DNA from: a bacterium
GTDB taxonomy: Bacteria > UBA8248
Assembly: GCA_965213625.1 (NCBI GenBank)
Contig: CBDBZU010000004.1
Span: 3,456,001 to 3,520,000 of the forward strand
DNA: 64,000 nt
Direction of reading: 5' to 3'
Below are positions 1 through 64,000 of this stretch, in pieces (position 1 is the first letter of the stretch; the number at the start of each line of letters is the position of its first letter). The notes under the pieces are model-generated. The model searched no databases, was not told the DNA's origin, and worked only from the letters and a program-made list of their open reading frames with translations. The translations under genes were made by a program, and so were the position numbers.

Positions 1-157
1 GAGCCGGGGTTGTTCGGCGGACCCCGCGCCGCCCCACGACCACGTGAGGGGCAACGTGGGCCTCGATGCCGCGCTTCAGATCGTCGCCTATGAGGGCGGT
101 CCTGGCCGGAAGACGGCGCGGCATTATCTCGGGAAACTCAGGGGAGATCACCAGTGA
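1..157 (+). CDS. trbC: 3' end of F-type pilus assembly protein TrbC (partial)
   Basis: Frame 2 reads ...PPHDHVRGNVGLDAALQIVAYEGGPG...KLRGDHQ*, resembling the TrbC_Ftype C-terminus; its stop overlaps the traN start (GTGA). Confidence 0.6.
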   Translation, partial: SRGCSADPAPPHDHVRGNVGLDAALQIVAYEGGPGRKTARHYLGKLRGDHQ

Positions 158-1230
158 AGCGATACGCCAAAATGAAGGTCGTCATCCTGTTCCTGCTCAT
201 CCTGGCGCACATGTCAGCGGGCGGCTCGCGCGCCGAAGACCCGAAGGCGGCCGCCCGCGTCTTGGGCGATGCGGGACGTGCAGCGGCGGCCGCGCTGGCG
301 CGGGACCCGGCCTCGACGTCAAAAGTGCCAGGCTATGCCGGTACGAACGTATCGGAGCGTGACCTGGGCGCGACCGATCTGGAAGACGCCGCGAACGCGG
401 TTTTAGGCGAACCCGACGACCCGGGCGGCCAAGCCGGTCGCGCCGTGATCGAGGGCGTGACAACGCGTCCGGACGAATCGGTCGCACCGGAGGATCCGAT
501 CACAGGGCGCGCCGGGGAGGTACAGGGCGATCCGGGGGCTTCCCGCTTTGGAGCGTCGGGCCTGGCGTCGGGGTCTGTATCGGACTGCGGCGCGGGACTC
601 GATCAGGCCGAATCGGGCGGCGCCTGCGGCTCGGTCTCCTGGTGCGTGGGTGCCGATTGTGAATCCACGGCCGTACAGGCGAATACGGGGTTCATCGACT
701 CGACCGCAAAGCTCAACATGGTGATGGAACTCGGCGGCGAGGAGTTCGACCGGGGGAATCTTCTCTTCTTCCGGGGAGAGAGGCGTTCGTGCCGGATACG
801 GTGGGGCGGACTCGCCGATTGCTGCAAGGATTCGGGGCTGCTCATCGGTCTCGGCAACTGCACGGAGTCAGAGCGCCTCCTCGCGCAGGAGCGCCACGCC
901 GGGAACACGCACTACCTAGGCGTGCGGTGCGCGAAGCGGATCTTCGGCGTCTGTGTGCGCAAGGAGCGGGTCTGGTGCGTCTTCGGCTCCAAGCTCGGCC
1001 GCATCCTGCAGGAGGCGGCGCGGTCGCAACTCGGAATCGGCTGGGGCAGTTGCCGGGGCTTCACCGTCTCGGAGATGGAACGGATCGACTTCGAGGCCGT
1101 GGATTTGTCGGAGTTCACCGAAAACCTCATGGACGGGGCGAGCGAACCATCCATTGCGCTCCCCGAATCCGGGGATACCGGCTACTTGATGAGGGAGCGC
1201 ATACGCGATTTCTATACGAGGAACGAGTGA
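154..1230 (+). CDS. traN: Mating-pair stabilisation protein TraN (short form)
   Basis: Signal peptide; Cys-rich C-terminal motifs DCCKDSG, HYLG.RC, WCVFGSKLGRILQE, CRGFT..E..RIDF...DLSEF; lies upstream of traF. Confidence 0.9.
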   Translation: MKRYAKMKVVILFLLILAHMSAGGSRAEDPKAAARVLGDAGRAAAAALARDPASTSKVPGYAGTNVSERDLGATDLEDAANAVLGEPDDPGGQAGRAVIEGVTTRPDESVAPEDPITGRAGEVQGDPGASRFGASGLASGSVSDCGAGLDQAESGGACGSVSWCVGADCESTAVQANTGFIDSTAKLNMVMELGGEEFDRGNLLFFRGERRSCRIRWGGLADCCKDSGLLIGLGNCTESERLLAQERHAGNTHYLGVRCAKRIFGVCVRKERVWCVFGSKLGRILQEAARSQLGIGWGSCRGFTVSEMERIDFEAVDLSEFTENLMDGASEPSIALPESGDTGYLMRERIRDFYTRNE

Positions 1231-1239
1231 AGGGAGACC

Positions 1240-2037
1240 ATGATAACCACATACACATTCATTCTCGTCGGCCTTATCTCGCTACTATCGGGCCCGCAGG
1301 CCGAAGCGCGGGAATGGCGCGCCTGGTGCGGTGTGGAAGCTCCCCTCGGCTGGCACTTCTATTGCGACCGCGATGAAGAGTTGGATAACGGAGCGCCTGC
1401 GGCGAAAGCCTCGCCTCCCGGCCAACCAAAAAGCGCCCAGGAACGCATCCAGACGATGCGCAAGGCGCTCGAAGACGCCCGCGCGCAGGCAATCCTGGAA
1501 CCGACTCCGGGGAACGTCACAGCCTACCTCCGCCTGCAGCAGAAGGCGCTGCAATCCGCCGCCGCGTTCTCGGACGCCTTCAGGCGCGCGGTCTGGGCGA
1601 ACCCGGGTCTGGACTACACGCTGAGACGCCCCGTGGGTGCGCTCGCCAAGAGGCTCTGGGCCGAGGAACGAAGAGCTGAGCGCGACGCCGCCCTTGCACG
1701 TCTCGGGGAGCGCTACGGACTCATCTACCTGGGATCGGAAAAATGTCCGGCGTGCCGCGTATTCGGGCCACTGCTCCGCGCCTTCGCGCTTCGGCACGGA
1801 CTCGAAGTCCTCGCCGTATCGACCACGGGAGGGCCTCTTGAGGGCTGGCCCGAGGCGGTGCCCGACGCGGGTCGCGCCGAGCGCCTGGGCATCAAGGCCC
1901 CGGTGCTTCCTGCCCTCATCCTCTACGACACGAAGAGGAGGCGTACGATGCCCGTCTCATACGGCGTGGTCGCCGAGGACCAGCTGGCCGAGCGCATCTT
2001 CACCCTGACCGCAAGGGAGGTCGGCAGTGACTACTAG
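1240..2037 (+). CDS. traF: F-type conjugal transfer protein TraF (thioredoxin-like)
   Basis: GWHFYC motif, AILEPT..NV..Y, CPAC motif; position between traN and traH. Confidence 0.9.
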   Translation: MITTYTFILVGLISLLSGPQAEAREWRAWCGVEAPLGWHFYCDRDEELDNGAPAAKASPPGQPKSAQERIQTMRKALEDARAQAILEPTPGNVTAYLRLQQKALQSAAAFSDAFRRAVWANPGLDYTLRRPVGALAKRLWAEERRAERDAALARLGERYGLIYLGSEKCPACRVFGPLLRAFALRHGLEVLAVSTTGGPLEGWPEAVPDAGRAERLGIKAPVLPALILYDTKRRRTMPVSYGVVAEDQLAERIFTLTAREVGSDY

Positions 2038-3439
2038 ACGAAATTTCATGCTGTTCATCATGGGAGCCGCGTTCTTATTTGCTGCCCCCGCCCGCGCGGA
2101 CGTCCTGTCGGAAATGGAGAACTTCTGGCGGGGCGCGGCCGTGAACACGACCGGGCCCACCGCCTTCGACGGCCAGGCTTCGGGCCACTGGACGCTGGGT
2201 AATTTGTACCTGCGCGCGCCCGTGCGCTCGGAATCGATCGCCACGGTGAGCCTTCCCTCATACCGCGCCGGCTGCGGGGGCATCGACGCGTTCGCGGGAG
2301 CGTTTTCCTTCATCGATTCCGACCAGATGATCGCCTTCGCGCGCGCCGTGGCGCAGAACGCGGCGGGCTTCGCCTTCGAATTGGCGCTCGAGACCATCTC
2401 GCCCGTGATCGCCGAGACGATGTCGAAGCTGCGGGCGCTCGCCCAGTGGGTGAACAACCAGAACGTGAACTCCTGCGAGACCGCTCAGGCCCTAGTCGGC
2501 GCCGTCTGGTCCAAGAACGACCGGGCGAGTGCGGCCATCTGCGCCGCGATCGGGACCAGGCAGGGGATTTTTTCGGACTACGCCGCCGCCCGCCACGGTT
2601 GCGGCGCGGACGGGAAACGCCACTCGACCCTGGCCGCGGCCACGGGGCCGCTGAAGGAACAGGCGCCGGTCAACGTGAACTACGCCTGGCGTGCGGTCAG
2701 GGCCTCGGGCTTACTGGCGTCTGACCGCGACCTGGGCGAATTCGCCATGTCGGTCGCAGGATCGATCATCGTGACCGCCCCTGTCACCGACGCCGATTCT
2801 ACCGGTCCCCGGGTGCGCGTGCTCGAACCCCTGGCGCTCGACAGGAGGGTGACCGAGGTGCTGATGGAAGGGGGCGGCGATCTGCCGGTCTACCGCTGCG
2901 ACACACCCGTCGAGTGTCTCAACCCCACGCTCGGACGCCTCACGGTGCCCGCGGCGCGGGGTTTCAGGAGCCGTGTCGCGGAACTGCTCAGACGCCTGGT
3001 GGACGCGGTGCGGACGGACACGGCGCCTCCGGCTGACGCCCTGGGACTCGTCAACCTCACGACGCTGCCCGTCTACCGGCTCATCAACGCGGCCGCCGCC
3101 TACCGGGGCGCCGTGGTGGAACAGGAAGTGGACGCCCTCGCCGAAGCCGTGGCGCTCGACGTGCTCCAGGTATGGATATCGGATCTTCACCGGGCGATCG
3201 AGGAGCGCGCGGGCTCGATGGACGTCGCGGACGGCGAGCGTCTCGCGCGCTGGCGCGAGGGACTTCGACAAAACCGCACCGCCCTCGCGCGCCACCGGAA
3301 CGAGGGACTCAAACGCTTCAACACCGCCCTCGCCGTGGTCGAAAAACTCCGCCTCATCGAGACGGAACTCAGCGGTGCGCTCTCGGCCGACCTGAGAGCG
3401 GCGCTCGCCTTCTCGCGCGGCGCAGCGGGCGCAAGATAG
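2027..3439 (+). CDS. traH: Conjugal transfer pilus assembly protein TraH
   Basis: PSYRAGCGGIDAFAGAFSFI, AFELALETISP and NSCETAQALV motifs. Confidence 0.93.
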   Translation: MTTRRNFMLFIMGAAFLFAAPARADVLSEMENFWRGAAVNTTGPTAFDGQASGHWTLGNLYLRAPVRSESIATVSLPSYRAGCGGIDAFAGAFSFIDSDQMIAFARAVAQNAAGFAFELALETISPVIAETMSKLRALAQWVNNQNVNSCETAQALVGAVWSKNDRASAAICAAIGTRQGIFSDYAAARHGCGADGKRHSTLAAATGPLKEQAPVNVNYAWRAVRASGLLASDRDLGEFAMSVAGSIIVTAPVTDADSTGPRVRVLEPLALDRRVTEVLMEGGGDLPVYRCDTPVECLNPTLGRLTVPAARGFRSRVAELLRRLVDAVRTDTAPPADALGLVNLTTLPVYRLINAAAAYRGAVVEQEVDALAEAVALDVLQVWISDLHRAIEERAGSMDVADGERLARWREGLRQNRTALARHRNEGLKRFNTALAVVEKLRLIETELSGALSADLRAALAFSRGAAGAR

Positions 3440-3449
3440 GGATACCCCC

Positions 3450-6377
3450 ATGTACGAGATATTCACGCTGGGAGGCGGGACCTACCTGGTCGACCTCTTA
3501 AACGCCGTCGCCGCCATCACGGGAGGCGGCGCCTTCGTGACGCTGGCGCAGATCGCGGGGGTCACGGGACTCGCCTGGGCGCTCTTCCGCACCGCTTTCG
3601 GGGGGTCATGGAAGGACAACGCCAAATGGCTCCTCGTCTTCACATGTGTCTGGGGCGCGCTGGTGGTCCCGAAGGGAACGGTGCGCGTGGTGGACAGGCT
3701 GGACCCCGCGCTCGCGCCGGCGGTGGTTGCGAACGTGCCGCTGGGCCTGGCGCTGTTCGCCTCGCTCACGAGCCGGGTGGGAGACGGGTTAACGCGCCTG
3801 ACCGAACAGGCCTTCTCCCTACCGAACGACCTGGCCTACCGCAGGCACGGGCTCATCTTCGGCGCCAGACTCGCGGCCGCAACGACCCGGATGGAGGTCA
3901 CCGACGCCGTCTTCGCGAGGAACATGAGAGCCTACGCCCGGCAGTGCGTGTTCCACGCCCTGCTTTTGGGGCACATATCGGCGGATGACCTGCGCGAGAG
4001 CACGGACCTCTGGACGCTCGTCACTGCCTCGGGTTCTCCCTCGGCGGGCACCTCGCCCGCGCGCATGGTGGAATACGCGAGTCGGGGCGCGGCCTCGGGC
4101 ACGGGAGCAACGACGCTTAATCGCGCGATCGTGACCTGCGCCACCGCCGCGTCCCGCCTCGACGCGCTGTGGGGGGCGGAGATAACGCGCGCCTCGGGCG
4201 TATTCGGGATGAGGCTCTTCCCGGGGGCCGCGAGCGAGGCGCTCGCGCGGGCGGAACTCATGGCGGCGCTGCCGGCGACGCACGATTTCCTGATCGGGGC
4301 ATCGAGATCTGCGGCCGAGGTGCTCCGCCAGCAGATGGTGCTGAACGCCATGCACGACGCGGGCGAGCAGTGGAATGCGGAGGCGGGGAACGCCGCTGCG
4401 CTGAGGTCCTACACCGAAGCCCGCGCCGAGGCGCAGACCGTATCCGCCTACCGGGCGATCGGGAGACAGGCGGAGACCTGGGTCCCCATGCTGCGCATCG
4501 TATTCGAGTGCCTCTACGTGGGCGCGTTCCCGATGGCGGTCCTGTTGATGCTGACGCCTGCGGGCGGCGCGATATTCCGCTCCTACTTCTCGGGTCTGGT
4601 GTGGCTGCAGAGCTGGGGTCCGCTCTACGCGATACTGCACCGTGTCGCTATGGGCGAGGCGGCGGAGCGCATGGGTGCGGCCGCCCTCATGCCGGGCGGG
4701 GACGTCGGCGTTTCGCTCGTGGCCCAGGCGGGTATCCGGGCCGTGGCTTCAGACGTGGCCGTGATGTCGGGTTACCTCTCGATGTCGGTGCCCTTCCTCG
4801 CCGCGGCCCTGGCCTACGGTGTCGGCCGCGCGACCTCGCTCGCCACTTCGGTCCTCTCGGTCGGACAGGAGGCCGCCTCGTCCGCTGCCCAGGAAGGCAC
4901 CACGGGCAACATCTCGCTCGGTAACACGAGCGCGGACACGCACCGCTTCGCCTCGGTCGAGGGTCACCAGGTCAGGACCTCCGCTCAGGTGGACTCCGGC
5001 CGCTACACCGGCTTCGCTCCCGGCGGCGCGGCCTTCACCGTGACCGGGGAGGGCGCCGCCGTGATGGACGCGAGTTCCGCCACGAGCCGGGTGCCGGCAG
5101 CGGGCGTCAGGCTCTCCGAGTCCCTGGCTGTGAGCCACGAAGCACGGGCGGGCGAAGCCGTCGAGCAGGCCCGTCACTTCTCGGCCGAGGCCGCCGCCGC
5201 GCGGACGGCTGCAGCGACCGATTCCGCCGCCATGGTCGAGCGGTTCGCACGCGACGTGAGAAGCGGAATCACCCACGCGCGGGGGGTGACCGAGAGTGAG
5301 AACGCGGGCGCGCAGCGCCTCGACTCCCATATCGAGAAACTCTCACAAACCGGCGGCATCACGAAGGAACAGGCGGCCGGCCTCACGAGCGAGGCCAGGG
5401 TGGGAGGCGGCTTCGATTTTATCGTCAAGGTAGGCGCCGACGGCTCGGCGAGCTGGCGGGGACAGACCATCGGGCGCGAGGCCTGGAGCCGGATGAAAGA
5501 CTACGCGGGACAAAGCGGATTATTGGACCTCTGGTCGCGCGTGGCGGACGCCTCGAGGCGCTACACAACAGCGTCGGGCGAGAGCGAGATGAAGAGCCTG
5601 GAGGAGAGTTTCGGGTCAAACCTCACGCGCATGCGGCGCTTCTCCGAGCAGGAGGCGGTGAGCCGCAGGGAGGCGGAAAACTGGAGCACACAGGCGACCG
5701 AGGTGCGCGCGAACGCGCGATCGATAGAGAGCGAACTCGGACAGCCTTTCTTCGCCTGGCTCGCGGCGCAAAAGGGCGCTGACGGTCGCGAGATAGGCGC
5801 CGCGGGCGCGATGCGCCTGGCCTCGCCCCAGACGACGGAAGACGCGGAAGTGCTGCGCGCTTATGCCGCCGCCTTCATTGCCGAGCGTTTCCCGGCGGGA
5901 GAGGGACCGGAGCCTGCGCCTGATCGGGCGGATTACGAGCGGGCGCGGGATGGCTTGCGCGACGCGGACGGGACGGAGACAGCCTGGGAAGAAGGGTCGG
6001 CATCGGTGCGCGAACGCGCGCGCGGCAGGGGTGCGCCCATGCCGGGCGGCGCAGGGGGGCGGGCCGCGCGCGGGCGTGAGGAGATTGAGACAGAACTGGA
6101 CATCAGGGAGGCGGGACGAACGGCCCGCGCAGGCGTGGCGGGAGAATCCATCGATTCCGGGCGCCCGAAGGTGGAGGCGGAGACCGAAAAACCCCTCGGT
6201 GAGCACGTCGTCAGGGACTTGCCCGTCGTTGGCGAATGGCTGGGCGGAACTCTCTACGGCACGGCGCGGAACGCGGCGCCCGGTGGGGATGAGAGGAAAG
6301 CCGTGTCCGAACCGGAGAGGAAGAAAGAAAGCGGTGGCAGAAGCGCCTTTTCGGGCGATCAGGTGATGGGGCCGTGA
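3450..6377 (+). CDS. traG: Mating-pair stabilisation protein TraG
   Basis: MYEIFTLGGG..L...LNAVA start, VANVPLGLA, WLQSWGPLYAIL, several TM helices; follows traH. Confidence 0.92.
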   Translation: MYEIFTLGGGTYLVDLLNAVAAITGGGAFVTLAQIAGVTGLAWALFRTAFGGSWKDNAKWLLVFTCVWGALVVPKGTVRVVDRLDPALAPAVVANVPLGLALFASLTSRVGDGLTRLTEQAFSLPNDLAYRRHGLIFGARLAAATTRMEVTDAVFARNMRAYARQCVFHALLLGHISADDLRESTDLWTLVTASGSPSAGTSPARMVEYASRGAASGTGATTLNRAIVTCATAASRLDALWGAEITRASGVFGMRLFPGAASEALARAELMAALPATHDFLIGASRSAAEVLRQQMVLNAMHDAGEQWNAEAGNAAALRSYTEARAEAQTVSAYRAIGRQAETWVPMLRIVFECLYVGAFPMAVLLMLTPAGGAIFRSYFSGLVWLQSWGPLYAILHRVAMGEAAERMGAAALMPGGDVGVSLVAQAGIRAVASDVAVMSGYLSMSVPFLAAALAYGVGRATSLATSVLSVGQEAASSAAQEGTTGNISLGNTSADTHRFASVEGHQVRTSAQVDSGRYTGFAPGGAAFTVTGEGAAVMDASSATSRVPAAGVRLSESLAVSHEARAGEAVEQARHFSAEAAAARTAAATDSAAMVERFARDVRSGITHARGVTESENAGAQRLDSHIEKLSQTGGITKEQAAGLTSEARVGGGFDFIVKVGADGSASWRGQTIGREAWSRMKDYAGQSGLLDLWSRVADASRRYTTASGESEMKSLEESFGSNLTRMRRFSEQEAVSRREAENWSTQATEVRANARSIESELGQPFFAWLAAQKGADGREIGAAGAMRLASPQTTEDAEVLRAYAAAFIAERFPAGEGPEPAPDRADYERARDGLRDADGTETAWEEGSASVRERARGRGAPMPGGAGGRAARGREEIETELDIREAGRTARAGVAGESIDSGRPKVEAETEKPLGEHVVRDLPVVGEWLGGTLYGTARNAAPGGDERKAVSEPERKKESGGRSAFSGDQVMGP

Positions 6378-6706
6378 CCGGGATGGTCGTCATGGGCGTG
6401 GAGTTCGTTTTCCTCATCATCCCGGCGCCAGGCGTAGCGCCCCGATCGGGTCTCCCATTCGAAGCGATCCGGGTTCCGCTCGGGGGGCGCGTAGCCGGTA
6501 AAGGGGGACACGTCGCCGCGGCATGCCCGCCGCAGGGCGCCCGCAAGCGCCGTGAGAAAACACCAGAGCGCGGCCAGGAACCAGGCGCCCGGAATGAAGC
6601 GGAAGTCATTCCCGCCGCTAAGGGTGAAGAGAGTGTAGAGCAGCGCGAGAACGGGTCCCGCCGGGACGATGACGTGCGCGGCAGCGGATGGTCTTCGGTT
6701 TTTCAT
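6359..6706 (-). CDS. Small membrane protein convergent with traG (candidate entry-exclusion protein)
   Basis: 115 aa, two hydrophobic segments, AAGGAG RBS; degenerate paralog near 50530-50780. Function inferred from position only. Confidence 0.6.
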   Translation of the reverse strand: MKNRRPSAAAHVIVPAGPVLALLYTLFTLSGGNDFRFIPGAWFLAALWCFLTALAGALRRACRGDVSPFTGYAPPERNPDRFEWETRSGRYAWRRDDEENELHAHDDHPGHGPIT

Positions 6707-6873
6707 GGATGGCTCCTTTCTGGTCGTGAATCGACAGGATGCGGGCGCGGCAACCTGTCTCTCGACCCTGCACCCGCTCCCTCAGGTCTCTCTCCCCGGC
6801 CTCTGCCCGGCGCATCGCGAGGCCAGGACGCCGGCAGCACCACCATGCAGACAGTATGAAAAAGGAGAATCGA

Positions 6874-8961
6874 ATGACCATCGGAAATGCCACCCTTCGC
6901 GGCGGCCAGACGCTGCTTCACGACGCCCGGATGTGGGGCCAGCTCGCGCGCTGGGGCGTCGTGGGACTAGTACTCGCCATCGTCCTGACCCCTGCGGTGA
7001 GCCTCTTCACGACGACGAGCGCACACGAATGGCGCGTCGTGGGACTCGGGACACTCGCCGAAGCCAAGCTCGCGATCGGGTATTCCCCCGATTCGGGCCA
7101 GGTATACGAGTGGGGAGAAGGCGTGCAGGTGATCGAATCCATCTCCCTGATCGCCTCCGACCCCAGGATCGAGCGCACCAGAAGGCGGTTTCTCGCTATC
7201 ATTCATACGAAAGCGTGGCTGGGCCTCTGGCTGGGGCTCTCGTGTGTCGCCGCATTCATCGTCACCTTCTGGCTGCTGGGACGCCGCATGGCCCGCGCGC
7301 ACAGGGTGCGGGGAGCGGAGATGACGACTGCGGGAGCGCTCGCGAGACGCGTTACGCCTCTCTTCTCCCGCCTGACGGAAAGATTCTTCCCGGCCGCGTG
7401 CAAGTCCACCCCCCGCATCGCGGGCGTCCCCTGGCCCGAGCGTGCCGAAACGCAGCACACCATCGTCTCGGGCACCACGGGTTCGGGCAAGACCGTCCTG
7501 ATATCGGACATGGTCGCGCAGATACGCGCCCGGGGGGAGCGCTGCATTCTTTATGACAAGATGGGGAGCTACACGCGCGCGTTCTTCGACCCCGCACGCG
7601 ACGTACTGATGAACCCCCTCGACGCCCGTGCGCCGCGTTGGTCTCCTTTCCTGGAAGCCAGGACGCCCAGGGACTTCGACACGATGGCGGCTGCGCTCAT
7701 CCCCCAGCAGAAGGACACGGTGGACCCCTTCTGGGTCACGGCCGCGCGGCAACTGTTCGCGAACGGCGCGGGCGTCCTCTGGAAACGCGGCGTGACGGAG
7801 AACAGCGTACTCGTAAAACACCTGCTCAAGACGGAGTTGACTGCCCTCGCAGAGGCCATGGAGGGCACGGTGGCGCAGTCCATCGTGGACCCCGAGAACC
7901 CCAAGACCGCGCTCTCGGTGCGGGCCATGCTGACCGCGCACCTGGGCGCACTCGAGTGCCTGCCCGACTCAGGCGTGCCGTTCTCCATCAGGGAGTGGGT
8001 GGAGCGTGAGAAAGAGACCGGCTTCCTGTTCCTGACCTCCCGCGGGGACCAGCACGCGAGCCTGCGGGGCCTCATCTCGACCTGGCTCGAGATCGCCGTG
8101 AACGCTTTGTTGTCCCTCGGCCGGGACGACGCGCGCAGGATATGGATTGTGCTGGATGAGCTTCCCACTCTCCACCAGGTGCCGAGCCTGCAACCCGGTC
8201 TCGCCGAATCGCGCCAGTTCGGGGGGTGTTTCGTGCTGGGGGTCCAGGTGATCTCCGCCCTGCGCGATTTGTATGGGCGAAACGGCGCCGAGACCGTATC
8301 GGGTCTCTGCGGCACCCGGGTGGTGCTGGCAGCACCCGACCAGGAGACGGCACGCTGGTCGGCCGAGAGTCTCGGCCGCGGCGAGGTGACCGAATACGCG
8401 GAGGGGCTCAGCTATGGCGCCAGCGCGATGAGGGACGGCGTCTCGCTCACACAGCGCCGCGAGATGCGACCCCTGGCGCTGCCTTCCGAAATCATGCGCC
8501 TCGAGAATTTACACGGCTACCTTAAGTTCCCCGGTCCCTGGCCCGTCGCCCGGGTCAGGCTCGACTACGTGAAAAGGCCCAAAGCCGCCGAGAGCTTCAT
8601 CCCGAGAGAGGGTGCGCCGCTTCTCGAAGCAGGTGGAGCGAAAAGCGCTGAAACCGGACCCTCCGGGAAAACGCACGAGTCCAAGAGGGCGGCTGAACCC
8701 GGGGAAGCGACGAATCAGTTGGAACTCGAATTACCCGGCGATGCGACCACAAACGCTAAGCCTGAAGCCGAGCGTGAACGACCCGCTCCGCCGCCGGACG
8801 CGGGCGTGGCGTGGCCCGATCAAGCCCCCGGAACATCCGGAGCGCAACGACCCGCGGCCCACACCGCAGAAGGGGATGACGCCGGTGCGGCTGGCAGCGA
8901 TGAGCGCAACCGGCGCGAAGACGGCGAAGAGGCCGGGCCCCGCACGCCGGACTGGTTGTGA
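6874..8961 (+). CDS. traD: Type IV coupling protein TraD/TrwB family
   Basis: Two N-terminal TMs, Walker A GTTGSGKT, YDKMGSY, DPFW, Walker B IVLDELPTL; start placed at ATG 6874 after AAGGAG. Confidence 0.93.
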   Translation: MTIGNATLRGGQTLLHDARMWGQLARWGVVGLVLAIVLTPAVSLFTTTSAHEWRVVGLGTLAEAKLAIGYSPDSGQVYEWGEGVQVIESISLIASDPRIERTRRRFLAIIHTKAWLGLWLGLSCVAAFIVTFWLLGRRMARAHRVRGAEMTTAGALARRVTPLFSRLTERFFPAACKSTPRIAGVPWPERAETQHTIVSGTTGSGKTVLISDMVAQIRARGERCILYDKMGSYTRAFFDPARDVLMNPLDARAPRWSPFLEARTPRDFDTMAAALIPQQKDTVDPFWVTAARQLFANGAGVLWKRGVTENSVLVKHLLKTELTALAEAMEGTVAQSIVDPENPKTALSVRAMLTAHLGALECLPDSGVPFSIREWVEREKETGFLFLTSRGDQHASLRGLISTWLEIAVNALLSLGRDDARRIWIVLDELPTLHQVPSLQPGLAESRQFGGCFVLGVQVISALRDLYGRNGAETVSGLCGTRVVLAAPDQETARWSAESLGRGEVTEYAEGLSYGASAMRDGVSLTQRREMRPLALPSEIMRLENLHGYLKFPGPWPVARVRLDYVKRPKAAESFIPREGAPLLEAGGAKSAETGPSGKTHESKRAAEPGEATNQLELELPGDATTNAKPEAERERPAPPPDAGVAWPDQAPGTSGAQRPAAHTAEGDDAGAAGSDERNRREDGEEAGPRTPDWL

Positions 8962-11813
8962 TGGTCGTCTCGATCGGCGCCGTCGCCGCCCCCGCACAGG
9001 GTGCCTCCTACTACGAGCGGGACGGCTACTACGCCAGGGACGACCCTGCCCACAGGGAGGTGAGCGCATGGGCCGGCAGGGGAGCGGAGGACCTTGGCCT
9101 CACGGGCCCGGTCGACCCGGAAGTCTTCAAGGCGGTGCTCGAAGGCGAAGTGCCCGACGGTTCGGGGAGAAAGCTCGGACGCAGGCGCAAGGACGGCATC
9201 CTGGAGCACCGTCCCGGGCGCGACCTCACTTTCTCGGCCCCCAAATCCGTCTCGCTCGCCGCGCTGGTGGGCGGCGACGCCCGTGTCGTCGAGGCCCATG
9301 AGCGGGCGGTCGAGCGCACCCTCGCCTGGGTCGAGGGCAACGCCGCTGAGACCAGGATGAAGGACCCGGATACGGGAGGCATGGTCAAGGTCTGTGATCA
9401 GAAAACGGTGGCCGCGACCTTCCGCCACGACGCCTCGCGCAACCTCGACCCCCAGCTTCACACCCACGCGGTGCTGGCCAACATGGTCCAGGGTCCGGAC
9501 GGCAAATGGAGGACGATGTCCAACGAGGCGCTCTACCGCCGCCAGAAGCTGATCGGCATGCTCTACAGGAGCGAGCTGGCGCAAGAGTTGGGGAAGCTGG
9601 GCTACGGGATTGAGAAGACACACGCCGACGGGCGGTTCGAGGTCGCTGGCATTCGCCGCGAGGTGATCGAGGCGTTCTCGACCCGGCGGGCGGAGATCGA
9701 GGCGGCCATGGCCGAGCGGGGCCTGGGAACGACGGCTGCGAACCAGCGCCTCGCAGAGCGCGCGGCGCTCATGACCCGCGCCCGCAAGCGCGACGTGGAC
9801 AAGAGCGCGCTCAGGGGTATATGGGAGAAACAGGCAAAAGACTTAGGATTCGACCCCAAAGCCCTTGCGGCCGAAGCAGTGTCCCGGGCCGCCGGCCTGG
9901 AAGGCGCAGTAGAGACCCATGAGCCGTCGCAGGACCGGGGAATTGCCCAAGAAACCGGTCCGGCCGGTGAGGCCGCGGAATGGGCCGTGTCGCATCTCGC
10001 GGAGCGCGAGGCCGTGTTCGCCCGCGGCGACGCGCTTGCCGCCGCGCTGGCCTGGCGGCCGGGCGCGGTGTCCATCGAGTCGGCGGAGAGGGCGCTGGGC
10101 GATCTCGAAAGAGAGGGCCGGCTCCATGCCGCTCCGGCGCTCAAGGGGGGCGACGGCCTCACAACTGATAAGGCGCTGGCGGACGAGCGCGAGACGATCG
10201 GGCTGATGCGGGTCGGCCAGGGCCGGGGCCGGGCGGTGATGCGCACCTGGATGGTGCAGGCGCATCTGCACAAGGGACCGCTGACACAAGGCCAGAGGGA
10301 AGCGGTCAAGCTCATCCTCTCGGCCAAAGATCGCGTCGTCGGCGTACAGGGCTATGCCGGGACCGGCAAGACCACCATGCTCAGCCGTGCCCGCGCTCTC
10401 CTCGAAAAACGCGGGTTCGAGGTCAAGGGCCTCGCGCCGTCGGCCTCGGCGGTGAAGACGCTCGGAACCGAGGCCGGGATCGAGAGCGAGACGCTGCAGC
10501 GTTTCCTCACCCGAAACACCGGCGTGGCTGAAGGCAAGCTCACCAGAAAGGCCGAGAAGCAGATGCGCGCGGCCTGGGGCAAGACGGTTCTTGTGGTGGA
10601 CGAAGGGTCCCTCGCCTCCACCCTGCAGGCCCGCGACCTCCTGCGGGTTGCAGGCGCCTTGCGCATCCCCAGGGTCGTGCTGGTGGGCGATGAGAAACAA
10701 CTGGACGCCGTGGACGCCGGCAAGCCCTTCGCGCAACTCCAGCAAGCCGGTATGAAGACCGCCGTGATGGACGATATCCTGCGCCAGCGCGACCCGGAGC
10801 TTAAAGCCGCAGTCGAGGCGAGCCTCGCCGGCGAGATCGGCCGCGCGTTCGAGAAGCTCGGGTCGAACGTCGCGCAGGTGAAGGCAGACAACATCGCGGG
10901 CGCGGTGGCGGCGCGCTGGCTCGAACTGTCCCCCGAGGCGAGGGAGAACACCGGCGTCATGGCGCCCAGTCATGAACTTCGCCAGAAGATCAACGCTCAT
11001 ATCAGAGAGCGTCTCGCGCGTGAGGGCCGTATCCACGGCCCCGCCTTCAGGGGGGAGCGGCTCGTCTCGCGCGGTTATACGAACCCCGAGAAATCGCTCG
11101 CCGCGAACTACGCCCCGGGAGACGTCGTGGCCTTCCACCGCCCCTACAAGCGCATGGGTGTCGAGAAGGGCGACGAACTCCGCGTATCGGGCGTGGATCA
11201 CGAGAACCAGACGGTGATGCTCGAAGGCAAGGACGGCGGGAGCGTCTCATGGAAGCCCGGGCGGATTGCCGGGCGGAGCGGCGGCGCCGAGGTCTACCGG
11301 GCCGAAGAGATCGAGCTTCGCGCCGGCGACCGGGTACGCTGGACCCGCAACGACATGGGCTCAGGCCTCGTCAACAGCCGCACGGCCGACGTGCTTTCGG
11401 CCGGGAACGGCCACGTCTCCTTCCGCCTCGAAGACGGGCGCAGGCTCGGCATGACCTCGGGCGATCCCCAACTGCGCCATCTCGACCATGCATGGGCCTC
11501 GACCGTGCATGCCTTCCAGGGCCGGACCGTAGACAACGTGATCGCCGCGATGCAGGCCAACCACCCCCACCTCACCACGCAGAAGAGCTTCTACGTGGAG
11601 CTCAGTCGTGCCCGCGACCGGGCCGAACTCGTGACCGACGACGCGAATGCCCTGCGCCAGCGGCTCGAAACCGCGACTGGAGAGCGGATTGCGGCGCTGG
11701 ATGGGATCGGGCAAGCGGCGCGGGACACGCTGGTGAAAGAGACGGGAGCGGAGTCTAAGGCGGGACAAACGGCGGTGCGAGAGAAGCAGGTCGAGCCGGG
11801 TCTCGGTTTATGA
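8958..11813 (+). CDS. traI: MOBF conjugative relaxase-helicase (TrwC/TraI type)
   Basis: YYERDGYY catalytic tyrosines, DLTFSAPKSVS, HUH motif HDASRNLDPQLHTH, helicase GYAGTGKT and HAWASTVHAFQG. Confidence 0.95.
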   Translation: MMVVSIGAVAAPAQGASYYERDGYYARDDPAHREVSAWAGRGAEDLGLTGPVDPEVFKAVLEGEVPDGSGRKLGRRRKDGILEHRPGRDLTFSAPKSVSLAALVGGDARVVEAHERAVERTLAWVEGNAAETRMKDPDTGGMVKVCDQKTVAATFRHDASRNLDPQLHTHAVLANMVQGPDGKWRTMSNEALYRRQKLIGMLYRSELAQELGKLGYGIEKTHADGRFEVAGIRREVIEAFSTRRAEIEAAMAERGLGTTAANQRLAERAALMTRARKRDVDKSALRGIWEKQAKDLGFDPKALAAEAVSRAAGLEGAVETHEPSQDRGIAQETGPAGEAAEWAVSHLAEREAVFARGDALAAALAWRPGAVSIESAERALGDLEREGRLHAAPALKGGDGLTTDKALADERETIGLMRVGQGRGRAVMRTWMVQAHLHKGPLTQGQREAVKLILSAKDRVVGVQGYAGTGKTTMLSRARALLEKRGFEVKGLAPSASAVKTLGTEAGIESETLQRFLTRNTGVAEGKLTRKAEKQMRAAWGKTVLVVDEGSLASTLQARDLLRVAGALRIPRVVLVGDEKQLDAVDAGKPFAQLQQAGMKTAVMDDILRQRDPELKAAVEASLAGEIGRAFEKLGSNVAQVKADNIAGAVAARWLELSPEARENTGVMAPSHELRQKINAHIRERLAREGRIHGPAFRGERLVSRGYTNPEKSLAANYAPGDVVAFHRPYKRMGVEKGDELRVSGVDHENQTVMLEGKDGGSVSWKPGRIAGRSGGAEVYRAEEIELRAGDRVRWTRNDMGSGLVNSRTADVLSAGNGHVSFRLEDGRRLGMTSGDPQLRHLDHAWASTVHAFQGRTVDNVIAAMQANHPHLTTQKSFYVELSRARDRAELVTDDANALRQRLETATGERIAALDGIGQAARDTLVKETGAESKAGQTAVREKQVEPGLGL

Positions 11814-12014
11814 TTACCGCTTTCCCAATATCGATTGCAACTTTCTGGAGTACCAGTATAAAAATATGGTGCATGACAGATTTGGAACGGTTGATCTATA
11901 CGGTGCGCATTGATGACGGATTGCGAATCATCCATTGCCAAGGCCTGCTGCTGGTGCAGGTCAGGGAATCCATTGTTCGGATGAGCGCCACCGGCCCGGC
12001 GTATTGATTCCGGT

Positions 12015-12222
12015 CTACAGTTCGGATTCCTAGATTTTCGCCAGCTTCATGAGATGTCTTTGCAGGCCTCGCTTGAGTGACGCATTACCATGGATCGGCA
12101 CCGAGATGGGGATATCCGAACTCTTTTCGCGTAAATGCGGTGACTCCCAGGGGTGCGTGCCGATATCCAGCTCTTCGCTACCAGAATGCAGCAAAATCGC
12201 TTTCCGCTGAGAGTTTTTGCAC
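12015..12222 (-). pseudogene. hicA: HicA-family toxin, frameshifted
   Basis: Fragments LSGKRFC..L...W...R..GSHRIYAK and ISVPIHGNASLKRGLQRHLMKLA lie in different frames. Confidence 0.7.
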
Positions 12223-12422
12223 GGCGAGCTTGACGATCCGGCCCGTACCCGATGCGTCCAACTCCTGGACGTCCATGTAGAGGCATCCCTTGGCCGCGTC
12301 GTAGAGATTCCTCAGCAACTCTTCGAACGAATCTCCTCCCTGTGTCGCACAACCGGAGACGGCATGGACCTCGACCCAATAGCCCCATCTTCCGTCTCGT
12401 GTACGACTACCTTTAGTTTCAC
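12178..12422 (-). pseudogene. hicB: HicB-family antitoxin, frameshifted
   Basis: GTG-KLKVVVHETEDG shifts frame into GYWVEV..VSGCATQG.DSFEELLRNLYDA. Confidence 0.75.
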
Positions 12423-12455
12423 GATTTTCCTCCCTTCGCACGACGATTAGGTCAA

Positions 12456-13091
12456 TTGCCCCGGATCAAGACGCTCGAAGGCTTAGACTTCAGCTTCCAG
12501 CCGTCGTTGGATAAGAACCGCATCCTGGCCCTGGCCGAGTTGGGCTTCATCGAGCGTGGCGAAGTGGTGCCTCTGCTCGGGCCTCCAGGCACCGGCAAGA
12601 GCCATCTGGGCATCGCCTTGGGCATCGAAGCGGTCAAGGCTGGCAAGAGAGTCTACTTCGCCACCTTGGCCGAGATCATCGACTGGCTGGCCAAAGCCGA
12701 GCGCGAAGGCAAACTCGCCCAGCGGATCGCCTATATCGCCCGGCCCGCCCTTTTGATCATTGACGAAGTCGGATATCTGCCGGTCGAACAGGGCGGCGCC
12801 AACCTGTTCTTCCAGCTCATCAACGCCCGCTACGAGCGCGGCGCCGTCATCCTCACATCCAATCGCGGCTTTGGCGAATAGGGCGAAGTGTTCGGCGATA
12901 TCGTGGTCGTCGCCGCCCTGTTGAACCGGCTCTTGCACCACGCCAAAGTGATCGAGATCGCCGGCAACAGTTACCAGCTCAGAGAACTCGCCAAGCTGGT
13001 CCCAGAGAACTTGCAGCTGCCACCCATCACAGCGCCCGCCAAGCCCAGAAAACGACGCGGACGCCCACCGAAGAAAAAGAACCCGGAATGA
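12456..13091 (+). pseudogene. istB: IS21-family helper ATPase IstB, 5'-truncated with internal stop
   Basis: KTLEGLDFSFQPSLD, GPPGTGKSHL, LIIDEVGY, ILTSN; TAG at 12879-81 where Trp is expected. Confidence 0.9.
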
Positions 13092-13104
13092 AACAGAACT
13101 TCCA

Positions 13105-13160
13105 AAAAGTGGAAATTTTTTACTTCGGCACAACTGGGGAAATTTACTTCGGCATTGACG
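13105..13160. mobile_element. IS21-family right end (IRR)
   Basis: Twice-repeated TTTACTTCGGCA unit ending ATTGACG just after istB; imperfect reverse complement of 22259-22311. Confidence 0.8.
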
Positions 13161-13416
13161 TCGATACCAAAAAAAGGGGACATTACGGCTTTGGGGCTAA
13201 CATCGACATGATTTCCTTATCAAAAGGGGGTGTCGTTTGCAGCCTGTCGTGGCACGCTATGAGAACGAACGGCTCGCCGAATTGGGGTTTGGCGCGTGCG
13301 CGAAACGGCCAGCGGAGTTCATTGGGAAAACGGAACGAGAGCCGTGCGGTCCACGGGCGGTGGAGCAGCAGCATACCGTTCGCAATTTTTACTACCAGAT
13401 TAGGAGAGTGAAAAAA

Positions 13417-14628
13417 GTGTCCCGACGAATTGACCTGAATGCGTTGCTGGCGGGCTGCGCGGATGATTCGTTCGACGACGGCATTCGAATCGACTCGGAG
13501 CTGGAGCCGGTGGGCGGTCCTGGGGGTCCGGTGAAGCCTGCCGTGTATGAGGGCGGGAACTACCAGCGTGATCGTCGCTGGGGGGCGGCCGGAGACTCGG
13601 AGCCGACGCAGGTGATCGTCATCGACAACGTCCCGTCGCAGGCCAACCGGCTTGAGCACGCCCTGCGGCAGCATCGAAAGTCGATCTCGATTCCCGAGTT
13701 CTTACTGGACTTCTCCACTATGCGGCACTTGCCGTCACATCTCCCGAAGTCGCTGTCGAGCTTGGAGTTTCCCCACCGCAACGCGGACGCGTATCTGCGC
13801 GACTCCGAGCTCGACGGCGAGGACTTCATGAAGACGGAGATCGGCAAGGCGATTTTCGGCGCCACGGCGCAAACCTGCGGCCCGTTGGTCGCTTGGTTCC
13901 CACAAGCCCTCCTGTATGGATTCTGGCAGTCCCATCTGGGGAAGAAGCGGCAGAACACCAAACACGCCCGGGCATGGGTCTCGGAGATCGTGGGTTGGCA
14001 ACCGGCATCCACGGAAACCAAGGTGCTCGGTCTGAAGGGGGATGCCCTGAATCTTAGCACGGAAGAGCCCGTCACCTCCAACCCAAACGACCGTACGGAT
14101 TGGGAAGTTGGCAAAGGCGGGAGGATCGAGGGCGGAAAGAACGAAAAGCTATCGAATTTGGGGCACGGGCAAATCCCATTTATGGGAGGCGAAGGTGCCA
14201 ACCAAGAGCCGCCGGCCGCGAGCGTGTCCTTTGCGCGCGTGACCCAGCGCGCCACCGTCTCTTTCGCCCAACTTCGGCGCGTTGGTCTTGGAACCGGAGC
14301 CCCAGTAGCCGATGGGGCCGTGCGGGCGCTTCTTGTGGCACTGGGTCTGCACGCCCATCAGCTTGCCTTCGGCAGAGGGTTCGCGTTGCGATCGGGCGCT
14401 GAGCTACGTCCCAAGGCCACGACCGTGACCTGGCTTGGCGATGAAGGGGACGAGTCCTGCGACCTCACCGGCGCAGCGGCGACGCGCGAGCTACTCGTCG
14501 CGGCAAGGCAGCATGCCGAGTCCGTTGGCGTGCCGCTGGACGGGTGGGTTGGAGAGGCGAGAACGCTTACGCCCAAGGCGAACCTGCGCAAGGCGATCCG
14601 CGCCACCTGGCCGGTTCTCGACGACTGA
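13417..14628 (+). CDS. cas7: Type I-G (I-U) Cas7/Csb1
   Basis: LEPVGG....VKPAVY, IDNVPSQANRLE, FPHR.ADAY, ALLYGFWQS, LRSGA.L motifs; GTG start (13408 or 13417) after AGGAG. Confidence 0.9.
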   Translation: MSRRIDLNALLAGCADDSFDDGIRIDSELEPVGGPGGPVKPAVYEGGNYQRDRRWGAAGDSEPTQVIVIDNVPSQANRLEHALRQHRKSISIPEFLLDFSTMRHLPSHLPKSLSSLEFPHRNADAYLRDSELDGEDFMKTEIGKAIFGATAQTCGPLVAWFPQALLYGFWQSHLGKKRQNTKHARAWVSEIVGWQPASTETKVLGLKGDALNLSTEEPVTSNPNDRTDWEVGKGGRIEGGKNEKLSNLGHGQIPFMGGEGANQEPPAASVSFARVTQRATVSFAQLRRVGLGTGAPVADGAVRALLVALGLHAHQLAFGRGFALRSGAELRPKATTVTWLGDEGDESCDLTGAAATRELLVAARQHAESVGVPLDGWVGEARTLTPKANLRKAIRATWPVLDD

Positions 14629-16019
14629 TGTTCACCATCAGCGTGGAGTTGCTTCACGGCACCTTCCGCGGCGATCCGGACGGAACCGCCAACACCGGAC
14701 GCCTGCAGATCGGCGAGTGGCCTCCGTCGCCGGCGCGGTTGTTCGCTGCGCTCGTAGCGGCCGATGGCACTCGGCAACAGACGCAAGTCACCGACGGCAG
14801 CGAACTCCTGTGGCTGGAGGCGTTGCCCGCTCCAACCATTCACGCGCATTCGCAGGCGTGGCATCAGGCGCAGCAACCACGGTTTGTGGTGAGGGCGGAC
14901 CTTGCCAAACTCACGCACCAAGAGTATGTCGCACGCGGCGGTGCCCTACATCGCCCAGGGGTGCGAGTCGCGGCTCGCGACCCGCGAATCGTGTACAAAT
15001 GGGAAAATACGCCTCCCCCCGAGACTTTGAGGTCGATCCGTCTGCGTGCCGCGCGCGTTGGCTATCTCGGCGCGTCCGACTCGCCAGTACGTCTTCGCGT
15101 CGCGACTGAGATACCGTCCGACTCGCCAACGGACGTTTTCTTGCCCGATCCGGATGGCGAAGCGACACTGAATGTGCCTCGACCGGGCGACACCGACGTT
15201 CTGGACAGGATCTACGACGCATGGCGCGTTCGCGGCGCATCCGTCGCGCGTTCGCAGTTCCCCGCGCTGGCGCATTCGGCGCGCTACCGTACGCCGGACT
15301 GGCCAGTCAAAGAGGAGTATGGTCGCGTGGTGGCATGGCTGCACCTGCGCCCGGCCGTTTCCGGCCGTCGCGTATCCGCCGTAACCTCCCTGTTCAAGGA
15401 GGCAGTGCTCAGCCACTATCAGCGGATTCACGGTGAGCCGCCAGCCGTTTTGCACGGCCACGGATTCGAAAGAACCGGCTACGACCTTGCTCGCTATCTG
15501 GCGCTGCCCGATGTTGGTTTCGCTCGCTCGCGGGGCCGCGTTCACGGCCTGGCGCTGTGGTTACCCCCGGCCTCGGACGACATGGTGCAAGCCAGGGTTC
15601 GCGATGCGGTTTCAGCGGTGCAGGTGCTGAAAGGCTCCGGGGTCGAGGTGACTGTCTTTCCCCGGGAAGACGAGATGCGGCCTTGGGCGACCCACCCGTG
15701 CCGATGGCTGAAACCGTCGCGCAGATGGGTGACCGCGTTTCCCGTGGTTCACGAGCGGCGCGGCAAGGTGCGCTTGCGGGAGGTCGCCCGATGGTGCCGG
15801 CACGCTGGGCTGCCGGAGCCCGTTTCGTTCCGCCAGTCCCGTTCGCCGCTTGTTCCGGGCGCAGTTGACTTGATGCCGGTGGAGGTCAATCGCCCGGGGC
15901 GGCCCGCGCTTCCGTACTCCCACGTGGAAGTCCGGTTCGCAGAATCAATCCCGGGACCCGTTGTCATCGGCGCCGGCCGCCAGCGGGGTCTTGGCCTCTG
16001 CGTGCCTCTCGATGACTGA
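14628..16019 (+). CDS. csb2: Type I-G Csb2 (Cas5-Cas6 fusion)
   Basis: EWPPSPARLFAALVA, YLG.SDS.V, C-terminal Gly-rich GPVVIGAGRQRGLGLC. Confidence 0.9.
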   Translation: MFTISVELLHGTFRGDPDGTANTGRLQIGEWPPSPARLFAALVAADGTRQQTQVTDGSELLWLEALPAPTIHAHSQAWHQAQQPRFVVRADLAKLTHQEYVARGGALHRPGVRVAARDPRIVYKWENTPPPETLRSIRLRAARVGYLGASDSPVRLRVATEIPSDSPTDVFLPDPDGEATLNVPRPGDTDVLDRIYDAWRVRGASVARSQFPALAHSARYRTPDWPVKEEYGRVVAWLHLRPAVSGRRVSAVTSLFKEAVLSHYQRIHGEPPAVLHGHGFERTGYDLARYLALPDVGFARSRGRVHGLALWLPPASDDMVQARVRDAVSAVQVLKGSGVEVTVFPREDEMRPWATHPCRWLKPSRRWVTAFPVVHERRGKVRLREVARWCRHAGLPEPVSFRQSRSPLVPGAVDLMPVEVNRPGRPALPYSHVEVRFAESIPGPVVIGAGRQRGLGLCVPLDD

Positions 16020-18834
16020 GAAGGCTGACGTCGCCGACAAAGGGGTGGATCGGCAACGCAAAAAAAGCCTGCCTGCGCTGGCCACATTCCCTGAGTTCTA
16101 TCGAGCCATCAACGGGCGCGAGCCGTTTCCGTGGCAGGCCCGTTTGGCCGATCTGGTCGCCAGGGAGGAGCGGTGGCGAAGCGAGATCGGCGTTCCCACC
16201 GGGCTCGGCAAGACCGCTTGCCTGGACATCGCAGTCTGGTGGCTGGCATCGCAGGCGGACCGGGCGCCCTGCCGACGCACCGCGCCCACTCGAATCTGGT
16301 GGGTGGTCAACCGTCGCCTGCTAGTGGACTCGAGCGCCGATCATGCGCGGCGGATGGCCAATACGTTGTGCGATCCGGCAGCGGCGGAACTCGGCGACAC
16401 TGATCGGCAGGTCGTGGAGAGTATTGGCGACCGGCTGCGTGCGCTTTGGATGGACGCCAAAGCGGCGCCGCTGGATGTGATCAGCCTGCGCGGCGGTGTC
16501 GCCTCGCGCTCGCCGACCGATGCGGCACGTCCAACCATCATTCTATGCACACTGCCGATGTACGGCTCGCGACTGCTGTTTCGAGGTTATGGGTCTCGCT
16601 CGCGTTCGGTCGACGCCGCCATGGCCGGCACTGACAGCCTCGTGATCCTCGACGAGGCGCACCTTGCCCCACATCTGAAGTCCCTCATCGCGGCGTTGGC
16701 CGACTGCCATCCGACGGCGAGGGAGCTCCTCGGGGGAGGACGCGCGCGGCCGCAACTCGTCGCGCTCACCGCCACGGGCGACGCCGGCACGACGGAGCGG
16801 TTCGACCTCGACGCGGACGACGAGGCCAACACCGTCGTGCGCGAGCGCCTCGATGCGATGAAGCCGCTGCGATTGCAGGTCGCAGGCGCGGGCGATGCGT
16901 CCAAGTGTCTGGCCGATGCCGCGCTCGATCTGATCGATCCAAGCCCGCGACCCGTCACCTGTCTCGTATTTGCCAACTCTCCGAGAACGGCGCGGGCCAC
17001 ATTCGACCGCTTGCAGAAGGCAATGCCGCGTGCCGGGGCCGATGTGCTGCTGTTGACCGGCCTCGCCCGGGAGCGGGAGGCACAGCGCGTCCGTAAGCGG
17101 ATCCTGGATCCGGACTCCGGCATGGCGGCTGGTCAGGTCCTGGGCAGGCGTAAGTGCCACCTTGTCGTGGTGGCCACGCAAACGCTCGAAGTTGGCGCAG
17201 ACGTCGATGCAGAGTACTTGGTCACCGAGGCGTGCGGCGTCCGGGCGCTTACACAGCGGCTCGGTCGGCTAAACCGGCTTGGTCGCTTTCCGCACGCGCA
17301 AGCAACCTACGTCCATCTGCCACCGAAGCGGCGTGGTTCGAAGGGGACGGGAGCAACCTGGCCGGTGTACCAAGCGGAACCGGCGAAGGTGTTGGAGCAG
17401 TTGCAAGCGGCGTGCGGCGAGGACGGCACGGTCAACCTGTCGCCGCGGGTCGTTGGGCACACTCTGGGATTGCCCGGGGACGATCCAGGCCGCGCACCCG
17501 AAGTCCTTCCCGGCCTACTGTGGGAATGGACGAAGACGACCACACCTCCGGACGGCGAGGCACCTGTGGAACCGTATTTCAGCGGCATCGCGGCGCCTGA
17601 CTACTCGGTTTCGCTGCTCTGGCGTGCCCATGTGCCCGACCCTAGCAAGCGGCTGTGGCCGCGTCCGAGCGATCGCGAGGCCATCGATGTGCCTCTCAAC
17701 GATGTGCGGGCGATCCTCGCGGACGAGGAAATGTGTCGGATCGGTGCCAACGGGATCACCGTGGAGTCCGCGACAGTGGAGGACTTGCGGCCCGGCGACC
17801 GACTTGTGCTGCCGACGGACCGGGGCCTGATGGACGCGTTTGGCTGGAACCCGTCCTGTTCCGACCCCGTGGTGGATACCTCGTTGCAGGGCTTGGGCTT
17901 ACCCCTGGATGCGCAGGCGATTGAGCGGCTGTGCGGTCTGCGTCTGGAACGGTGGACGACGGCTGCGCTGGGTGACGTTGACGACGCGGATCAAATCGAC
18001 GAACTGGACCGGACGCACGCACTCAAAGAGATCGTGGCGGCGATTCGAGATGCCCCGGCACCGGCCGGCTGGGAGCGCGAGGAATGGACACGGTACACGC
18101 ATGCACTGATGCCACGGCTCTTGCAGCCCTGCAACGAGGTGCCCCGGTTGCCCATCCGCAGCCCTCGTGGAGAATTGCCCAATGACGACTTCGACGAGCT
18201 CTCGATCGGCGCAGCCGCGGTGGAACTGGATTGCCATGGCAATGCCGTGGGCAGGCGAGCGCAGATGATCGCAGAGCGCATGGGCGTGCCTCCGAACCTG
18301 TTGGCGACAGTTGTACGCGCCGCCGGGTTGCACGACATCGGGAAGGCCGATCCACGCTTTCAACGATGGCTCTCACCCGACCATCGGCACGATGGCCCGC
18401 TCCTTGCGAAATCCGACACACCGCGACACCGGTGGGAGGGCAAGCGCATTGCCGCTGGGTGGCCCCGCGGCGGCCGCCACGAGGACCTCTCGGCCCGACT
18501 GGTGCAGACCTGGCTCGAACGAGTGCCCGATTGGGGCACGCCCATGGAACGCGACTTGCTGGTGCACCTGGTGATCAGCCACCACGGCAAGGGCAGGTCG
18601 CTGGTCGCGCCGGCGGTCGACGGCATTTCGGCAACCGTGCGCGGCATGGTGGAAGGTGTCGTTGTGGAAGCGGACGCCGACCTCGGAAGCACCGACTGGG
18701 AGCAGCCTGCCCGGTTCCGACGGCTCGACGCGGAATTGGGGGCGTGGGGCCTCGCACTGCTGGAGGCGATTGTCATTTGCGCTGACCACGCCGTTTCGGC
18801 AGGCGTTCAGGAATTGGAGGAACACTACGGATGA
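16012..18834 (+). CDS. cas3: Type I-G Cas3 helicase with C-terminal HD nuclease
   Basis: PFPWQ, PTGLGKT, DEAH, ATQTLEVGAD, QRLGRLNR; C-terminal HDIGKAD...HE...HHG...AD. Confidence 0.93.
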   Translation: MTEKADVADKGVDRQRKKSLPALATFPEFYRAINGREPFPWQARLADLVAREERWRSEIGVPTGLGKTACLDIAVWWLASQADRAPCRRTAPTRIWWVVNRRLLVDSSADHARRMANTLCDPAAAELGDTDRQVVESIGDRLRALWMDAKAAPLDVISLRGGVASRSPTDAARPTIILCTLPMYGSRLLFRGYGSRSRSVDAAMAGTDSLVILDEAHLAPHLKSLIAALADCHPTARELLGGGRARPQLVALTATGDAGTTERFDLDADDEANTVVRERLDAMKPLRLQVAGAGDASKCLADAALDLIDPSPRPVTCLVFANSPRTARATFDRLQKAMPRAGADVLLLTGLAREREAQRVRKRILDPDSGMAAGQVLGRRKCHLVVVATQTLEVGADVDAEYLVTEACGVRALTQRLGRLNRLGRFPHAQATYVHLPPKRRGSKGTGATWPVYQAEPAKVLEQLQAACGEDGTVNLSPRVVGHTLGLPGDDPGRAPEVLPGLLWEWTKTTTPPDGEAPVEPYFSGIAAPDYSVSLLWRAHVPDPSKRLWPRPSDREAIDVPLNDVRAILADEEMCRIGANGITVESATVEDLRPGDRLVLPTDRGLMDAFGWNPSCSDPVVDTSLQGLGLPLDAQAIERLCGLRLERWTTAALGDVDDADQIDELDRTHALKEIVAAIRDAPAPAGWEREEWTRYTHALMPRLLQPCNEVPRLPIRSPRGELPNDDFDELSIGAAAVELDCHGNAVGRRAQMIAERMGVPPNLLATVVRAAGLHDIGKADPRFQRWLSPDHRHDGPLLAKSDTPRHRWEGKRIAAGWPRGGRHEDLSARLVQTWLERVPDWGTPMERDLLVHLVISHHGKGRSLVAPAVDGISATVRGMVEGVVVEADADLGSTDWEQPARFRRLDAELGAWGLALLEAIVICADHAVSAGVQELEEHYG

Positions 18835-19727
18835 ATGACTGCGTGTGCCGCGGATTGCCTGCCGGATGGGTCAACGGCTGGTTAGCTGCCGTGGGCGCCA
18901 CCGTGGTGGATCCACGATTGCGCCTGCATTGGACAACGGAAGACGCTCCTGTCGCGGTGCTGTCCTCGGAGTCACTGGATCCGGTCGATGCGTTGGTGGA
19001 GTCCTGGCCCGACCGGGAACTGCTGGACGACCTGCCGATTGCCACTAAATGGCGGAATGCCTGCAGGCTTGAACGCCAGGTGACGGTGGACGACTTCCGC
19101 GAGCGGGCTAGGGAAGCGCGCAGTACCTCGTATTCCTGGACGCTGTCCTCCACGCTGACGGACCTGAGCGTCGACAAAAATGGCAAGGTGGCTCACGCAC
19201 CGTTCGACGCCGCCGGCCCAGGGACGATCAAGTGGCTTCACTACCGCGTCCTGCGGCTTCACGAGAAGGTCGAACAGCCTGCTCGTTCGCGGCTCCACGC
19301 TTCCCTGATGGGGCAGGCAAGCCGAGTCCAGGACAACGGCTTGGGGTTTGACCAAAGCCGGCTGGGCTCCTTGGCGGACAAGACGGATCCTTGGGTGGAG
19401 CCTGTCGTCGAACTGCTGTCGTTCTTCGGCCTTGCCCTCTTTCCGATGCGGGGGAGCGGCGCCGACCGGAGGGACCGGGGGAGTCCAGATGAGAGGCAGC
19501 GCAGTTGGCGCAATCCTCCTCGCAGCGGCGACCCGCGAGAGTTCGTGTGGCCGGCCTGGGAGCAACCGCTTGACACCTGGGGTATCGATGCGCTGCTGGA
19601 CGTCTGGAACCCCTGGCGGCGGGACACATGGCGCCGGGTCGGCGTGCATGCCGGCTGGCACAGTGTCCGCTACCAGCCGCGGGCAACGGCCGACGCGACC
19701 CGGGCTATCGGGGCCGAGCGTCTGTGA
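18831..19727 (+). CDS. Probable small Cas8-like large subunit (Csb3-type)
   Basis: Translationally coupled between cas3 and cas4; N-terminal GL....NGWLAAVG resembles I-U Cas8 starts; only 298 aa. Confidence 0.65.
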   Translation: MNDCVCRGLPAGWVNGWLAAVGATVVDPRLRLHWTTEDAPVAVLSSESLDPVDALVESWPDRELLDDLPIATKWRNACRLERQVTVDDFRERAREARSTSYSWTLSSTLTDLSVDKNGKVAHAPFDAAGPGTIKWLHYRVLRLHEKVEQPARSRLHASLMGQASRVQDNGLGFDQSRLGSLADKTDPWVEPVVELLSFFGLALFPMRGSGADRRDRGSPDERQRSWRNPPRSGDPREFVWPAWEQPLDTWGIDALLDVWNPWRRDTWRRVGVHAGWHSVRYQPRATADATRAIGAERL

Positions 19728-20332
19728 ATCCCGAACCCGTGGTGGCGATCTCTGCGATCGAGCATTTCGCCTACTGCCCACGACAATGCGCCCTTATCCA
19801 CTGCGACGGAGTTTGGTGCGACAACACACACACGGCCCGAGGCACGCGGGCGCACCGTCGGGTTGACGGCGGAAAACATCGCACCGAACGCGGCAAACGC
19901 GTCCTTCGGGGAATCCCGCTTTGGTCCGAGTCGCTTGGCCTGACCGGCCGAGCGGATGTCGTTGAGGCGAAGGGGGAAGACATCCACCCCGTGGAGTACA
20001 AGTCGGGCACGAGACACGGTCTCGCCGCCGACCTGCAGCTCTGCGCACAGGCGCTCTGCTTGGAAGAAATGCTGGATGTGGACGTGCCCTGCGGGAGTGT
20101 GTGGTACGGAGGGCCGAGGCGGCGCGTCGAAGTGTGGTTTACGGCGTCACTCCGGCAGCAGGTGAAGGGCATCGTCGCCGAAATCCGCGACCAGCTATTG
20201 ACCGGCCGATTACCGGCCGCCGTCAACGATGGGCGCTGCAAGGAGTGCCAACTATTCCATCACTGCCTCCCAGGACCGACGAGCATGTCTCACAGAATCG
20301 AACGGTACATGTCCGAAGCGGTGTTTGTATGA
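19724..20332 (+). CDS. cas4: CRISPR-associated exonuclease Cas4
   Basis: ISAIEHFAYCPRQ, G.AD.VE, PVEYKSG, QLCAQALCLEEM, C..C.....C Fe-S cysteines. Confidence 0.95.
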   Translation: MNPEPVVAISAIEHFAYCPRQCALIHCDGVWCDNTHTARGTRAHRRVDGGKHRTERGKRVLRGIPLWSESLGLTGRADVVEAKGEDIHPVEYKSGTRHGLAADLQLCAQALCLEEMLDVDVPCGSVWYGGPRRRVEVWFTASLRQQVKGIVAEIRDQLLTGRLPAAVNDGRCKECQLFHHCLPGPTSMSHRIERYMSEAVFV

Positions 20333-21345
20333 GATACCTGAGCACGCTATACGTGCGCAGTCACAGGGCGAGGGTTGGGCACCGGCGGGGCTCGCTCACC
20401 GTGTCTCGGCCCGAAGGCAGACAACGTGTCCCGCTGGAGGGTATCGATGCTGTTGTGGTGCTCGGCGGCGCGCAGATGACCATGCAAGCGATCGATGCCT
20501 GCGTGGGGCGGGGCGTCCGCGTGGCGGTGTTGCGGCGTAATGGCGCGGTTCGCTTCGTCGTCAATGGGGCAACCGGAGGTAACGTGCATCTACGCATGGC
20601 CCTCTTTCAGGTCATTGCAGACGACTCCCGTGCGCTTGCCATAGCCAAGGCCATAGTGGGCGCCAAGCTGCAAAACAGTGCGAGGGTTGTGGGCAGGTGG
20701 TCGCGGGATGAAAAGGACAGTGCACGGAGCAGTGCCCTCGCGGACCGCGCTGAGCAGATCCGATCGCGGATTCCTCGCCTGAAGGACGTACAAACTGCGG
20801 ACCATGTGCGCGGGATTGAAGGGGACGCGGCAAGGATTTACTTCGGGGCAATGGGACGTGCAGTCGACTCGGTCGAACTGGGATTTTCCACAAGGACTCG
20901 ACGACCGCCGCGCGACCCAATCAACGCGATGCTTGGCTTCTGCTACAGCATGCTTGTCACGGAGTGCATCGGTGCCCTTGAAAGCGTGGGGCTCGACTAT
21001 CAGATGGGATTCTTCCACCGCCCTCGTTCCGGTCGTCCCTCGCTCGCCCTTGACCTCGTAGAGGAACTGCGCGCGTTGACAGACCGTTTCGTGGTGTCGA
21101 TGGTGCGCCGGCGACAGGTGAGTCAAGACAGCTTCCAGACCGTGCCCGGTGGGGCGGTGTATCTGACCGAAGACGGCAGGGAGTCGTTGATCAACGCATG
21201 GGAGGCCCACAAGGAGACCGAGGTGCCCCACCGAATCCTAGGGCAGAAGATCGGTCGTTGGGCGCTGCCGTCGGTCCAGGCAACGCTTCTCGCGCGCCAC
21301 TTGCGTGGAGACTTGCCAGCGTACCCGCCGTTCGTTCTGGCCTGA
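20329..21345 (+). CDS. cas1: CRISPR-associated endonuclease Cas1
   Basis: RGIEGDAARIYF, RRPPRDPINAMLGF.Y, GFFH, SLALDLVEE.R. Confidence 0.96.
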   Translation: MRYLSTLYVRSHRARVGHRRGSLTVSRPEGRQRVPLEGIDAVVVLGGAQMTMQAIDACVGRGVRVAVLRRNGAVRFVVNGATGGNVHLRMALFQVIADDSRALAIAKAIVGAKLQNSARVVGRWSRDEKDSARSSALADRAEQIRSRIPRLKDVQTADHVRGIEGDAARIYFGAMGRAVDSVELGFSTRTRRPPRDPINAMLGFCYSMLVTECIGALESVGLDYQMGFFHRPRSGRPSLALDLVEELRALTDRFVVSMVRRRQVSQDSFQTVPGGAVYLTEDGRESLINAWEAHKETEVPHRILGQKIGRWALPSVQATLLARHLRGDLPAYPPFVLA

Positions 21346-21349
21346 TCAC

Positions 21350-21640
21350 ATGGACGTCCTCGTCACCTACGACATTGCGGACACCGAGACGACCGGCGCT
21401 TCTCGACTTCGGCGCATCGCGGACGTTTGTGAAAAGTACGGACAACGAGTGCAGTACTCAGTCTTCGAGTGCAGGCTCTCGAAGACACGGTTGACCCGAA
21501 TGATCGGTGAAGTCCGCGATATTATTGAGCACGATGTCGACTCGGTAATCATCTACTGGTTCCCCAGAGGAGTCGAGAATGCCACGCTGCGGCTGGGGCG
21601 AGATGGAACTCACATACTCGGCAAGCCCTGGCTGCTGTGA
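21350..21640 (+). CDS. cas2: CRISPR-associated endonuclease Cas2
   Basis: VLVTYDI, RLRRIA..C..YGQRVQYSVFEC, DSV.IY. Confidence 0.95.
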   Translation: MDVLVTYDIADTETTGASRLRRIADVCEKYGQRVQYSVFECRLSKTRLTRMIGEVRDIIEHDVDSVIIYWFPRGVENATLRLGRDGTHILGKPWLL

Positions 21641-21821
21641 CGTCGTGCGAACCTTCGGTGATATTCTCGTCAGCGAGCCAGAAGCTGCTTGAAACGGCCA
21701 ATCAATGAGCTTTTGTGTCGTGTCTTGACCAACAGTGGTGCGCTTTGCATACCTTGGGACAGAAAAAACAACGATTCCGGTTGGCAAACGGTCGCTGCAG
21801 GCGCGATTCCGAACATTAGGG
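21641..21821 (+). promoter_or_regulatory. CRISPR leader
   Basis: Lower-GC non-coding stretch between cas2 and the first repeat. Confidence 0.65.
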
Positions 21822-22258
21822 GTTGTAGCCGGGGTCATACTCCGGCCTTCGTTGAGCGAGCCGAGGCGTCGCTAGTAGCCATTTGAAACGTGAAGTTGTA
21901 GCCGGGGTCATACTCCGGCCTTCGTTGAGCGTGGACTCAAGGGCTTGCGTGGCGACCAAGGTTTGGCCGTTGTAGCCGGGGTCATACTCCGGCCTTCGTT
22001 GAGCGGTGCCCAAGGAACCGACGCCAGCCATGGAACTCGGGTTGTAGCCGGGGTCATACTCCGGCCTTCGTTGAGCGGTATCCTTCGGAAACGGCGACAA
22101 TTTTTCCGTTTCTTGTTGTAGCCGGGGTCATACTCCGGCCTTCGTTGAGCGTTCTGGACGACCGCTAACTCTTGACACTATTGCAGGGTTGTAGCCGGGG
22201 TCATACTCCGGCCTTCGTTGAGCGCCATGTGTGTTACCTCTCGGTTGTCGGGCGGATC
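21822..22258 (+). CRISPR. CRISPR array: 6 identical 37-bp repeats, 5 full spacers plus a terminal 34-bp spacer-like segment
   Basis: Repeat GTTGTAGCCGGGGTCATACTCCGGCCTTCGTTGAGCG at 21822, 21895, 21969, 22041, 22115, 22188; spacers 36, 37, 35, 37, 36 bp; internal hairpin GCCGGGG/CTCCGGC. Confidence 0.98.
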
Positions 22259-22536
22259 TGTCACTACTGAAGTAATACTCCCCATTTCTGCCGAAGGAAA
22301 AATCCCCAGTTGCTGATGATGGTGATCGGGTTGTCAAGGCAACCGGATCGCATGAGCATGGAGCTTTTTCAGCAACGAGGACGGCGCTTTGGTAGTCAGT
22401 GGAGAGGTATTGATGATTCATCAGTTGCGTAAGGAAGGTCTGTCGATCTCAACGATTGCCCGGCGCGTGCGCCTGGATCGAAAGACGGTCCGCAAGTATC
22501 TCAAGGCGGGATAGACGGTGCCGTCGTATGGTCCGC
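22259..22536 (+). mobile_element. istA: IS21-family left end (IRL) plus istA 5' remnant
   Basis: Starts TGTCACTACTGAAGTAA...GCCGAAGGAAAAATCCCCAGTT; 22389-22514 encodes the IstA HTH MIHQLRKEGLSISTIARRVRLDRKTVRKYL, then a stop. Confidence 0.85.
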
Positions 22537-22763
22537 AAGCCGCAGTTCGTAGAGTTTCTGAAGGTTGAGCCAGAACTCCCCCGAGGCGCCGAAGAAGCGC
22601 CCAAGCGCAATGCCGTATCGCCGGTGATCGAGCGCCTGCCGTTCAGTATCTCGGTAATGCGGTTCACCGGCACCTCGATGCGCAGCGCGAGCTCTGTCGC
22701 GCTCATGCCGAGCGCAACGAGATCCTCGCGCAGTGCCTCGCCGGGATGGATGGGGTCGCGCAT
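22501..22763 (-). pseudogene. higA: HigA antitoxin, frameshifted
   Basis: PIHPGE.LREDL...GRRSITGDTALRLG, then RFFG.SGEFWLNLQKLYEL in another frame. Confidence 0.85.
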
Positions 22764-22779
22764 GATTCATCTCCTCGAA

Positions 22780-23061
22780 TTAATGGTAGTCCACGATTTC
22801 CACTTGGGTCGGGCCAGGACTTCCTTCCGGCCACTTTATGCAAATCCGCCATTGATCGTTAATGCGGATGCTCCACTACCCCTTGCGGCGGCCCTTGAGT
22901 GCCTCCAGGTGGTTGTCGGGCCTCAACAGATCGCCCAGGCTTGTGGCCGCGTTAAACTGATCGAGCTTGCGCGATGCGGTCCGGGCGAACTTGGAAAACG
23001 CCGCGATCCGGCGACCCTCGTAGAACGCTTCGGTTTTCCTGCCTGAGAAGCCGACGCTCAC
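22780..23061 (-). pseudogene. higB: HigB (RelE/ParE) toxin with internal stop
   Basis: LEALKG.RKG*WSIRINDQWRIC..W......VEIVDYH. Confidence 0.85.
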
Positions 23062-23459
23062 AACGCTTCCGTTCCCGGAGCAACCGCATCGGCTTCACAC
23101 TGGCGAAGACATCCGCATTACGTCAGGCATAACGCATTTTGCTTCGCCGCCCGGCTTCGGGACGCGAAGAGGGCGAGTCCGGCCGGAAGCGGGGCGGCGG
23201 GCGGCCCTCCGAGGGGCGTTGCCGCCGTTCCCTTTCACCTGACTAAAGGAGCACGGCACGATGCAGGCGGCACTCGCACCGCGCGGCGACGCGCGCACCT
23301 TTCTCCCCATTTCTACGGCAGCGGTCTTGTTGACAACCGCTATGTCATCCAGAGGTATCTGTCCCAGGCCAACGGCGACAGAGTTACTGTAGGGGCCGAC
23401 GGAACTCGGCCGCAGGGCCGGCGGAATTTGAACGGCTACCATATAATTCCCCTTACGAT

Positions 23460-24176
23460 TTGTCCGAGAGTGATGCGAAATTCATCTTGCAAGCAAACGA
23501 CTTCTTTCAGGGTGAACCTTTGGTGGAATTTTTATCGGCGCTACATGGTACGGGTACGACAGATGCATTAGACTGGATTAAATCAGTAGAGCGACGACCA
23601 CGTTATCGGTCACGGCTACCAGTGGCGAAGCATTTGCGGGATGCACTTTCATCGTTTCGTGCAATTCGAGAAGGTGAGAGAGCTTGGGCAAGAGGATATC
23701 GGTGAGCCAGGGCTGCGCGTCAAGAACTGAATCTGAAGGGAAGCGACCGTTTAGCTTCCGGGGAGGAACTCGCTGACCGTCTTGAGGCGTCAAAATTTGA
23801 ATCGGCGCCGACATTTCTAGGGCTGTGTGCTCTCGTAAATTCGAAAGACAATAATGTCAACATACACCTTTCTAACACCGTTACACAGCAAGGCAAGACT
23901 GCGTGGATTTTCGGCTTCGGACGAGCTCTCGGTGAAGTGGTTGCTAATCCACCTGCGCCAAGAGTTGTCGTCAATGACCTCCGGGACGCGTCGCGGCAGG
24001 CAGCCAACCGAGCCTTTGCTGCGGAGTTTCTTGCTCCAGTCAACGAAATTCTTGCCATGCACGAAGATTCGATGGACATCAGCGCAATTGCGGTAGAGTT
24101 TGGAGTTTCGGATCAGGTCGTAATGCGCCAAATTGAGAACTCTCATAACATTAAGTGGGCGTGCAGTACTGGATGA
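23460..24176 (+). pseudogene. Fragmented ImmA/IrrE (DUF955)-like protein
   Basis: C-terminal QAANRAFAAEFLAP...IA.EFGVS..V...QIEN motif; upstream part is broken across frames. Confidence 0.6.
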
Positions 24177-24428
24177 GATGGAGTGGAAGAATACCCACAC
24201 CTGCATATAGTGCATTGATGTGGCCTTGAATTGGAGCAGGTTTAAAACCGTATTGACATGCCGCAAGGCTTGATCGCTTGAATACCTCTGCAATTTCTTC
24301 CCTGTTTCAGGCCATTTTCACTTTGTAGATCATCGTATGTTAATCCCTTTGCTACAGAAATGCCGCAGGTTTGACTATTACCCTCCTTGAGAGGGACGCT
24401 CGGGCAGGAGATGCAAGAGGGTATTATC

Positions 24429-24815
24429 TCATATTGAAGTATCGTTCAGGAACACAGCCTGGGACTCGCGAGCGTCTTTCATGATCCGGTCGAGGTCGTC
24501 CTTGCGTCCTTCCCGTACCAATTCATCCCGCTTCAGCGTGGAAAGGAGGTAAACCCCGCGATAGATACGCTCGATCTGCGCAGAGATTCCGGATGGTATC
24601 GGGCCGGAATCAGCGCCGGTTTCTTCTCCGGCGAGCGCCAACGCGGCGTTGCGAATGAACTCGGCAGCAGTGACTCCGCTCCGCCTGGCGGCGATTTCGA
24701 CCCGTTCCCATTCGGTATCGGAGAAGCGGATGGTCCTCGACATGCGCGCGTGGCTTTGTTTTTCTTCTGTGCCGGCATCGTCTCCGGTCGGTTTTTGGTC
24801 GATTCCGCTCATCAT
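24429..24815 (-). CDS. Ribbon-helix-helix relaxosome accessory protein (MobC/TrwA-like)
   Basis: RTIRFSDTEWERVEIAARRSGVTAAEFIRNAAL RHH pattern; GAGG RBS; adjacent to a candidate oriT; paralog at 60843. Confidence 0.7.
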   Translation of the reverse strand: MMSGIDQKPTGDDAGTEEKQSHARMSRTIRFSDTEWERVEIAARRSGVTAAEFIRNAALALAGEETGADSGPIPSGISAQIERIYRGVYLLSTLKRDELVREGRKDDLDRIMKDARESQAVFLNDTSI

Positions 24816-24906
24816 TTCTTATCCTCCATGCACATGGTTCGGACCTTAAATCGATAGAGTCCGGACCGTGAAACGGCTGGCTACAGCGTTCCTTGCGGCC
24901 CGGGCG

Positions 24907-25028
24907 GCGAATGCCGATCAGCATACATGGAGGAGGGGCGCTGTTTCCAGCGAATGTCGATTGACATTCGCGAGGTGCGAAGTAAAGGGATTTCAAAGAG
25001 ATATGGGCGAATGCCGATCGACACTCGC
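24907..25028. repeat. Three imperfect palindromes GCGAATGYCGATYRRCA (putative RHH binding sites)
   Basis: Copies at 24907-26, 24950-71 (GCGAATGTC-GATT-GACATTCGC) and 25007-28. Confidence 0.7.
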
Positions 25029-25107
25029 TCTCCCAACAAAGACGGGGCGGTATTTGACGGCGTTTGAGCAAGTGACTGTATGCCTGGTGCGCGCTTGATC
25101 TGCGCCC

Positions 25108-25157
25108 TGCAGCCCGCTGCGTGGGGTGTGTAACCCGAAGCGCCGAAGGGCGGCTAA
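25108..25157 (+). other. Candidate oriT 1 (MOBF nic after 25129)
   Basis: TGCGTGGGGTGT^G at 25118-25130 matches the F-plasmid nic core; conserved at 45576 and, as a variant, at 60385-98. Confidence 0.75.
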
Positions 25158-25518
25158 TTATGCCGTTATCCGGCGAAGCGTCATCGGCGGTAATGGCCGA
25201 TGCATGAACGCTTTGGAGCCAACGCGGCGATTGAGCGAGATGACCGGGCGCGACCACGGGACGCGTACCGTGTCCTCTTCCCGTGAACAGGGGTAACAAA
25301 AGCAGGCGTGAGTCGCAAGGGAGCGGGTGAGTTTTTCACACGCCGCGCACCGCGGGACTCAGGTGAGCGGCATGTGGTTTCACGCGTTACCTTTACGCAA
25401 CGTGGAGAGGTTCACAAGTTACCCGCTCGTCAGGGAGCGGGCGGTCGTGAGTGGAGGAAGGCTTGTTCGGAGGGAAAAGGGCCGCGCCGCCTGTCGACGC
25501 GACCCGTGGAGTGCCACA

Positions 25519-26472
25519 TCAGGCGGTGATTCTCTGGACGGGAATGCCGAGCGCCCGGGCCTTGTCGACGAGGTTGTCGGTGATGCCCGAACCCGGGAAG
25601 GCGATCACGCCCTTGGGCAGGAGTGCGAGGAGTTCGTCGTTGCGCCGGAAAGGAGCGGCCCGTCCATGCGCCTCCCAGTCCGGCTTGCATACCACCTGGT
25701 GAACGCCGTTGCGCTCGGCCCATCCCGCCGCGATTTTCTCAGCGCCGGGGCCGCCGCCGTGGACGAGGACGACGTCGGCGTACTTGGCCTTGACCTTGTC
25801 GAGGTGGCCGATGATTATGCCCGCATCGCTCGCCTCCTTTCCTCCCGCGACGGCGACGAGGGTTCCCTGGGGGAGGTGGGAGGTGTTCGCGCGGTCCTTG
25901 CGCGCCCGCTGGAAGTCGCGCGCCTCGATCACGGCGGAGGTGAGCTTGCCGGTCTGGCTGACGTGCGAGCCTCGCCTCGGCCGCCATACCTCGCCGGTCT
26001 CGATGCGGTAGGCCTCTGCGGCCGTGTCCCTGAGCCCCTCGAACGCATCGCGCCTGTCATTCAGGTTCTGGGCGTGGTCGGTCTTGAGTTCGAGTTCGCG
26101 CGATCTGATCTCGGAGCCGTCCTGCTCGCGCTGGAGTTCGCGGACCCCGGGGATGAGTTTGTCGGCGGCGCGGTCGAGCCGCTGTGTCTGGGCGTCTAAG
26201 GCGTTGACGAACCCCCACAGGAGGCTCGCCCGCTCATCCGCAAGCTGCGTTCCGTCAGGCGCAGCTTCTGCGAGTGCGCCGAAGGCCCTGATGACGGCGG
26301 CGGTTGCCTCGCCCTCGTCCCACACGGGGCGGTTGTCGAACTCGTCCGGCCCCGGGGTCACGCCGAACAGGGCGGCCTGCTCGCAGACCATGGCGGTGAA
26401 AGATTCGTTCCGTGCTTCGTGTTCCGTGTGCTCGTGCATGATGCTCTCCTTGTGGTCGTGTGTAGCGGTCAT
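25519..26472 (-). CDS. DUF2493 / YspA-like SLOG-domain protein, copy 1
   Basis: C-terminal VAVAGG...VLVHGG..GAE.IA..WA...RRN...VIAFPG.GIT.NLV.KA...GIPV; helical N-terminus. Confidence 0.85.
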   Translation of the reverse strand: MTATHDHKESIMHEHTEHEARNESFTAMVCEQAALFGVTPGPDEFDNRPVWDEGEATAAVIRAFGALAEAAPDGTQLADERASLLWGFVNALDAQTQRLDRAADKLIPGVRELQREQDGSEIRSRELELKTDHAQNLNDRRDAFEGLRDTAAEAYRIETGEVWRPRRGSHVSQTGKLTSAVIEARDFQRARKDRANTSHLPQGTLVAVAGGKEASDAGIIIGHLDKVKAKYADVVLVHGGGPGAEKIAAGWAERNGVHQVVCKPDWEAHGRAAPFRRNDELLALLPKGVIAFPGSGITDNLVDKARALGIPVQRITA

Positions 26473-26493
26473 CGTTCACTCCTTTGGTTGTCC

Positions 26494-26865
26494 TCAAGCG
26501 AGGGGATGGTTGAATTCAGGAAGAGCGTAGCCACGCTCGTTGCGCCCCACTTCTTTGGGCATCTCGTCGAGATATTTGTCTGCCCACTCGGCGGCGCGCG
26601 CGAGGACGTCGCCGTGGCACGGAAGAGGATGGCAGTGGCAGCCGAGCTCGCAGCCAAGAAGGTCGGCGAGTTCGTAGAGGTCCAGCTCCTCGCGCCGGAT
26701 TTTTCCCCACAGCCATTGCCGGTATTTTTCGATGACGGCTTCTCTGTCGCCGTCCTGTCCGACGCGGAAGGGATTTCCCCACTTCGTCATGCGGTCGATC
26801 CTCACCATCAAGCCGCTGCCGAGTTCATCGACATAGTCGTTCAGGTTCACCACGGTGGTTTCCAT
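26494..26865 (-). CDS. DUF4326-domain protein, copy 1
   Basis: IDR.TKWGNPF, R..VIEKYR.WL, LGCHC.P.PCHGDVL. Confidence 0.88.
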   Translation of the reverse strand: METTVVNLNDYVDELGSGLMVRIDRMTKWGNPFRVGQDGDREAVIEKYRQWLWGKIRREELDLYELADLLGCELGCHCHPLPCHGDVLARAAEWADKYLDEMPKEVGRNERGYALPEFNHPLA

Positions 26866-26900
26866 GCCTTACTCCTTTCCAGAGAGTTAACGGATGCGCT

Positions 26901-27350
26901 TCTTGCGTCCCATTTTCAGCACGTAAGGGCGCCGGTCGGTGTATCCGGCGCCCGCAGGCGGGCGAATCAAGGGCTCGTCATTTTCCGGGGGGTTCCCGAA
27001 AAACACGCTTCATCGTTTTTTGGGGGGTACCGGCAAATGATGGCCGCTTGCGGCCACCCTTTATTCGCCCGGCGTTCGTGCTAAAATGAGGACGCCAAGA
27101 GAGAGACAGTTGATTCGCCACCGGGACACAAGAGTTTTTGGGTGTTTCACGATGAAGGCGAAGCTCATCGGGAAACAATCTCTCATGCTGCGGAGAGGGT
27201 CATTCCGGGCCGTTATTCGGCCCGGAATTCCCGCAGCGGGGGGTGGATTGAGCCACTGTTCAGGGATGTGGTGATTGCAGGCGCATGCCGATCTTCCGTG
27301 AACATGGTTTATCGTTCACGGAACCGGAAGTTTACCGGGTGTTCCCGGTA
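26901..27350. promoter_or_regulatory. Conserved two-domain structured non-coding element (candidate ssDNA promoter/ssi), copy 1
   Basis: Nested inverted repeats; conserved with compensatory changes at about 47228-47678 and 58271-58723. Confidence 0.7.
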
Positions 27351-27422
27351 GAGGAGAGGGCCGGCAGGACGGGAAAGGCGCGGCGCTTCGGCGGTGGACT
27401 TCCTCCGGACAACGGGCATAAG

Positions 27423-27458
27423 AAAAGGGGTCGACGCGCGTGATGGCGCCGACCCCTT
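27423..27458 (-). terminator. Intrinsic terminator after ssb
   Basis: AAGGGGTCG...CGACCCCTT hairpin followed by a T-run on the minus strand; repeated at 47753-87. Confidence 0.7.
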
Positions 27459-27464
27459 GTGAGC

Positions 27465-27884
27465 CTAGAACTTGATGTCGTCCTCCTCGCCCCCGACCCC
27501 TGCGACGACGGGCGCGCCGTTTTCGTTTCCGTTCACCTTGTCGAGGAACTGGATTTTCCCGCCCGGAGCGATGAGTATCTCGGTGGAGAAGCGCTCCGAA
27601 TCCTCCTCATCCTTCTTCCAGCGGCGGGTCTGGAGCTTGCCCGCGACATATACCAGGCGGCCCTTCTTCGCGTGGCGTTCGAGCATGTCCACCAGGCCGG
27701 GCTGGAAGGTCACGACCCGGTGCCATTCCGTTTTGTCGATACGGTCGCCGGATTGCCTGTCCACGTACCCCTCATCAGTGGCAATCGATATGTTGGCGAC
27801 GCGTCCCCCGCTCGCGAGATGGTTGATGGTGACGTCGGTGCCGAGACGCCCGATCAGTTCCGCACGGTTCAGTCCGAATGCCAT
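27465..27884 (-). CDS. ssb: Single-stranded DNA-binding protein, copy 1
   Basis: LN.AELIGRLG, KTEWHRVV.F, KG.LVYV.GKLQTR.W, acidic tail DDIKF. Confidence 0.95.
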   Translation of the reverse strand: MAFGLNRAELIGRLGTDVTINHLASGGRVANISIATDEGYVDRQSGDRIDKTEWHRVVTFQPGLVDMLERHAKKGRLVYVAGKLQTRRWKKDEEDSERFSTEILIAPGGKIQFLDKVNGNENGAPVVAGVGGEEDDIKF

Positions 27885-27963
27885 TTTGATACTCCTTGTA
27901 GTGTGGGGTGAATGATAAAGTCGAGGAGCCGGGAATCCTCTCTCCCCGGCCCCCCGGTTCGCC

Positions 27964-28098
27964 CTATACGCCAATCAACTCATCCGACTCCTCTTTCGCC
28001 TCGGTGCGGATGACTCGGATCGTGTAGGCGCCCAGTCCGATCTCGACGAGCAGTTCGTCACTGGTGAACATCTCGTAGTCGAAGTCGTTCTCGTACAT
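27964..28098 (-). CDS. Unannotated 44-aa acidic protein
   Basis: MYENDFDYEMFTSDELLVEIGLGAYTIRVIRTEAKEESDELIGV; GAGAGGAGG RBS; paralog at 48302-48433. Confidence 0.7.
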   Translation of the reverse strand: MYENDFDYEMFTSDELLVEIGLGAYTIRVIRTEAKEESDELIGV

Positions 28099-28283
28099 GG
28101 CCGTGCCTCCTCTCGGGGTTGTCGCCGACGGCGGGAGCCTGAGACCGTCTCCCTCTCCCTGCCGGGCATTTGCCCGGCTCCCCGCTTCGCTCTCACTCTC
28201 GAGAGGAGGTCCTCACCCGGCGGGGAGCGCTCGCGGAACGCGCCTGCCCTTGCATCGGGCCCTGAATTATTGTGGGATGAGGC

Positions 28284-28664
28284 ATGGACGGACGAAGGCG
28301 CACGGGAAGATTCAGGTTCTGGTTACCGGCGCTCCTGTGGCTGCCGGCGGGGCTTCTCGCGGACGAGTTTCTGCGCACGGGCTCCGCGGAGCAGGTGGTG
28401 ACGCCCTCCTCGCTCATGGAGTTGCCGGCGGTTGCTCCGTTCGGCCTGCCGCTTGCGCTCACATGCCGGCGTTTGAATCGCTCGGGCTATCCGGGTCCCG
28501 CCCTGATGGCGTGGTTGGCCCTCGGCGCAGCCTCGGCAGGGGGTCTCTTCGGTCCGCTCCCCGTGGGCGTTCAGGCGCTCGCAGCCTGCCTTCCCGTCTG
28601 GGTTTTGACGTGGTGGCTCCCCCCCCGCCTGAAATTCGATCCGTTGTTACGGCGCCCGAAGTGA
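28284..28664 (+). CDS. Hypothetical membrane protein, copy 1
   Basis: About four hydrophobic segments; paralog at 48637-49043. Confidence 0.6.
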   Translation: MDGRRRTGRFRFWLPALLWLPAGLLADEFLRTGSAEQVVTPSSLMELPAVAPFGLPLALTCRRLNRSGYPGPALMAWLALGAASAGGLFGPLPVGVQALAACLPVWVLTWWLPPRLKFDPLLRRPK

Positions 28665-28826
28665 GGGAGGTCCCGCGGGCCCTTCCGCGCCGGGCGCTAA
28701 GGCCCCATCGGGTGCCTGACTACTGACGACGGGCCGGCGGCGTAGCAGGGCGGCGTCGAACCCTCCCCCCCTCCGTCGTCGGCCCGACGGCGGTACGTAC
28801 CCACGCCGTGCTGGCTCGGATGACGC

Positions 28827-29639
28827 TCACCACCCGGCGAGCCTGGATATCACGGGCGCGTCCTCGATGACTTCCACTTCCTCTCGGGAGAGCCTCTTGA
28901 AGGCGAGGTACATCGCCACCTCTTCCCAGGAGTCGAGGGGCCCGTGCTCGGCGCCCGTGGCCACTTCAACTATGGTGTAGCGCGGCGGAAAGACCGGCAT
29001 TCCCTTGTGCTCACCCGAGGAGTGGTATGATCGCACCGAGCAAGGGACGCACCTCGATGCTCCTTACGTGTCGGATGATTGGCAATCCACGCAGATTTCA
29101 AGGGCGCGCCTCTCGCGATAGCGTTTCCTGCTCGCTGCGTTCTTTCGCGGACGGCGCTTCATGTCCCTTGCGGCGCACGAAGCGCACGTCGAAGCCTTTT
29201 CGATTGCGGCGCTTCCACAACGACCGCAAAGGCCGGAGGATCTCCTTTTTTCATAAAGCTTCTTTTCCGCTGCGCGACGCGAATCCCTGCAAATTTCGCA
29301 GAGGGCGCCGCCCTCGGCGGGTTTTCGTTCACCGCAAGTCGTGCAGAGCCCGGCTTCGATACGCTCGCGCCTGCGTTTTCTCGCCCTCTCGCGCGCCATG
29401 CGCCGGCGGCTCTCGGGACAGCGCCCGCCGTATGCGGATCCCTCGAGTTTTCCCCTGGCGTATCGGGCGCGCTCGGATTTGCGTCCTCTCTCGAGGCAGT
29501 TTGCGCAAAGACTTCGTTCGGGCGCAGGCCGTCTGCGCCCGCATTTGATGCACATCCCTCGCGCTCTGCGCGATTCGGCCCTCCGCCTGTGGCGTTCGCG
29601 CTCGCATTCGCGTCGAATATCCAAATTCTTGTGGGGCAT
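28827..29639 (-). pseudogene. Arg-rich poly-CxxC (Zn-ribbon repeat) protein, copy 1, in-frame stop
   Basis: Collinear with the intact copy at 49162-49977; TAA at 29064-66. Confidence 0.75.
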
Positions 29640-29689
29640 GGTTTCCTCCGAATGTCGTTCGTCTGACGGCGAGACGTCTAGCGCGGCAA

Positions 29690-29992
29690 TTATCCCCGGC
29701 TGAGCATCCGGCCCCACACGAGGTGCTCGCCCCAGAGCTGAAGGCCGCTTTCGGGGACCTTGAGCCCCGTGCATACGATGAGCTCGTCCCGTGCGGGACG
29801 CATCTCCCGCACCGCCCGGCGCGAGGCCGTCACGCGTTTGCTCTTGCGCCCCCCGTTCCCCGGGGCGGCTACGGGACGAATGCCGCCCCGGGCATCGGAT
29901 TTATAGCGTTTGACTTCGTATCTCTCATCCGCCAGGCCAGGGCCTGAGAGATGGGTGAGGAAGGTGTTGGCTTCGGGTTTCGGTTTACGCAT
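29690..29992 (-). CDS. Conserved basic hypothetical protein (MRKPKP...), copy 1
   Basis: AAGGAGG RBS; strongly similar paralog at 50058-50357. Confidence 0.7.
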   Translation of the reverse strand: MRKPKPEANTFLTHLSGPGLADERYEVKRYKSDARGGIRPVAAPGNGGRKSKRVTASRRAVREMRPARDELIVCTGLKVPESGLQLWGEHLVWGRMLSRG

Positions 29993-30330
29993 CGCGCGCC
30001 TCCTTGGGTGGGTGATCGGGAAGGCGAAGAACGTCCTCTCGCAGACCTCCTTCCGCCGCCCCCTCCCGGCCCGGCTCCGCCTCTTCGAGAGGTAGGGCAA
30101 GGAAATGACGCCGAGCAAAACCTAGCGAAAAAATTGTGGAGTTCGCCTTGATTGCTTCAGGTATGCGAGGCGCCGGTCGGGTCGGGCGGTGCCACGCAGC
30201 AACCGGTGCAGGTTTTTGTGGAAACCCCGCGCTCCTGGTTGCGCGCTGCGATTGCGGGAAAGATAATATGGCCAAGTGGAGGAAAAGGGTTCCGCCCGCC
30301 GTCGCGCCATGATATTCGAGCGGCGACGTG

Positions 30331-33300
30331 ATGCCGACTGAAAAATCCTGTCGGGTCGTGGCGAGAACCGAGGAGACGACCATCCGCCCGCTGCAGGAAC
30401 ATTCGGCATCAACACGGGAGACGCCCCGTCGCAGATACGGGATAATTCATACCAGTTCTGCTGTCTGTCGATAGACCTGGAAGTCAGCAGAAATGGCGTT
30501 ATCCACGCCTTGGGTGCGGTGCGCACGGATACCGGCGAAAGCCTGACGCATACAGGCGGCGGCTTGACGGCCGCGCTGGAAAAGCTCGACGATCTCGCCG
30601 AGGGGGCGTCCTTCATCCTGGGCCACAACCTGCTCGCCTTCGACCTGCCTCATCTCGCTGCCGCAAAACCGGACCTCAAGCTCTTGAAGCTGCCCGTGGT
30701 GGATACGTTGCGCATTAGCCCGCTCGCCTTTCCCCGCAATCCCTATCATCGCCTGGTCAAGCATTACCAGGACGGTGGGCTCAAACGCGGGCGGATCAAC
30801 GACCCGGAACTCGATTCCCGCCTCGCGCTGGAAGTCTTCGCCGATCAGCGCGAAGCGCTTCGGAAGGCTCCGCCGGACCTGCTGGCGGCATGGCATTGGC
30901 TGACCACGCCGGAGTATGAAGGCGCGGACCGCGCCCTGGACGACCTGTTTTCAGCACTCCGTAGCTCACGCCGACCGACCGACGCCGAGGCCTGCACGGC
31001 GATAAACCGCCGCCTGGAGGGCGTCACCTGCGTGATATACGGGCGCGAGGTCCTGGCGGAGGCGGACAAGCGGGGCTGGGCCCTGGCCTACGCCTTGGCG
31101 TGGCTTTCAGTGGCGGGCGGCAACTCGGTCAGGGAGGCGATCGGCAACTCGGTCATGCCGCCCTGGGTACGCCACCAGTTCCCCGAAGCGGGAGAGTTGG
31201 TGCGCCGCCTCAGGGACACCGCCTGCGCCGATGTATCTTGCGTCTGGTGCCGCGAGATGCACGACGCCCGTAAGGAATTGAAGCGTTGGTTCAGCTTCGA
31301 GGACTTCCGGCCCGAGCCCAAAGACAATTCCGGGCGTCCCATGCAGCAGACCGTCGTCGAGGCGGCGATGCGCGGGGAGCACGTCCTCGGCATCCTGCCC
31401 ACGGGAACCGGCAAGTCGATCTGCTACTAGGTCCCGGCGCTCTCGCGCTACGAGAAGACAGGCGCGCTCACGGTGGTCATCTCGCCCCTGGTCGCGCTGA
31501 TGGCTGATCAGGTGGCGGGACTGGAAGCACGCGGGATCGGCTGCTGCGTGACCATCAACGGGCTTTTGTCGATGCCCGAGCGGGCGGACGCGCTGGAACG
31601 GGTGCGGCTGGGGGACGCGGGCATCCTGATCGTCTCGCCGGAACAGCTCCGCTCCCGTTCCCTGCGCCGGGCGCTCGACCAGCGGGAGATCGGCGCCTGG
31701 GTGGTGGACGAGGCCCACTGCGTGTCGCAGTGGGGGCACGACTTCCGGCCCGACTACCGCTACGTGGGCCGCTTCATCCGGGAGAAGGCGGGCGGCGGGC
31801 CGGTACCCCCCGTGCTGTGCCTGACCGCGACCGCCCGGCCCGGCGTCGTCGAGGACGTCGTGGGCCATTTCCGGGAAAAGGTCGGGGTCGAATTGAAGGT
31901 GTTCGACGGCGGCGCCGAGAGGCCCAATCTGACGTTCGAGGTCATCCCGACTACGGGTGGTGAGAAGTTCGCCCATATCCACCAGGTGCTGGAATCGCAC
32001 CTGCCGTCTGAGATGCCCGGCGGCGCCATCGTCTACTGCGCGACACGGCAGGGCAGCGAAGATATCGCCGAATACCTGAAACAGAAGGGCGTGGCGGCAG
32101 AGCATTTTCACGCGGGCCTCTCGCCGGAGATCAAGAAGGACGTGCAGCGCCGCTTCATCGACGGCGAGTTGCGCGTCATCGCGGCGACCAACGCCTTCGG
32201 CATGGGGATCGACAAGTCCGACGTGCGCCTTGTCGTCCACGCCGACATCCCGGGGTCGCTGGAGCACTATTTTCAGGAGGCGGGCCGCGCCGGGCGGGAT
32301 GGGGCGCCGGCGCGGTGCGTGCTGCTCTACACGGCGGACGATGTGGAGCGCCGGTTCGGCATGTCGGCGCGCTCAAGGCTCACCCGGCGGGAGATACACG
32401 GCATTCTCCGGGCCTTGCGCAGTCTGGACCGCAAGAAACACGCCGGCGGCGAGGTGGTGGCCACGGAGGACGAGATACTCGGGGAGGACGAGGAGAACGC
32501 GTTCGAGCGGGATTCGGCTACCGACGATACCCGGGTGCGCACCGCCGTCGCCTGGCTGGAGGAATCCGAACTTCTGGCCCGCGAGGAGAACGTGGTGCAT
32601 GTGTTCCCCTCCTCGCTCCGGGTGCGTTCGGTCGAAGAGGCCAGGGAACGGCTCGGGAGGGCGGACATTACGCAGGACTATCGCCGCCGGTTGCTGCGCA
32701 TCGTCGAAACGCTCATCGACGCCCCCCCGGACGATGGCGTCAGCACCGATGAGCTGATGGCGGTCTCGGGGCTGAGCCCCGAGGGTGTGCGGGGCGCATT
32801 GCATGATCTGGAGCGGTTAGACATCTCCAGCAACGACACCGCGCTGACCGCGTTCGTCCACGCCGGCGTGGAGCGCAGCTCCCGAAAGCGCCTCGAAGAA
32901 GCGGTGACCTTGGAGACTGCCCTGATAGCGCACATGCGCGAGACGGCGCCGGATATGGGCAAGGGAGAGACGGCGCCGCTGCATCTGCGTATCGCCGCCC
33001 AGATCCTGAGGGATCAGGGATTGTCCGACCCGCTGCCGGAACGCCTGTGGCGCATCGTCCGCGGCATTGCCCGGGATGGCCGAGGCGAGGACGGCGCAGG
33101 CGGGAGCCTGACGGTGCGGAAACGGGACGCGGAGACGGCGCATGTGACGCTGCGCCGGGAGTGGAGAGACTTGGAGGAGACCGCCGAACTTCGGCGCGAG
33201 GCTGCCTCACGGCTACTGGAACACCTCCTTGACTGCCTGCCTCCCGGCAGTCGAGGCGTGGATCTGCTAGCGGAAACCACGCTCGGGAAACTACGGGCGG

Positions 33301-35588
33301 CAATCGAGTCCGACCTGATATTGAAGAGCAAGGTCCGACACCCTGAGAAACTCTTGGACCGCGCTCTGCTGTGGCTGCACGAGATGGAGGTCATCCGCCT
33401 GAACAAGGGTCTCGCCGTGTTCCGCCGCGCCATGACCATCCGCCTGAAAAACCGGCAGCGGCGCGGCTTCGCGAACGCGGACTTCGAACCCCTCGCCCTT
33501 CATTACAAGGGACAGGTGTTGCACGTCCACGTGATGGCGGAGTTCGCCGAGCGCGGCCTTGACCCCAAGCGCGATGCGGAGCGCCTCGCGAAGGACTACT
33601 TCACGCTGAAGGAGGAGGTGTTCCTCGCGCGCTGGCTGCCGGGCCGGGATATTGAGATCGGACGCCAGACCACGCCTGAGTCGTGGCAGGCCATCGTCCG
33701 AAGCCTGAACAACCCCGTCCAGCAGCGTATCGTCGCCGATGCCCGCGAGCAGACGAACGTGCTCGTGCTCGCGGGTCCCGGCTCGGGCAAGACCCGGGTG
33801 CTGGTGCACCGCATCGCCTATCTGATCCGCGTGAGGCGGGAGAACGCCCGCAGCATCCTGGCCATGGCCTACAACCGTCACGCGGCGGTCGAGATACGCC
33901 GCCGCCTCGGGGATTTGATCGGCGACGACGCCCGAGGGGTGACCGTCCTTACCTGCCAAGCCCTGGCGATGCGCCTGGCCGGAAGCAGCTTCACGAGCCG
34001 GGCGGAGCGCCCGGACGACGATGCGTTCCGGGATGTGCTCCGACGCGCGGTAGGGTTGCTTCGAGGGGAAGGCCTGCCGCCGGACGAGGCGGACGAGCAA
34101 CGCGAGCGTTTGCTGGCGGGCTTCCGGTGGATACTAGTGGACGAATACCAGGACATCAACGCCGATCAGTACGAGTTGATCTCGGCCCTGGCAGGGCGGA
34201 CGCTCGCGAACAAGGATGACAAACTCACCTTGTTCGCGGTCGGAGACGACGACCAGAACATCTACGCATTCAACGGCGCCTCGGTGGAGTTCATCCGCCG
34301 TTTCGCGGCGGACTATGAAGCCCGCCCCGCCTATCTTACGAGCAACTACCGCTCCACGGCCCACGTCATCGCAGCGGCCAATTCGGTGATCGAGAAGGCC
34401 CGCGAACGGATGAAGGTTGACCATCCCATCCACGTCAACCGGGCGCGCGAAAAGGACCCGCCCGGCGGCGCGTGGGAAGAACTGGACCCGGTCTCGCAGG
34501 GGAGAGTGCAGATACTGCCGGCGGGCCGCGACCCGATCCACCAGGCGCGGGCCGTCATGGCGGAACTGAAGCGCCTCTCGGAGCGTGAGCCGACCTGGAA
34601 CTGGTCGCGGTGCGCGGTGATCGCGTGCGAGTGGAAGTACCTGGTCCCCGTGCGCACCTTCTGCGAAGCGCAAGGCATTCCGGTTAAGATGGGGGACGAG
34701 GAGATTCCGGGCTTCTGGCATCTGCGCGAGACCCGCGCGTTCCTCGAATGGCTGCGCGCGCGAAAGCCCCGCGTCGTCGACGGGGCGGCTCTCAAGAATC
34801 GGGTAGAAGGTAACCCGTCAAGTCCCTGGCACGACCTGTTGCGGCAGGCCGTCGAGGAACACGCGCTGGAAACCGGCGGAGCGGAGACGCCGGTGGATCA
34901 CTTTATCGAATGGCTGGCGGAGTGGGGACGGGAGGTGCGCCGGCGCCAGCGCGGACTGCTGCTATCGACCGCGTATCGCGCCAAGGGACTGGAATTCGAC
35001 CATGTGGCCGTGCTTGATGGTGGCTGGGACCGCGTCGGAAACGGCGTAGATAAGGATGCGCCGCGCCGTCTGTACTACGTGGCCATGACGCGGGCCCGGC
35101 ATACCCTGACACTCGCGCGCTTCGATGAATCACACGTGTTCCTGGACGCCCTGGCCGGCCATCCTTCCGTGATGCGCCACAAGCCGGCCGGGCTCCCGCC
35201 GGCCCCCGCGTCGCTCGGGTATCACTACGTTCGCCCCGCTCTCCGGGACGTGGACCTGGGCTTCGCCGGACGCTTTCGGCCAAGCCACCCGCTCCACCGC
35301 ACCATCGCAGGCCTGTCGCCGGGCGATCCGCTCGGGACGCGCATCACCAGCCAGGGACGCTGGGAGTTGCTCGACCGGAGGGGCGCGGTGGTAGGGCGTC
35401 TCGCCGCTGGTTTCAAACCGCCGCCCGGCACCCGTTGCCGCTCCGCCGAAGTGTGGGCCGTCACCGGGTGGAGCCGTGAGGCTTCTGATCCTGGGTTTCA
35501 CGACTCCATACGATGCGACGCCTGGGAAGTGGTCGTACCGGAACTCGTATTCGAGCCGGGTCGTCAGGCGACCACGGCCTCGACGTAG
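30331..35588 (+). pseudogene. 3'-5' exonuclease-RecQ-UvrD fusion helicase, disrupted
   Basis: SIDLE/GHN..FD exonuclease motifs, [22 protein letters not shown], then [26 protein letters not shown]; TAG at 31428-30 (CY*VPAL) and a probable 5' frameshift. Confidence 0.85.
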
Positions 35589-35713
35589 GGGCGACACATC
35601 CGTAGTGTCGGCCCGGAGTTGTTTCATTTTCAACTTCGGGAGAAATCGCGGTATTTCACTGATCAACAGGGCCGGAGCAGCCGGCATTTCACCAGCGGGG
35701 AGAAACATAGGTT

Positions 35714-36091
35714 ATGCGGATTCGAACGAAAACCCGAAGGCTCGCCGGAATCATTCTCAAGGCCGCCGCTTGCGGCACGCTAGCGCTTCTGGCCGCCTGC
35801 AGCGGAACGATCGACGGCGTGGTAAGGGGTGAAGGCGGTCGCGTAGCGTTCCGGTACGAACAGGGCATGGATCGCGACTTCTACGAGGCGATAATCGACG
35901 GTGAGCGTTTCAAGGGACAAGCAGTCCGGGTCTACGCGCGAAGTGGCAATTTCGTGGCCGTAATGTTCGGGGACAGAGGATCCACGATACGCTGCAAAAT
36001 GAACTATGCAGACAGCTCCGGGTTCACTTCGATCGGAGGGGTCGGAATCTGCCGACACAGCGACGGCCGCATAATTGATGTAATGTGGTAA
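35714..36091 (+). CDS. Small putative lipoprotein
   Basis: Basic N-terminus plus lipobox LAAC. Confidence 0.65.
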   Translation: MRIRTKTRRLAGIILKAAACGTLALLAACSGTIDGVVRGEGGRVAFRYEQGMDRDFYEAIIDGERFKGQAVRVYARSGNFVAVMFGDRGSTIRCKMNYADSSGFTSIGGVGICRHSDGRIIDVMW

Positions 36092-36305
36092 GGCATCAAT
36101 CGGCAGACGAGGTATCAATAGACCAGCGGCAAGATGCAGTAAAGGCTGCGGAGAGCGGCGCCTTGCCCTGCCGCTGGTACTTTCGCTCAAAAATCCAGGG
36201 GCACTGAGCAACCGTTTGGACGAATAAGCCTGTAAATTTTTTGGCAATTCTGATGCCATTGTGTGATGTGTCAACGACTACGCGGCAGCCATGAGCAGCA
36301 TCGAA

Positions 36306-37229
36306 TCAGTCGGACCGAGAGGCGCACTGCAGTCGGGAAGCGTCAGGCATCAGGGCCAGTATCTGTCCGTTCACCAATTCCTCGTCGTCAGTGTTCCCCG
36401 CGCGGATGATGGCGGGCTGCGAAAGGAACGGGGATTCGATAATCTGGCGTATACCAACAAGCGGCTGAAGCGCAGCTTCGAGTTGGATATCGGCAAGCTC
36501 CGGCCTATCGTCCGCGTGCACCCGGATCGCTTTCAGTCTCCACCAACCGATGGAGCGCGAAAGCACCCACATCTCACCGCTAATCCCACTTTCGGGATGA
36601 AGGCGGTTGAGTGTCTTCACCATAATATGCCCGCTGCGTGGATCGCCGAACCATGGGCCGTTGTATCCGCCCGTGGGAGCAACTTCAAGCAGACGGGCAA
36701 GGCGCGGATTGTCCGGCTTTGGCGGCAGGCCGCAGGTCACGGTCCACATTCGCTCACGCGTCTGTGCCGCTGCTCCCTTGGCTGTAGCGATGTCCACCTT
36801 CTCCTGCCTGCCGAGAGCCGCCTGCACGGCGGCCTGCAGACTCCGGGCGGTCAAGTACTGTTCCTGCGCCTTCATTTCCCCGGCCTTGGCCATGTCCCGG
36901 TATTTTTCGGTATCAGCAAGCGTCGCGGACGCCCTCGCCTTCTCATTGGCTTCCTCGGCAGCCGTGGCCGCCGCGTAAGCCGCGTTTGCCGCTGCCTGCG
37001 CGGCCATCCCGGTCGTGGAACTTGCGCCCACGAGACCATCAACCGCCGTTGCCCACAATGAGGCCTTATTGGCGTAGTCCCGGGCGTTCGCCGCCGCCGT
37101 CATCGCTACATCTCGAGCCGGCCCCAGGTCCGGCATCGTGGCCAGCTGCGAGGCGCCGCCACCCCCGCCACAACCTGTAAACGCCAATACGGCCAGGCAC
37201 ATCGCTAGAACTGTAAATTTCCGTATCAT
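36306..37229 (-). CDS. Putative lipoprotein with Ala-rich coiled region, probably truncated or chimeric
   Basis: GGAGGAG RBS, signal peptide FTGCGGGGG, Ala-rich helix; composition changes abruptly after about 36750. Confidence 0.45.
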   Translation of the reverse strand: MIRKFTVLAMCLAVLAFTGCGGGGGASQLATMPDLGPARDVAMTAAANARDYANKASLWATAVDGLVGASSTTGMAAQAAANAAYAAATAAEEANEKARASATLADTEKYRDMAKAGEMKAQEQYLTARSLQAAVQAALGRQEKVDIATAKGAAAQTRERMWTVTCGLPPKPDNPRLARLLEVAPTGGYNGPWFGDPRSGHIMVKTLNRLHPESGISGEMWVLSRSIGWWRLKAIRVHADDRPELADIQLEAALQPLVGIRQIIESPFLSQPAIIRAGNTDDEELVNGQILALMPDASRLQCASRSD

Positions 37230-37832
37230 CCCGTTACTCCTCCGTAGCGAAGAACTACCAAGGGCCGGCGAAGAAAACCGAACTCTCCCACCCACCTTGA
37301 TTCGAATATATCTTTTTTGCCTGGTGTTCAACCTTCAAACACTTCTAGTTGATGTCTTTCGTTCGGTATTTCCATAAAGTTTGGGCCTTCGATCCTCCGT
37401 CACACAAGATGAAAGCAATATCCTATCGCCGTCAGTCAAAGACATACGATGTCAAACAGTTTCAGGCACAACGAGGATCGGAATGTATGGGTTCAGCTTG
37501 CACGGAATTTTCGTGCTGACGCTTAGCCTTGACTGCCTCTTCCGTGCAGAACCACAGGAATGGGCGCTTACGGTTGCTCGGTATAAGAATAAATATTACG
37601 CTGCCTAAGCTGATTACACACACCCGAACTCGGTACGAACACCCCCACTCAGGCTCGTACCCAGGTTACGGTCGTGCTCATCAAGGCGTCAGGCGCCAAC
37701 GCTTCGGGTAAGGACGATGGCGGGGACCATGAAGGAGTTGAGGAGCCAGTAAAACCGACGGTGAACTACTGGAAGGGATCGGAATAAATTTACCACGGAA
37801 ATCCCTGTCCACTGAAATGCTCAGGAAAGAAT

Positions 37833-40800
37833 GTGTTGAGAAAGACTCCCGAAAAATCCAACCACACCGGGCGCCCGGGACATCAATCGAGTTTTGCGGC
37901 GAACATCCTGCTTGAGGCCAAACGAACCGGGCCGGCCAGGTTCCTGTTCGCGCTCCTGCGTCCGCGACATGCCAGGGCGATATCGGTGAGCGCCGAAGCG
38001 GTCCGGCTACAGTTCGGTTCGGGTTACACGGACATACCGTTGGGCGATGTGGAAACGGTTGATGCAGGGGGCGGCTCTCTCTATTCCAGTATCCGGATCC
38101 GTCATGCCGCGGGCGGCGCGCATGTTTCGGGCCTGCCCCGAATGGCTGGAAGCGCTCTGGCCGAAGCCATCGAAACAGCGAGATGCGAATGGTGGCGCGG
38201 TGCCCTCGCCTCACGGACAGATGCGCTCCGGTCGGCCCACGACCGCATCGCCGGGTTTGCGGATCCGCAGAAATACCTTACGGTCGACGCGCATCGAGAC
38301 CTGGAAATCGATGCCCGGGCAGTCACCGGCGGCTTCGCGGCGCGGTGGCCGGAAGCGCTGTCGGATGCCCCCGAGATACGGATGCTGCGGAACATTCTCG
38401 AGTATCTGGAAGCGTCTGGCGATGCCCGGTCGAAAGCCAACAAGGCGTTCGTCGTCAACGAACTGGTTCGCTCACGTGAGCTCTTCGACCGGATCGAGGC
38501 CCGACCGCTCACGGAAGAGCAGCGCAGGGCGGTCGTCATCGACGAGCAACGGAACCTCGTGGTGGCCGCGGCCGGAAGCGGCAAGACATCGGTAATCGTA
38601 GCCAAGACAGGCTGGCTCATCAGAAAAGGGTATCGCAAGCCCTCCGAACTGCTGTTGCTCGCCTTTGCGCGAGATGCCAGCAAGGAGATGGAGGAGCGGC
38701 TCGAAAAGCGTCTCGGCGCCAAAATAGCACGCGACGTTACGGTGCGCACTTTCCACAGCCTCGGCATGGCGATCATCGGCGAAGCCGAAGGGAAACGCCC
38801 GGCGCTCGCCGCGACGACGGAGAACGACCGAGCGCTGTTCGACCTGCTCAAGGGAATCGTGGCCGATCTGCTCACCGATCGGGAACTCTCGGCCACGCTG
38901 CATGAATGGTTCCAGGACCGGTTTGCGCCATACAAGAGCGAGCACGAGTTCAAAAACTGGGGCGAGTACCATGACTATATCCGCAAGTTCGACATACGCT
39001 CGCTGAAAGGCGAAACCGTCCGCAGTTTCGAAGAATGCGAGATCGCGAACTTTCTCTATCTCAACGGAGTCGCCTACGAGTACGAAGCCCCCTATGAGCA
39101 TGACCTGGCGACCTCGGAGAAGCGCCAGTACAAGCCCGACTTCCATCTTCCCGAACACGGCGTCTATATCGAGCACTTCGGGATCGACGCCGAAGGAAAC
39201 ACGGCGCCGTTCGTCGACCGGCAGTCGTACCGGCAGGAAATGGAATGGAAGCGCGGCGTCCATGCAGAACACGGGACCGTCCTGATCGAAACCTTCAGTC
39301 ACGAACAGGCTGGCGGCAGGCTGCTCCGGAACCTGACGGAAAAGCTTGCGGCCCACGGTGTGGGTCTTTCGCCGATTCCGCGCGAGGATGCGTTCGCTGC
39401 TCTCGAACAACAGGGGCGGATCGAACCGTTCACGCGTCTGGTGGCGACCTTCCTGCAGCACTTCAAGGGAAGCCGGCTGTCCTTCGCCGACGTCGTCGAA
39501 CGCGCCGGCGCTCACCGGGAACGGGCGCGGGCGCAAGCGTTTCTTGCGGTGTTCCGGCCGATTTTCGAGCGCTATCAGGACACGCTTGCGCGTTCAGGCG
39601 AGATCGATTTCCACGACATGATCAACCGTGCGACCGACCTCGTGGAGACCGGACAATACCGCAGCCCGTTCGGATACATCCTGGTCGACGAGTTCCAGGA
39701 TATTTCGCCGTCCCGGGCGAGGCTGCTCAAGGCGCTGCTCGACAGTTCAGCGAGGGCGCAATTGTTCGCGGTCGGCGACGACTGGCAGGCGATCTACAGG
39801 TTCGGCGGATCGGACATTGCGGTCATGCGGGAGTTCGGAGACCATTTCGGTGCGTTCGAGCGTATCGATCTCGCAACCACGTTCCGCTGCGCCGACCGCA
39901 TAGCCTCGCTCGCCACGGACTTCGTGCTGCGCAATCCGGCGCAAATCCGCAAGACGGTCCGCGCGACGCGCAAGGCGGACCGGCCCGCGGTATACGTCGG
40001 ACTCCCCGGTGAGCAGGAACTCTCGCTCCTGAAAGAGGCGCTCGACCGGATCGCGGAGGATGCCCGCCGTCACGAGGGAACCTCGGAGGTGCTGTTGCTG
40101 GGCCGCTACCGTCATCTGTGTCCTCGCAATCTGGGCGCGTTGCCGAAGCAGTATCCGGGCCTTCGCTTCAGTTGGAAGACCGTGCACCGCTCCAAGGGTC
40201 TCGAGGCGGACTATGCGGTGGTTCTCGGTGTGTGTTCAGGAAATTACGGGTTTCCGGCCGAGATAGCCGACGATCCGCTGCTCGATCTGGTGCTGGCGGC
40301 GCCCGAAGCACATTCGAACGCCGAGGAGCGACGCCTGCTCTATGTCGCCATCACCCGGGCGAGACGGCAGGTATACCTGCTTGCCAACGGCGGCCCGCCG
40401 TCCGAATTCGTGAACGAACTGATAGACGGAGGATACGACGTCGACGTCTTCGGCCGTCCGCCGGAAAGCGACGTATCCTGTCCGCAATGCGCCGGTGGAC
40501 GGCTGGAGCGCCGTGAAAACTCTCGCAGCGGAAGTGTTTTCTACGGCTGCTCGAACTTTCCGCTTTGCGAACACATAACGCGCGCCTGTCCTCGCTGCGG
40601 GTCAGGCCTTCCCGTCAGGTCCGGCGAGGCTTACCGCTGCCGCGACTGCGACGGGGCAATCGAGTCCTGTCCCGAATGCGGCGGGTGGCTCGACTCCAGA
40701 ATGGGGAAGTACGGCCGCTTCCTCGGCTGCTCGAACTTTCCAGATTGCGACTATACGAGAAACCTGCGGCAATCGAGAAATGGAACCGCTTCCGTACCGA

Positions 40801-40835
40801 ACGCATCAAGACCCGGAAAACGCAGACCACGCTGA
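37833..40835 (+). CDS. UvrD/helicase IV-like SF1 helicase with inserted nuclease-like domain and C-terminal topoisomerase-type Zn ribbons
   Basis: AAAGSGKT, DEFQD, VGDDWQAIY, HRSKGLEAD, YVAITRA; internal RS..E..IANFL...YKPDF...IEHFG; CP.C...FYGCSNFP.C repeats. Confidence 0.88.
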   Translation: MLRKTPEKSNHTGRPGHQSSFAANILLEAKRTGPARFLFALLRPRHARAISVSAEAVRLQFGSGYTDIPLGDVETVDAGGGSLYSSIRIRHAAGGAHVSGLPRMAGSALAEAIETARCEWWRGALASRTDALRSAHDRIAGFADPQKYLTVDAHRDLEIDARAVTGGFAARWPEALSDAPEIRMLRNILEYLEASGDARSKANKAFVVNELVRSRELFDRIEARPLTEEQRRAVVIDEQRNLVVAAAGSGKTSVIVAKTGWLIRKGYRKPSELLLLAFARDASKEMEERLEKRLGAKIARDVTVRTFHSLGMAIIGEAEGKRPALAATTENDRALFDLLKGIVADLLTDRELSATLHEWFQDRFAPYKSEHEFKNWGEYHDYIRKFDIRSLKGETVRSFEECEIANFLYLNGVAYEYEAPYEHDLATSEKRQYKPDFHLPEHGVYIEHFGIDAEGNTAPFVDRQSYRQEMEWKRGVHAEHGTVLIETFSHEQAGGRLLRNLTEKLAAHGVGLSPIPREDAFAALEQQGRIEPFTRLVATFLQHFKGSRLSFADVVERAGAHRERARAQAFLAVFRPIFERYQDTLARSGEIDFHDMINRATDLVETGQYRSPFGYILVDEFQDISPSRARLLKALLDSSARAQLFAVGDDWQAIYRFGGSDIAVMREFGDHFGAFERIDLATTFRCADRIASLATDFVLRNPAQIRKTVRATRKADRPAVYVGLPGEQELSLLKEALDRIAEDARRHEGTSEVLLLGRYRHLCPRNLGALPKQYPGLRFSWKTVHRSKGLEADYAVVLGVCSGNYGFPAEIADDPLLDLVLAAPEAHSNAEERRLLYVAITRARRQVYLLANGGPPSEFVNELIDGGYDVDVFGRPPESDVSCPQCAGGRLERRENSRSGSVFYGCSNFPLCEHITRACPRCGSGLPVRSGEAYRCRDCDGAIESCPECGGWLDSRMGKYGRFLGCSNFPDCDYTRNLRQSRNGTASVPNASRPGKRRPR

Positions 40836-41079
40836 CGACAATACAATGCATGACGACATTGCGGTCCGCAGGAACGGGGAAGCCGCTTGCTGGCTCCGGA
40901 TATGATCAACCGATATGGCCATATGGGCTTGTCCCATATGGGAGCGCAACCCTGGCGCCGTTTTTCGCTCACACCGATGGTTCCTGCGCCGTGATTCGAT
41001 CTGCCCGGTTGGTATACGCTTTACGCAGGCGGATTTGTTTGATAGAAATGCTCGGAGAATAGACCCTAAACTCCATGGT

Positions 41080-41706
41080 ATGGTATCAATGTTGAAATCA
41101 GGGACACAACGGGATCGAGCGACCGAAATCCTGCGCAGGGGGGGGATCGTGCGCCTGTTCGAGTTCAGGGATGCCGGGATCACGGCGGCCACGATAAGCC
41201 GCATGGTCGAGGATGGCGAGGTCGTAAAACTATCACGCGGGCTATATCAGATGCCCGATGCGCCCCTCGACGCCAATCACAGCCTGGCCGAGGCGGCGAA
41301 GCGGGTTCCCAGGGGCGTCGTCTGTCTCGTCTCGGCGCTTGCATACCACGAGTTGACCGATCAGATTTCACGCGGGGTCTGGATGGCGATCGGCGCCAAG
41401 GACTGGGCGCCGAAGACGGAAAACCCGCCGGTACGGATCGTGCGGTTCACGGAGCAATTTCTCATGGACGATGTCGTCACCGTGCATATCGAGAACGTGC
41501 CCGTGAAAATCTTCGGCGTCGCGAAGACGATCGCCGACTGCTACCGGCATCGCCGGACGGTGGGACAGTCGGTCGCACTGGAGGGTCTTCAGGAAGCGCT
41601 TCGACAGGGAAAAGCCACCCCGGCCGCAATCGCCCGGCATGCGGAACGTGGCGGCGTGGCCACAGTGCTCCGACCCCATCTTGAGGCGCTCACCGCAAAT
41701 GGCTAG
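41080..41706 (+). CDS. abiEi: Type IV TA antitoxin AbiEi
   Basis: wHTH ...LSRGLY, GVVCLVSALAYHELTDQI, KTIADCYR; coupled to the toxin gene. Confidence 0.88.
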   Translation: MVSMLKSGTQRDRATEILRRGGIVRLFEFRDAGITAATISRMVEDGEVVKLSRGLYQMPDAPLDANHSLAEAAKRVPRGVVCLVSALAYHELTDQISRGVWMAIGAKDWAPKTENPPVRIVRFTEQFLMDDVVTVHIENVPVKIFGVAKTIADCYRHRRTVGQSVALEGLQEALRQGKATPAAIARHAERGGVATVLRPHLEALTANG

Positions 41707-42580
41707 GGAGGTCAAAAACATCGCGGCCTCGGTTCGGGCCCGTCTCCTCAGGCTCAGCAAGGAGAAAGACCTGAACTTCGATCTGGTGCTGACGCACTAT
41801 GCGATCGAACGCTTGCTCTACCGCCTCGCGCAATCGCGCTACGCCGAGCGTTTTGTTCTGAAAGGGGCGATGTTGCTGATGACGTGGTTCGACGAGCCGC
41901 TTCGCGGTACGCGCGACCTCGATCTCCTGGGTCACGGCAACCCCGCACCTTATACCGTACTCGGAGTCTTCAGAGAAGTTCTCGGTCAGGAACAGCCCGA
42001 CGGCGTTCTCTTTGGCGCCAATGAGACGAGTATCGGCCGCATTCGACAAGAGAACGAGTACGGCGGTCTCCGCATACGGACGCCGGCCGAGGTCGGCGGC
42101 GCCCGCATCGTCGTCAACGTCGATGTCGGCTTCGGGGAAGCGACCGAACCTCCTGCCGAGTGGCTGGACTACCCCGTTCTGCTCGATATGCCGGCGCCGC
42201 GGCTGCTGGGTTACGCGAGAGAGACCGTGATTGCCGAGAAATTCCAGGCCATGGTGGCTCTGGGTCTGGCCAACAGCCGGATGAAGGACTACTACGACCT
42301 GTGGGTCATCAGCCGGACCTTTGACATTGATCGCTCGCGCCTCGCAGGGGCGATATCCGCGACTTTTGCCCGGCGGCGCACACCGATTCCGGATGCCGTT
42401 CCGGACGGGTTGTCACGCGCGTTCGCGGAAGACGTCGACAAGCGACGACAATGGGAGGTCTTCAAGCGTGATTTGGGGGTCGACCCCGGTCCGCTCGACA
42501 GTGTTGTGGAGACGCTTGAAGCCTTCCTGATGCCGGCTGCTGTGGCCGCTCGTGAATCGGCCGGACGGGATAGCATCTGA
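41699..42580 (+). CDS. abiEii: Type IV TA toxin AbiEii (nucleotidyltransferase)
   Basis: ERLLYRL, FVLKGA, R.TRDLD, AEKFQA, NSRMKDYYD. Confidence 0.92.
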   Translation: MAREVKNIAASVRARLLRLSKEKDLNFDLVLTHYAIERLLYRLAQSRYAERFVLKGAMLLMTWFDEPLRGTRDLDLLGHGNPAPYTVLGVFREVLGQEQPDGVLFGANETSIGRIRQENEYGGLRIRTPAEVGGARIVVNVDVGFGEATEPPAEWLDYPVLLDMPAPRLLGYARETVIAEKFQAMVALGLANSRMKDYYDLWVISRTFDIDRSRLAGAISATFARRRTPIPDAVPDGLSRAFAEDVDKRRQWEVFKRDLGVDPGPLDSVVETLEAFLMPAAVAARESAGRDSI

Positions 42581-42582
42581 AC

Positions 42583-42880
42583 GTGCAGACACGCCGACTC
42601 AAGTCTCTTGAGTGTCCGTAGCGTCGCCGAAGGTGATGTCTGTTTCAGGCCACACAGTCATGATTGGGGGAAACAGCATCGGCCAATCGACTTCATGCGA
42701 AGCCCTGGTTCTCTTGCTCGGTCCGAATCACCTGCCTCGAAACAGCCAGATAGACGAGCATGACTTCTTCGAGCGTCGCTGTCTCGACGGCGCGAAGCCC
42801 TCAGACTCATCGAGTTGGAAGTCGTGTTGACCGATCTTGCGGAGGATATTCTCACCAGGTTCCGGATTCACCCCGAATTG
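42583..42880 (+). pseudogene. Degenerate N-terminal fragment of an OLD-family (ABC-ATPase) nuclease
   Basis: SGHTVMIGGNSIGQST.CEAL.L.LGP......IDEHDF...IELEVVLTDL resembles the decayed Walker A region G.N..GKST of OLD/AAA_15 proteins. Confidence 0.55.
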
Positions 42881-42893
42881 AATTTACATTCTG

Positions 42894-44264
42894 CTAAATC
42901 CACAACAATCCGAATCCCTTGGAAGGCTCGCTCATGTCCCTGACCTGCGATCCGGAATCAGGCTTCTGGGAGTTCACCCCCAGCCAGTCGACGTCACACT
43001 CGTCTCCGGAGAACGAATGCGAACCGGACATGGGGACGGACTTTTCACCGCCACCCAGCCAATCGATATCTCCGCCATCCGGCAGAGTAGGCGCGCCGGC
43101 GCTAAACCCCATCGCACGTGCGATGACGGAGGCCGCCTGCGCGGCGGCGTCCCTGAGCGCCGCGTCGTCGAGATGGGCGTAGACGGCGGTGGTCTCGCGC
43201 CTTCGGTGTCCGAGCAGGCGGCCTACGGTGGTGAGTCCCACCCCGTTCATTACGCCCTGAGACGCCCAGGTGTGGCGCAGGTCGTGGATCCTGAGGCCGG
43301 GCAATCCCGCCTCCTCCCGGACTCCGCGCCAGAACGCATGGAGCTTGTCCGTAGTCAGCTCATCCGGAAACACCCGCACGGCGCCATCGGCCCTCGGTAA
43401 GCCCCCAAGCAGTTCCGCCGCCTCGGTTCCGAGCCACAGCGTCCGCGGGCCCGTCTTGGAATCCCCGAGACGCACACTCGCGCCGTCATTGGATAATTCC
43501 CCGATTTGCTCCCATTCGAGGTTGAGCGCTTCTGACAACCGCGCCCCGGTGAGCGTGAGGAGACGCAGGGCAGCTACCGCCCAGAGGTGATTCTCCCGGT
43601 GGCGTTCCAGCACGACGTTCAGGCGCTTCAGTTCCACGGCGCTGAGATACCGTGCGACGGGTCTTCTGGGGTTCTTGACGATGTTGGCGCAGGCGTCGGG
43701 GACGTCATCTGCGAGTTCGCCCCACCCCCGCGTAGTGCGCAGCATGGCGCGGAGTATCTCGAAAGCGCGGTTGGCGGCCCCCGGCCTGTCCGCGCTCACA
43801 GCGTCAAACCACCCCGAGACGCATGCATGGTCGATGGCGTCGAGCCTGAGCTTGCCGAAGTGGGGTATCAGGCGGCTATTCATGTAGACGTCGAAGGTTT
43901 CAAGCGAAGAGGGCTTCCAGCGGCTCTTTCTCCGCTCGCGGTAGCGCGCAGCGAAGTCTTTGAACAGCGGCGCACGTCTCCTGCAGGAAGACTCCACCGC
44001 CTCGCCTCCCCACAGGCGGGCGAGAAGGGCGGCGGCCTCCTTTCGGGCATTTCCGACGCCGATTTCCGGGTAGCGGCCCAGGGTGAACTTCCGCATCCGC
44101 CCCCGGACGCGGGTCTGGACGATGAAGGCCCTGACGCCCGATGGATGTATCCTGACCCCGAAATGCGCGAGCGTCCCGTCCCACAGCGTGTATTCCGACG
44201 CCCGGGGTTTTGCTTCGGCGATCATCTTGTGCGTGAGGCGTTTCTTGTCCCGTCTATGAGCCAT
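42894..44264 (-). CDS. Tyrosine integrase with arm-binding domain
   Basis: WD..L..FGVR, LTGARLSE, SKTG, HDLRH, LLGH, T..YAH. Confidence 0.92.
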   Translation of the reverse strand: MAHRRDKKRLTHKMIAEAKPRASEYTLWDGTLAHFGVRIHPSGVRAFIVQTRVRGRMRKFTLGRYPEIGVGNARKEAAALLARLWGGEAVESSCRRRAPLFKDFAARYRERRKSRWKPSSLETFDVYMNSRLIPHFGKLRLDAIDHACVSGWFDAVSADRPGAANRAFEILRAMLRTTRGWGELADDVPDACANIVKNPRRPVARYLSAVELKRLNVVLERHRENHLWAVAALRLLTLTGARLSEALNLEWEQIGELSNDGASVRLGDSKTGPRTLWLGTEAAELLGGLPRADGAVRVFPDELTTDKLHAFWRGVREEAGLPGLRIHDLRHTWASQGVMNGVGLTTVGRLLGHRRRETTAVYAHLDDAALRDAAAQAASVIARAMGFSAGAPTLPDGGDIDWLGGGEKSVPMSGSHSFSGDECDVDWLGVNSQKPDSGSQVRDMSEPSKGFGLLWI

Positions 44265-45387
44265 TCTCCGTCTCCTTTCTCTTTCCGGTCATCGCGTCGT
44301 GGACGACCCCCGAGATGCGCCCCGCCGCCTCATGAATATGGTCATCCGCGAGATGGGCGTAGCGCTCAGTGGAGCCGGTATCGGCGTGGCCGAGCAGGCG
44401 GCCTACGGTGTAGAGGTCGAGGCCGCTCATCACGGAATGGCTGGCGAACGTGTGGCGGCAGTCGTGGAGACGCACGTCATCGAGTCCTGCGAGTCCGCGC
44501 AGCTTACTCCAGCGCTCGCCCAAATCCCTCATCGGACCGTCGCCCTTCCTGTTCGGGAACACGAAATCGCCGCTTCTCGGGAGAGCGTTCAGCACCGCCC
44601 GTGCGGGCGGCGGCAACTGGATCGTCTTGGGACCCGTTTTGGAGTCGGGCAGGACCGCGCGGCTCCCGCGTATCCAGCGCCACTTGAGACCCGTGATCTC
44701 CGAAGTTCGCGCGCCGGTGAACAACAAGAGCCTGACCGCGGCAGCAGTCTGTTGGTCATCTGCGTGGTCGAGCACGAAGCCCAGGCGCTTGAGTTCCTCC
44801 ACTGACAGGAATCGCTCTCGGGGCTTCAGTCTGTAGCGGCGCATGCCGCTGCAGGGGTTCGACCCCTGGGGTCTGAGGTCGCGGTGCTCCGCTTCCCTCA
44901 TCATGACGGAGAGTACGGGCAGGGCCCGGTTGGCGTTGGCAGGCGTCGCGCTCATCGAATCGAACCAGCGCGTGACGTCGGCGCGCGTGATGTCCGCGAC
45001 GCGCATGGCGCCGAAAAACGGCAGGAGATAGCGGGTGAGCAGATGGCGGTTGCCCTTGCGTGTGGCGGGTTTCCAGCGGCCTCCCTGTCCTCGCATGAAT
45101 TCCCCGGCGAAGTCGGCGAACAGGGGGCCGCGCCCACTCTTTGCCTCATCAAGTGCACAGAGCGCCTTCCCGCGCGCCTCCGCCGCCGTCATCTCTCCTT
45201 CTTTACCGAGGGTGAGCCTCCCCCCGCCCGGTTTCAGGACGAAGAAGGTCTTCTTCCCGTTCCTTGCGACCTCGATTCCGAAGGCGGGCAGGTCGCGGTC
45301 GAGGATGGTGAGACCTCGTTTTCCTTTCAGGTGTTCCCTGAACGTGCGCTTCAGGGTTCGTTCGTTGATGGTAGAGTGGATGCGCAT
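44254..45387 (-). CDS. Tyrosine integrase, first gene of an overlapping tandem pair
   Basis: AAGGAG RBS before MRIHST; FTGAR..E, SKTG, HDCRH, LLGH, TERYAH. Confidence 0.9.
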   Translation of the reverse strand: MRIHSTINERTLKRTFREHLKGKRGLTILDRDLPAFGIEVARNGKKTFFVLKPGGGRLTLGKEGEMTAAEARGKALCALDEAKSGRGPLFADFAGEFMRGQGGRWKPATRKGNRHLLTRYLLPFFGAMRVADITRADVTRWFDSMSATPANANRALPVLSVMMREAEHRDLRPQGSNPCSGMRRYRLKPRERFLSVEELKRLGFVLDHADDQQTAAAVRLLLFTGARTSEITGLKWRWIRGSRAVLPDSKTGPKTIQLPPPARAVLNALPRSGDFVFPNRKGDGPMRDLGERWSKLRGLAGLDDVRLHDCRHTFASHSVMSGLDLYTVGRLLGHADTGSTERYAHLADDHIHEAAGRISGVVHDAMTGKRKETENGS

Positions 45388-45565
45388 GAGATGTTCTCCT
45401 TTCCGGTTACCTGAGATAGCCGTCCGTTCGGAGGGAACGGAAACGGCGGTTCCGGGAAGAGAACACGCCCGCGCGCAAGGCCGCAGATACAGGATGGTTC
45501 CGTCTAACCTGTTGTCTTGTAAGGGGATACGCTTCCTGGATAAGGCTCGGTCGGGACTCGCTCGG

Positions 45566-45615
45566 TGCAGCCTGCTGCGTGGGGTGTGTAACCCGAAGCG
45601 CCGAAGGGCGGCTAA
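45566..45615 (+). other. Candidate oriT 2 (nic after 45587)
   Basis: GCTGCGTGGGGTGTGTAACCCGAAGCGCCGAAGGGCGGCTAA is identical to the oriT 1 core. Confidence 0.75.
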
Positions 45616-45844
45616 CGGCGGATTCCTGGGAACGAACGACAGGGGAATTTTTGCCGTCGATAATGGCGAGCGGGAGCCGCCGCGGCGATTGAGCGGGAAG
45701 AGCAATGCGGGGAGATGTTCCTGAGGCAAGACCAGCGGAGTCTTCATCGTTGCCGGCGCAAGCGACGCGAGCGTTGGTCGACGAGACGCAACGGGCCGCG
45801 CCGCCACCGGGCGGGGTGGCGACGCGACCCGAGGAGTGTTGGCA

Positions 45845-46798
45845 TCAGGCGGCCACGCGTTGCACGGGAATACCGAGGGTTTTAGCTTTGTCGACGAGGT
45901 TGTCGGTGATGCCGCTGCCTGGGAACGCGATCACGCCCTTGGGCAGGAGGTTGAGGAGTTCGTCGTTCCTGCGGAAGGGAGCGGCCCGACCGTGCGCGTC
46001 CCAATCGGGCTTGCAGACGACCTGGTGGACGCCGTTCCGCTCGGCCCAGCCCGCTGCTATCTTCTCCGCACCGGGACCGCCGCCGTGGACGAGGACGACG
46101 TCGGCGTACTTGGCCTTGACCTTGTCGAGATGCGCGATGATTTTCCCCGCGTCGTTCGCCTCCTTGCCGCCCGCGACGGCGACGAGGGTTCCCTGGGGAA
46201 GATGCGCGGTGTTCGCGCGGTCCTTGCGCGCCCGCTGGAAGTCTCGCGCCTCGATCACGGCGGAGGTCAGCTTACCGCTCTGGCTGACGTGCGAGCCTCG
46301 CCTCGGCCGCCATACCTCGCCGGTCTCGATGCGGTAGGCCTCTGCGGCGGTGTCCCTGAGTCCCTCGAAGGCGTCCCTGCGCTCCGTGAGGTTGTTGGCC
46401 CGGTCGGTCATGAGTTCGAGTTCGCGGGAGCGGATCTCAGAGCCGTCCTGTTCGCGCTGGAGTTCACGGATACCGGGGATGAGTTTGTCGGCGGAGCGGT
46501 CGAGCCTCTGGGTCTGGGCGTCGAGGGTGTTGACGAAGCCCCACAGGAGACTCGCCCGCTCGTCGGCAAGCCGTGTTCCGTCGGGTGCTGCTTCCGCGAG
46601 TGCGCCGAAGGCCCTGATGACGGCGGCGGTGGCCTCGCCCTCGTCCCACACGGGGCGGTTGTCGAACTCATCCGGCCCTGGAGTCGCGCCGAACAGGGCG
46701 GCCTGCTCGCAGACCATGGCGGTGAAAGATTCGTTCTGCGCTTCGTGTTCCGTGTGCTCGTTCATGTTCATCTCCTTGTGGTCGTGTGTAGCGGTCAT
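45845..46798 (-). CDS. DUF2493 SLOG protein, copy 2
   Basis: Near-identical to 25519-26472. Confidence 0.85.
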   Translation of the reverse strand: MTATHDHKEMNMNEHTEHEAQNESFTAMVCEQAALFGATPGPDEFDNRPVWDEGEATAAVIRAFGALAEAAPDGTRLADERASLLWGFVNTLDAQTQRLDRSADKLIPGIRELQREQDGSEIRSRELELMTDRANNLTERRDAFEGLRDTAAEAYRIETGEVWRPRRGSHVSQSGKLTSAVIEARDFQRARKDRANTAHLPQGTLVAVAGGKEANDAGKIIAHLDKVKAKYADVVLVHGGGPGAEKIAAGWAERNGVHQVVCKPDWDAHGRAAPFRRNDELLNLLPKGVIAFPGSGITDNLVDKAKTLGIPVQRVAA

Positions 46799-46819
46799 CG
46801 TTCACTCCTTTGGTAGTCC

Positions 46820-47191
46820 TCAAGCGAGGGGATGGTTGAATTCAGGAAGAGCGTAGCCACGCTCGTTGCGCCCCACTTCCCTGGGCATCTCGTCGAGATA
46901 CCCGGCTGCCCACTCGGCGGCGCGCGCGAGTACGTCGCCGTGGCACGGGAGGGGCCGGCAGTGGCAGCCGAGCTCGCAGCCTTGGAGGTCGGCGAGTTCG
47001 TGGAGGTCCAGTTCCTGGCGCTGGATTTTTCTCCACAGCCATTGGCGGTATTTCTCGATGACGGCGTCGCGGTCGCCGTCGGCGCCGAGCCGGAAGGGAT
47101 TCCCCCACTTCGTCATGCGGTCGATCCTCACCAGCAATCCACTGCCGTTTTCTGCAACGTAGTCGTTCAGGTTCACCACGGTGGTTTCCAT
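46820..47191 (-). CDS. DUF4326 protein, copy 2
   Basis: Near-identical to 26494-26865. Confidence 0.88.
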   Translation of the reverse strand: METTVVNLNDYVAENGSGLLVRIDRMTKWGNPFRLGADGDRDAVIEKYRQWLWRKIQRQELDLHELADLQGCELGCHCRPLPCHGDVLARAAEWAAGYLDEMPREVGRNERGYALPEFNHPLA

Positions 47192-47227
47192 GCCTTTCTC
47201 CTTTTCAGAGAGTTAACGGATATGCTT

Positions 47228-47678
47228 CTTAGCGTCCCATTTTCAGCACGTAAGGGCGCCGGTCGGTGTATCCGGCGCCCGTAGGCGGGCGAATCAAGGG
47301 CTCGTCATTTTCCGGGGGGTTCCCGAAAAACACGCCTCATCGTTTTTTGGGGGGCACCGGCAAATGATGGTCGCCTGCGGCCACCCTTTATTCGCCCGGC
47401 GTTCGTGCTAAAATGAGGACGCTAAGAGAGAGACACTAGTACCGTCACCGGGACACAAGAGTTTCTGGTGTTTCACGATGAAGGCGAAGCTCATCGGGAA
47501 ACAATCTCTCATGCTGCGGAAAGGGTCATTTCGGGCCGTTATTCGGCCCGGAATTCCCGCAGCGGGGGGTGGACCGAGCCACTGTCTTGAGCATGGAATG
47601 ATCGCAGGCGCAAGCCGATCTTCCGTGAACATGGTTTATCGTTCACGGAACCGGAGGCTATCGAGGTGTTCCCGGTAG
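47228..47678. promoter_or_regulatory. Structured non-coding element, copy 2
   Basis: Same nested stems as 26901-27350. Confidence 0.7.
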
Positions 47679-47795
47679 ACGAGAGAAGCCTACAGGGAGG
47701 GAAAGGCGCGGGCGCTTCGGCGGTGGACTTCCTCCGGACAACGGGCATAAGAAAAGGGGTCGACGCGCGTGATGGCGCCGACCCCTTGTGAGCAC

Positions 47796-48221
47796 TTAAA
47801 ACCGGATGTCCTCCTCCTCACCCCCGACCCCTGCGGCGACGGGCACGCCGTTGCCGTTGTTGTTCCCGTTCGCCTTGTCCAAAAACTGGACGACCCCGCC
47901 GGGTGCTACGAGTATCTCGGTCGAGAAGCGTTCCGAATCCTCCTCGTCCTTCTTCCAGCGACGGGTCTGGAGCTTGCCCGCGACGTAGACCAGACGGCCT
48001 TTCTTCGCGTGCCGCTCGAACATGTCCACCAGGCCGGGCTGGAAGGTCACGATCCTATGCCACTCCGTTTTCTCCACCCTCTCACCGGATTGCTTGTCCA
48101 CGTAGCCCTCATCGGTGGCGATGGATAGATTTGCGACGCGTCCCCCGCTCGCGAGATGGTTGATGGTGACGTCGGCGCCTAAGCGCCCGATCAGTTCCGC
48201 ACGGTTCAGTCCGAATGCCAT
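47796..48221 (-). CDS. ssb: Single-stranded DNA-binding protein, copy 2
   Basis: SSB motifs, tail EEDIRF. Confidence 0.95.
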   Translation of the reverse strand: MAFGLNRAELIGRLGADVTINHLASGGRVANLSIATDEGYVDKQSGERVEKTEWHRIVTFQPGLVDMFERHAKKGRLVYVAGKLQTRRWKKDEEDSERFSTEILVAPGGVVQFLDKANGNNNGNGVPVAAGVGGEEEDIRF

Positions 48222-48301
48222 TTTGTTACTCCTTGAAGTGTAGTGTGGATGATAAAGTCGAGGAGCCGGAAATCCTCTCTCCCCGACCCCCCCCGTTCGT
48301 C

Positions 48302-48433
48302 CTAAACGCTACAAAACTCCACTTCGCCGTCCGCCTCGGCGCGCAGCTTGCGGATCGTGTACGCATCGAGTCCGAGTTCTGCGAGCAACTCATCCGCGGT
48401 GGGAACGTCGACGTCGTAGTCGTTCTCGTACAT
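48302..48433 (-). CDS. Unannotated 43-aa acidic protein, copy 2
   Basis: MYENDYDVDVPTADELLAELGLDAYTIRKLRAEADGEVEFCSV; same RBS as copy 1. Confidence 0.7.
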   Translation of the reverse strand: MYENDYDVDVPTADELLAELGLDAYTIRKLRAEADGEVEFCSV

Positions 48434-48636
48434 GGCCGTGCCTCCTCTCGGGTTGTCCCCGGCGGCGGGAACTGGAGACCGTCTCCCTCCCCCCTACCGG
48501 GTATTTGCCCGGCTCTCCGCTTCCCTTTCACTCTCGAGAGGAGGTTCTCACCCGGCGGGAACCACTCGCGCAAGGTGTTTGCCTTTACCGCGGATTCGTG
48601 TCAGACAGCGCACGGAGGTGAGGAAGGGAGGAGGTA

Positions 48637-49043
48637 TGGAACGACTCAAGCTCTGGTTGCCGGCGCTGCTGTGGCTGCCTGCGGGGATTATCGCAGAGGA
48701 GGTTCTGCGCACCGGGTCAATGGAGGGTGCAGATACGCTGCTTGACGTCCTGGAGTTGCTGCCCGCCGCTCCGTGCGGCATCCCCCTCGCGCTCGCCTGC
48801 CGGCGACTTGCCCGCTCGGGCTATCCGGGTCCCTCCCTGGTGGCGTGGTTGCTACTCGGCGCGGCCTCTGTGATGGGCTTCCTCGGTCCGCTCCCCGTGG
48901 GCGTTCAGGCGCTCCTGGTCTCTTTTCCGGTATGGATGGCGGTGTGGCGCCTCGAGCGTCGGCCCCGCGGCCCGGGATTCGCCCCTTCGTCAAGGCGGCC
49001 GGGGCGCGGGAGGTCTCAGGGGCCGTACCGCCCCTGGTCCTGA
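48637..49043 (+). CDS. Hypothetical membrane protein, copy 2
   Basis: GGAGG RBS before MERLKLWLPALLWLPAG; paralog of 28284-28664. Confidence 0.6.
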
Positions 49044-49161
49044 GGCCCCGCGGAGACGTCCGATACAGGTCGACTCCCCCCGTCGAAGCCTCCCGCAGGA
49101 ATCCAGACGCCGTGGGGCCGGCTGCGGAGCAGGTCGGCGTCGGCGGCACGTGCAGGCGCGC

Positions 49162-49977
49162 TCACCAGGGAGCCGCGGTGAGTTTCGCCATCACGCAGGC
49201 ATCCTCCACGACCTCGACCTCATCGCGTGAGAGTTTCGCGAAGGCGAGGCACATGGCGACCTCCTCCCAGGAGTCCAAAGGTCCGTGCTCGATGCCCGTG
49301 GCCAGTTCCACCACGGTGTAGCGTGGTGGATGGACGGGCATTCCCCGGTGTTCGCCCGATGAGAAATACGATCGCCTGGCGCACGCCTCACACCTGGCTG
49401 CTCCATGAGAGGGGGCTGCGCAGTCAACACATGCCCCGCGGGCGCGCCTTGTATGATAGCGCGCCCGGCTGGCGGCGTTCTTGAGCGGACGGCGCTTTGA
49501 ATCCCTTTTGGCGCACGAAGCGCACGTCGAAGCCTTTCCGGTTACGGCGCCTCCGCAACGACCGCAAAGGCCCCTGGAGCGTCTTTTTTCATAGAGCTTC
49601 TTCTCCTCCGCCCGCCTCGCTTCCCGGCAGGCCTCGCAGACGACGCTGCCCTCCGCCGGAGCAAACTCTCCGCAGCGTACGCATAACCCGGCCTCCTTGC
49701 GCTCGCGCCTGCGCTTTCTCGTCCTCTCCCGCGCCATGCGCCGGCGGCTCTCGGGATCCCGCCCGCCGTATGCAGTTCCCCCTGCCCGGGCTCTCAAGTA
49801 GCGGGCGCGCTCGGCGACTCGGCTTCTATCGAGGCAGACCTCGCATAGGCTTCGCCCGGGCGCAGGAGGTTTTTTCCCGCATTTTGGACAAAGGCCCATC
49901 TCCTTGCGTTTGGCCGCCCGCCTCCTGTGGCGTTCGCGTTCGAAAGCGCGTCTTCGCTCCGGGTCCTTGTGGGGCAT
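49162..49977 (-). CDS. Arg-rich protein with 8 CxxC motifs (four putative Zn ribbons)
   Basis: CPKC/CEVC, CVRC/CEAC, CGRC/CASC, CVDC/CEAC separated by Arg-rich helices; AAGGAGG RBS. Confidence 0.75.
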   Translation of the reverse strand: MPHKDPERRRAFERERHRRRAAKRKEMGLCPKCGKKPPAPGRSLCEVCLDRSRVAERARYLRARAGGTAYGGRDPESRRRMARERTRKRRRERKEAGLCVRCGEFAPAEGSVVCEACREARRAEEKKLYEKRRSRGLCGRCGGAVTGKASTCASCAKRDSKRRPLKNAASRARYHTRRARGACVDCAAPSHGAARCEACARRSYFSSGEHRGMPVHPPRYTVVELATGIEHGPLDSWEEVAMCLAFAKLSRDEVEVVEDACVMAKLTAAPW

Positions 49978-50057
49978 CCTCTCTCCCTCCTTTGGGTGGA
50001 TGGAATCCGTACGGCCGGCGCCTGGCAGGACGTCCTCCCGGCGCGGGCCGGGAAGCC

Positions 50058-50357
50058 TCACCGGCACAGCATCTTTCCCCACACGAGGTGTTCGCCCCAC
50101 AGTTGCAGGCCGCTACCGGGGAGTTTAAGCCCCGTGCAGACAATGAGTTCATCCCGCGCGGGCCGCATATCCCGGACGGCTCTCCGCGAGGCGGTCACGC
50201 GCTTGCTCCTGCGCCCGCCCTTCTCCCCTCCGGGCAGGGGCCTGAGCTCGCCCCCGCCCGTGGATTTGTAGCGTCTTACCTCGTATCGCTCGTCGGCGAG
50301 TCCCTCGCCGAAGAGATGGGTGAGGAAGGTGTTCGCCTGTGGTTTCGGTTTACGCAT
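50058..50357 (-). CDS. Conserved basic hypothetical protein (MRKPKP...), copy 2
   Basis: Paralog of 29690-29992; AAGGAGG RBS. Confidence 0.7.
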   Translation of the reverse strand: MRKPKPQANTFLTHLFGEGLADERYEVRRYKSTGGGELRPLPGGEKGGRRSKRVTASRRAVRDMRPARDELIVCTGLKLPGSGLQLWGEHLVWGKMLCR

Positions 50358-50529
50358 CGCGCGGCCTCCTTGGAATGGGTGGATGATGGCGGCGACCGGT
50401 ACTGACCGGAGAGGGAGAACCTCCCTCCCGGACGCCCCGCCGCGCCTCCTCCCGGCCCGGCTCGGCCTCTTGGCGGCGCAAAGTGCGCCGGGGTCTTTCA
50501 CGGGAAGGGTGTGTCCGGGTCGTGGCCGT

Positions 50530-50780
50530 GAAGTTCCTGCTCCTCCAGTTCGTGGCGCCAGACGTAGCGCTCTCCCCTCCCGTCGGGGAGCCGGTAGCGG
50601 GTGAAAGCCGTCCCCGTGGCGGAACCCCCGCCACAGGACGCACGGCAGCGCCGTGAGAAGGCGCCAGAGGGCCCACAGGGAGGCGGAGACCGATCCCGGC
50701 CGCGAGAGAGAGGATTGTGGCGAGGACCGCGAGTGCGTGCGCCGCCCGGCCTCTCCGGCTGCGTCCACGGCGTTCCGGGT
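50530..50780 (-). pseudogene. Degenerate paralog of the 6359-6706 membrane protein
   Basis: ALWRLLTALPCVLWRGFRHGD vs ALWCFLTALAGALRRACRGD; shared DNA AGCGCCGTGAGAA..CCAGAG. Confidence 0.5.
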
Positions 50781-51065
50781 CTTGCTCAGGGTGTGAGGCT
50801 CAGGGGGGTTGCTTTTGCGCGCCATTATTTTATAATCAACGTTAACATTCAAATTCTATGTTTCTGAAAACGTTCATTTTCTGGGTGTGGGGTTTCTGGC
50901 AACTTATTGAAGCGAGGTCACGATGAAGACACTGAGCACGTTTGTCAGGGGATGGAAGAAATTGTGTGAATCCGGGTACCGGTTCTGCGCCGCGCGAGGC
51001 GGGGATATCCGGAAAATCCGTTCCGGGGGGTTGACAAACCGGCTCCGGGGGTCTTTGCATAATGA

Positions 51066-51124
51066 AGCCGAGCCGAGCCGAGCCGAGCCGAGCCGAGCCG
51101 AGCCGAGCCGAGCCGAGCCGAGCC
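51066..51124. repeat. Pentanucleotide microsatellite (AGCCG)x11.8
   Basis: Perfect tandem repeat, read directly. Confidence 0.97.
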
Positions 51125-51399
51125 ACCCTTGCTACGTCTCCGTAGCGCTGCCGCCTAGGGCGCTCCGCCTCCCGCCTGAGCCTTCCCCTACCGCCGGATG
51201 GCGGTCCGATATCGACCGGCATTGCCGCACTGCCGGTCCGCCGGCCCTTTCCTCAACAGGTTCCCTGCGACCGTCGCGCGCTCCCGTGCGTGCTGCGGGC
51301 GCTTCCGTTTGTGATCTGCGGCGCGGACCGATGTCCGGTGCTGCGGCCTTACGCACTACCAATCAAACTCTCACCGTCAAAGAGGAGTGTTGGAGAGCG

Positions 51400-54300
51400 A
51401 TGAAGTCTGTCCTGACAGCGCAAGGCTGGCGCTTGATTGCAGCCGTGGCGTTCCTGATTGCCGCAGTTCTTTTCGTCCCGCAGGCGCATGCCAATGACGA
51501 CCTGCCCACAGTTACGATCGAGGACGCAACGGCCCGCGAAGGGTCGATAATTACCTTCGTCGCGCGTCTCGACAAGCCCAACCGCACCCGGCAGCTGCTT
51601 CGGTTTTCCTGGAAGACGAAGGGAGGCACGGCCACGCCGGGTCAGGACTACACGGACAGCAAATACACGGCCTCGTTCTGGCCTGGTGAGAGCAAGACGG
51701 AAATTCACTTGTTCACAACGCGGGACGACCTTGACGAGGGAAGCGAAACCTTCGAGCTGGTGGCCTCCGACCCGTGGCGACTCAAGCTCGGGAACACCAC
51801 GGCGACCGGGACCATTGAGGATCCGCCAAAGAGGTCGAGCTCGAACCTGCCTGTTGTCAGCGTGCTCCCGGGCGCGGGCGTTACGGAAGGTGAAGCCGCC
51901 CTGTTTACACTCGTCGCCAACCCGCGGCCTGCCAGGCCGTTGAGGGTCAGCGTCACTATCGCCCAGACAGGCTCGTTCGCAACGTCGGGCCAGACCGGCA
52001 GGCGGACCGTTACCATCCCTTCCCGCGGGCAGGCCAGCTTCTCGGTCAGAACCGCAGACGACGGGCGGAACGAGGCGCCCGGCTCGGTGAATGTGAGGGT
52101 GAATTCCGGTTCCGGATACCAGGTATCCAGCAGCGCCCGTTATCGTTCCACCAGCGTCGATGTGGCCGACAACGATCGGCCCGTCATCAGCATAAGCGCG
52201 GGCTCGAAGGTCCGCGAAGGAAGGGCTGCCAGCTTCACGCTGTCGGCAAGCCCGCGGCCTGCGGCGCCCATCGTCGTCAAGGTGGCCGTGACCCAGAAGG
52301 GCGAATTCGCAAGCCAGGGTCAACTGGGCGAGAGAACCGTCACCATCGGCACCGATGGCAGAGGGAGCCTCAGTGTCGCGACCGACAGCGACACGCGAGA
52401 CGAGGATGACGGGTTCATCATGGCAAGCCTGACCGGCGGCCAGGCCTATACCGTGGGTACGCTGGCCTCCGCGCGCGTTGTCGTGACCGACGGCGGCGCG
52501 CCGACGCCCAGGATCGGCGTCCGCGCCCTATCCTCCGCCATCGTCGAGGGCGGCACCGCCCGCTTCGAGTTGACCGCGAGCCCCCGGCCCGCAACCCCGT
52601 TGAACGTGCGGGTGGAGATCACCGACAGCGGCAGCTTTGCGAGCCAGGGCGAGATCGGCACGAGAACCGTGACCATCGGCACCACGGGCAGGGCTACAAT
52701 CGATGTAGAGACGGACAACGACCTGGTGTCGGAGCCCGACGGTTCACTGACCGCCAGGGTGCGTTCCGGCACGGGTTATCTCGTGGCCTCCTCCGGCCGG
52801 GCCTCTGTCCAGGTTCGGGACGAGAGCGTTCAGGTCCGGATCAGCGCCGCCGGGAACATCGTCGAAGGCGGCACCGCAAGCTTCACACTGACGGCCCATC
52901 CGGCACCGCCGGAAAGCCTGGTGGTGAATGTCAACATCACGGAGAAGGGCGGCTTCCTGCCGGGCGGCGCCTATGCGGAGACCATCACGGTTGGCACGGA
53001 CGGACGCCAAACCTTCTCCGTCGATACGATCCACGATGAAAGGGCGGAAGCAGACGGCGCCATCGTCGCGACCGTCGAGAGCGGCTACGGATACGAGCCG
53101 GGCTCTCCGGCCAGAGCGACGGCGAGGGTTTCCGACTCGACGCCGACGGTCACCATAGCCGCCGGCCCGGCCGTTATCGAAGGCGATACCGCAAGGTTTT
53201 CGCTGACGGCCCGTCCGGCGCCCAAACGCAACCTGACGGTGCGCCTCAAGGTGACCGAGGTCGCCGGCGGGAGCTTCGTTCCTTCCGATGAGCTCGGACA
53301 GAGGAATGTCACCGTCTACGCGGCCGACGGCACGGGAACCCTGGAGCTCTCCACCGAAGACGACCTGACGGATGAAGCCGGCGGCACCATCACCGCCGCA
53401 ATCCTTGCAGATGAGGACGGCTATTACCGGACCGGTTCGCCCAGGTCGGCCACGCTTCGGGTCAATGATGACGATCATGGCCGCAACGAGCTGACCGTGT
53501 CGGTCGCCGACGCCGAGGTGAAGGAAGGTGAACGGGACGATAGGGGCATGAGGAGGCTCGCATTCCCCGTGACGCTCAGCAAGCCGGCCAGCCACTGGGT
53601 CTCGGTGTATTTCCAGATCCGTCCCCGGGAAGAGGGCCCCGGAGTGACCCCGGCGACGCCCGATGTCGACTACAGGGCGACCGGCCACCTGGCGGCCCGC
53701 TGGATACGGTTCCGTCCGGGTGTGACCGAAACGTTCACTCATGTCGACATCTACGATGACGACGAATATGAGCCGGATCCGGAGACGTTCGAACTGGTCA
53801 TCAGCCGGGCATGGGGAGCGGAAATCGCCGATGGTCGCGCCATAGGCACCATCCTGCCCGATTCGCTGGACGCGCCGCGCGGCACGCCGGTGGTCACGAT
53901 CACAGCGGAAGGCGCTGTCGAGGAAGGACGGCGCGCCACCTTCAAATTGAGGGCGGCGCCCGCGCCGGAGGAAGACCTTGTCGTCAATGTAACAGTGTAT
54001 GACGACAGTCTCGGAACCCCGGAGAGCGACTATCTCGCCGAAAGCGACGAGGGCCCGCAGACGGTGACCATTCCCGGTATCGCCAACCCGCGGGTGGCCG
54101 CCTATTACGGGGACAGTATCGCAACCTTGACCTTGAACACGGTTGACGATGACACGGAGGAAGTAGGCGGCAAGATTTCCGTGCATGTCGATAACCCCAG
54201 CGACGGGAGCTATGAAGCCGGCCAGGAGCTCTATTCCGCCGAGGTCGGTGTTCGCGACAATGACGGACCGCCCTTGTCCGTCGCTCCGGCTTTCAGTATT

Positions 54301-56157
54301 GCGGATGCAACGGCATACGAGTCTGACGGATCGATCCGCTTCGACGTCACGCTGGATTCTCCCGTCCCACCGGGTGCGGGGCCCATGACGGTCGATTACC
54401 AGACCTTGACCTGGGCGGGGGGTGCCAAACGGGGGGAAGATTTCGAGGACAAGCACGGGACGCTGACGTTCTACGAGGGAGAATCGTGGAAGGAGATCGA
54501 GATCACGATCAAGGACGACCAGCACGATGAGGGTGCGGAGCACTTCCGCGTGTATCTGTGGAACGCGCAGGGCGGCGCCAGGATTGCCGACCATTCGGCG
54601 ACGGGCACGATCACCAACTCGGACCCGATGCCAGCGGCGTGGCTGGCGCGTTTCGGGCGCGCGGCGGCGGAACAGGCGCTGGACGGCATTGCCAGGCGCA
54701 TCGCGGCCTCGCGCACTGCCGGGGTGCAGGGCACGATCTCCGGACAGGCGCTCAACTTCGATCCCGGATCGCAGTCCGAGGTCGCCCGCGCCTTCGGCGC
54801 CGGTCATGGCGGCTTCGGCAGCAGCGGCCCTGATGGCTTCGGCTCTCTAGGCTTCGGTCAGCATCGCTTCGGCGGAAGCGGCGCGCAGTCCCGGTCCATG
54901 ACGGCTCGCGAAGCTTTGCTCGGCAGCAGCTTCACGCAGACAGGGGAGAAGGACGGCACGGGCGGCAGCTTCGCCTTCTGGGGCCGGGCGGCGCAGTCGA
55001 GCTTCGACGGCCGGGAGGGCAGCTTCTCGCTCGACGGCGAGGCGACCACGGCGATGCTGGGCGCGGACTATGCGCGCGGCGACTGGCTGGTCGGCATGGC
55101 GCTGATGCATAGCAGCGGAGAAGGCGGCTATGCAGACAACGGACCGGTTTCCGGGGCAGGCAGCGGTACGGATTCCGTGCGCTGTCCCCAACCTCTGGAT
55201 GCCGGGATGCGGAGGGTCCTTTGCAGCGGCGCCGTGCGGGAAGGCGACGGCAGTGTGGAGGCGTCGCTGACGGCGGCGGTGCCCTATGCCTCGCTCCGGG
55301 TCTCGGAACGCCTGAAGCTCTGGGGCGCGCTCGGCTACGGTTCGGGCGAGGTGACGCTCGAGACGGCCATGGGCGACCGCTATGACGCGGACACGACGTG
55401 GTCCATGGCGGCGGCGGGACTCAGGGGCGGCCTTTTGAAGCCCGGGGGCTTCGGACTCGCCCTTCTCGCCGACGCGCTGTGGACGCGCACGGATTCAGAT
55501 GAGACCGGCGAGCTTTCGGCCTCGCGCTCCGAGGTGAACCGGCTTCGGCTGGGAATCGAGGGGAGCCGTGAATTCACGCTCGATGTCGGCGTCGTTGCAC
55601 CTCGGGTCGAATTCGGGGTGCGCCACGACGGGGGCGGCGCGGAGACGGGCTTCGGCGTCGAGGTGGGCGCCGGGGTATCGCTCACCGCCGAGCGTCTCGG
55701 CCTCGTGCTCGACGTATCGGGCCGCACGCTGCTCGCGCACGAGGACGAGGACCTGAAGGACCGGGGGATATCGGCCTCGCTGACCTATGACCCGGACCCC
55801 GGGAGCAAACGGGGCGCTTCGTTCGCGCTCCGGCGCGACCTGGGCGGTTCGGCCGCGGACGGGCTCGACGCGCTGTTCGCCTCCGATCCGCTGGCGAAGC
55901 GCTCCGGCGGGCGGAGCGACGGCTGGCGCGCGGAGGCTGCCTGGGGGCTGCCCGCCTTCGGCGGACGCTTCACGGGTTCTCCCTTCCTCGCCTGGGGCTT
56001 CTCGGCCGGGGCGCGGGACTACGACGTGGGCTGGCGCCTCGAACCCGAGGCTGCAGGCGCCCCCGACCTCTCGCTCGCCGTAAAGGCCACGCGGCGAGAG
56101 GCGGCGGACGATACGACCGACCACGGCGTCGGTGTCGACCTCACCGCACGCTGGTAG
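51400..56157 (+). CDS. Large surface adhesin/autotransporter with Calx-beta and Ig-like repeats
   Basis: Signal peptide ending AHA; Calx-beta-like TATPGQDY...DE..ETF; ~100-aa repeats V.EG..A.FTL.A.P.P; beta-barrel-like C-terminus ending in W. Confidence 0.85.
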   Translation: MKSVLTAQGWRLIAAVAFLIAAVLFVPQAHANDDLPTVTIEDATAREGSIITFVARLDKPNRTRQLLRFSWKTKGGTATPGQDYTDSKYTASFWPGESKTEIHLFTTRDDLDEGSETFELVASDPWRLKLGNTTATGTIEDPPKRSSSNLPVVSVLPGAGVTEGEAALFTLVANPRPARPLRVSVTIAQTGSFATSGQTGRRTVTIPSRGQASFSVRTADDGRNEAPGSVNVRVNSGSGYQVSSSARYRSTSVDVADNDRPVISISAGSKVREGRAASFTLSASPRPAAPIVVKVAVTQKGEFASQGQLGERTVTIGTDGRGSLSVATDSDTRDEDDGFIMASLTGGQAYTVGTLASARVVVTDGGAPTPRIGVRALSSAIVEGGTARFELTASPRPATPLNVRVEITDSGSFASQGEIGTRTVTIGTTGRATIDVETDNDLVSEPDGSLTARVRSGTGYLVASSGRASVQVRDESVQVRISAAGNIVEGGTASFTLTAHPAPPESLVVNVNITEKGGFLPGGAYAETITVGTDGRQTFSVDTIHDERAEADGAIVATVESGYGYEPGSPARATARVSDSTPTVTIAAGPAVIEGDTARFSLTARPAPKRNLTVRLKVTEVAGGSFVPSDELGQRNVTVYAADGTGTLELSTEDDLTDEAGGTITAAILADEDGYYRTGSPRSATLRVNDDDHGRNELTVSVADAEVKEGERDDRGMRRLAFPVTLSKPASHWVSVYFQIRPREEGPGVTPATPDVDYRATGHLAARWIRFRPGVTETFTHVDIYDDDEYEPDPETFELVISRAWGAEIADGRAIGTILPDSLDAPRGTPVVTITAEGAVEEGRRATFKLRAAPAPEEDLVVNVTVYDDSLGTPESDYLAESDEGPQTVTIPGIANPRVAAYYGDSIATLTLNTVDDDTEEVGGKISVHVDNPSDGSYEAGQELYSAEVGVRDNDGPPLSVAPAFSIADATAYESDGSIRFDVTLDSPVPPGAGPMTVDYQTLTWAGGAKRGEDFEDKHGTLTFYEGESWKEIEITIKDDQHDEGAEHFRVYLWNAQGGARIADHSATGTITNSDPMPAAWLARFGRAAAEQALDGIARRIAASRTAGVQGTISGQALNFDPGSQSEVARAFGAGHGGFGSSGPDGFGSLGFGQHRFGGSGAQSRSMTAREALLGSSFTQTGEKDGTGGSFAFWGRAAQSSFDGREGSFSLDGEATTAMLGADYARGDWLVGMALMHSSGEGGYADNGPVSGAGSGTDSVRCPQPLDAGMRRVLCSGAVREGDGSVEASLTAAVPYASLRVSERLKLWGALGYGSGEVTLETAMGDRYDADTTWSMAAAGLRGGLLKPGGFGLALLADALWTRTDSDETGELSASRSEVNRLRLGIEGSREFTLDVGVVAPRVEFGVRHDGGGAETGFGVEVGAGVSLTAERLGLVLDVSGRTLLAHEDEDLKDRGISASLTYDPDPGSKRGASFALRRDLGGSAADGLDALFASDPLAKRSGGRSDGWRAEAAWGLPAFGGRFTGSPFLAWGFSAGARDYDVGWRLEPEAAGAPDLSLAVKATRREAADDTTDHGVGVDLTARW

Positions 56158-56175
56158 AATACGGCGGAAGCGGGT

Positions 56176-57330
56176 TCAGGGAGAGGACGCCCCGGGATAC
56201 CCCTTCAGCACGTCCGCCGCGATGCTCTCTGATACCTCGAGGGCTGCCTCTCTCACCGAATCGCGCGCGGGATGCGCGTAGCGCGCCGTGGTTTCGACCC
56301 GCGCGTGGCCGAGCAGCTTCCCGATGGCGGGCAGGGATTCGCCCAGCGCAAGCGCGCGCGAGGCGTAGGAATGACGAAGGTCATGGAGCCGCACGTCACG
56401 GAGACCGGCGCGTTCACGGATGATCTCCCAGGGGTCGCTCAGGTTGCGCATATGCTCTCCCGGGACCTTGCTCGGTATGACCCATGGATTGCCCGCAACC
56501 CGGGGCGCGTTCGCCAGCACTTCCGCCGCATCGGGCGAGAGCGACACGCACCGCGGGCCGGTCTTCGAATCCGTGAGCTTGAGTTCGCCCGCCTCGAGGT
56601 CCACGTCCTCCCAGCGCAGCGAGAGGATCTCCGACTTCCTGCACCCGGTCAGAACGAGGAGCCTGATGGCGGCCACGGCGTGGACGGACACGCCCTTGCG
56701 GACACCGGCTTCTGTGAGCGTGCGGCCGAGGCGGCGGAACTCCTCCGTGCTCAGGAAGCTCTCGCGCCTGCGTTCGCGGTTTCTCGCCACGAGCCGGCAG
56801 GGATTGATAACCCCCTCGGGCAGGCGGCCCCGGTCCACGGCCGCGTTCCAGATGCGCGAGAGCGTATCGATTACATGGTTCGCCATGACCGGCGTCGCCC
56901 GGAGAGCGTGGTGCAGGTCCGCCGTCTTCGCGTGATCGACTGCGAGCGCGGGCGTCCTCCCGAGCGCGGGCAGTATGTGTCTCTCCACGATCAGCCGGTA
57001 CATCCGGGCCGTCCTGGGCTTCCAGCGCACCGCGACGTGCTCCTCCAGCCATGCCTGAGCCAGCTCGCCCACCGCCGGGCCTTTCGCCTTGCTCACGAGC
57101 TCAGCGGGCTCCCCGCCCGACTTGACCTGCGCGATGACGTGTGCAGCGCGCCTCCGCGCTTCTTCCGCCGTGATCACCCCGTGACGGCCCAGCGTCACCC
57201 GCTTCGCCGGCCGGCCCCGCGCGCGCGTCTGCGCCACATAGAACCTGCTCCCCGTGGGGTAGACGCGGACGCCGAAGCCCGGCAGTTCAGAATCCCAAAA
57301 GACGGTCGATGATGAATGCGATTTCCCTAT
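56176..57330 (-). CDS. Tyrosine integrase, probably lacking its native N-terminus
   Basis: VFWDSELPGFGVRV, LTGCRKSE, HDLRH, LLGH, TARYAH; upstream ORF part runs through a repeated non-coding motif. Confidence 0.8.
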   Translation of the reverse strand: MGKSHSSSTVFWDSELPGFGVRVYPTGSRFYVAQTRARGRPAKRVTLGRHGVITAEEARRRAAHVIAQVKSGGEPAELVSKAKGPAVGELAQAWLEEHVAVRWKPRTARMYRLIVERHILPALGRTPALAVDHAKTADLHHALRATPVMANHVIDTLSRIWNAAVDRGRLPEGVINPCRLVARNRERRRESFLSTEEFRRLGRTLTEAGVRKGVSVHAVAAIRLLVLTGCRKSEILSLRWEDVDLEAGELKLTDSKTGPRCVSLSPDAAEVLANAPRVAGNPWVIPSKVPGEHMRNLSDPWEIIRERAGLRDVRLHDLRHSYASRALALGESLPAIGKLLGHARVETTARYAHPARDSVREAALEVSESIAADVLKGYPGASSP

Positions 57331-57779
57331 AACGTCCTCTCCAGGACGACCCTTCGCCCCCTCCCCGGCCAGACTCGGCCTTTTCGCGGCGTAGAGCGGC
57401 ATCTGCGGACCGCGATACGATTGCGCTCAGTCGTGCTCTTTGCGAACATGCGTGAGCACATGCGGGTGCGTTCAGGGGAAACTTGAGGAAGTCCGGCAGC
57501 GAGACCCGGGCGAAGGGCACTCTCACGAGAGGGAGACGCTGCCTGCCGGGGCCGGGCAGGTACATGATCGGAAATCGGCCGGTGCTGCGGCACCGTCAAA
57601 TTCTCGCGCACAGGCTGCCGGGTGGCGTCTGGCGGTGCCGGAACTACGGCTTTCATGTGGTGTTGATATAGTGTTGATTCCATTCCGAATCAAATGGCTA
57701 AAGAATTATCTATCCTGTAACCTATTGTAAATATATGAATTAAAAAACATGCCCCGCATGAAATCCTCCAAACTTCCAA

Positions 57780-58130
57780 GTCGCGAATCTCTCGATCGCC
57801 ACCGACGAGGGCTACGTGGACAAGCAGAGCGGTGACCGGGTGGACAAGACCGAGTGGCACCGGGTCGTGACCTTCCAGCCCGGGCTGGTGGATATGTTCG
57901 AAAAGCACGCGAAGAAGGGCCGCCTGGTCTACGTGGCGGGCAAGCTACAGACCAGGCGCTGGAAGAAGGACGAGGAGGACTCGGACCGGTTCTCGACCGA
58001 GATCCTCGTAGCACCTGGTGGGCGCGTCCAGTTCTTGGACAAGGTGAACGGCAACGGTAACGGCGCGCACGCCGAGACGGCTGACGTGGTGGCCACTGTG
58101 GGCGTCGCGGGCGAAGAAATTCCATTCTGA
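57780..58130 (+). pseudogene. ssb: ssb copy 3, 5'-truncated
   Basis: Similarity starts at ...ANLSIATDEG; the first ~28 codons are replaced by AT-rich DNA. Confidence 0.85.
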
Positions 58131-58137
58131 ACACGAC

Positions 58138-58172
58138 AAGGGCCGGCGCTACGGCGTCGGCCCTTTCATTTT
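58138..58172 (+). terminator. Intrinsic terminator after ssb copy 3
   Basis: AAGGGCCGGCGC-TACG-GCGTCGGCCCTT followed by a T-rich tail. Confidence 0.7.
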
Positions 58173-58270
58173 GCTATCGACCTGGAGGAAGCCTCCCCTG
58201 GCCCGAGAAGAAGGATGAACACCCGGCCATGGACGAGGCTCTCACCTTTCCCGCTCTGCCGGCTCTCTCG

Positions 58271-58723
58271 TCTACCGGGAACACTCGAGGAATCTCCGGT
58301 TCCGTGAACGGTAAACCGTGTTCACGGAAGATCGGCAGGCGCCTGCGACCACTCCATGCTCAAGACAGTGGCTCAGTCTACCCCCCGCTGCGGGAATTTC
58401 GGGCCGAATAACGGCCCGAAATGACCCTTTCCGCAGCATGAAGGGATGTTTCCCGATGAGCTTCGCCTTCATCGTGAAACACTAAAAACTCTTGTGTCCC
58501 GGTGGCGAATCAACTGTCTCTCTCTTGGCGTCCTCATTTTAGCACGAACGCCGAGCGAATAAAGGGTGGCCGCAAGCGGCCATCATTTGCCGGTACCCCC
58601 CAAAAAACGATGAACCGTGTTTTTCGGGAACCCCCCGGAAAATGACAGGCCCTTGATTCGCCCGCCTACGGGCATCGGAAACGTCACCCGATGCCCTTAC
58701 GTGCTGAAAATGGGACGCCAAGA
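58271..58723. promoter_or_regulatory. Structured non-coding element, copy 3 (inverted)
   Basis: Same stems with compensatory substitutions. Confidence 0.7.
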
Positions 58724-58757
58724 AGCGCATCCGTTAACTATCTGAAAGGAGAAAGGC

Positions 58758-59128
58758 ATGGAAACCACCGTGGTGAACCTGAACACCTATGTCGATGAAC
58801 CCGCTAGCGGCCTGCTGGTAAGGATCGACCGCACGACGAAGTGGGAAAATCCCTTCCGCGTCGGCGCCGACGGCGACCGCGACGCCGTCATCGAGAAATA
58901 CCGGCGATGGCTGTGGGAAAAATCCAGCGCGAGGAGCTGGACCTCCACGAACTCGCCGACCTCCACGGCTGCGAACTCGGCTGCCACTGCCATCCACTCC
59001 CGTGTCACGGTGACGTCCTCGCACGCGCCGCCGAGTGGGCAGCCAAATATCTCGACGAGATGCCAAGGGAAGTGGGGCGCAACGAGCGTGGCTACGCTCT
59101 TCCCGAATTCAACCATCCCCTCGCTTGA
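58758..59128 (+). pseudogene. DUF4326 protein copy 3, frameshifted
   Basis: One base missing in the A-run near 58920; the two halves lie in different frames. Confidence 0.8.
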
Positions 59129-59178
59129 GGACAACCGGACCACCGGCTGGAAAACGCAATCACTAAAAGGAGTGAACG

Positions 59179-60135
59179 ATGACTGCCACCGCGACTCACG
59201 ACAACAAGGAGAGCACCATGTACGAGAACGATCACAACGATGCCCAGCATGAATCCTTCACCGCCATGGTCTGCGAGCAGGCCGCCCTGTTCGGCGCGAC
59301 TCCCGGGCCTGATGAGTTCGACAACCGGCCCGTGTGGGACGAGGGCGAGGCAACCGCCGCCGTCATCAGGGCCTTCGGCGCACTCGCGGAAGCTGCGCCC
59401 GACGGCACGCAACTCGCGGATGAGCGAAGAAACCTCCTGTGGGGATTCGTCAACACACTCGACGCCCAGACACAGCGCCTCGACCGCGCCGCCGACAAGC
59501 TCATCCCCGGCATCCGCGAACTCCAGCGCGAGCAGGACGGCTCCGAGATCCGCTCCCGCGAACTCGAACTCATGACCGACAGGGCCAACAACCTCACGGA
59601 GCGCAGGGACGCCTTCGAGGGGTTGCGTGACACGGCAGCCGACGCCTACCGCATCGAGACCGGCGAGGTCTGGCGGCCCAGGCGAGGATCACACGTCTCG
59701 CAGACCGGCAAGCTGACCTCCGCCGTCATCGAGGCGCGCGACTTCCAGCGAGCCAGAAAGGACCGCGAGAACACGGCTCATCTTCCCCAGGGAACCCTCG
59801 TCGCCGTCGCGGGTGGCAAGGAGGCGAACGATGCGGGTAAAATCATCGCGCACCTCGACCGCCTCAAGGCCAAATACGCCGACGTCGTCCTCGTCCACGG
59901 CGGCGGCCCCGGTGCTGAGAAGATTGCGGCGGGATGGGCCGAGCGCAACGGCGTCCACCAGGTCGTCTGCAAGCCGAATTGGGATGCCCACGGACGGGCC
60001 GCTCCATTCCGGCGCAACGACGAACTCCTGGCACTCCTGCCCAAGGGCGTGATCGCCTTCCCCGGTTCGGGCATCACCGACAACCTCGTCGACAAGGCTA
60101 AAACCCTCGGCATACCCGTCCAGAAAGTAGCGTGA
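59179..60135 (+). CDS. DUF2493 SLOG protein, copy 3
   Basis: Near-identical to copies 1 and 2. Confidence 0.85.
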   Translation: MTATATHDNKESTMYENDHNDAQHESFTAMVCEQAALFGATPGPDEFDNRPVWDEGEATAAVIRAFGALAEAAPDGTQLADERRNLLWGFVNTLDAQTQRLDRAADKLIPGIRELQREQDGSEIRSRELELMTDRANNLTERRDAFEGLRDTAADAYRIETGEVWRPRRGSHVSQTGKLTSAVIEARDFQRARKDRENTAHLPQGTLVAVAGGKEANDAGKIIAHLDRLKAKYADVVLVHGGGPGAEKIAAGWAERNGVHQVVCKPNWDAHGRAAPFRRNDELLALLPKGVIAFPGSGITDNLVDKAKTLGIPVQKVA

Positions 60136-60361
60136 CGTGAACACTCCACTGGTCGCATCGCCACACAGGTGGTGCGACCCGTGGAGTCTCGCCGACAAAC
60201 GCTCGCGTCACTTGCGCCCGCAACGATGTAGACTCCACCGGTCTTGCCGCAGGAACATCTCCCCGCATTGCTCCTCACGCTCAATCGCCGCGACGGCTCC
60301 CGCTCGCCATTCTCACCAGCAAGATTCCCCCATCGTCTGTTCTCACGAACTCGACCATCTG

Positions 60362-60408
60362 ACGCCCTTCGGCGCTTCGGGTTACACACCGGAACGCAGC
60401 GGGCTGCA
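60362..60408 (-). other. Candidate oriT 3 (variant nic core)
   Basis: Minus strand reads TGCAGCCCGCTGCGTTCCGGTGT^GTAACCCGAAGCGCCGAAGGGCG. Confidence 0.6.
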
Positions 60409-60842
60409 AGGCTCCGGCATACGACGACCTGGTTGCTATCCCGTCTCCTGTGGACGACACGGGGCGCCAGGCGCATGGCGGATAACATGTATGCTCATAG
60501 CATACGCAATCTTTCTCATCCCCGAGGGCGCATGGCTGCGCACGTCGCGCAAGGATACCAGTTTGGTAGTAATTGGTGGCGTTTCGTAACACAATGTATT
60601 ACGGCCCGTATTACGTTTGTATGCTCCCGATTCCGGCCTTTTTTCGGTACGACGAGGTAGCCACCTGTGCGGAGTATGCTCTCTCGGATGGCCGCAAGAC
60701 CCTCGACAAGGGACGTTGAATCGAGGATAGACGGTCCCGGAAAAGCCCGGGTTTTCGCCCCGAACCAAGCCGTCGGAACCCGGAAAGGGCGAGCGATGCG
60801 GTCCGTATCGCCACCCGATCTTGTCCTGAGGAAGCGAAAAAG

Positions 60843-61327
60843 ATGACGCGAAACGACCCGAATCAGTCCGAAAAAGGCAAAAGTCAGCGGAAAACCCGAG
60901 CGACCCGCGCCGGCCACATTCTATCCGCTTCTTAAGTTCTGAGTGGAATCTGGTTGTACAGGCCGCCGCGCGGCACGGCATCCCGGCGGGTGAACTCGTT
61001 CGCAACGGCGCGATGGCCGCCGCCGAGGAACTGCTGGACAAGCCTCCAGAAGCCACCCTGTCGCACGGTCATGCCGCCCTAATCGAAACCGTCTACCGCA
61101 TGGTCTACGTGATGGCGACCCTGGATCGGGGACGATTGCTAGACGCCGGGCGCGGGAAAGAGCTCGAAGACCTCATTGCTGCGGCCCGCAGGACGAAGGC
61201 CCGGCGTGAACGCATGGGGTGTGCTGAACGAAGCGCCGAAGGGCGTCCCGATACTGCTTCCTCGTCCCAAGACGACCGGGTAAAGGAAGTCGTCTTGTAT
61301 CAGGCGATTAGCCCGAGCGGCGCTTGA
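60843..61327 (+). pseudogene. RHH relaxosome accessory paralog, frameshifted
   Basis: HSIRF..SEW..V..AA.RHG..AGELVRNGA...IE..YR.VY..ATL.R aligns to 24429-24815; ATG 60843 is out of frame. Confidence 0.65.
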
Positions 61328-61687
61328 ACGGATGCGCCCGCGCCACTCGCGTGGCCTGAGGCACTGCCCGTACCAAGGACCGTGGTGGAACCTGTGACAG
61401 CGGTGGCAGCGACTGGCCACGTTTCCAGAATGGCGACATCTTGGACGTGAACACTGAGGCTGCCGGCCATGTCGACGAGGATGTCAGTGCTCAATCTGCA
61501 GAACACGATGACTCTCCAGAAAAACAAGTCACACCGTAGACTCATCTGGAATATGCAAAGTTTGTTGCCCCATAAGGGGTTCTTCTGTAAATTCGCCCGT
61601 TGTTCGTGAGTTTATCAACAATCGGATATGCCCCGTGCATTTGCTCTGCGTTGCGCCCGGAACAAAGCGATGCGCTCGAAAGAAATA

Positions 61688-64000
61688 ATGGTAATGAACA
61701 AAAAGGCGGATACCGGATCTCAAGGAAGTGGCGAGAAGGAGACACGGTCCCTGGAGGTCTCGGAAACGGCATTACGTTTCAGGGTCGAACGAAGAGGCCT
61801 GGCGTCGCTCTTGTACGCGATCCTGCGGCCTAAAGACGCCAAGGCGGCTTTCGTGAATGTGAACTCCCTGAACCTGATGCATGGGTCCGGATACACGGAA
61901 ATTCCAATCGAGGACATCTCGTCGGTTCAGGTCGAAACCGGACAGTACTGGAGCCGCATACACTTTTATCACACCGCAGGAATCGCTACCGTGTCGGGAC
62001 TGTCGCGGGACGGCTCCAGGGAGTTCACCGAAGTGCTTGAGAACGCCAGGATATCTTATTGGCGCCGGACACTGGAGACGGAGGTCGCGGAGCTCCGTCG
62101 ATACTTGAATACTCTGGAGCACATGGCGAATCCGCCGGAGCACATGGCGAGCGTTTTCCTTAAGTTGAGACGCGATACGGAAAAGGCGGTGAACCAATTC
62201 GCGGAGCGCTGGCCGAAGTCATTGCCGAGTGCCCCGGAAACCCAGCTACTGAAGAAGGTAGAATACTTTCTGGAAGACCCGGAGCTTTTAAAGGCGGAAG
62301 AAACCGCCAGGGTTCACTGGTGGCGCCAGAAGTTGGCGACGGAGATCGAAACGCTCCATTCGGTGCATAAGCGCATGAAGCAGCTCGCAAGTCCCTCAGA
62401 GTACCAAGCGATCAGCATATTCCGCGATCTGAGACAAGATGCAGAGAAAGCGGTGAAGCAATTTGTGGAACGTTGGCCGAAGTCGTTGCCAAATGCCCCG
62501 GATTTCCAGGTACTGAAGTCGATACAGGAATTTCTAGAAGACCCGGGGCGTCTGCGGGCGGAAGTGAACAACACCTTCGTCGAGAGAGAATTAAAGAGGT
62601 CACGAAGATTCTTCGACCGGATTGAGGCCCGGCCGCTTACCGAAGAGCAGCGCCGGGCGATCGTGGTGGATGAGGACCGGAACCTGGTAGTCGCTGCGGC
62701 CGGCAGCGGCAAGACCTCGGTGATCGTTGCCAAGGCCGGCTGGCTTCTCCACAGGAAGTACCTGTACGCGTCGGAATTGCTGCTCCTGGCGTTTGCGAAA
62801 GACGCCCAGAAAGAAATGGAAGAAAGGGTTCGAAAGCGTCTCGGAAATGAAGTTGCTGACGGGATGACCGTCAGGACTTTCCACAGTCTGGGCATGGCGA
62901 TCATAGGTGAGGCCGAAGGCAGGCGACCTGCATTGGCCAAGGAGGCAGAAAACGAAAACGCACTGTTCAATCTGCTCAAGGACATCGTCAACGAACTGAC
63001 AGAAGAACGAAAGTTCTTTGCTTCTTTGCTTAAGTGGTTTCAGTCACAGTTCGCACTCTACCGGAGTGAGCATGAATTCAGTTGTTGGGGTGAATATTGG
63101 GAATATATCCGGCGGCACGAAATAATATCGCTCAAGGGCGAGAGGGTCCGGAGCTACGAGGAATGCGAGATCGCCAACTTTCTCTATCTAAACGGCGTGC
63201 CCTACGAATACGAACGCATTTATGAGCATGAGACCGCCACGCCCGAAAAGGGCCCATACAAACCGGATTTCTATCTGAACGAAGCCGGACTCTACATCGA
63301 GCACTTCGGACTGGACATTTTGGGAAATACCGCGCCGCACGTCCCGAGGATAAAATATAAGGAAGAGATGGAGTGGAAACGTCGGACACATGCCGAATAC
63401 GGAACCACCCTGATTGAAACTTTCAGCCATGAGCATACCGCCGGCAAATTGACCGAGAACCTGGCCGAGAAATTGCGCGCTCGTGGTGTAAACCTGTCTC
63501 CCATACCCCGTGAAGAGTTCTTCACTGTGCTGAACGGGGAGAAACGGATTGACCCGTTCATTCGCCTGCTGGCGACCTTTCTCAAGCATTTCAAAGGCGC
63601 GAGGCTTACTTTTCCTGAAGTGGCCCGACAGGCCGCAGATCACAGGGCTCCTCTGCGGGCCGAAATCTTCCTCGCCTTGTTCCGGCCGGTCTTTGGGCGC
63701 TACGAGGAAAAACTCTCCGGCTCGGGGCAGATCGATTTTCACGACATGATCTCCAGGGCGACCGACCATATCGAGGCCGGACGCTATCAGAGCCCATTCG
63801 CATGTATCCTCGTCGACGAGTTCCAGGACATTTCGCCGGGCCGGGCGAGATTGCTCAAGGCGCTCCTGGAGAAGTCGCCGGGCGCCCGGCTGTTCGCCGT
63901 CGGTGACGACTGGCAGGCGATATACCGCTTCGCCGGCTCTGACATCGGGATCATGCGGAAATTCAAAGAGCATTTTGGTGACTACGAACGTATGGATCTG
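61688..64000 (+). CDS. Second UvrD/helicase IV-like helicase with nuclease-like insertion (runs off the window; absent from the ORF track)
   Basis: Open frame from ATG 61688: IEARPLTEEQRRA, AAAGSGKT, YKPDF...IEHFG, DEFQD, VGDDWQAIY; paralog of 37833-40835. Confidence 0.88.
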   Translation, partial: MVMNKKADTGSQGSGEKETRSLEVSETALRFRVERRGLASLLYAILRPKDAKAAFVNVNSLNLMHGSGYTEIPIEDISSVQVETGQYWSRIHFYHTAGIATVSGLSRDGSREFTEVLENARISYWRRTLETEVAELRRYLNTLEHMANPPEHMASVFLKLRRDTEKAVNQFAERWPKSLPSAPETQLLKKVEYFLEDPELLKAEETARVHWWRQKLATEIETLHSVHKRMKQLASPSEYQAISIFRDLRQDAEKAVKQFVERWPKSLPNAPDFQVLKSIQEFLEDPGRLRAEVNNTFVERELKRSRRFFDRIEARPLTEEQRRAIVVDEDRNLVVAAAGSGKTSVIVAKAGWLLHRKYLYASELLLLAFAKDAQKEMEERVRKRLGNEVADGMTVRTFHSLGMAIIGEAEGRRPALAKEAENENALFNLLKDIVNELTEERKFFASLLKWFQSQFALYRSEHEFSCWGEYWEYIRRHEIISLKGERVRSYEECEIANFLYLNGVPYEYERIYEHETATPEKGPYKPDFYLNEAGLYIEHFGLDILGNTAPHVPRIKYKEEMEWKRRTHAEYGTTLIETFSHEHTAGKLTENLAEKLRARGVNLSPIPREEFFTVLNGEKRIDPFIRLLATFLKHFKGARLTFPEVARQAADHRAPLRAEIFLALFRPVFGRYEEKLSGSGQIDFHDMISRATDHIEAGRYQSPFACILVDEFQDISPGRARLLKALLEKSPGARLFAVGDDWQAIYRFAGSDIGIMRKFKEHFGDYERMDL

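Follow-up and report, generated by a model that had tools for sequence, protein, structure and literature searches.

A cassette of mostly uncharacterised genes at positions 25109-30085 of the window, the 64,000-nt stretch of DNA analysed here, raises the question of whether it is the first part of a conjugative element to enter a recipient cell, and of what it might do there. We consider it fairly probable that the region is the oriT-proximal leading module of an F-type integrative conjugative element (ICE), with a MOBF relaxase and an F-type secretion system. Two further copies in the window are probably parts of related integrative elements nearby, of which one is complete and probably mobilisable and the other decayed.

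Copies of the module in the window and in the genome

Gene order was taken from ORFs and Pfam matches. BLASTN between regions aligned copy 1 with copy 2 (25492-30085 with 45817-50471, 79.9% identity over 4702 columns) and, in inverted orientation, with copy 3 (25479-27800 with 60180-57780, 83.1%), and a separate 50-nt block (25108-25157) with 45566-45615 (98%) and 60412-60363 (92%). A repeat search of the window agrees with this layout, and both analyses confirm that the cassette order recurs at a second site and partly at a third, as an earlier note had proposed. Copy 2 (45566-50471, + strand) is a complete module that retains every ORF and the exact nick core; its lagging side is unrelated to that of copy 1, adjoins a tandem integrase pair and lacks the accessory gene described below. 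A search for relaxase or secretion genes belonging to copy 2 found none within the window. Integrative mobilisable elements (IMEs), such as those mobilised by SXT/R391, carry an oriT like that of their helper ICE, and copy 2 resembles them in that its hairpin and nick core are those of copy 1; unlike in those elements, the shared part comprises the oriT plus a 4.9-kb gene module, and mobilisation of copy 2 is putative. Copy 3 (57780-60412, - strand) is inverted, partial and decayed: its DUF2493 gene is intact, its DUF4326 gene is frameshifted, its NikA-like gene lacks the start codon, and its ssb, without approximately the first 27 codons, is cut at about codon 28, adjoining an integrase gene (56176-57402).

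A whole-genome tblastn search retrieved 11 DUF2493-DUF4326 pairs, along with the distal genes in 9-10 copies, with 8-24% DNA divergence among copies. The description of the cassette as triplicated thus holds for the window and is too narrow for the genome, since this core part of an ICE/IME family is present there in 11 copies. Rather than arising from a recent triplication, they are divergent modules carried by related integrative elements. A survey of gene neighbourhoods across genomes, suggested earlier as a check, found complete synteny in 21 of 30 related loci, and the folded element described below is present in 13 of the 22 congeneric genomes searched.

It is extremely unlikely that the three copies reflect duplication in place or an assembly artefact, with copies 2 and 3 lacking independent function. 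The genome, from an uncultured organism, is a metagenome-style assembly (4.15 Mb, 5.16% contamination), so the repeat order could hold assembly errors; besides, the elements around copies 2 and 3 are not cleanly nested, and the missing 5′ half of the copy 3 ssb was not found within the window. Nevertheless, the copies have diverged by 12-24% in DNA sequence, mostly by synonymous differences, their flanks differ, copy 2 combines a full set of ORFs and an exact nick core with an unrelated lagging side, and 13 of 22 congeneric genomes, several of them single-contig assemblies, have comparable sets of multiple copies.

Origin of transfer and predicted direction of entry

Judging from the nucleotide sequence, each module opens with an F-type origin of transfer. 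The oriT core of copy 1 (25109-25157, + strand) consists of an inverted repeat (GCAGC..GCTGC), followed by GTGGGGTGT (25121-25129) and by a small hairpin (CGCC-GAAG-GGCG) 3′ of the predicted nick, which lies between 25129 and 25130 on the + strand. In copies 1 and 2 the inverted-repeat hairpin is followed by GTGGGGTGT|G, placing the predicted nick of copy 2 between 45587 and 45588; in copy 3 the core is GTTCCGGTGT|G, with the predicted nick between 60386 and 60385. Positions 25130, 45588 and 60385, which the earlier note had given for the nic sites, are exactly the first bases 3′ of these bonds. The organisation is that of F, whose oriT has a hairpin followed by GTGGGGTGT|GGT, with the relaxase linked to the 3′ side (PMC3074121). 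Indeed, the 13-mer TGCGTGGGGTGTG is an exact match to the F oriT printed in PMC3074121 and occurs twice in the 4.15-Mb genome, both times at predicted sites, with 0 occurrences expected by chance. Across the 11 copies, the stem 5′ of the nick core appears as GCAGC/GCTGC, GCACC/GGTGC and GCATC/GATGC variants, the pairing of this nick-side hairpin being preserved by compensatory changes.

The element owning copy 1 encodes a MOBF relaxase-helicase of the TrwC/TraI type (8958..11813, + strand; Pfam TrwC 3.5e-86; NCBIfam MobF 297 bits vs a cut-off of 100), with TrwC (1omh, 5e-63) and F TraI (1p4d, 2e-53) as best PDB matches. The relaxase, TraD and TraN/F/H/G genes lie in cis to oriT, and the F-type secretion system is inside the window. 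On the lagging side of oriT there is a NikA/MobA-like ribbon-helix-helix accessory gene (24429..24815, - strand), transcribed away from the nick; its Pfam NikA-like match (27 bits) is exactly at the cut-off and its NCBIfam MobA match is weak, and homologues adjoin the nick in 4 of the genome's 11 copies and in several related loci.

A nick on the + strand implies that the cassette leads and that the transferred strand is the template for eight of its nine ORFs, which bears out the earlier claim on strand polarity: eight ORFs are on the - strand and only the hydrophobic ORF is on the +. The opposite polarity, in which the cassette would enter last as a lagging-end module, is very unlikely. It could be argued from the relaxase gene, which lies 13 kb from oriT at lower coordinates and reads towards it, unlike in F or R388. 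However, the F-type core and hairpin have their published orientation when read on the + strand, the relaxase being bound to the 3′ side of the nick; the accessory gene is across the nick and points away; and templating of eight of nine ORFs by the + strand is the known leading-region pattern. With the cassette leading, the relaxase would nick the + strand 3′ of GTGGGGTGT, beside its recognition hairpin, and this strand would enter the recipient 5′ end first, so the cassette would arrive single-stranded in the order DUF2493, DUF4326, folded element and ssb.

The folded non-coding element

The structured DNA reported earlier is real. The non-coding interval between the DUF4326 gene and ssb (26866-27464) contains a folded element of ca. 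560 nt, designated S (26866..27424, + strand), whose single-stranded DNA fold (z = -10.2) makes it the only segment with z < -3 in a sliding scan between 24.8 and 30.6 kb. It comprises a compound hairpin of ca. 210 nt (26896-27105, + strand), bearing TGCTAAAAT at 27078-27086 on its 3′ arm, and, 3′ of it, three further conserved hairpins (ca. 27140-27340); a terminator-like hairpin (27425..27458, - strand; 13-pair stem, then TTCTTAT) lies just past the ssb stop codon. Identity between copies is 90-95% in S vs 76-85% in the genes, the median dS of the flanking genes being 0.25-0.53. A 23-pair stem is 97.3% paired, vs 41-58% when slid, and three pairs show compensatory change, although covariation support is modest because 15 of the 23 pairs never vary. 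One pair occurs as C-G (3 copies), T-G (5) and T-A (3), and one copy has a 2-nt indel in a hairpin loop, which speaks against a coding function. Folding is stronger for the + strand than for the - strand, both as DNA (-57.4 vs -50.8) and as RNA (-148.0 vs -131.7).

TGCTAAAAT, an extended -10 box, is present in 22 of 22 copies of S. In 5 of 11 copies, TTGACC is situated 15 nt upstream, a short spacer, and in the other six the -35 box is poor (TTTATT), these boxes being judged by the E. coli sigma-70 consensus. On the incoming strand, S would fold into a long stem-loop with TGCTAAAAT on its 3′ arm, and RNA polymerase could start on this hairpin at ca. 26905; the transcript, with a 40-nt leader containing an AAGGAG ribosome site, would express DUF4326 and DUF2493 ahead of complementary-strand synthesis, which it could also prime.

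The same box is usable in double-stranded DNA, where it reads rightwards and would produce a + strand RNA across the invariant 27095-27425. S might therefore chiefly encode a structured non-coding RNA of ca. 350 nt, starting at TGCTAAAAT in duplex DNA, ending at the hairpin at 27425-27458 and regulating transfer, maintenance or competition among related elements. We regard this as rather unlikely as the main role of S; it is compatible with a single-strand promoter. No part of the entire cassette varies less than the segment downstream of the box (27095-27340), and the RNA folds far below shuffles (z = -7.1 for the + strand, -8.1 for the -); G-T pairs favour the + strand, which suits a + strand RNA and the transferred strand alike. 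Nevertheless, no Rfam family matched at gathering score (three matches at E < 1 were at chance level), the T run of the hairpin at 27425-27458 is poor on the + strand, and a plain RNA gene would leave unexplained why the large hairpin, which lies upstream of where the RNA would start, is just as conserved.

A role of S as a single-strand promoter parallels F, where, according to PMC9849209, Frpo1 and Frpo2 allow early genes to be transcribed while the DNA is still single-stranded, and a gene in the opposite orientation is expressed only once the DNA has become double-stranded. The F leading region has oriT, Frpo1 with ygeA/ygeB, Frpo2 with ssb, psiB and psiA, and flm. The module shares with F the MOBF relaxase, the nick core GTGGGGTGT|G directly 3′ of a hairpin, genes that point towards oriT and are templated by the transferred strand, a plasmid-type ssb, a long non-coding stem-loop with promoter boxes upstream of the oriT-proximal genes and one oppositely oriented gene expressible only after second-strand synthesis. 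The module also differs from F: its stem-loop resembles none of 72,556 plasmids in sequence, and hence not Frpo; a search for a second single-strand promoter hairpin found none, so the distal operon (MRKPKP to ssb) is without an identified one, and the single hairpin of each module lies downstream of ssb and would drive DUF4326 and DUF2493; psiB, psiA, ardA, klcA and flm/hok are absent; and the module is present 11 times in the genome, in elements that are integrated into the chromosome and have tyrosine integrases.

Cassette proteins and their possible roles

The DUF2493 (YAcAr SLOG) protein (317 aa; 25519..26472, - strand; Pfam YAcAr 77.7 bits vs 28.2; dN/dS 0.13) was modelled by AF2 (pLDDT 83.9) as a long N-terminal helical hairpin and a C-terminal SLOG Rossmann domain. 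The model matches the folds of LOG, TM1055, Moco carrier and DprA, as well as 51 phage YAcAr proteins. The DUF4326 protein (123 aa; 26494..26865, - strand; Pfam DUF4326 84.3 bits vs 25; AF2 pLDDT 84.3; dN/dS 0.26) has an invariant motif, C..C.P..CH, in an alignment of 53 sequences, and it resembles NADAR weakly (Z 4.1 and 3.5). A scan of 23 long homologues gave one YAcAr-DUF4326 and one NADAR-YAcAr fusion, and one PHROG profile contains both YAcAr and DUF4326 domains. Both families are predicted to act in NAD/ADP-ribose networks in PMC7824862 and PMC9503650, and a preprint reports a SLOG-fold phage protein as an anti-Avs factor, with giant-virus homologues fused to DUF4326. The PDB neighbours of our model include 5wq3, 1wek and 3uqz, the three entries named in that preprint, and the element's protein resembles these phage and giant-virus SLOG (YAcAr/LOG-like) proteins, anti-Avs ORF83 included, in its fold neighbours, its coupling to DUF4326 through fusions and its mobile-element carrier; it differs from those described there in an extra helical N-terminal part of ca. 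200 residues, and the biochemical activity of every member of the group is a prediction. The fusions and the published anti-Avs protein point to nucleotide or ADP-ribose processing, and the two proteins would probably co-act on a nucleotide or an NAD/ADP-ribose-derived molecule; since the SLOG fold is common to DprA, a DNA-handling role is equally open.

The element-borne SSB (139 aa; 27465..27884, - strand; Pfam SSB 84.5 bits; TIGR00621 93.8 bits vs 53.95; C-terminus ..EEDDIKF; dN/dS 0.13) would coat the incoming strand; another ssb, a chromosomal one, lies at a different site of the genome. An acidic 44-aa ORF (27964..28098, - strand), an ORF call with no match in Pfam, NCBIfam, PHROGs or PADLOC, is retained at 10 places in the genome, one with a stop at codon 2 (dN/dS 0.27). 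The hydrophobic 126-aa ORF (28284..28664, + strand), likewise an ORF call for which no family match was found, is not templated by the transferred strand and would be expressible only once the second strand is made; its frame is open at 10 places (42-67% identity) and it evolves fastest in the cassette (dN/dS 0.55), every gene of which has dN/dS < 1. A 57-aa ORF (MPVFPPRY...; 28827..29000, - strand), overlooked in the earlier note, has nine copies (dN/dS 0.17) and no family match was found for it. The arginine-rich Zn-ribbon protein (191 aa; 29064..29639, - strand; dN/dS 0.36) has three CxxC..CxxC zinc ribbons and a final CxxC, these cysteine pairs being invariant in the alignment; its Pfam zinc-ribbon matches are sub-threshold only, and a weak Atlas lead connects it to phage double-zinc-ribbon clusters. 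The first gene of the distal operon encodes the MRKPKP protein (100 aa; 29690..29992, - strand), with nine copies 75-88% identical (dN/dS 0.22); family and Atlas searches with it found no match.

Related gene sets occur beside transfer genes in alphaproteobacterial plasmids (pLVM1, CP029174; pMHa, CP006582), with clusters of DUF2493, primase, large methylase and DUF4326; same-length DUF2493 homologues lie a few kb from traCDG or a relaxase gene, and 217 of 350 matching plasmids are typed as conjugative. In pLVM1, DUF4326 is on the same strand as DUF2493, the two being close in one of the two records examined. These plasmids match the module DNA in the DUF2493 part only; the pLVM1 relaxases are MOBP/MOBQ, unlike the MOBF enzyme here, and primase and methylase stand in place of S, ssb and the zinc-ribbon protein.

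The module also resembles the anti-defence islands of plasmid leading regions (Samuel et al. 2024, PMC11541004) in its oriT-adjacent position, strand bias and ssb, and S is a single-strand promoter candidate by the criteria of that study, secondary structure together with -35/-10 boxes. Unlike those islands, the module has none of the anti-defence families named in the study, and the terms DUF2493, DUF4326 and YAcAr are absent from the 10 of 11 supplementary files with searchable text. None of the cassette proteins matched known defence or anti-defence families in Pfam, NCBIfam, PHROGs or PADLOC; ardA, psiB and klcA are likewise absent among these matches, as stated earlier. The structural side of the leading-region reading is well supported, and early expression in the recipient is predicted; an anti-defence activity is inferred, from domain fusions and published work on related folds, for a set in which ssb alone has a recognised role.

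The cassette could instead be a core DNA-processing and establishment module, serving strand protection, complementary-strand priming, recombination or SOS control, with a DprA-like SLOG protein acting with SSB on incoming single-stranded DNA, S as the single-strand origin for the second strand and the zinc-ribbon protein as a DNA-binding factor. This reading is possible, if doubtful. Single-strand origins are known on integrative conjugative elements (ICEBs1), the SLOG domain has DprA (3uqz) among its structural matches, one DUF4326 homologue has a DprA domain, and purifying selection on the proximal genes is strong (dN/dS 0.13-0.26). Every related element examined contains the module, which in many relatives makes up a large share of a compact integrase-relaxase element, so a core housekeeping role fits as well as an accessory one. 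However, LOG-type nucleotide hydrolases score above DprA in the structural list, and the NADAR and DUF4326 fusions point to small-molecule chemistry.

The cassette is most likely the first part of the element to reach a new cell. Because it combines this with an F-like nick site, strongly folded DNA and a constant set of genes, most of them uncharacterised, it offers a good natural system for studying how such elements become established.

Repeated cassettes and the elements that carry them

BLASTN comparisons between the three regions confirmed the repeats that an earlier note had described from reading the DNA: copy 1 (25109–30085) aligns with copy 2 (45566–50471) at 79.9 % identity (25492–30085 versus 45817–50471) and with the inverted, partial copy 3 (57780–60412) at 83.1 % (25479–27800 versus 60180–57780), and a separate 50-nt block, the nick block, is found at 25108–25157 and again at 45566–45615 (98 %) and 60412–60363 (92 %). 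The gene order in that note was also right (nick block, DUF2493, DUF4326, the folded non-coding element S, ssb, an acidic ORF, a hydrophobic ORF, the Zn-ribbon gene and MRKPKP), except that one small unlisted ORF (28827–29000) lies between the hydrophobic ORF and the Zn-ribbon gene. Its description of the cassette as triplicated holds for the window but not for the genome, which contains 11 pairs of DUF2493 and DUF4326, each with S and a nick block, while the distal genes occur in 9–10 copies each. Copy 3 is a relic in which ssb begins around codon 28, adjoining an integrase gene, DUF4326 is broken across two frames and the neighbouring NikA-like frame lacks a start codon; it retains DUF2493, S and the nick block in intact form.

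The assembly (4.15 Mb in four contigs, 96.6 % complete, 5.2 % contamination) places the window within a 4.13-Mb contig. Pfam searches with the large ORFs identified F-type secretion genes for TraN, TraF, TraH and TraG (154–6377), a TraD-type coupling protein (6739–8961), a TrwC-type relaxase-helicase (8958–11813), a GSU0053/GSU0054/Cas3/Cas4/Cas1 CRISPR-Cas set (13237–21345) followed by an array of six repeats (21822–22226), and a NikA-like ribbon-helix-helix gene on the minus strand (24429–24815). After copy 1 there are large helicases matching defence-system helicase profiles (DpdF, GajB), AbiEi/AbiEii genes (Pfam and PADLOC) and two tandem tyrosine integrases (42894–45807); copy 2 is followed by a 1744-aa Calx-beta protein (50923–56157), a third integrase (56176–57402), the inverted copy 3 and a second UvrD-type helicase. 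No tRNA genes were found in the window, which is an integrative conjugative element together with neighbouring integrative elements and not a plasmid. The assembly is metagenome-style, and the arrangement of elements near copies 2 and 3 cannot be read as a clean series of nested insertions. Genome-wide, there are three intact relaxase genes and a broken one, and two sets of secretion genes.

Several features of the cargo deserve mention. The CRISPR-Cas set and array (13237–22226) belong to the conjugative element, in which they separate the relaxase gene from the oriT; the six spacers of this array match nothing elsewhere in the genome, so there is no sign that rival copies are targeted. A very large helicase occupies two ORFs (30510–31430 and 31473–35588) separated by 42 nt, with a RecQ/DEAD part resembling DpdF or PsyrT fused to a UvrD/GajB-like part; either a frameshift or a stop codon could explain the split, or the two genes could be real. 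Tandem tyrosine integrase pairs occur at about nine places in the genome (42894–45807 and at least eight others), mostly at the far end of the cargo following a cassette. Apart from the gene for the Calx-beta protein, the element of copy 2 has no large cargo gene, and in a near-identical paralogous region (ca. 46–52 kb of the contig) the matching integrase is reduced to fragments.

The cassette ssb gene appears to serve as a target of integration. Of its 11 copies, three lack the first ca. 27–40 codons, two orphan 5′ pieces (codons 1–38) are each followed by an integrase gene, and one ssb is interrupted by a 36.7-kb insert that itself carries a cassette; additionally, an integrase cuts ssb after codon 71 in a contig from a related MAG. 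The positions concerned are 57780–58130 with 56176–57402 in the window, and C4:15451–15564, C4:52327–52674 and L047:3438–3884 (sequence handle: positions).

Among 22 further genomes of the genus, 13 contain S, one of them with as many as 19 matches; in 18 genomes from outside the genus it has no real match, a single 22-nt hit there being attributable to chance. A scan with the Zn-ribbon protein, using one genome per species, retrieved 30 loci, nearly all from MAGs labelled Nitrospinota, Nitrospinaceae or ‘bacterium’. In this survey of gene neighbourhoods, of the kind that the earlier note had proposed, the order from MRKPKP to DUF2493 is complete in 21 of these loci, five of the others stopping at the edge of the contig or locus. 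In 8/30 loci the MRKPKP end has a relaxase gene as its direct neighbour, in many cases with an integrase pair behind it, indicating that the module makes up a large share of compact elements. Complete or partial cassettes with 66–87 % protein identity also occur on two contigs (L050, 29 kb, and L061, 2.7 kb) binned as an alphaproteobacterial and a gammaproteobacterial MAG, which reflects either mis-binning or transfer to other hosts.

A predicted F-type origin of transfer and the polarity of the module

Profile matches class the relaxase as a MOBF enzyme: it scores 297.4 bits with NCBIfam MobF (cut-off 100) and 283.6 bits with relax_trwC (cut-off 145.5), its closest solved structures in the PDB being TrwC (5e-63) and F TraI (2e-53). 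The plus strand at the predicted nick of copy 1, between 25129 and 25130, reads GCAGCCCGCTGC-GTGGGGTGT-GTAACCCG, and the inverted repeat GCAGCCCGCTGC stops one base 5′ of the nick core. The F oriT is described in PMC3074121 as a hairpin followed by GTGGGGTGT, the nick and GGT; the same source gives the R100 core as GTAGTGTGT and has the relaxase becoming linked to the DNA 3′ of the nick. The 9-mer core GTGGGGTGT is thus identical to that of F, and a 13-mer, TGCGTGGGGTGTG, is common to the F oriT and copies 1 and 2; elsewhere in the genome (4.15 Mb) this 13-mer is absent, and the number expected by chance in the window is zero. The stem preceding the core occurs as GCAGC/GCTGC, GCACC/GGTGC and GCATC/GATGC among the 11 copies, changing on both sides so that pairing is kept. 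The core itself varies among copies at positions 3–5, a range that includes the positions at which F and R100 differ (3 and 5). Copy 3 has a different core, GTTCCGGTGT, in common with another element of the genome whose own relaxase is 68.5 % identical to that of the window. The site combines features of an oriT of the MOBF (F/R388) type, namely a relaxase encoded by the same element, a 5′ inverted repeat and an F-like core, site- and strand-specific cleavage by the relaxase being predicted.

The nick core of copy 2 is identical to that of copy 1, and the window contains no relaxase gene belonging to copy 2; the neighbouring element probably mobilises it. Between 24900 and 25100, on the lagging side, there are palindromes that differ between copies (GTATGCT..AGCATAC versus ATACCA..TGGTAT) and sort with the type of element; these are candidate binding sites for accessory proteins.

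Because the nick core is on the plus strand and the relaxase-linked 5′ end leads, higher coordinates should enter the recipient first, in the predicted order DUF2493, DUF4326, S, ssb and then the remaining genes. The NikA-like accessory gene lies across the nick from the cassette and is oriented away from the nick. Eight of the nine ORFs are on the minus strand, the hydrophobic ORF being the only one on the plus strand, and the incoming plus strand would consequently be the template of those eight, as the earlier note had stated when describing this anatomy and polarity. Transcription templated by the transferred strand is a pattern described for F and for leading regions generally (PMC9849209, PMC11541004). 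On these grounds, the module is likely to be a leading region.

Matches in Pfam, PHROGs, NCBIfam and PADLOC included no ardA, klcA/ardB, psiB or acr, nor any other known anti-defence or SOS-inhibitor gene in the cassette, and PADLOC matched none of the cassette proteins. The names DUF2493, DUF4326 and YAcAr do not appear in the searchable supplementary files (10 of 11) of a 2024 study of leading regions (PMC11541004).

The folded element S

The intergenic 599 nt that separate DUF4326 from ssb fold far more stably than their shuffled versions (z = −10.2 for plus-strand DNA, −7.1 for plus-strand RNA and −8.1 for minus-strand RNA), and in a 200-nt sliding scan from 24.8 to 30.6 kb S (26866–27424) was the sole region with z < −3 (−8.1, −5.0 and −3.8, plus strand). 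It is 90–95 % identical between copies 1 and 2, versus 76–85 % for the surrounding genes; the median synonymous divergence of the genes beside it is 0.25–0.53. A search for a second folded element upstream of the distal operon revealed no outlier fold, only a short, conserved GC-rich block.

The first half of S is a compound hairpin of ca. 210 nt, whose outer stem is common to all copies and whose top exists in two unrelated versions, found in six and five of the 11 copies of this genome. The 3′ arm contains an extended −10 box, TGCTAAAAT, in all 22 copies compared (11 from this genome and 11 from relatives). In the 23-pair stem around this box, 97.3 % of the cells are paired across 21 distinct sequences, versus 41–58 % when the pairing is slid; three of the pairs are compensatory and 15 invariant. 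The plus-strand alignment folds better than that of the minus strand with both energy sets, and one pair passes through C-G, T-G and T-A, which fits the transferred strand and a plus-strand RNA equally well. Scored against the E. coli consensus, which may not be that of the host, a TTGACC −35 box with a 15-nt spacer accompanies the second hairpin version (five of 11 copies), the other six having a poor TTTATT.

A promoter read on the 3′ arm would use the 5′ arm as template, and transcription would leave the base of the hairpin toward lower coordinates, starting near 26905. The predicted start leaves a 40-nt leader in which AAGGAG precedes the start codon of DUF4326 (26865) by seven bases; S is non-coding and lies directly upstream of this gene, for which the transferred strand would be the template. 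The hairpin could in this manner fire DUF4326 and DUF2493 from the incoming strand. We consider the chances evenly balanced that S is a single-strand promoter or priming site.

S has in common with the single-stranded DNA promoters of F (Frpo) and with ssi sites its position in a putative leading region, the lack of coding capacity and a stable stem-loop on the plus strand, but differs from them in showing no sequence homology. Neither the 72,556 plasmids nor the 50,697 phage records searched by blastn (E ≤ 0.001) contained a match to S, and Rfam gave no family at gathering score in the whole window, with three chance-level hits over S at E < 1. This indicates that S is not a member of the Frpo sequence family and is Frpo-like by anatomy.

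The second half of S (27140–27340) forms three hairpins that are almost invariant in the 11 copies. They are explained neither by the promoter reading nor by a known RNA family; this half may serve as a priming site or belong to an RNA. We discarded a coding role for a small plus-strand ORF in this half (27152–27274), given a 2-nt insertion in one copy, located in a hairpin loop, and the clustering of its substitutions as non-synonymous changes. Contigs from a sponge metatranscriptome include DUF2493 and ssb relatives, with S almost entirely uncovered, although this missing cover proves nothing and the library may contain DNA.

Taken together, the best-supported reading is that of a putative leading module with an F-type oriT, an SSB carried by the element and a hairpin that resembles Frpo without being homologous to it.

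Cassette proteins and possible functions of DUF2493 and DUF4326

Comparison of the copies within the genome indicates purifying selection on the nine ORFs (dN/dS 0.13–0.55), with the hydrophobic ORF evolving fastest. The ssb product matches PF00436 with 84.5 bits (cut-off 26) and ends in an acidic tip (..EEDDIKF); the host has a separate chromosomal ssb. The five proteins other than those of ssb, DUF2493 and DUF4326 had no match in Pfam, PHROGs, NCBIfam or PADLOC. The Zn-ribbon protein contains three invariant CxxC..CxxC units between arginine-rich stretches, and in the Protein Atlas it gave only a below-threshold lead to phage double-zinc-ribbon clusters, the MRKPKP protein giving nothing usable there. 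PDB sequence searches with DUF4326, DUF2493 and the Zn-ribbon protein returned nothing meaningful. The hydrophobic ORF (28284–28664, opposite strand) is the most variable gene of the module, with 39–78 % identity among copies and the highest dN/dS (0.55); it may be under diversifying pressure, and a role in toxicity or exclusion is conceivable.

DUF2493/YAcAr and DUF4326 are uncharacterised domains that thousands of plasmids and viruses carry. The cassette DUF2493 protein is a YAcAr SLOG protein (PF10686, 77.7 bits, cut-off 28.2), a family with 5955 representative clusters at E ≤ 0.001, and it has 51 phage and giant-virus neighbours at the same threshold. Its model (pLDDT 83.9) predicts a long N-terminal helical hairpin followed by a Rossmann-type domain, whose PDB neighbours, with weak E-values, are LOG-type phosphoribohydrolases, TM1055 and a Moco carrier, DprA appearing lower down. 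DUF4326 is assigned to PF14216 (84.3 bits, cut-off 25), as are all 53 aligned homologues, none of which matches NADAR (PF08719). Foldseek comparison of its predicted structure (pLDDT 84.3) with the PDB gave nothing at E ≤ 0.001. A wide VIA-align search placed two NADAR enzymes among its top four matches, 8bau at rank 1 (Z 4.1, rmsd 4.5, 83 aligned) and YbiA 2b3w at rank 4 (Z 3.5), scores that serve as a lead only, and retrieved many dual-specificity phosphatases (Z 2.7–3.1); the literature places DUF4326 in the rhodanese-phosphatase superfamily.

The two proteins belong together: their genes are adjacent in 11/11 copies, a single PHROG profile holds both YAcAr and DUF4326, and the 23 long homologues include one YAcAr-DUF4326 and one NADAR-YAcAr fusion. 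A complex prediction for the pair scored 0.00 (‘no answer’), which is evidence neither for nor against an interaction. In alphaproteobacterial plasmids DUF2493 adjoins transfer genes; a primase and a large methylase accompany it there, as does DUF4326 in some cases.

In two comparative-genomics papers (PMC7824862, PMC9503650), YAcAr SLOG domains are predicted to use derivatives of NAD or ADP-ribose. A preprint attributes activity against type III Avs to the SLOG-fold phage protein ORF83 and reports DUF4326 in its giant-virus homologues; the top PDB neighbours it gives for ORF83 (5wq3, 1wek and 3uqz) are also in our list for DUF2493. NADAR enzymes, for their part, are described as reversing DNA ADP-ribosylation, and phages carry such enzymes against DarTG1. 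It is possible, if rather unlikely, that DUF2493 and DUF4326 counter a nucleotide- or ADP-ribose-based defence. Their acting instead on single-stranded DNA in the manner of DprA, which figures among the structural neighbours of DUF2493 below the LOG-type enzymes, appears about equally probable. Overall, what the earlier note observed is confirmed and extended; its account of anatomy and polarity holds, and the anti-defence function it proposed is conjectural.

Still more tentative is a joint reading, in which S would represent a new family of single-stranded DNA promoter and priming elements, with no sequence relation to Frpo, that serves F-type integrative elements beyond the enterobacteria. 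Upon entry S would turn on the YAcAr SLOG protein and the rhodanese-phosphatase-like DUF4326, two enzymes that would destroy, in the recipient, an immune signal derived from nucleotides or ADP-ribose, or a DNA adduct. If true, this reading would give a concrete counter-defence role to two unknown-function domains that are very widespread among plasmids, phages and giant viruses. Finding DUF2493/YAcAr and DUF4326 in the position expected to be expressed first offers a clear and cheap experimental route to their function.

The presence of 11 modules in a genome of 4.15 Mb, together with the insertions into the ssb of the module, indicates that these elements strongly shape such genomes. To our knowledge, single-stranded DNA promoters and early leading-region genes have been proven experimentally only in a few enterobacterial plasmids. 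The same design, with an F-type nick core, genes that would be read off the incoming strand and a promoter-like hairpin, appears here in chromosomal elements of an uncultured marine lineage, built from parts unrelated in sequence to the known ones and available for comparison in dozens of diverged natural copies.

Follow-up and report, generated by a model that had tools for sequence, protein, structure and literature searches.

A branched hairpin as a likely single-strand promoter in the leading region of a chromosomal conjugative island

A branched hairpin of 200 nt at positions 26901-27100 of the window, as we call the whole 64,000-nt stretch of bacterial DNA that was analysed, is likely a single-strand promoter of the leading region that fires into a DUF4326 gene while the incoming DNA is single-stranded. 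Promoters of this kind explain how incoming conjugative DNA turns on anti-defence genes before it is double-stranded and, to our knowledge, all those mapped so far come from IncF and IncI plasmids of enterobacteria. The hairpin described here would extend them to the chromosomal conjugative or mobilizable islands of an uncultured lineage, in a sequence family unrelated to the known ones, and is most likely a new branched form of a trick known from E. coli plasmids. Branched and unbranched forms of the one promoter stand before the same gene in one genome, which makes a natural experiment.

A branched hairpin on the + strand

When folded as single-stranded DNA, the + strand of 26901-27100 has an energy of -69.3 kcal/mol, compared with -41.9 ± 3.7 for 200 shuffled sequences (z -7.4), and none of the shuffles folds as well. 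The - strand of the same region has a z of -8.1. In a sliding fold over the whole window (240 nt, 1595 folding windows, GC-corrected) the three hairpin copies found there, at 26901-27100 (+), about 47228-47428 (+) and about 58523-58722 (-), take the first three ranks (residual z -6.3, -5.4 and -4.8), the hairpin at 26901-27100 being the top outlier.

The structure that an earlier note had drawn from the letters of this DNA is the one that the + strand adopts. The outer stem pairs 26901-23 with 27077-100 and has a bulged C at 26917 and a bulged A at 27089; the side hairpin at 26927-53 reads GGGCGCCGG-9 nt-CCGGCGCCC, a 9-bp stem with a 9-nt loop; and the inner stem pairs 26960-73 with 27057-70 with one C.T mismatch. 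Read as a promoter, the proximal 5′ arm (26901-26923, +) would be the template strand of the -10 and start region, with the bulged C inside the -10, while the side hairpin of the template arm would lie within the -35/-10 spacer. The distal 5′ arm (26957-26973, +), which holds the C.T mismatch, would be the template strand facing the -35 box. A variable apical domain of two sub-hairpins (26974-27056, +) leads to the 3′ arm (27057-27100, +), the putative non-template promoter strand, and the stem runs on to about +14.

Two forms of the hairpin in one genome

We observe 11 hairpin copies in the window's own genome. The three in the window have the branched form, which we call type A. Copy 2 (47228-47428, +), with a nick motif at 45577-45594, is 97% identical to copy 1 in the hairpin, whereas the flanking genes are only 87-89% identical. 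Copy 3 (58523-58722, -) lies in an inverted module, and its DUF4326 gene is split over two frames. Five of the 11 copies belong to a sibling form, type B, that has no side hairpin, a different interior and a TTGACC box, and in which the promoter stem and the gene that follows are the same as in type A; it folds with a z of -8.6. Since the sibling form makes up 5/11 of the genome's copies, the branch is optional. Among the 56 distinct sequences gathered from all genomes, 22 have no side hairpin and retain both the stem and the gene. The earlier note had proposed a promoter gated by extrusion of the side hairpin, and this part of its reading falls away; the reading of the hairpin as a likely single-strand promoter stands, given its place in the leading region, a folding strand that is the template of the genes, and a -10 that is well placed from the stem base.

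The bulged C (26917 in copy 1) is present in 56/56 distinct sequences. A 30-nt insertion occurs in the apical domain of 17 of the 34 distinct type A sequences, the apical sequence of type B is unrelated, and the side-hairpin loop is only 4 nt long in 3 sequences.

Covariation and the folding strand

In the type A alignment of 34 distinct sequences, 99.6% of 2547 cells are paired. The earlier note had suggested looking for covariation across homologues, and 7 of the 75 type A pairs have changes on both sides, compared with 3.0 ± 0.7 in shuffled alignments (0/500 as high) and 0-3 in slid controls; the aligned sequences are close relatives from one genus, with a mean column identity of 89% and 56/75 pairs invariant, so the shuffle control overstates the significance. 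Two stem pairs of the side hairpin (columns 39-57 and 40-56) covary as GC/AT and CG/TA with G.T intermediates, and the covariation that had been noticed in copy 3 is there, as GGGCATCGG/CCGATGCCC at 58670-58696. In the distal 5′ arm, the column pair 69-208 is GC in 12 sequences, GU in 10 and AU in 11.

The cells that are not Watson-Crick pairs show which strand folds. Read on the + strand they are 249 G.T and 7 A.C in total (154 versus 7 in type A, 95 versus 0 in type B), although part of the G.T excess could come from a one-strand C-to-T mutation bias and not from selection. Because this bias is on the + strand, and the + strand is the template of the genes, a structure in their mRNA is unlikely.

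Promoter boxes and their spacing

The 3′ arm carries, on the + strand, TTTATT (27060-65), a 16-nt spacer, TG (27079-80) and TAAAAT (27082-87), as had been read from the sequence. Together the TG and the hexamer form an extended -10, TGcTAAAAT, at 13-14 bp from the stem base. We found GTGCTAAAATG to be identical in 56/56 distinct sequences, a biased count since the extraction pattern demanded GCTAAAATG; one further locus (L066) has TAGAAT in place of TAAAAT and keeps A2 and T6. The -35-like TTTATT of type A lines up with the TTGACC of type B at 27061-66. Despite their unrelated interiors, types A and B agree in the spacing (15/16 nt) of a -35-like box on the 3′ arm. The type A box is weak (3/6 matches) and the type B box is good, as measured against the general sigma-70 consensus, from which the polymerase preferences were taken for a host known from metagenome-assembled genomes only. 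The 15-nt spacer of the best -35 alignment is short for duplex promoters.

In the sense of the gene, TTGATT (26970-65) and TGAAAAT (26918-12) are 46 nt apart, again in agreement with the earlier note. This is the duplex distance in type A, which includes the side hairpin; in type B the corresponding boxes are 19 bp apart. Across all forms, the spacer is 15 nt (15-16) on the promoter arm versus at least 19 on the template arm, which is 4 nt longer, and there is therefore no normal spacing in either duplex orientation. The boxes had also been thought to assemble only in single-stranded DNA. This is not so, as a -35/-10 pair exists in the duplex too, pointing away from the gene; its duplex inactivity is probably due to the 15-nt spacer rather than to the branch.

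By placing +1 at 7 nt downstream of the -10, we predict a start at template base 26906 ± 1. A sigma-70 consensus scan of 26400-28200 reports no ordinary promoter, and the same scan reports none for the hairpin. In a metatranscriptome run, represented by contigs that carry neither strand nor ends, small fragments at 26834-26927 and about 27056-27194 overlap both arms; they begin at neither predicted start, and DNA carry-over is possible.

Origin of transfer and gene order

An F-like nick motif, GCGTGGGGTGT|G, lies on the + strand 1.77 kb to the left of the hairpin, after a small covarying inverted repeat. We observe that positions 25119-25129 of the + strand (GCGTGGGGTGT) equal 11/11 nt on the 5′ side of the nick in the F TraI substrate, TTTGCGTGGGGTGT^GGTGCTTT (PMC2504302). 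The oriT core (25104-25157, +) consists of the inverted repeat GCAGC-CC-GCTGC followed by GTGGGGTGT|GTAACC, with a nick at 25129/25130 that is predicted from the identity of the motif. The arms of the repeat covary, as GCAGC/GCTGC, GCACC/GGTGC and GCATC/GATGC. The oriT block of each of the 11 own-genome modules shares its strand with the hairpin and is 1556-1775 nt away from it; in other genomes it is found 1579-1810 nt away in 32/44 loci and on the opposite strand in none, the remaining 12/44 falling outside the strict pattern.

The machinery for transfer is also encoded in the window. A Pfam scan identifies F-type conjugation genes (TraN, TraF, TraH and TraG; 154-11813, +), a block that includes the coupling protein gene (6739-8961, +) and a TrwC/TraI relaxase gene (8958-11813, +; TrwC domain E 3.5e-86). 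The genome contains two further complete copies of the TrwC relaxase, and one of these is 7 kb away from hairpin copy B1. A ribbon-helix-helix gene for a NikA-like relaxosome accessory protein (24429-24815, -; PF21983 E 5e-6, exactly at the cut-off) flanks oriT on its trailing side. The absence of PF03432, PF03135 and PF03389 from the genome would by itself speak against conjugation, but PF08751, PF02534 and the Pfam scan reveal a system of the F type. From the strand and position of the nick motif, together with the F-type transfer genes and relaxase, it follows that the + strand is the transferred strand and that the hairpin, which this strand folds, is in the leading region.

The transferred + strand is the template of the ssb, DUF4326 and SLOG-domain genes. 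The ssb gene of the island (27465-27974, -; PF00436) is followed by a predicted intrinsic terminator (27425-27458, -), and since this terminator ends ssb, DUF4326 needs a promoter of its own. Between the terminator and the hairpin lies a structured non-coding flank (27101-27424, +; z -5.95), which is at least 90% identical at most positions of its first ~280 nt (55 distinct sequences) and has two covarying pairs and, on the + strand, 98 G.T versus 6 A.C cells. An ORF on the + strand of the flank (27152...) was rejected as it continues in three different frames after residue ~21 across the copies. Beyond the stem base there is a predicted 41-nt leader (26866-26900, -) with the ribosome-binding site GGAG, conserved in 11/11 own-genome copies, and the DUF4326 gene (26494-26865, -; PF14216 E 9.7e-24) is the first downstream of the hairpin. 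The second gene, presumably of the same operon, encodes a protein of 317 aa that has a YspA/SLOG domain at its C terminus (25519-26472, -; PF10686 E 5.9e-22). Both ssb and DUF4326 adjoin all 11 hairpins of the genome. According to PMC9503650, DUF4326 is often fused to SLOG, Macro or NADAR and is proposed to process ADP-ribose-derived molecules in conflict systems, and leading regions are described in PMC11541004 as rich in anti-defence genes with Frpo-like promoters.

Proposed mechanism and alternatives

In the model that we propose, the + strand would be nicked by the relaxase near 25129/25130 and would enter the recipient with its 5′ end first, so that the hairpin would arrive about 1.8 kb later and fold. 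The 3′ arm, with its -35-like box, TG and TAAAAT, would serve as the non-template strand of a sigma-70-type promoter and the 5′ arm as the template strand. RNA polymerase would open the -10, aided by the bulged template C, start near template base 26906 and run off the stem base along the incoming strand, yielding an mRNA for DUF4326 and the SLOG-domain protein before a complementary strand exists. The two proteins are a likely counter-defence pair, and the model marks their genes as early-entry genes and candidates for counter-defence activity. The same transcript may also prime complementary-strand synthesis. Conversion to duplex would remove the hairpin and thereby shut expression off, leaving the promoter arm with a 15-bp spacer and facing away from the genes.

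It is also conceivable, though we hold it unlikely, that the hairpin serves mainly DNA synthesis on the incoming strand, either as a primer site like ssi or ssoA or as a roadblock that delays duplex conversion, with DUF4326 expression secondary or absent. Structure, strand and location fit such a role equally well, the islands carry UvrD-like helicase genes, and the conserved structured flank at 27101-27424 fits too. Reports on plasmid F (PMC7690428; 10.64898/2026.01.09.698686) have Frpo priming DNA synthesis in vitro and ssp2 stalling complementary-strand synthesis until it is melted by UvrD. However, leader, ribosome-binding site and DUF4326 come after the stem base at a constant distance in 11/11 own-genome copies, the ssb terminator is located upstream, the scanned region yielded no other promoter, and a pure roadblock or primer site has no need of an invariant extended -10 so placed relative to the stem base. 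The two roles are compatible with each other. Very unlikely, in our view, is an ordinary duplex element in which the + strand -35/-10 pair drives a rightward non-coding RNA over 27101-27424, with the palindrome as operator or by-product. The boxes are indeed correct on the + strand of the duplex (TTGACC-15-TGcTAAAAT in type B), and the flank is non-coding and mostly at least 90% identical, with hairpins whose G.T cells lie on the + strand, as expected of a + sense RNA. If an RNA began at about 27094, however, the selection for pairing in the left arm (26901-26973) and the G.T bias there would be left unexplained, and the spacer is only 15 bp. As there is no + strand terminator after the flank, such an RNA would run antisense into ssb. 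The single RNA-library fragment there begins upstream of the -35 and not at the rightward start, although contigs are a weak guide to this.

Two further explanations bear on the RNA and on the repeat itself. A structure in a read-through ssb-DUF4326 mRNA of - sense, such as a processing or stability element, could draw on the strong fold of the - strand and on the RNA-library contigs that overlap both arms; it is highly improbable given that the 249 G.T cells turn into C.A mismatches on the - strand, while 7 cells do so the other way, that a terminator separates ssb from the element, and that there is no Rfam match. We give scarcely any credence to a selfish or neutral palindromic repeat without function. 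The copy number would suit one, at 11 in this genome and as many as 19 matching pieces in a relative, but the hairpin never turns up outside the ssb-DUF4326 gap, is more conserved than the neighbouring genes, and covaries.

Relation to known single-strand promoters

Masai and Arai reportedly described the Frpo/ssi single-strand promoters in 1997. Frpo1 and Frpo2 of plasmid F and ssi1-3 of ColIb-P9 are grouped as 'class 1' single-strand promoters (Couturier 2023, PMC9849209; Wen 2025, PMC12672017). The hairpin described here has in common with them its position in the leading region beside ssb, its formation on the transferred strand, and a long stable hairpin, which here would rebuild -35/-10 boxes. 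Additionally, the incoming strand would be the template, transcription would run toward oriT, and expression is predicted to be shut off on duplex conversion. The geometry of F is mirrored, in that F has its ssb and psiB directed toward oriT, with the nick motif on the strand that serves them as template. In contrast to Frpo/ssi, which are found on plasmids, the carrier is a chromosomal ICE/IME of an uncultured marine-type bacterium (Nitrospinota in some records), the genes downstream are DUF4326 and a SLOG-domain gene, and the size is 200 nt versus ~310 nt for F Frpo2. In our own fold, F Frpo2 is one unbranched hairpin, whereas type A has a three-way junction inside the promoter spacer; simple scans of the transferred strand of F Frpo2 gave no consensus -35/-10. 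There is no detectable sequence similarity either. A blastn search of 26866-27130 against 72,556 plasmids gave no match, so the hairpin is not a homologue of Frpo/ssi by sequence, and no Rfam family was found at the gathering score over the whole window or at E ≤ 1 within 24800-28200.

The single-strand promoters of pESBL and F that are assigned to classes 2 and 3 were identified from their fold energy ahead of early operons (klcA, ardA, methylase); they are likewise sequence-unrelated hairpins and represent several independent sequence families of the same mechanism (PMC12672017). They are enterobacterial and have mapped 5′ ends, and the account of them in PMC12672017 on which we draw makes no mention of branching. 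Samuel et al. 2024 (PMC11541004) started from four example islands and used BLAST; their Frpo'/Frpo* candidates are similar in being candidate hairpin promoters before anti-defence genes in leading regions outside Enterobacteria, identified by -35/-10 boxes and fold; the main text reports none for this lineage. In our literature searches we found no paper describing a branched Frpo form. A related use of hairpins is known from rolling-circle plasmids (ssoA-type origins) and from ICEBs1 (sso), in which RNA polymerase recognises a hairpin that resembles a promoter while the DNA is single-stranded. The ssoA-type origins have conserved RSB and CS-6 motifs, and they yield a short primer that ends inside the structure, with no gene following.

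Distribution and unequal arms

By blastn, the hairpin is present in 13 of 22 other genomes of the genus, with up to 19 matching pieces per genome, and in 0 of 19 genomes from 8 other genera of the family; its location is always the ssb-DUF4326 gap. We found no such hairpin before DUF4326 at the 4 loci from two further genera of this class, nor at 33 DUF4326 loci from MAGs of other phyla and classes (Alpha- and Gammaproteobacteria, Binatia, Acidobacteria). At these 33 the template strand has no -10-like hexamer (at least 5/6 matches) over offsets 60-600, about 30-570 nt upstream of the DUF4326 match.

The two spacers suggest a tentative rule. Unequal arms may make the promoter specific to the state of the strand, through too short a spacer (15 nt) on the promoter arm and too long a spacer on the template arm, so that only the folded strand would be workable and both duplex orientations would be dead; we regard this as possible but rather doubtful. 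The template arm would then owe its excess either to 4 nt that bulge out or to an entire side hairpin, which creates a three-way junction. In a bolder and less likely extension, the duplex boxes would fire the opposite way into the flank at 27101-27424, and the direction of transcription would switch with strandedness. If the unequal-arm rule is true, it provides a simple search criterion for any genome and a mechanistic reason for duplex shut-off.

A cyanobacterial MAG contains an unrelated hairpin of the same layout, which would point to a general design rule, with branched forms that are recurrent rather than a curiosity, if the rule holds. A search gave no close relatives of the cyanobacterial DUF4326, and hence there is no covariation test for this hairpin; the gap before ArdA at the same locus has no fold (z -0.2). 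The hairpin itself, 220 nt long with a z of -6.3, separates ArdA from DUF4326; the template strand has TTGACA-15-TATAAT in its 3′ arm, and here too there is a side hairpin on the template arm.

A hairpin constrained on the template strand of its genes

The gap between the DUF4326 gene (26494..26865, − strand) and ssb (27465..27974, − strand) contains a strongly folded element. As single-stranded DNA, the + strand at 26880-27120 folds to −69.3 kcal/mol versus −41.9 ± 3.7 for shuffles (z −7.4; 0 of 200 shuffles as good), and the three hairpin copies (~26.9, 47.2 and 58.5 kb) are the top three GC-corrected outliers among 1595 windows in a 240-nt sliding fold of the whole window. The fold contains all of the stems and the side hairpin that the earlier note had placed between ssb and DUF4326: an outer stem (26901-23 with 27077-100), the side hairpin (26927-53), an inner stem (26960-73 with 27057-70) and an apical domain at its tip. 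The promoter boxes were also correctly located on the + strand, with a −35-like TTTATT (27060-65), the TG of an extended −10 (27079-80) and a −10 TAAAAT (27082-87), as was the 46-nt distance between TTGATT and TGAAAAT on the gene-sense strand.

We observe 11 hairpin copies in the window's own genome, all with ssb on one side and DUF4326 on the other. Six are branched (type A), and five (type B) keep the outer arms, leader and ribosome-binding site in common with type A around an unrelated interior that lacks the side hairpin, so that the promoter stem is a single continuous helix (3′-arm box TTGACC; z −8.6). By blastn, 13 of the genus's 22 other genomes contain the hairpin; at that sensitivity it was not found in 19 genomes from the family's other 8 genera. 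A set of 88 loci gave 79 extracted elements and, after collapsing identical sequences because the same place was sometimes fetched by two routes, 56 distinct sequences (34 type A and 22 type B). All 56 have an identical GTGCTAAAATG, a biased count since the extraction pattern demanded GCTAAAATG; one locus that escaped this pattern has TAGAAT.

Pairing is maintained across these sequences. In the type A alignment (34 sequences), 99.6% of 2547 cells are standard pairs, and both-sided changes occur in 7 of 75 pairs; column shuffles give 3.0 ± 0.7 such pairs (none of 500 reached 7) and slid-partner controls 0-3. Of the covarying pairs, the outer stem holds four and the side hairpin two, which alternate GC/AT and CG/TA and include G.T intermediates; the seventh faces the −35 region (GC 12, GU 10, AU 11). 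This covariation, a check proposed in the earlier note, is moderate rather than overwhelming because the sequences are close kin (mean column identity 89%) and 56 of the 75 pairs are invariant. A more telling sign of pairing selection is the strand bias of non-Watson-Crick cells, which on the + strand number G.T 154 vs A.C 7 in type A (18 vs 4 counted by pair columns) and G.T 95 vs A.C 0 in type B. On the − strand these G.T cells would be C.A mismatches, which argues that the fold-constrained strand is the genes' template strand and not the mRNA. A C-to-T mutation bias on the + strand could contribute part of the G.T excess, and such a bias would in its own right be consistent with a strand that is unpaired some of the time. 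T strongly outnumbers A on the + strand of both leading regions (26000-30000 and 46000-50000; AT skew −0.16 to −0.24), a skew that gene orientation or deamination of the transferred strand could cause.

Beside the hairpin lies a structured non-coding flank (27101-27424, + strand; z −5.95, two covarying pairs) with the same bias on the transferred strand (G.T 98 vs A.C 6). Most of its positions are ≥90% identical across 55 distinct sequences of both hairpin types, and candidate roles include a priming site, an SSB-exclusion module or a + sense RNA.

The hairpin lies in a predicted leading region

PF03432, PF03135 and PF03389 are absent from the genome, but it does have conjugation genes: the window begins within an F-type transfer operon that includes TraN, TraF, TraH and TraG, a coupling protein (6739..8961) and a TrwC/TraI relaxase (8958..11813). 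All 11 modules of the genome share a conserved 50-nt block, situated left of the SLOG-domain gene and containing a 5-bp inverted repeat with covarying arms (GCAGC/GCTGC, GCACC/GGTGC, GCATC/GATGC), followed by GCGT-NNNN-GTGT-G. In the predicted nick motif, GCGTGGGGTGT|GTAACC (25119-25136, + strand; bar, predicted nick), the 11 bases ahead of the bar match exactly the 5′ side of the nick in the TraI substrate of F, reported as TTTGCGTGGGGTGT^GGTGCTTT with the nick at ^ (PMC2504302). Since the motif is on the + strand, this strand is predicted to be transferred, with the DNA to the right of ~25130 entering first.

In plasmid F itself, ssb and psiB are directed toward oriT and have the nick motif on their template strand; traM occupies the far side and is directed away. 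The window has the mirror-image layout, with a NikA-like ribbon-helix-helix gene (24429..24815, − strand) on the trailing side and then oriT, the SLOG-domain gene, DUF4326, the hairpin and ssb, these genes being on the − strand. Of 44 loci from other genomes with enough flank, 32 carry the oriT block in the same strand orientation, 1579-1810 nt away from the hairpin; 12 did not fit the strict search pattern, and the block was on the opposite strand in none. Integrases mark island ends 5-20 kb beyond the modules. Transfer genes are not near most of the 11 modules, which therefore look like mobilizable relatives of the full element.

A probable single-strand promoter, possibly set by unequal arms

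We consider it probable that the hairpin is a single-strand promoter. The incoming + strand would fold so that its 3′ arm, on which −35, TG and −10 follow one another in the direction of the stem base, serves as the non-template strand, with its 5′ arm as the template that runs on into the leader. From polymerase binding onward we infer the following steps. Opening should be eased by an invariant bulged C that interrupts the −10 on the template arm, where it separates the partners of 27082 and 27083, and transcription would start 7 nt past the −10, opposite 26906, close to the ~26905 predicted in the earlier note. The predicted transcript has a 41-nt leader with GGAG ahead of the DUF4326 ATG. 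Given a terminator of ssb rated good (27458-27425, − strand) and a promoter scan in which 26400-28200 lacks an ordinary promoter, no other promoter is evident for the DUF4326/SLOG-domain operon. DUF4326, a frequent fusion partner of SLOG, Macro or NADAR domains, has been proposed to process ADP-ribose-derived molecules in conflict systems (PMC9503650), a role that would suit a leading region, where anti-defence genes under Frpo-like promoters are reported to be enriched (PMC11541004).

The two architectures differ in how far their arms are unequal. Counted on the folds over the same span, from the first −35 to the last −10 base, the promoter arm is 27 nt in both types (15-nt spacer), opposite a template arm of 58 nt in type A (side hairpin plus 4 extra bases) and 31 nt in type B (4 extra bases, bulges). 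In duplex DNA the boxes therefore stand 15 bp apart reading away from the gene and 19 bp (B) or 46 bp (A) apart toward it; the usual spacing is 17 ± 1, found in neither direction. The side hairpin is maintained as a helix, with a covarying stem and a variable loop length, and is not required for the promoter because type B does without it. We hypothesize that dependence on the folded single strand is set by the unequal arms rather than by the branch as such, the branch being an extreme version of the longer template arm. The core of the earlier proposal, a sigma70 promoter formed only in single-stranded DNA, is supported; its gating by the branch is not, since type B lacks the side hairpin. 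With two natural forms and a spacer asymmetry, the mechanism is directly testable and relevant to conjugation research.

Other roles can be set against this evidence. A neutral repeat is contradicted by the fixed location and by a hairpin identity of 97% versus 87-89% for the neighbouring genes, and a structure acting in the mRNA by the wobble bias on the + strand. A duplex promoter firing rightward would send RNA across the flank, where there is no terminator, and would leave selection on the left arm unexplained. A primer site or roadblock may coexist with the promoter role. Public RNA data for the region, which are contigs only, favour none of these readings.

Comparison with known single-strand promoters

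Known hairpin promoters of conjugative plasmids fall into class 1 (Frpo1/2 of F together with ssi1-3 of ColIb-P9) and the pESBL/F classes 2 and 3, for which starts have been mapped (PMC9849209, PMC12672017, PMC7690428). The element resembles them in its predicted leading-region position, in having the transferred strand as gene template and in its long, stable stem-loop, and is predicted to work as they do; its invariant extended −10 stands 13-14 bp from the stem base, with a −35 that is good in type B and weak in type A. By sequence it has nothing in common with them, with no match among 72,556 plasmids and no Rfam family. Frpo2 of F, folded here, is one unbranched hairpin of ~310 nt, in contrast to the branched type A; we found no description of a branched form in the literature searched, although an earlier account may exist.

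An independent look-alike occurs at L086, a cyanobacterial MAG locus with a 44% identical DUF4326 and the order ArdA gene, unknown ORF, 220-nt hairpin, DUF4326. This hairpin (L086:2691-2910, − strand, the template strand; z −6.3) carries TTGACA-15-TATAAT in its 3′ arm; the segment facing the −10 is T-rich and partly mismatched, and the template arm forms a side hairpin that falls between −35 and spacer. As a single sequence for which relatives were not found, it is a candidate single-strand promoter in Cyanobacteria and a lead rather than proof. Nothing similar was found at DUF4326 loci of 33 MAGs from other phyla or classes or at 4 loci from two other genera of the same class; the hairpin is linked to certain leading regions and not to the DUF4326 gene family.

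Other features of the islands

In the interval that separates its relaxase gene from oriT, the conjugative element carries, at 12456-22224, an IstB/IS21 fragment (12456..12881) and a type I CRISPR-Cas system with Cas_GSU0053 (13237..14628), Cas3 (15961..18834), Cas1 (20101..21345) and a 6-repeat array (21820-22224). Island cargo includes an AbiEi/AbiEii toxin-antitoxin pair (40915-42580) and three large UvrD-like helicase genes (31473-35588, 37833-40835 and 61628-64000), one with fused DEAD-box domains and one with Top1 zinc ribbons. Host UvrD has been reported to melt a single-strand promoter hairpin of F (2026 preprint, 10.64898/2026.01.09.698686).

Three modules lie within 40 kb, head to tail or inverted. 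The first island ends in two tandem tyrosine integrase genes (42894-45807), and the nick motif of the second module (45577-45594) falls within the long ORF called for the second integrase, whose true start is therefore probably further downstream. In the third, inverted module the DUF4326 gene (58818-59023) is split over two reading frames, so this module is probably decaying. A run of about 13 AGCCG pentanucleotide units (51056-51124) lies just within a 1744-aa Calx-beta ORF (50923..56157), and could shift its frame through slipped-strand mispairing.
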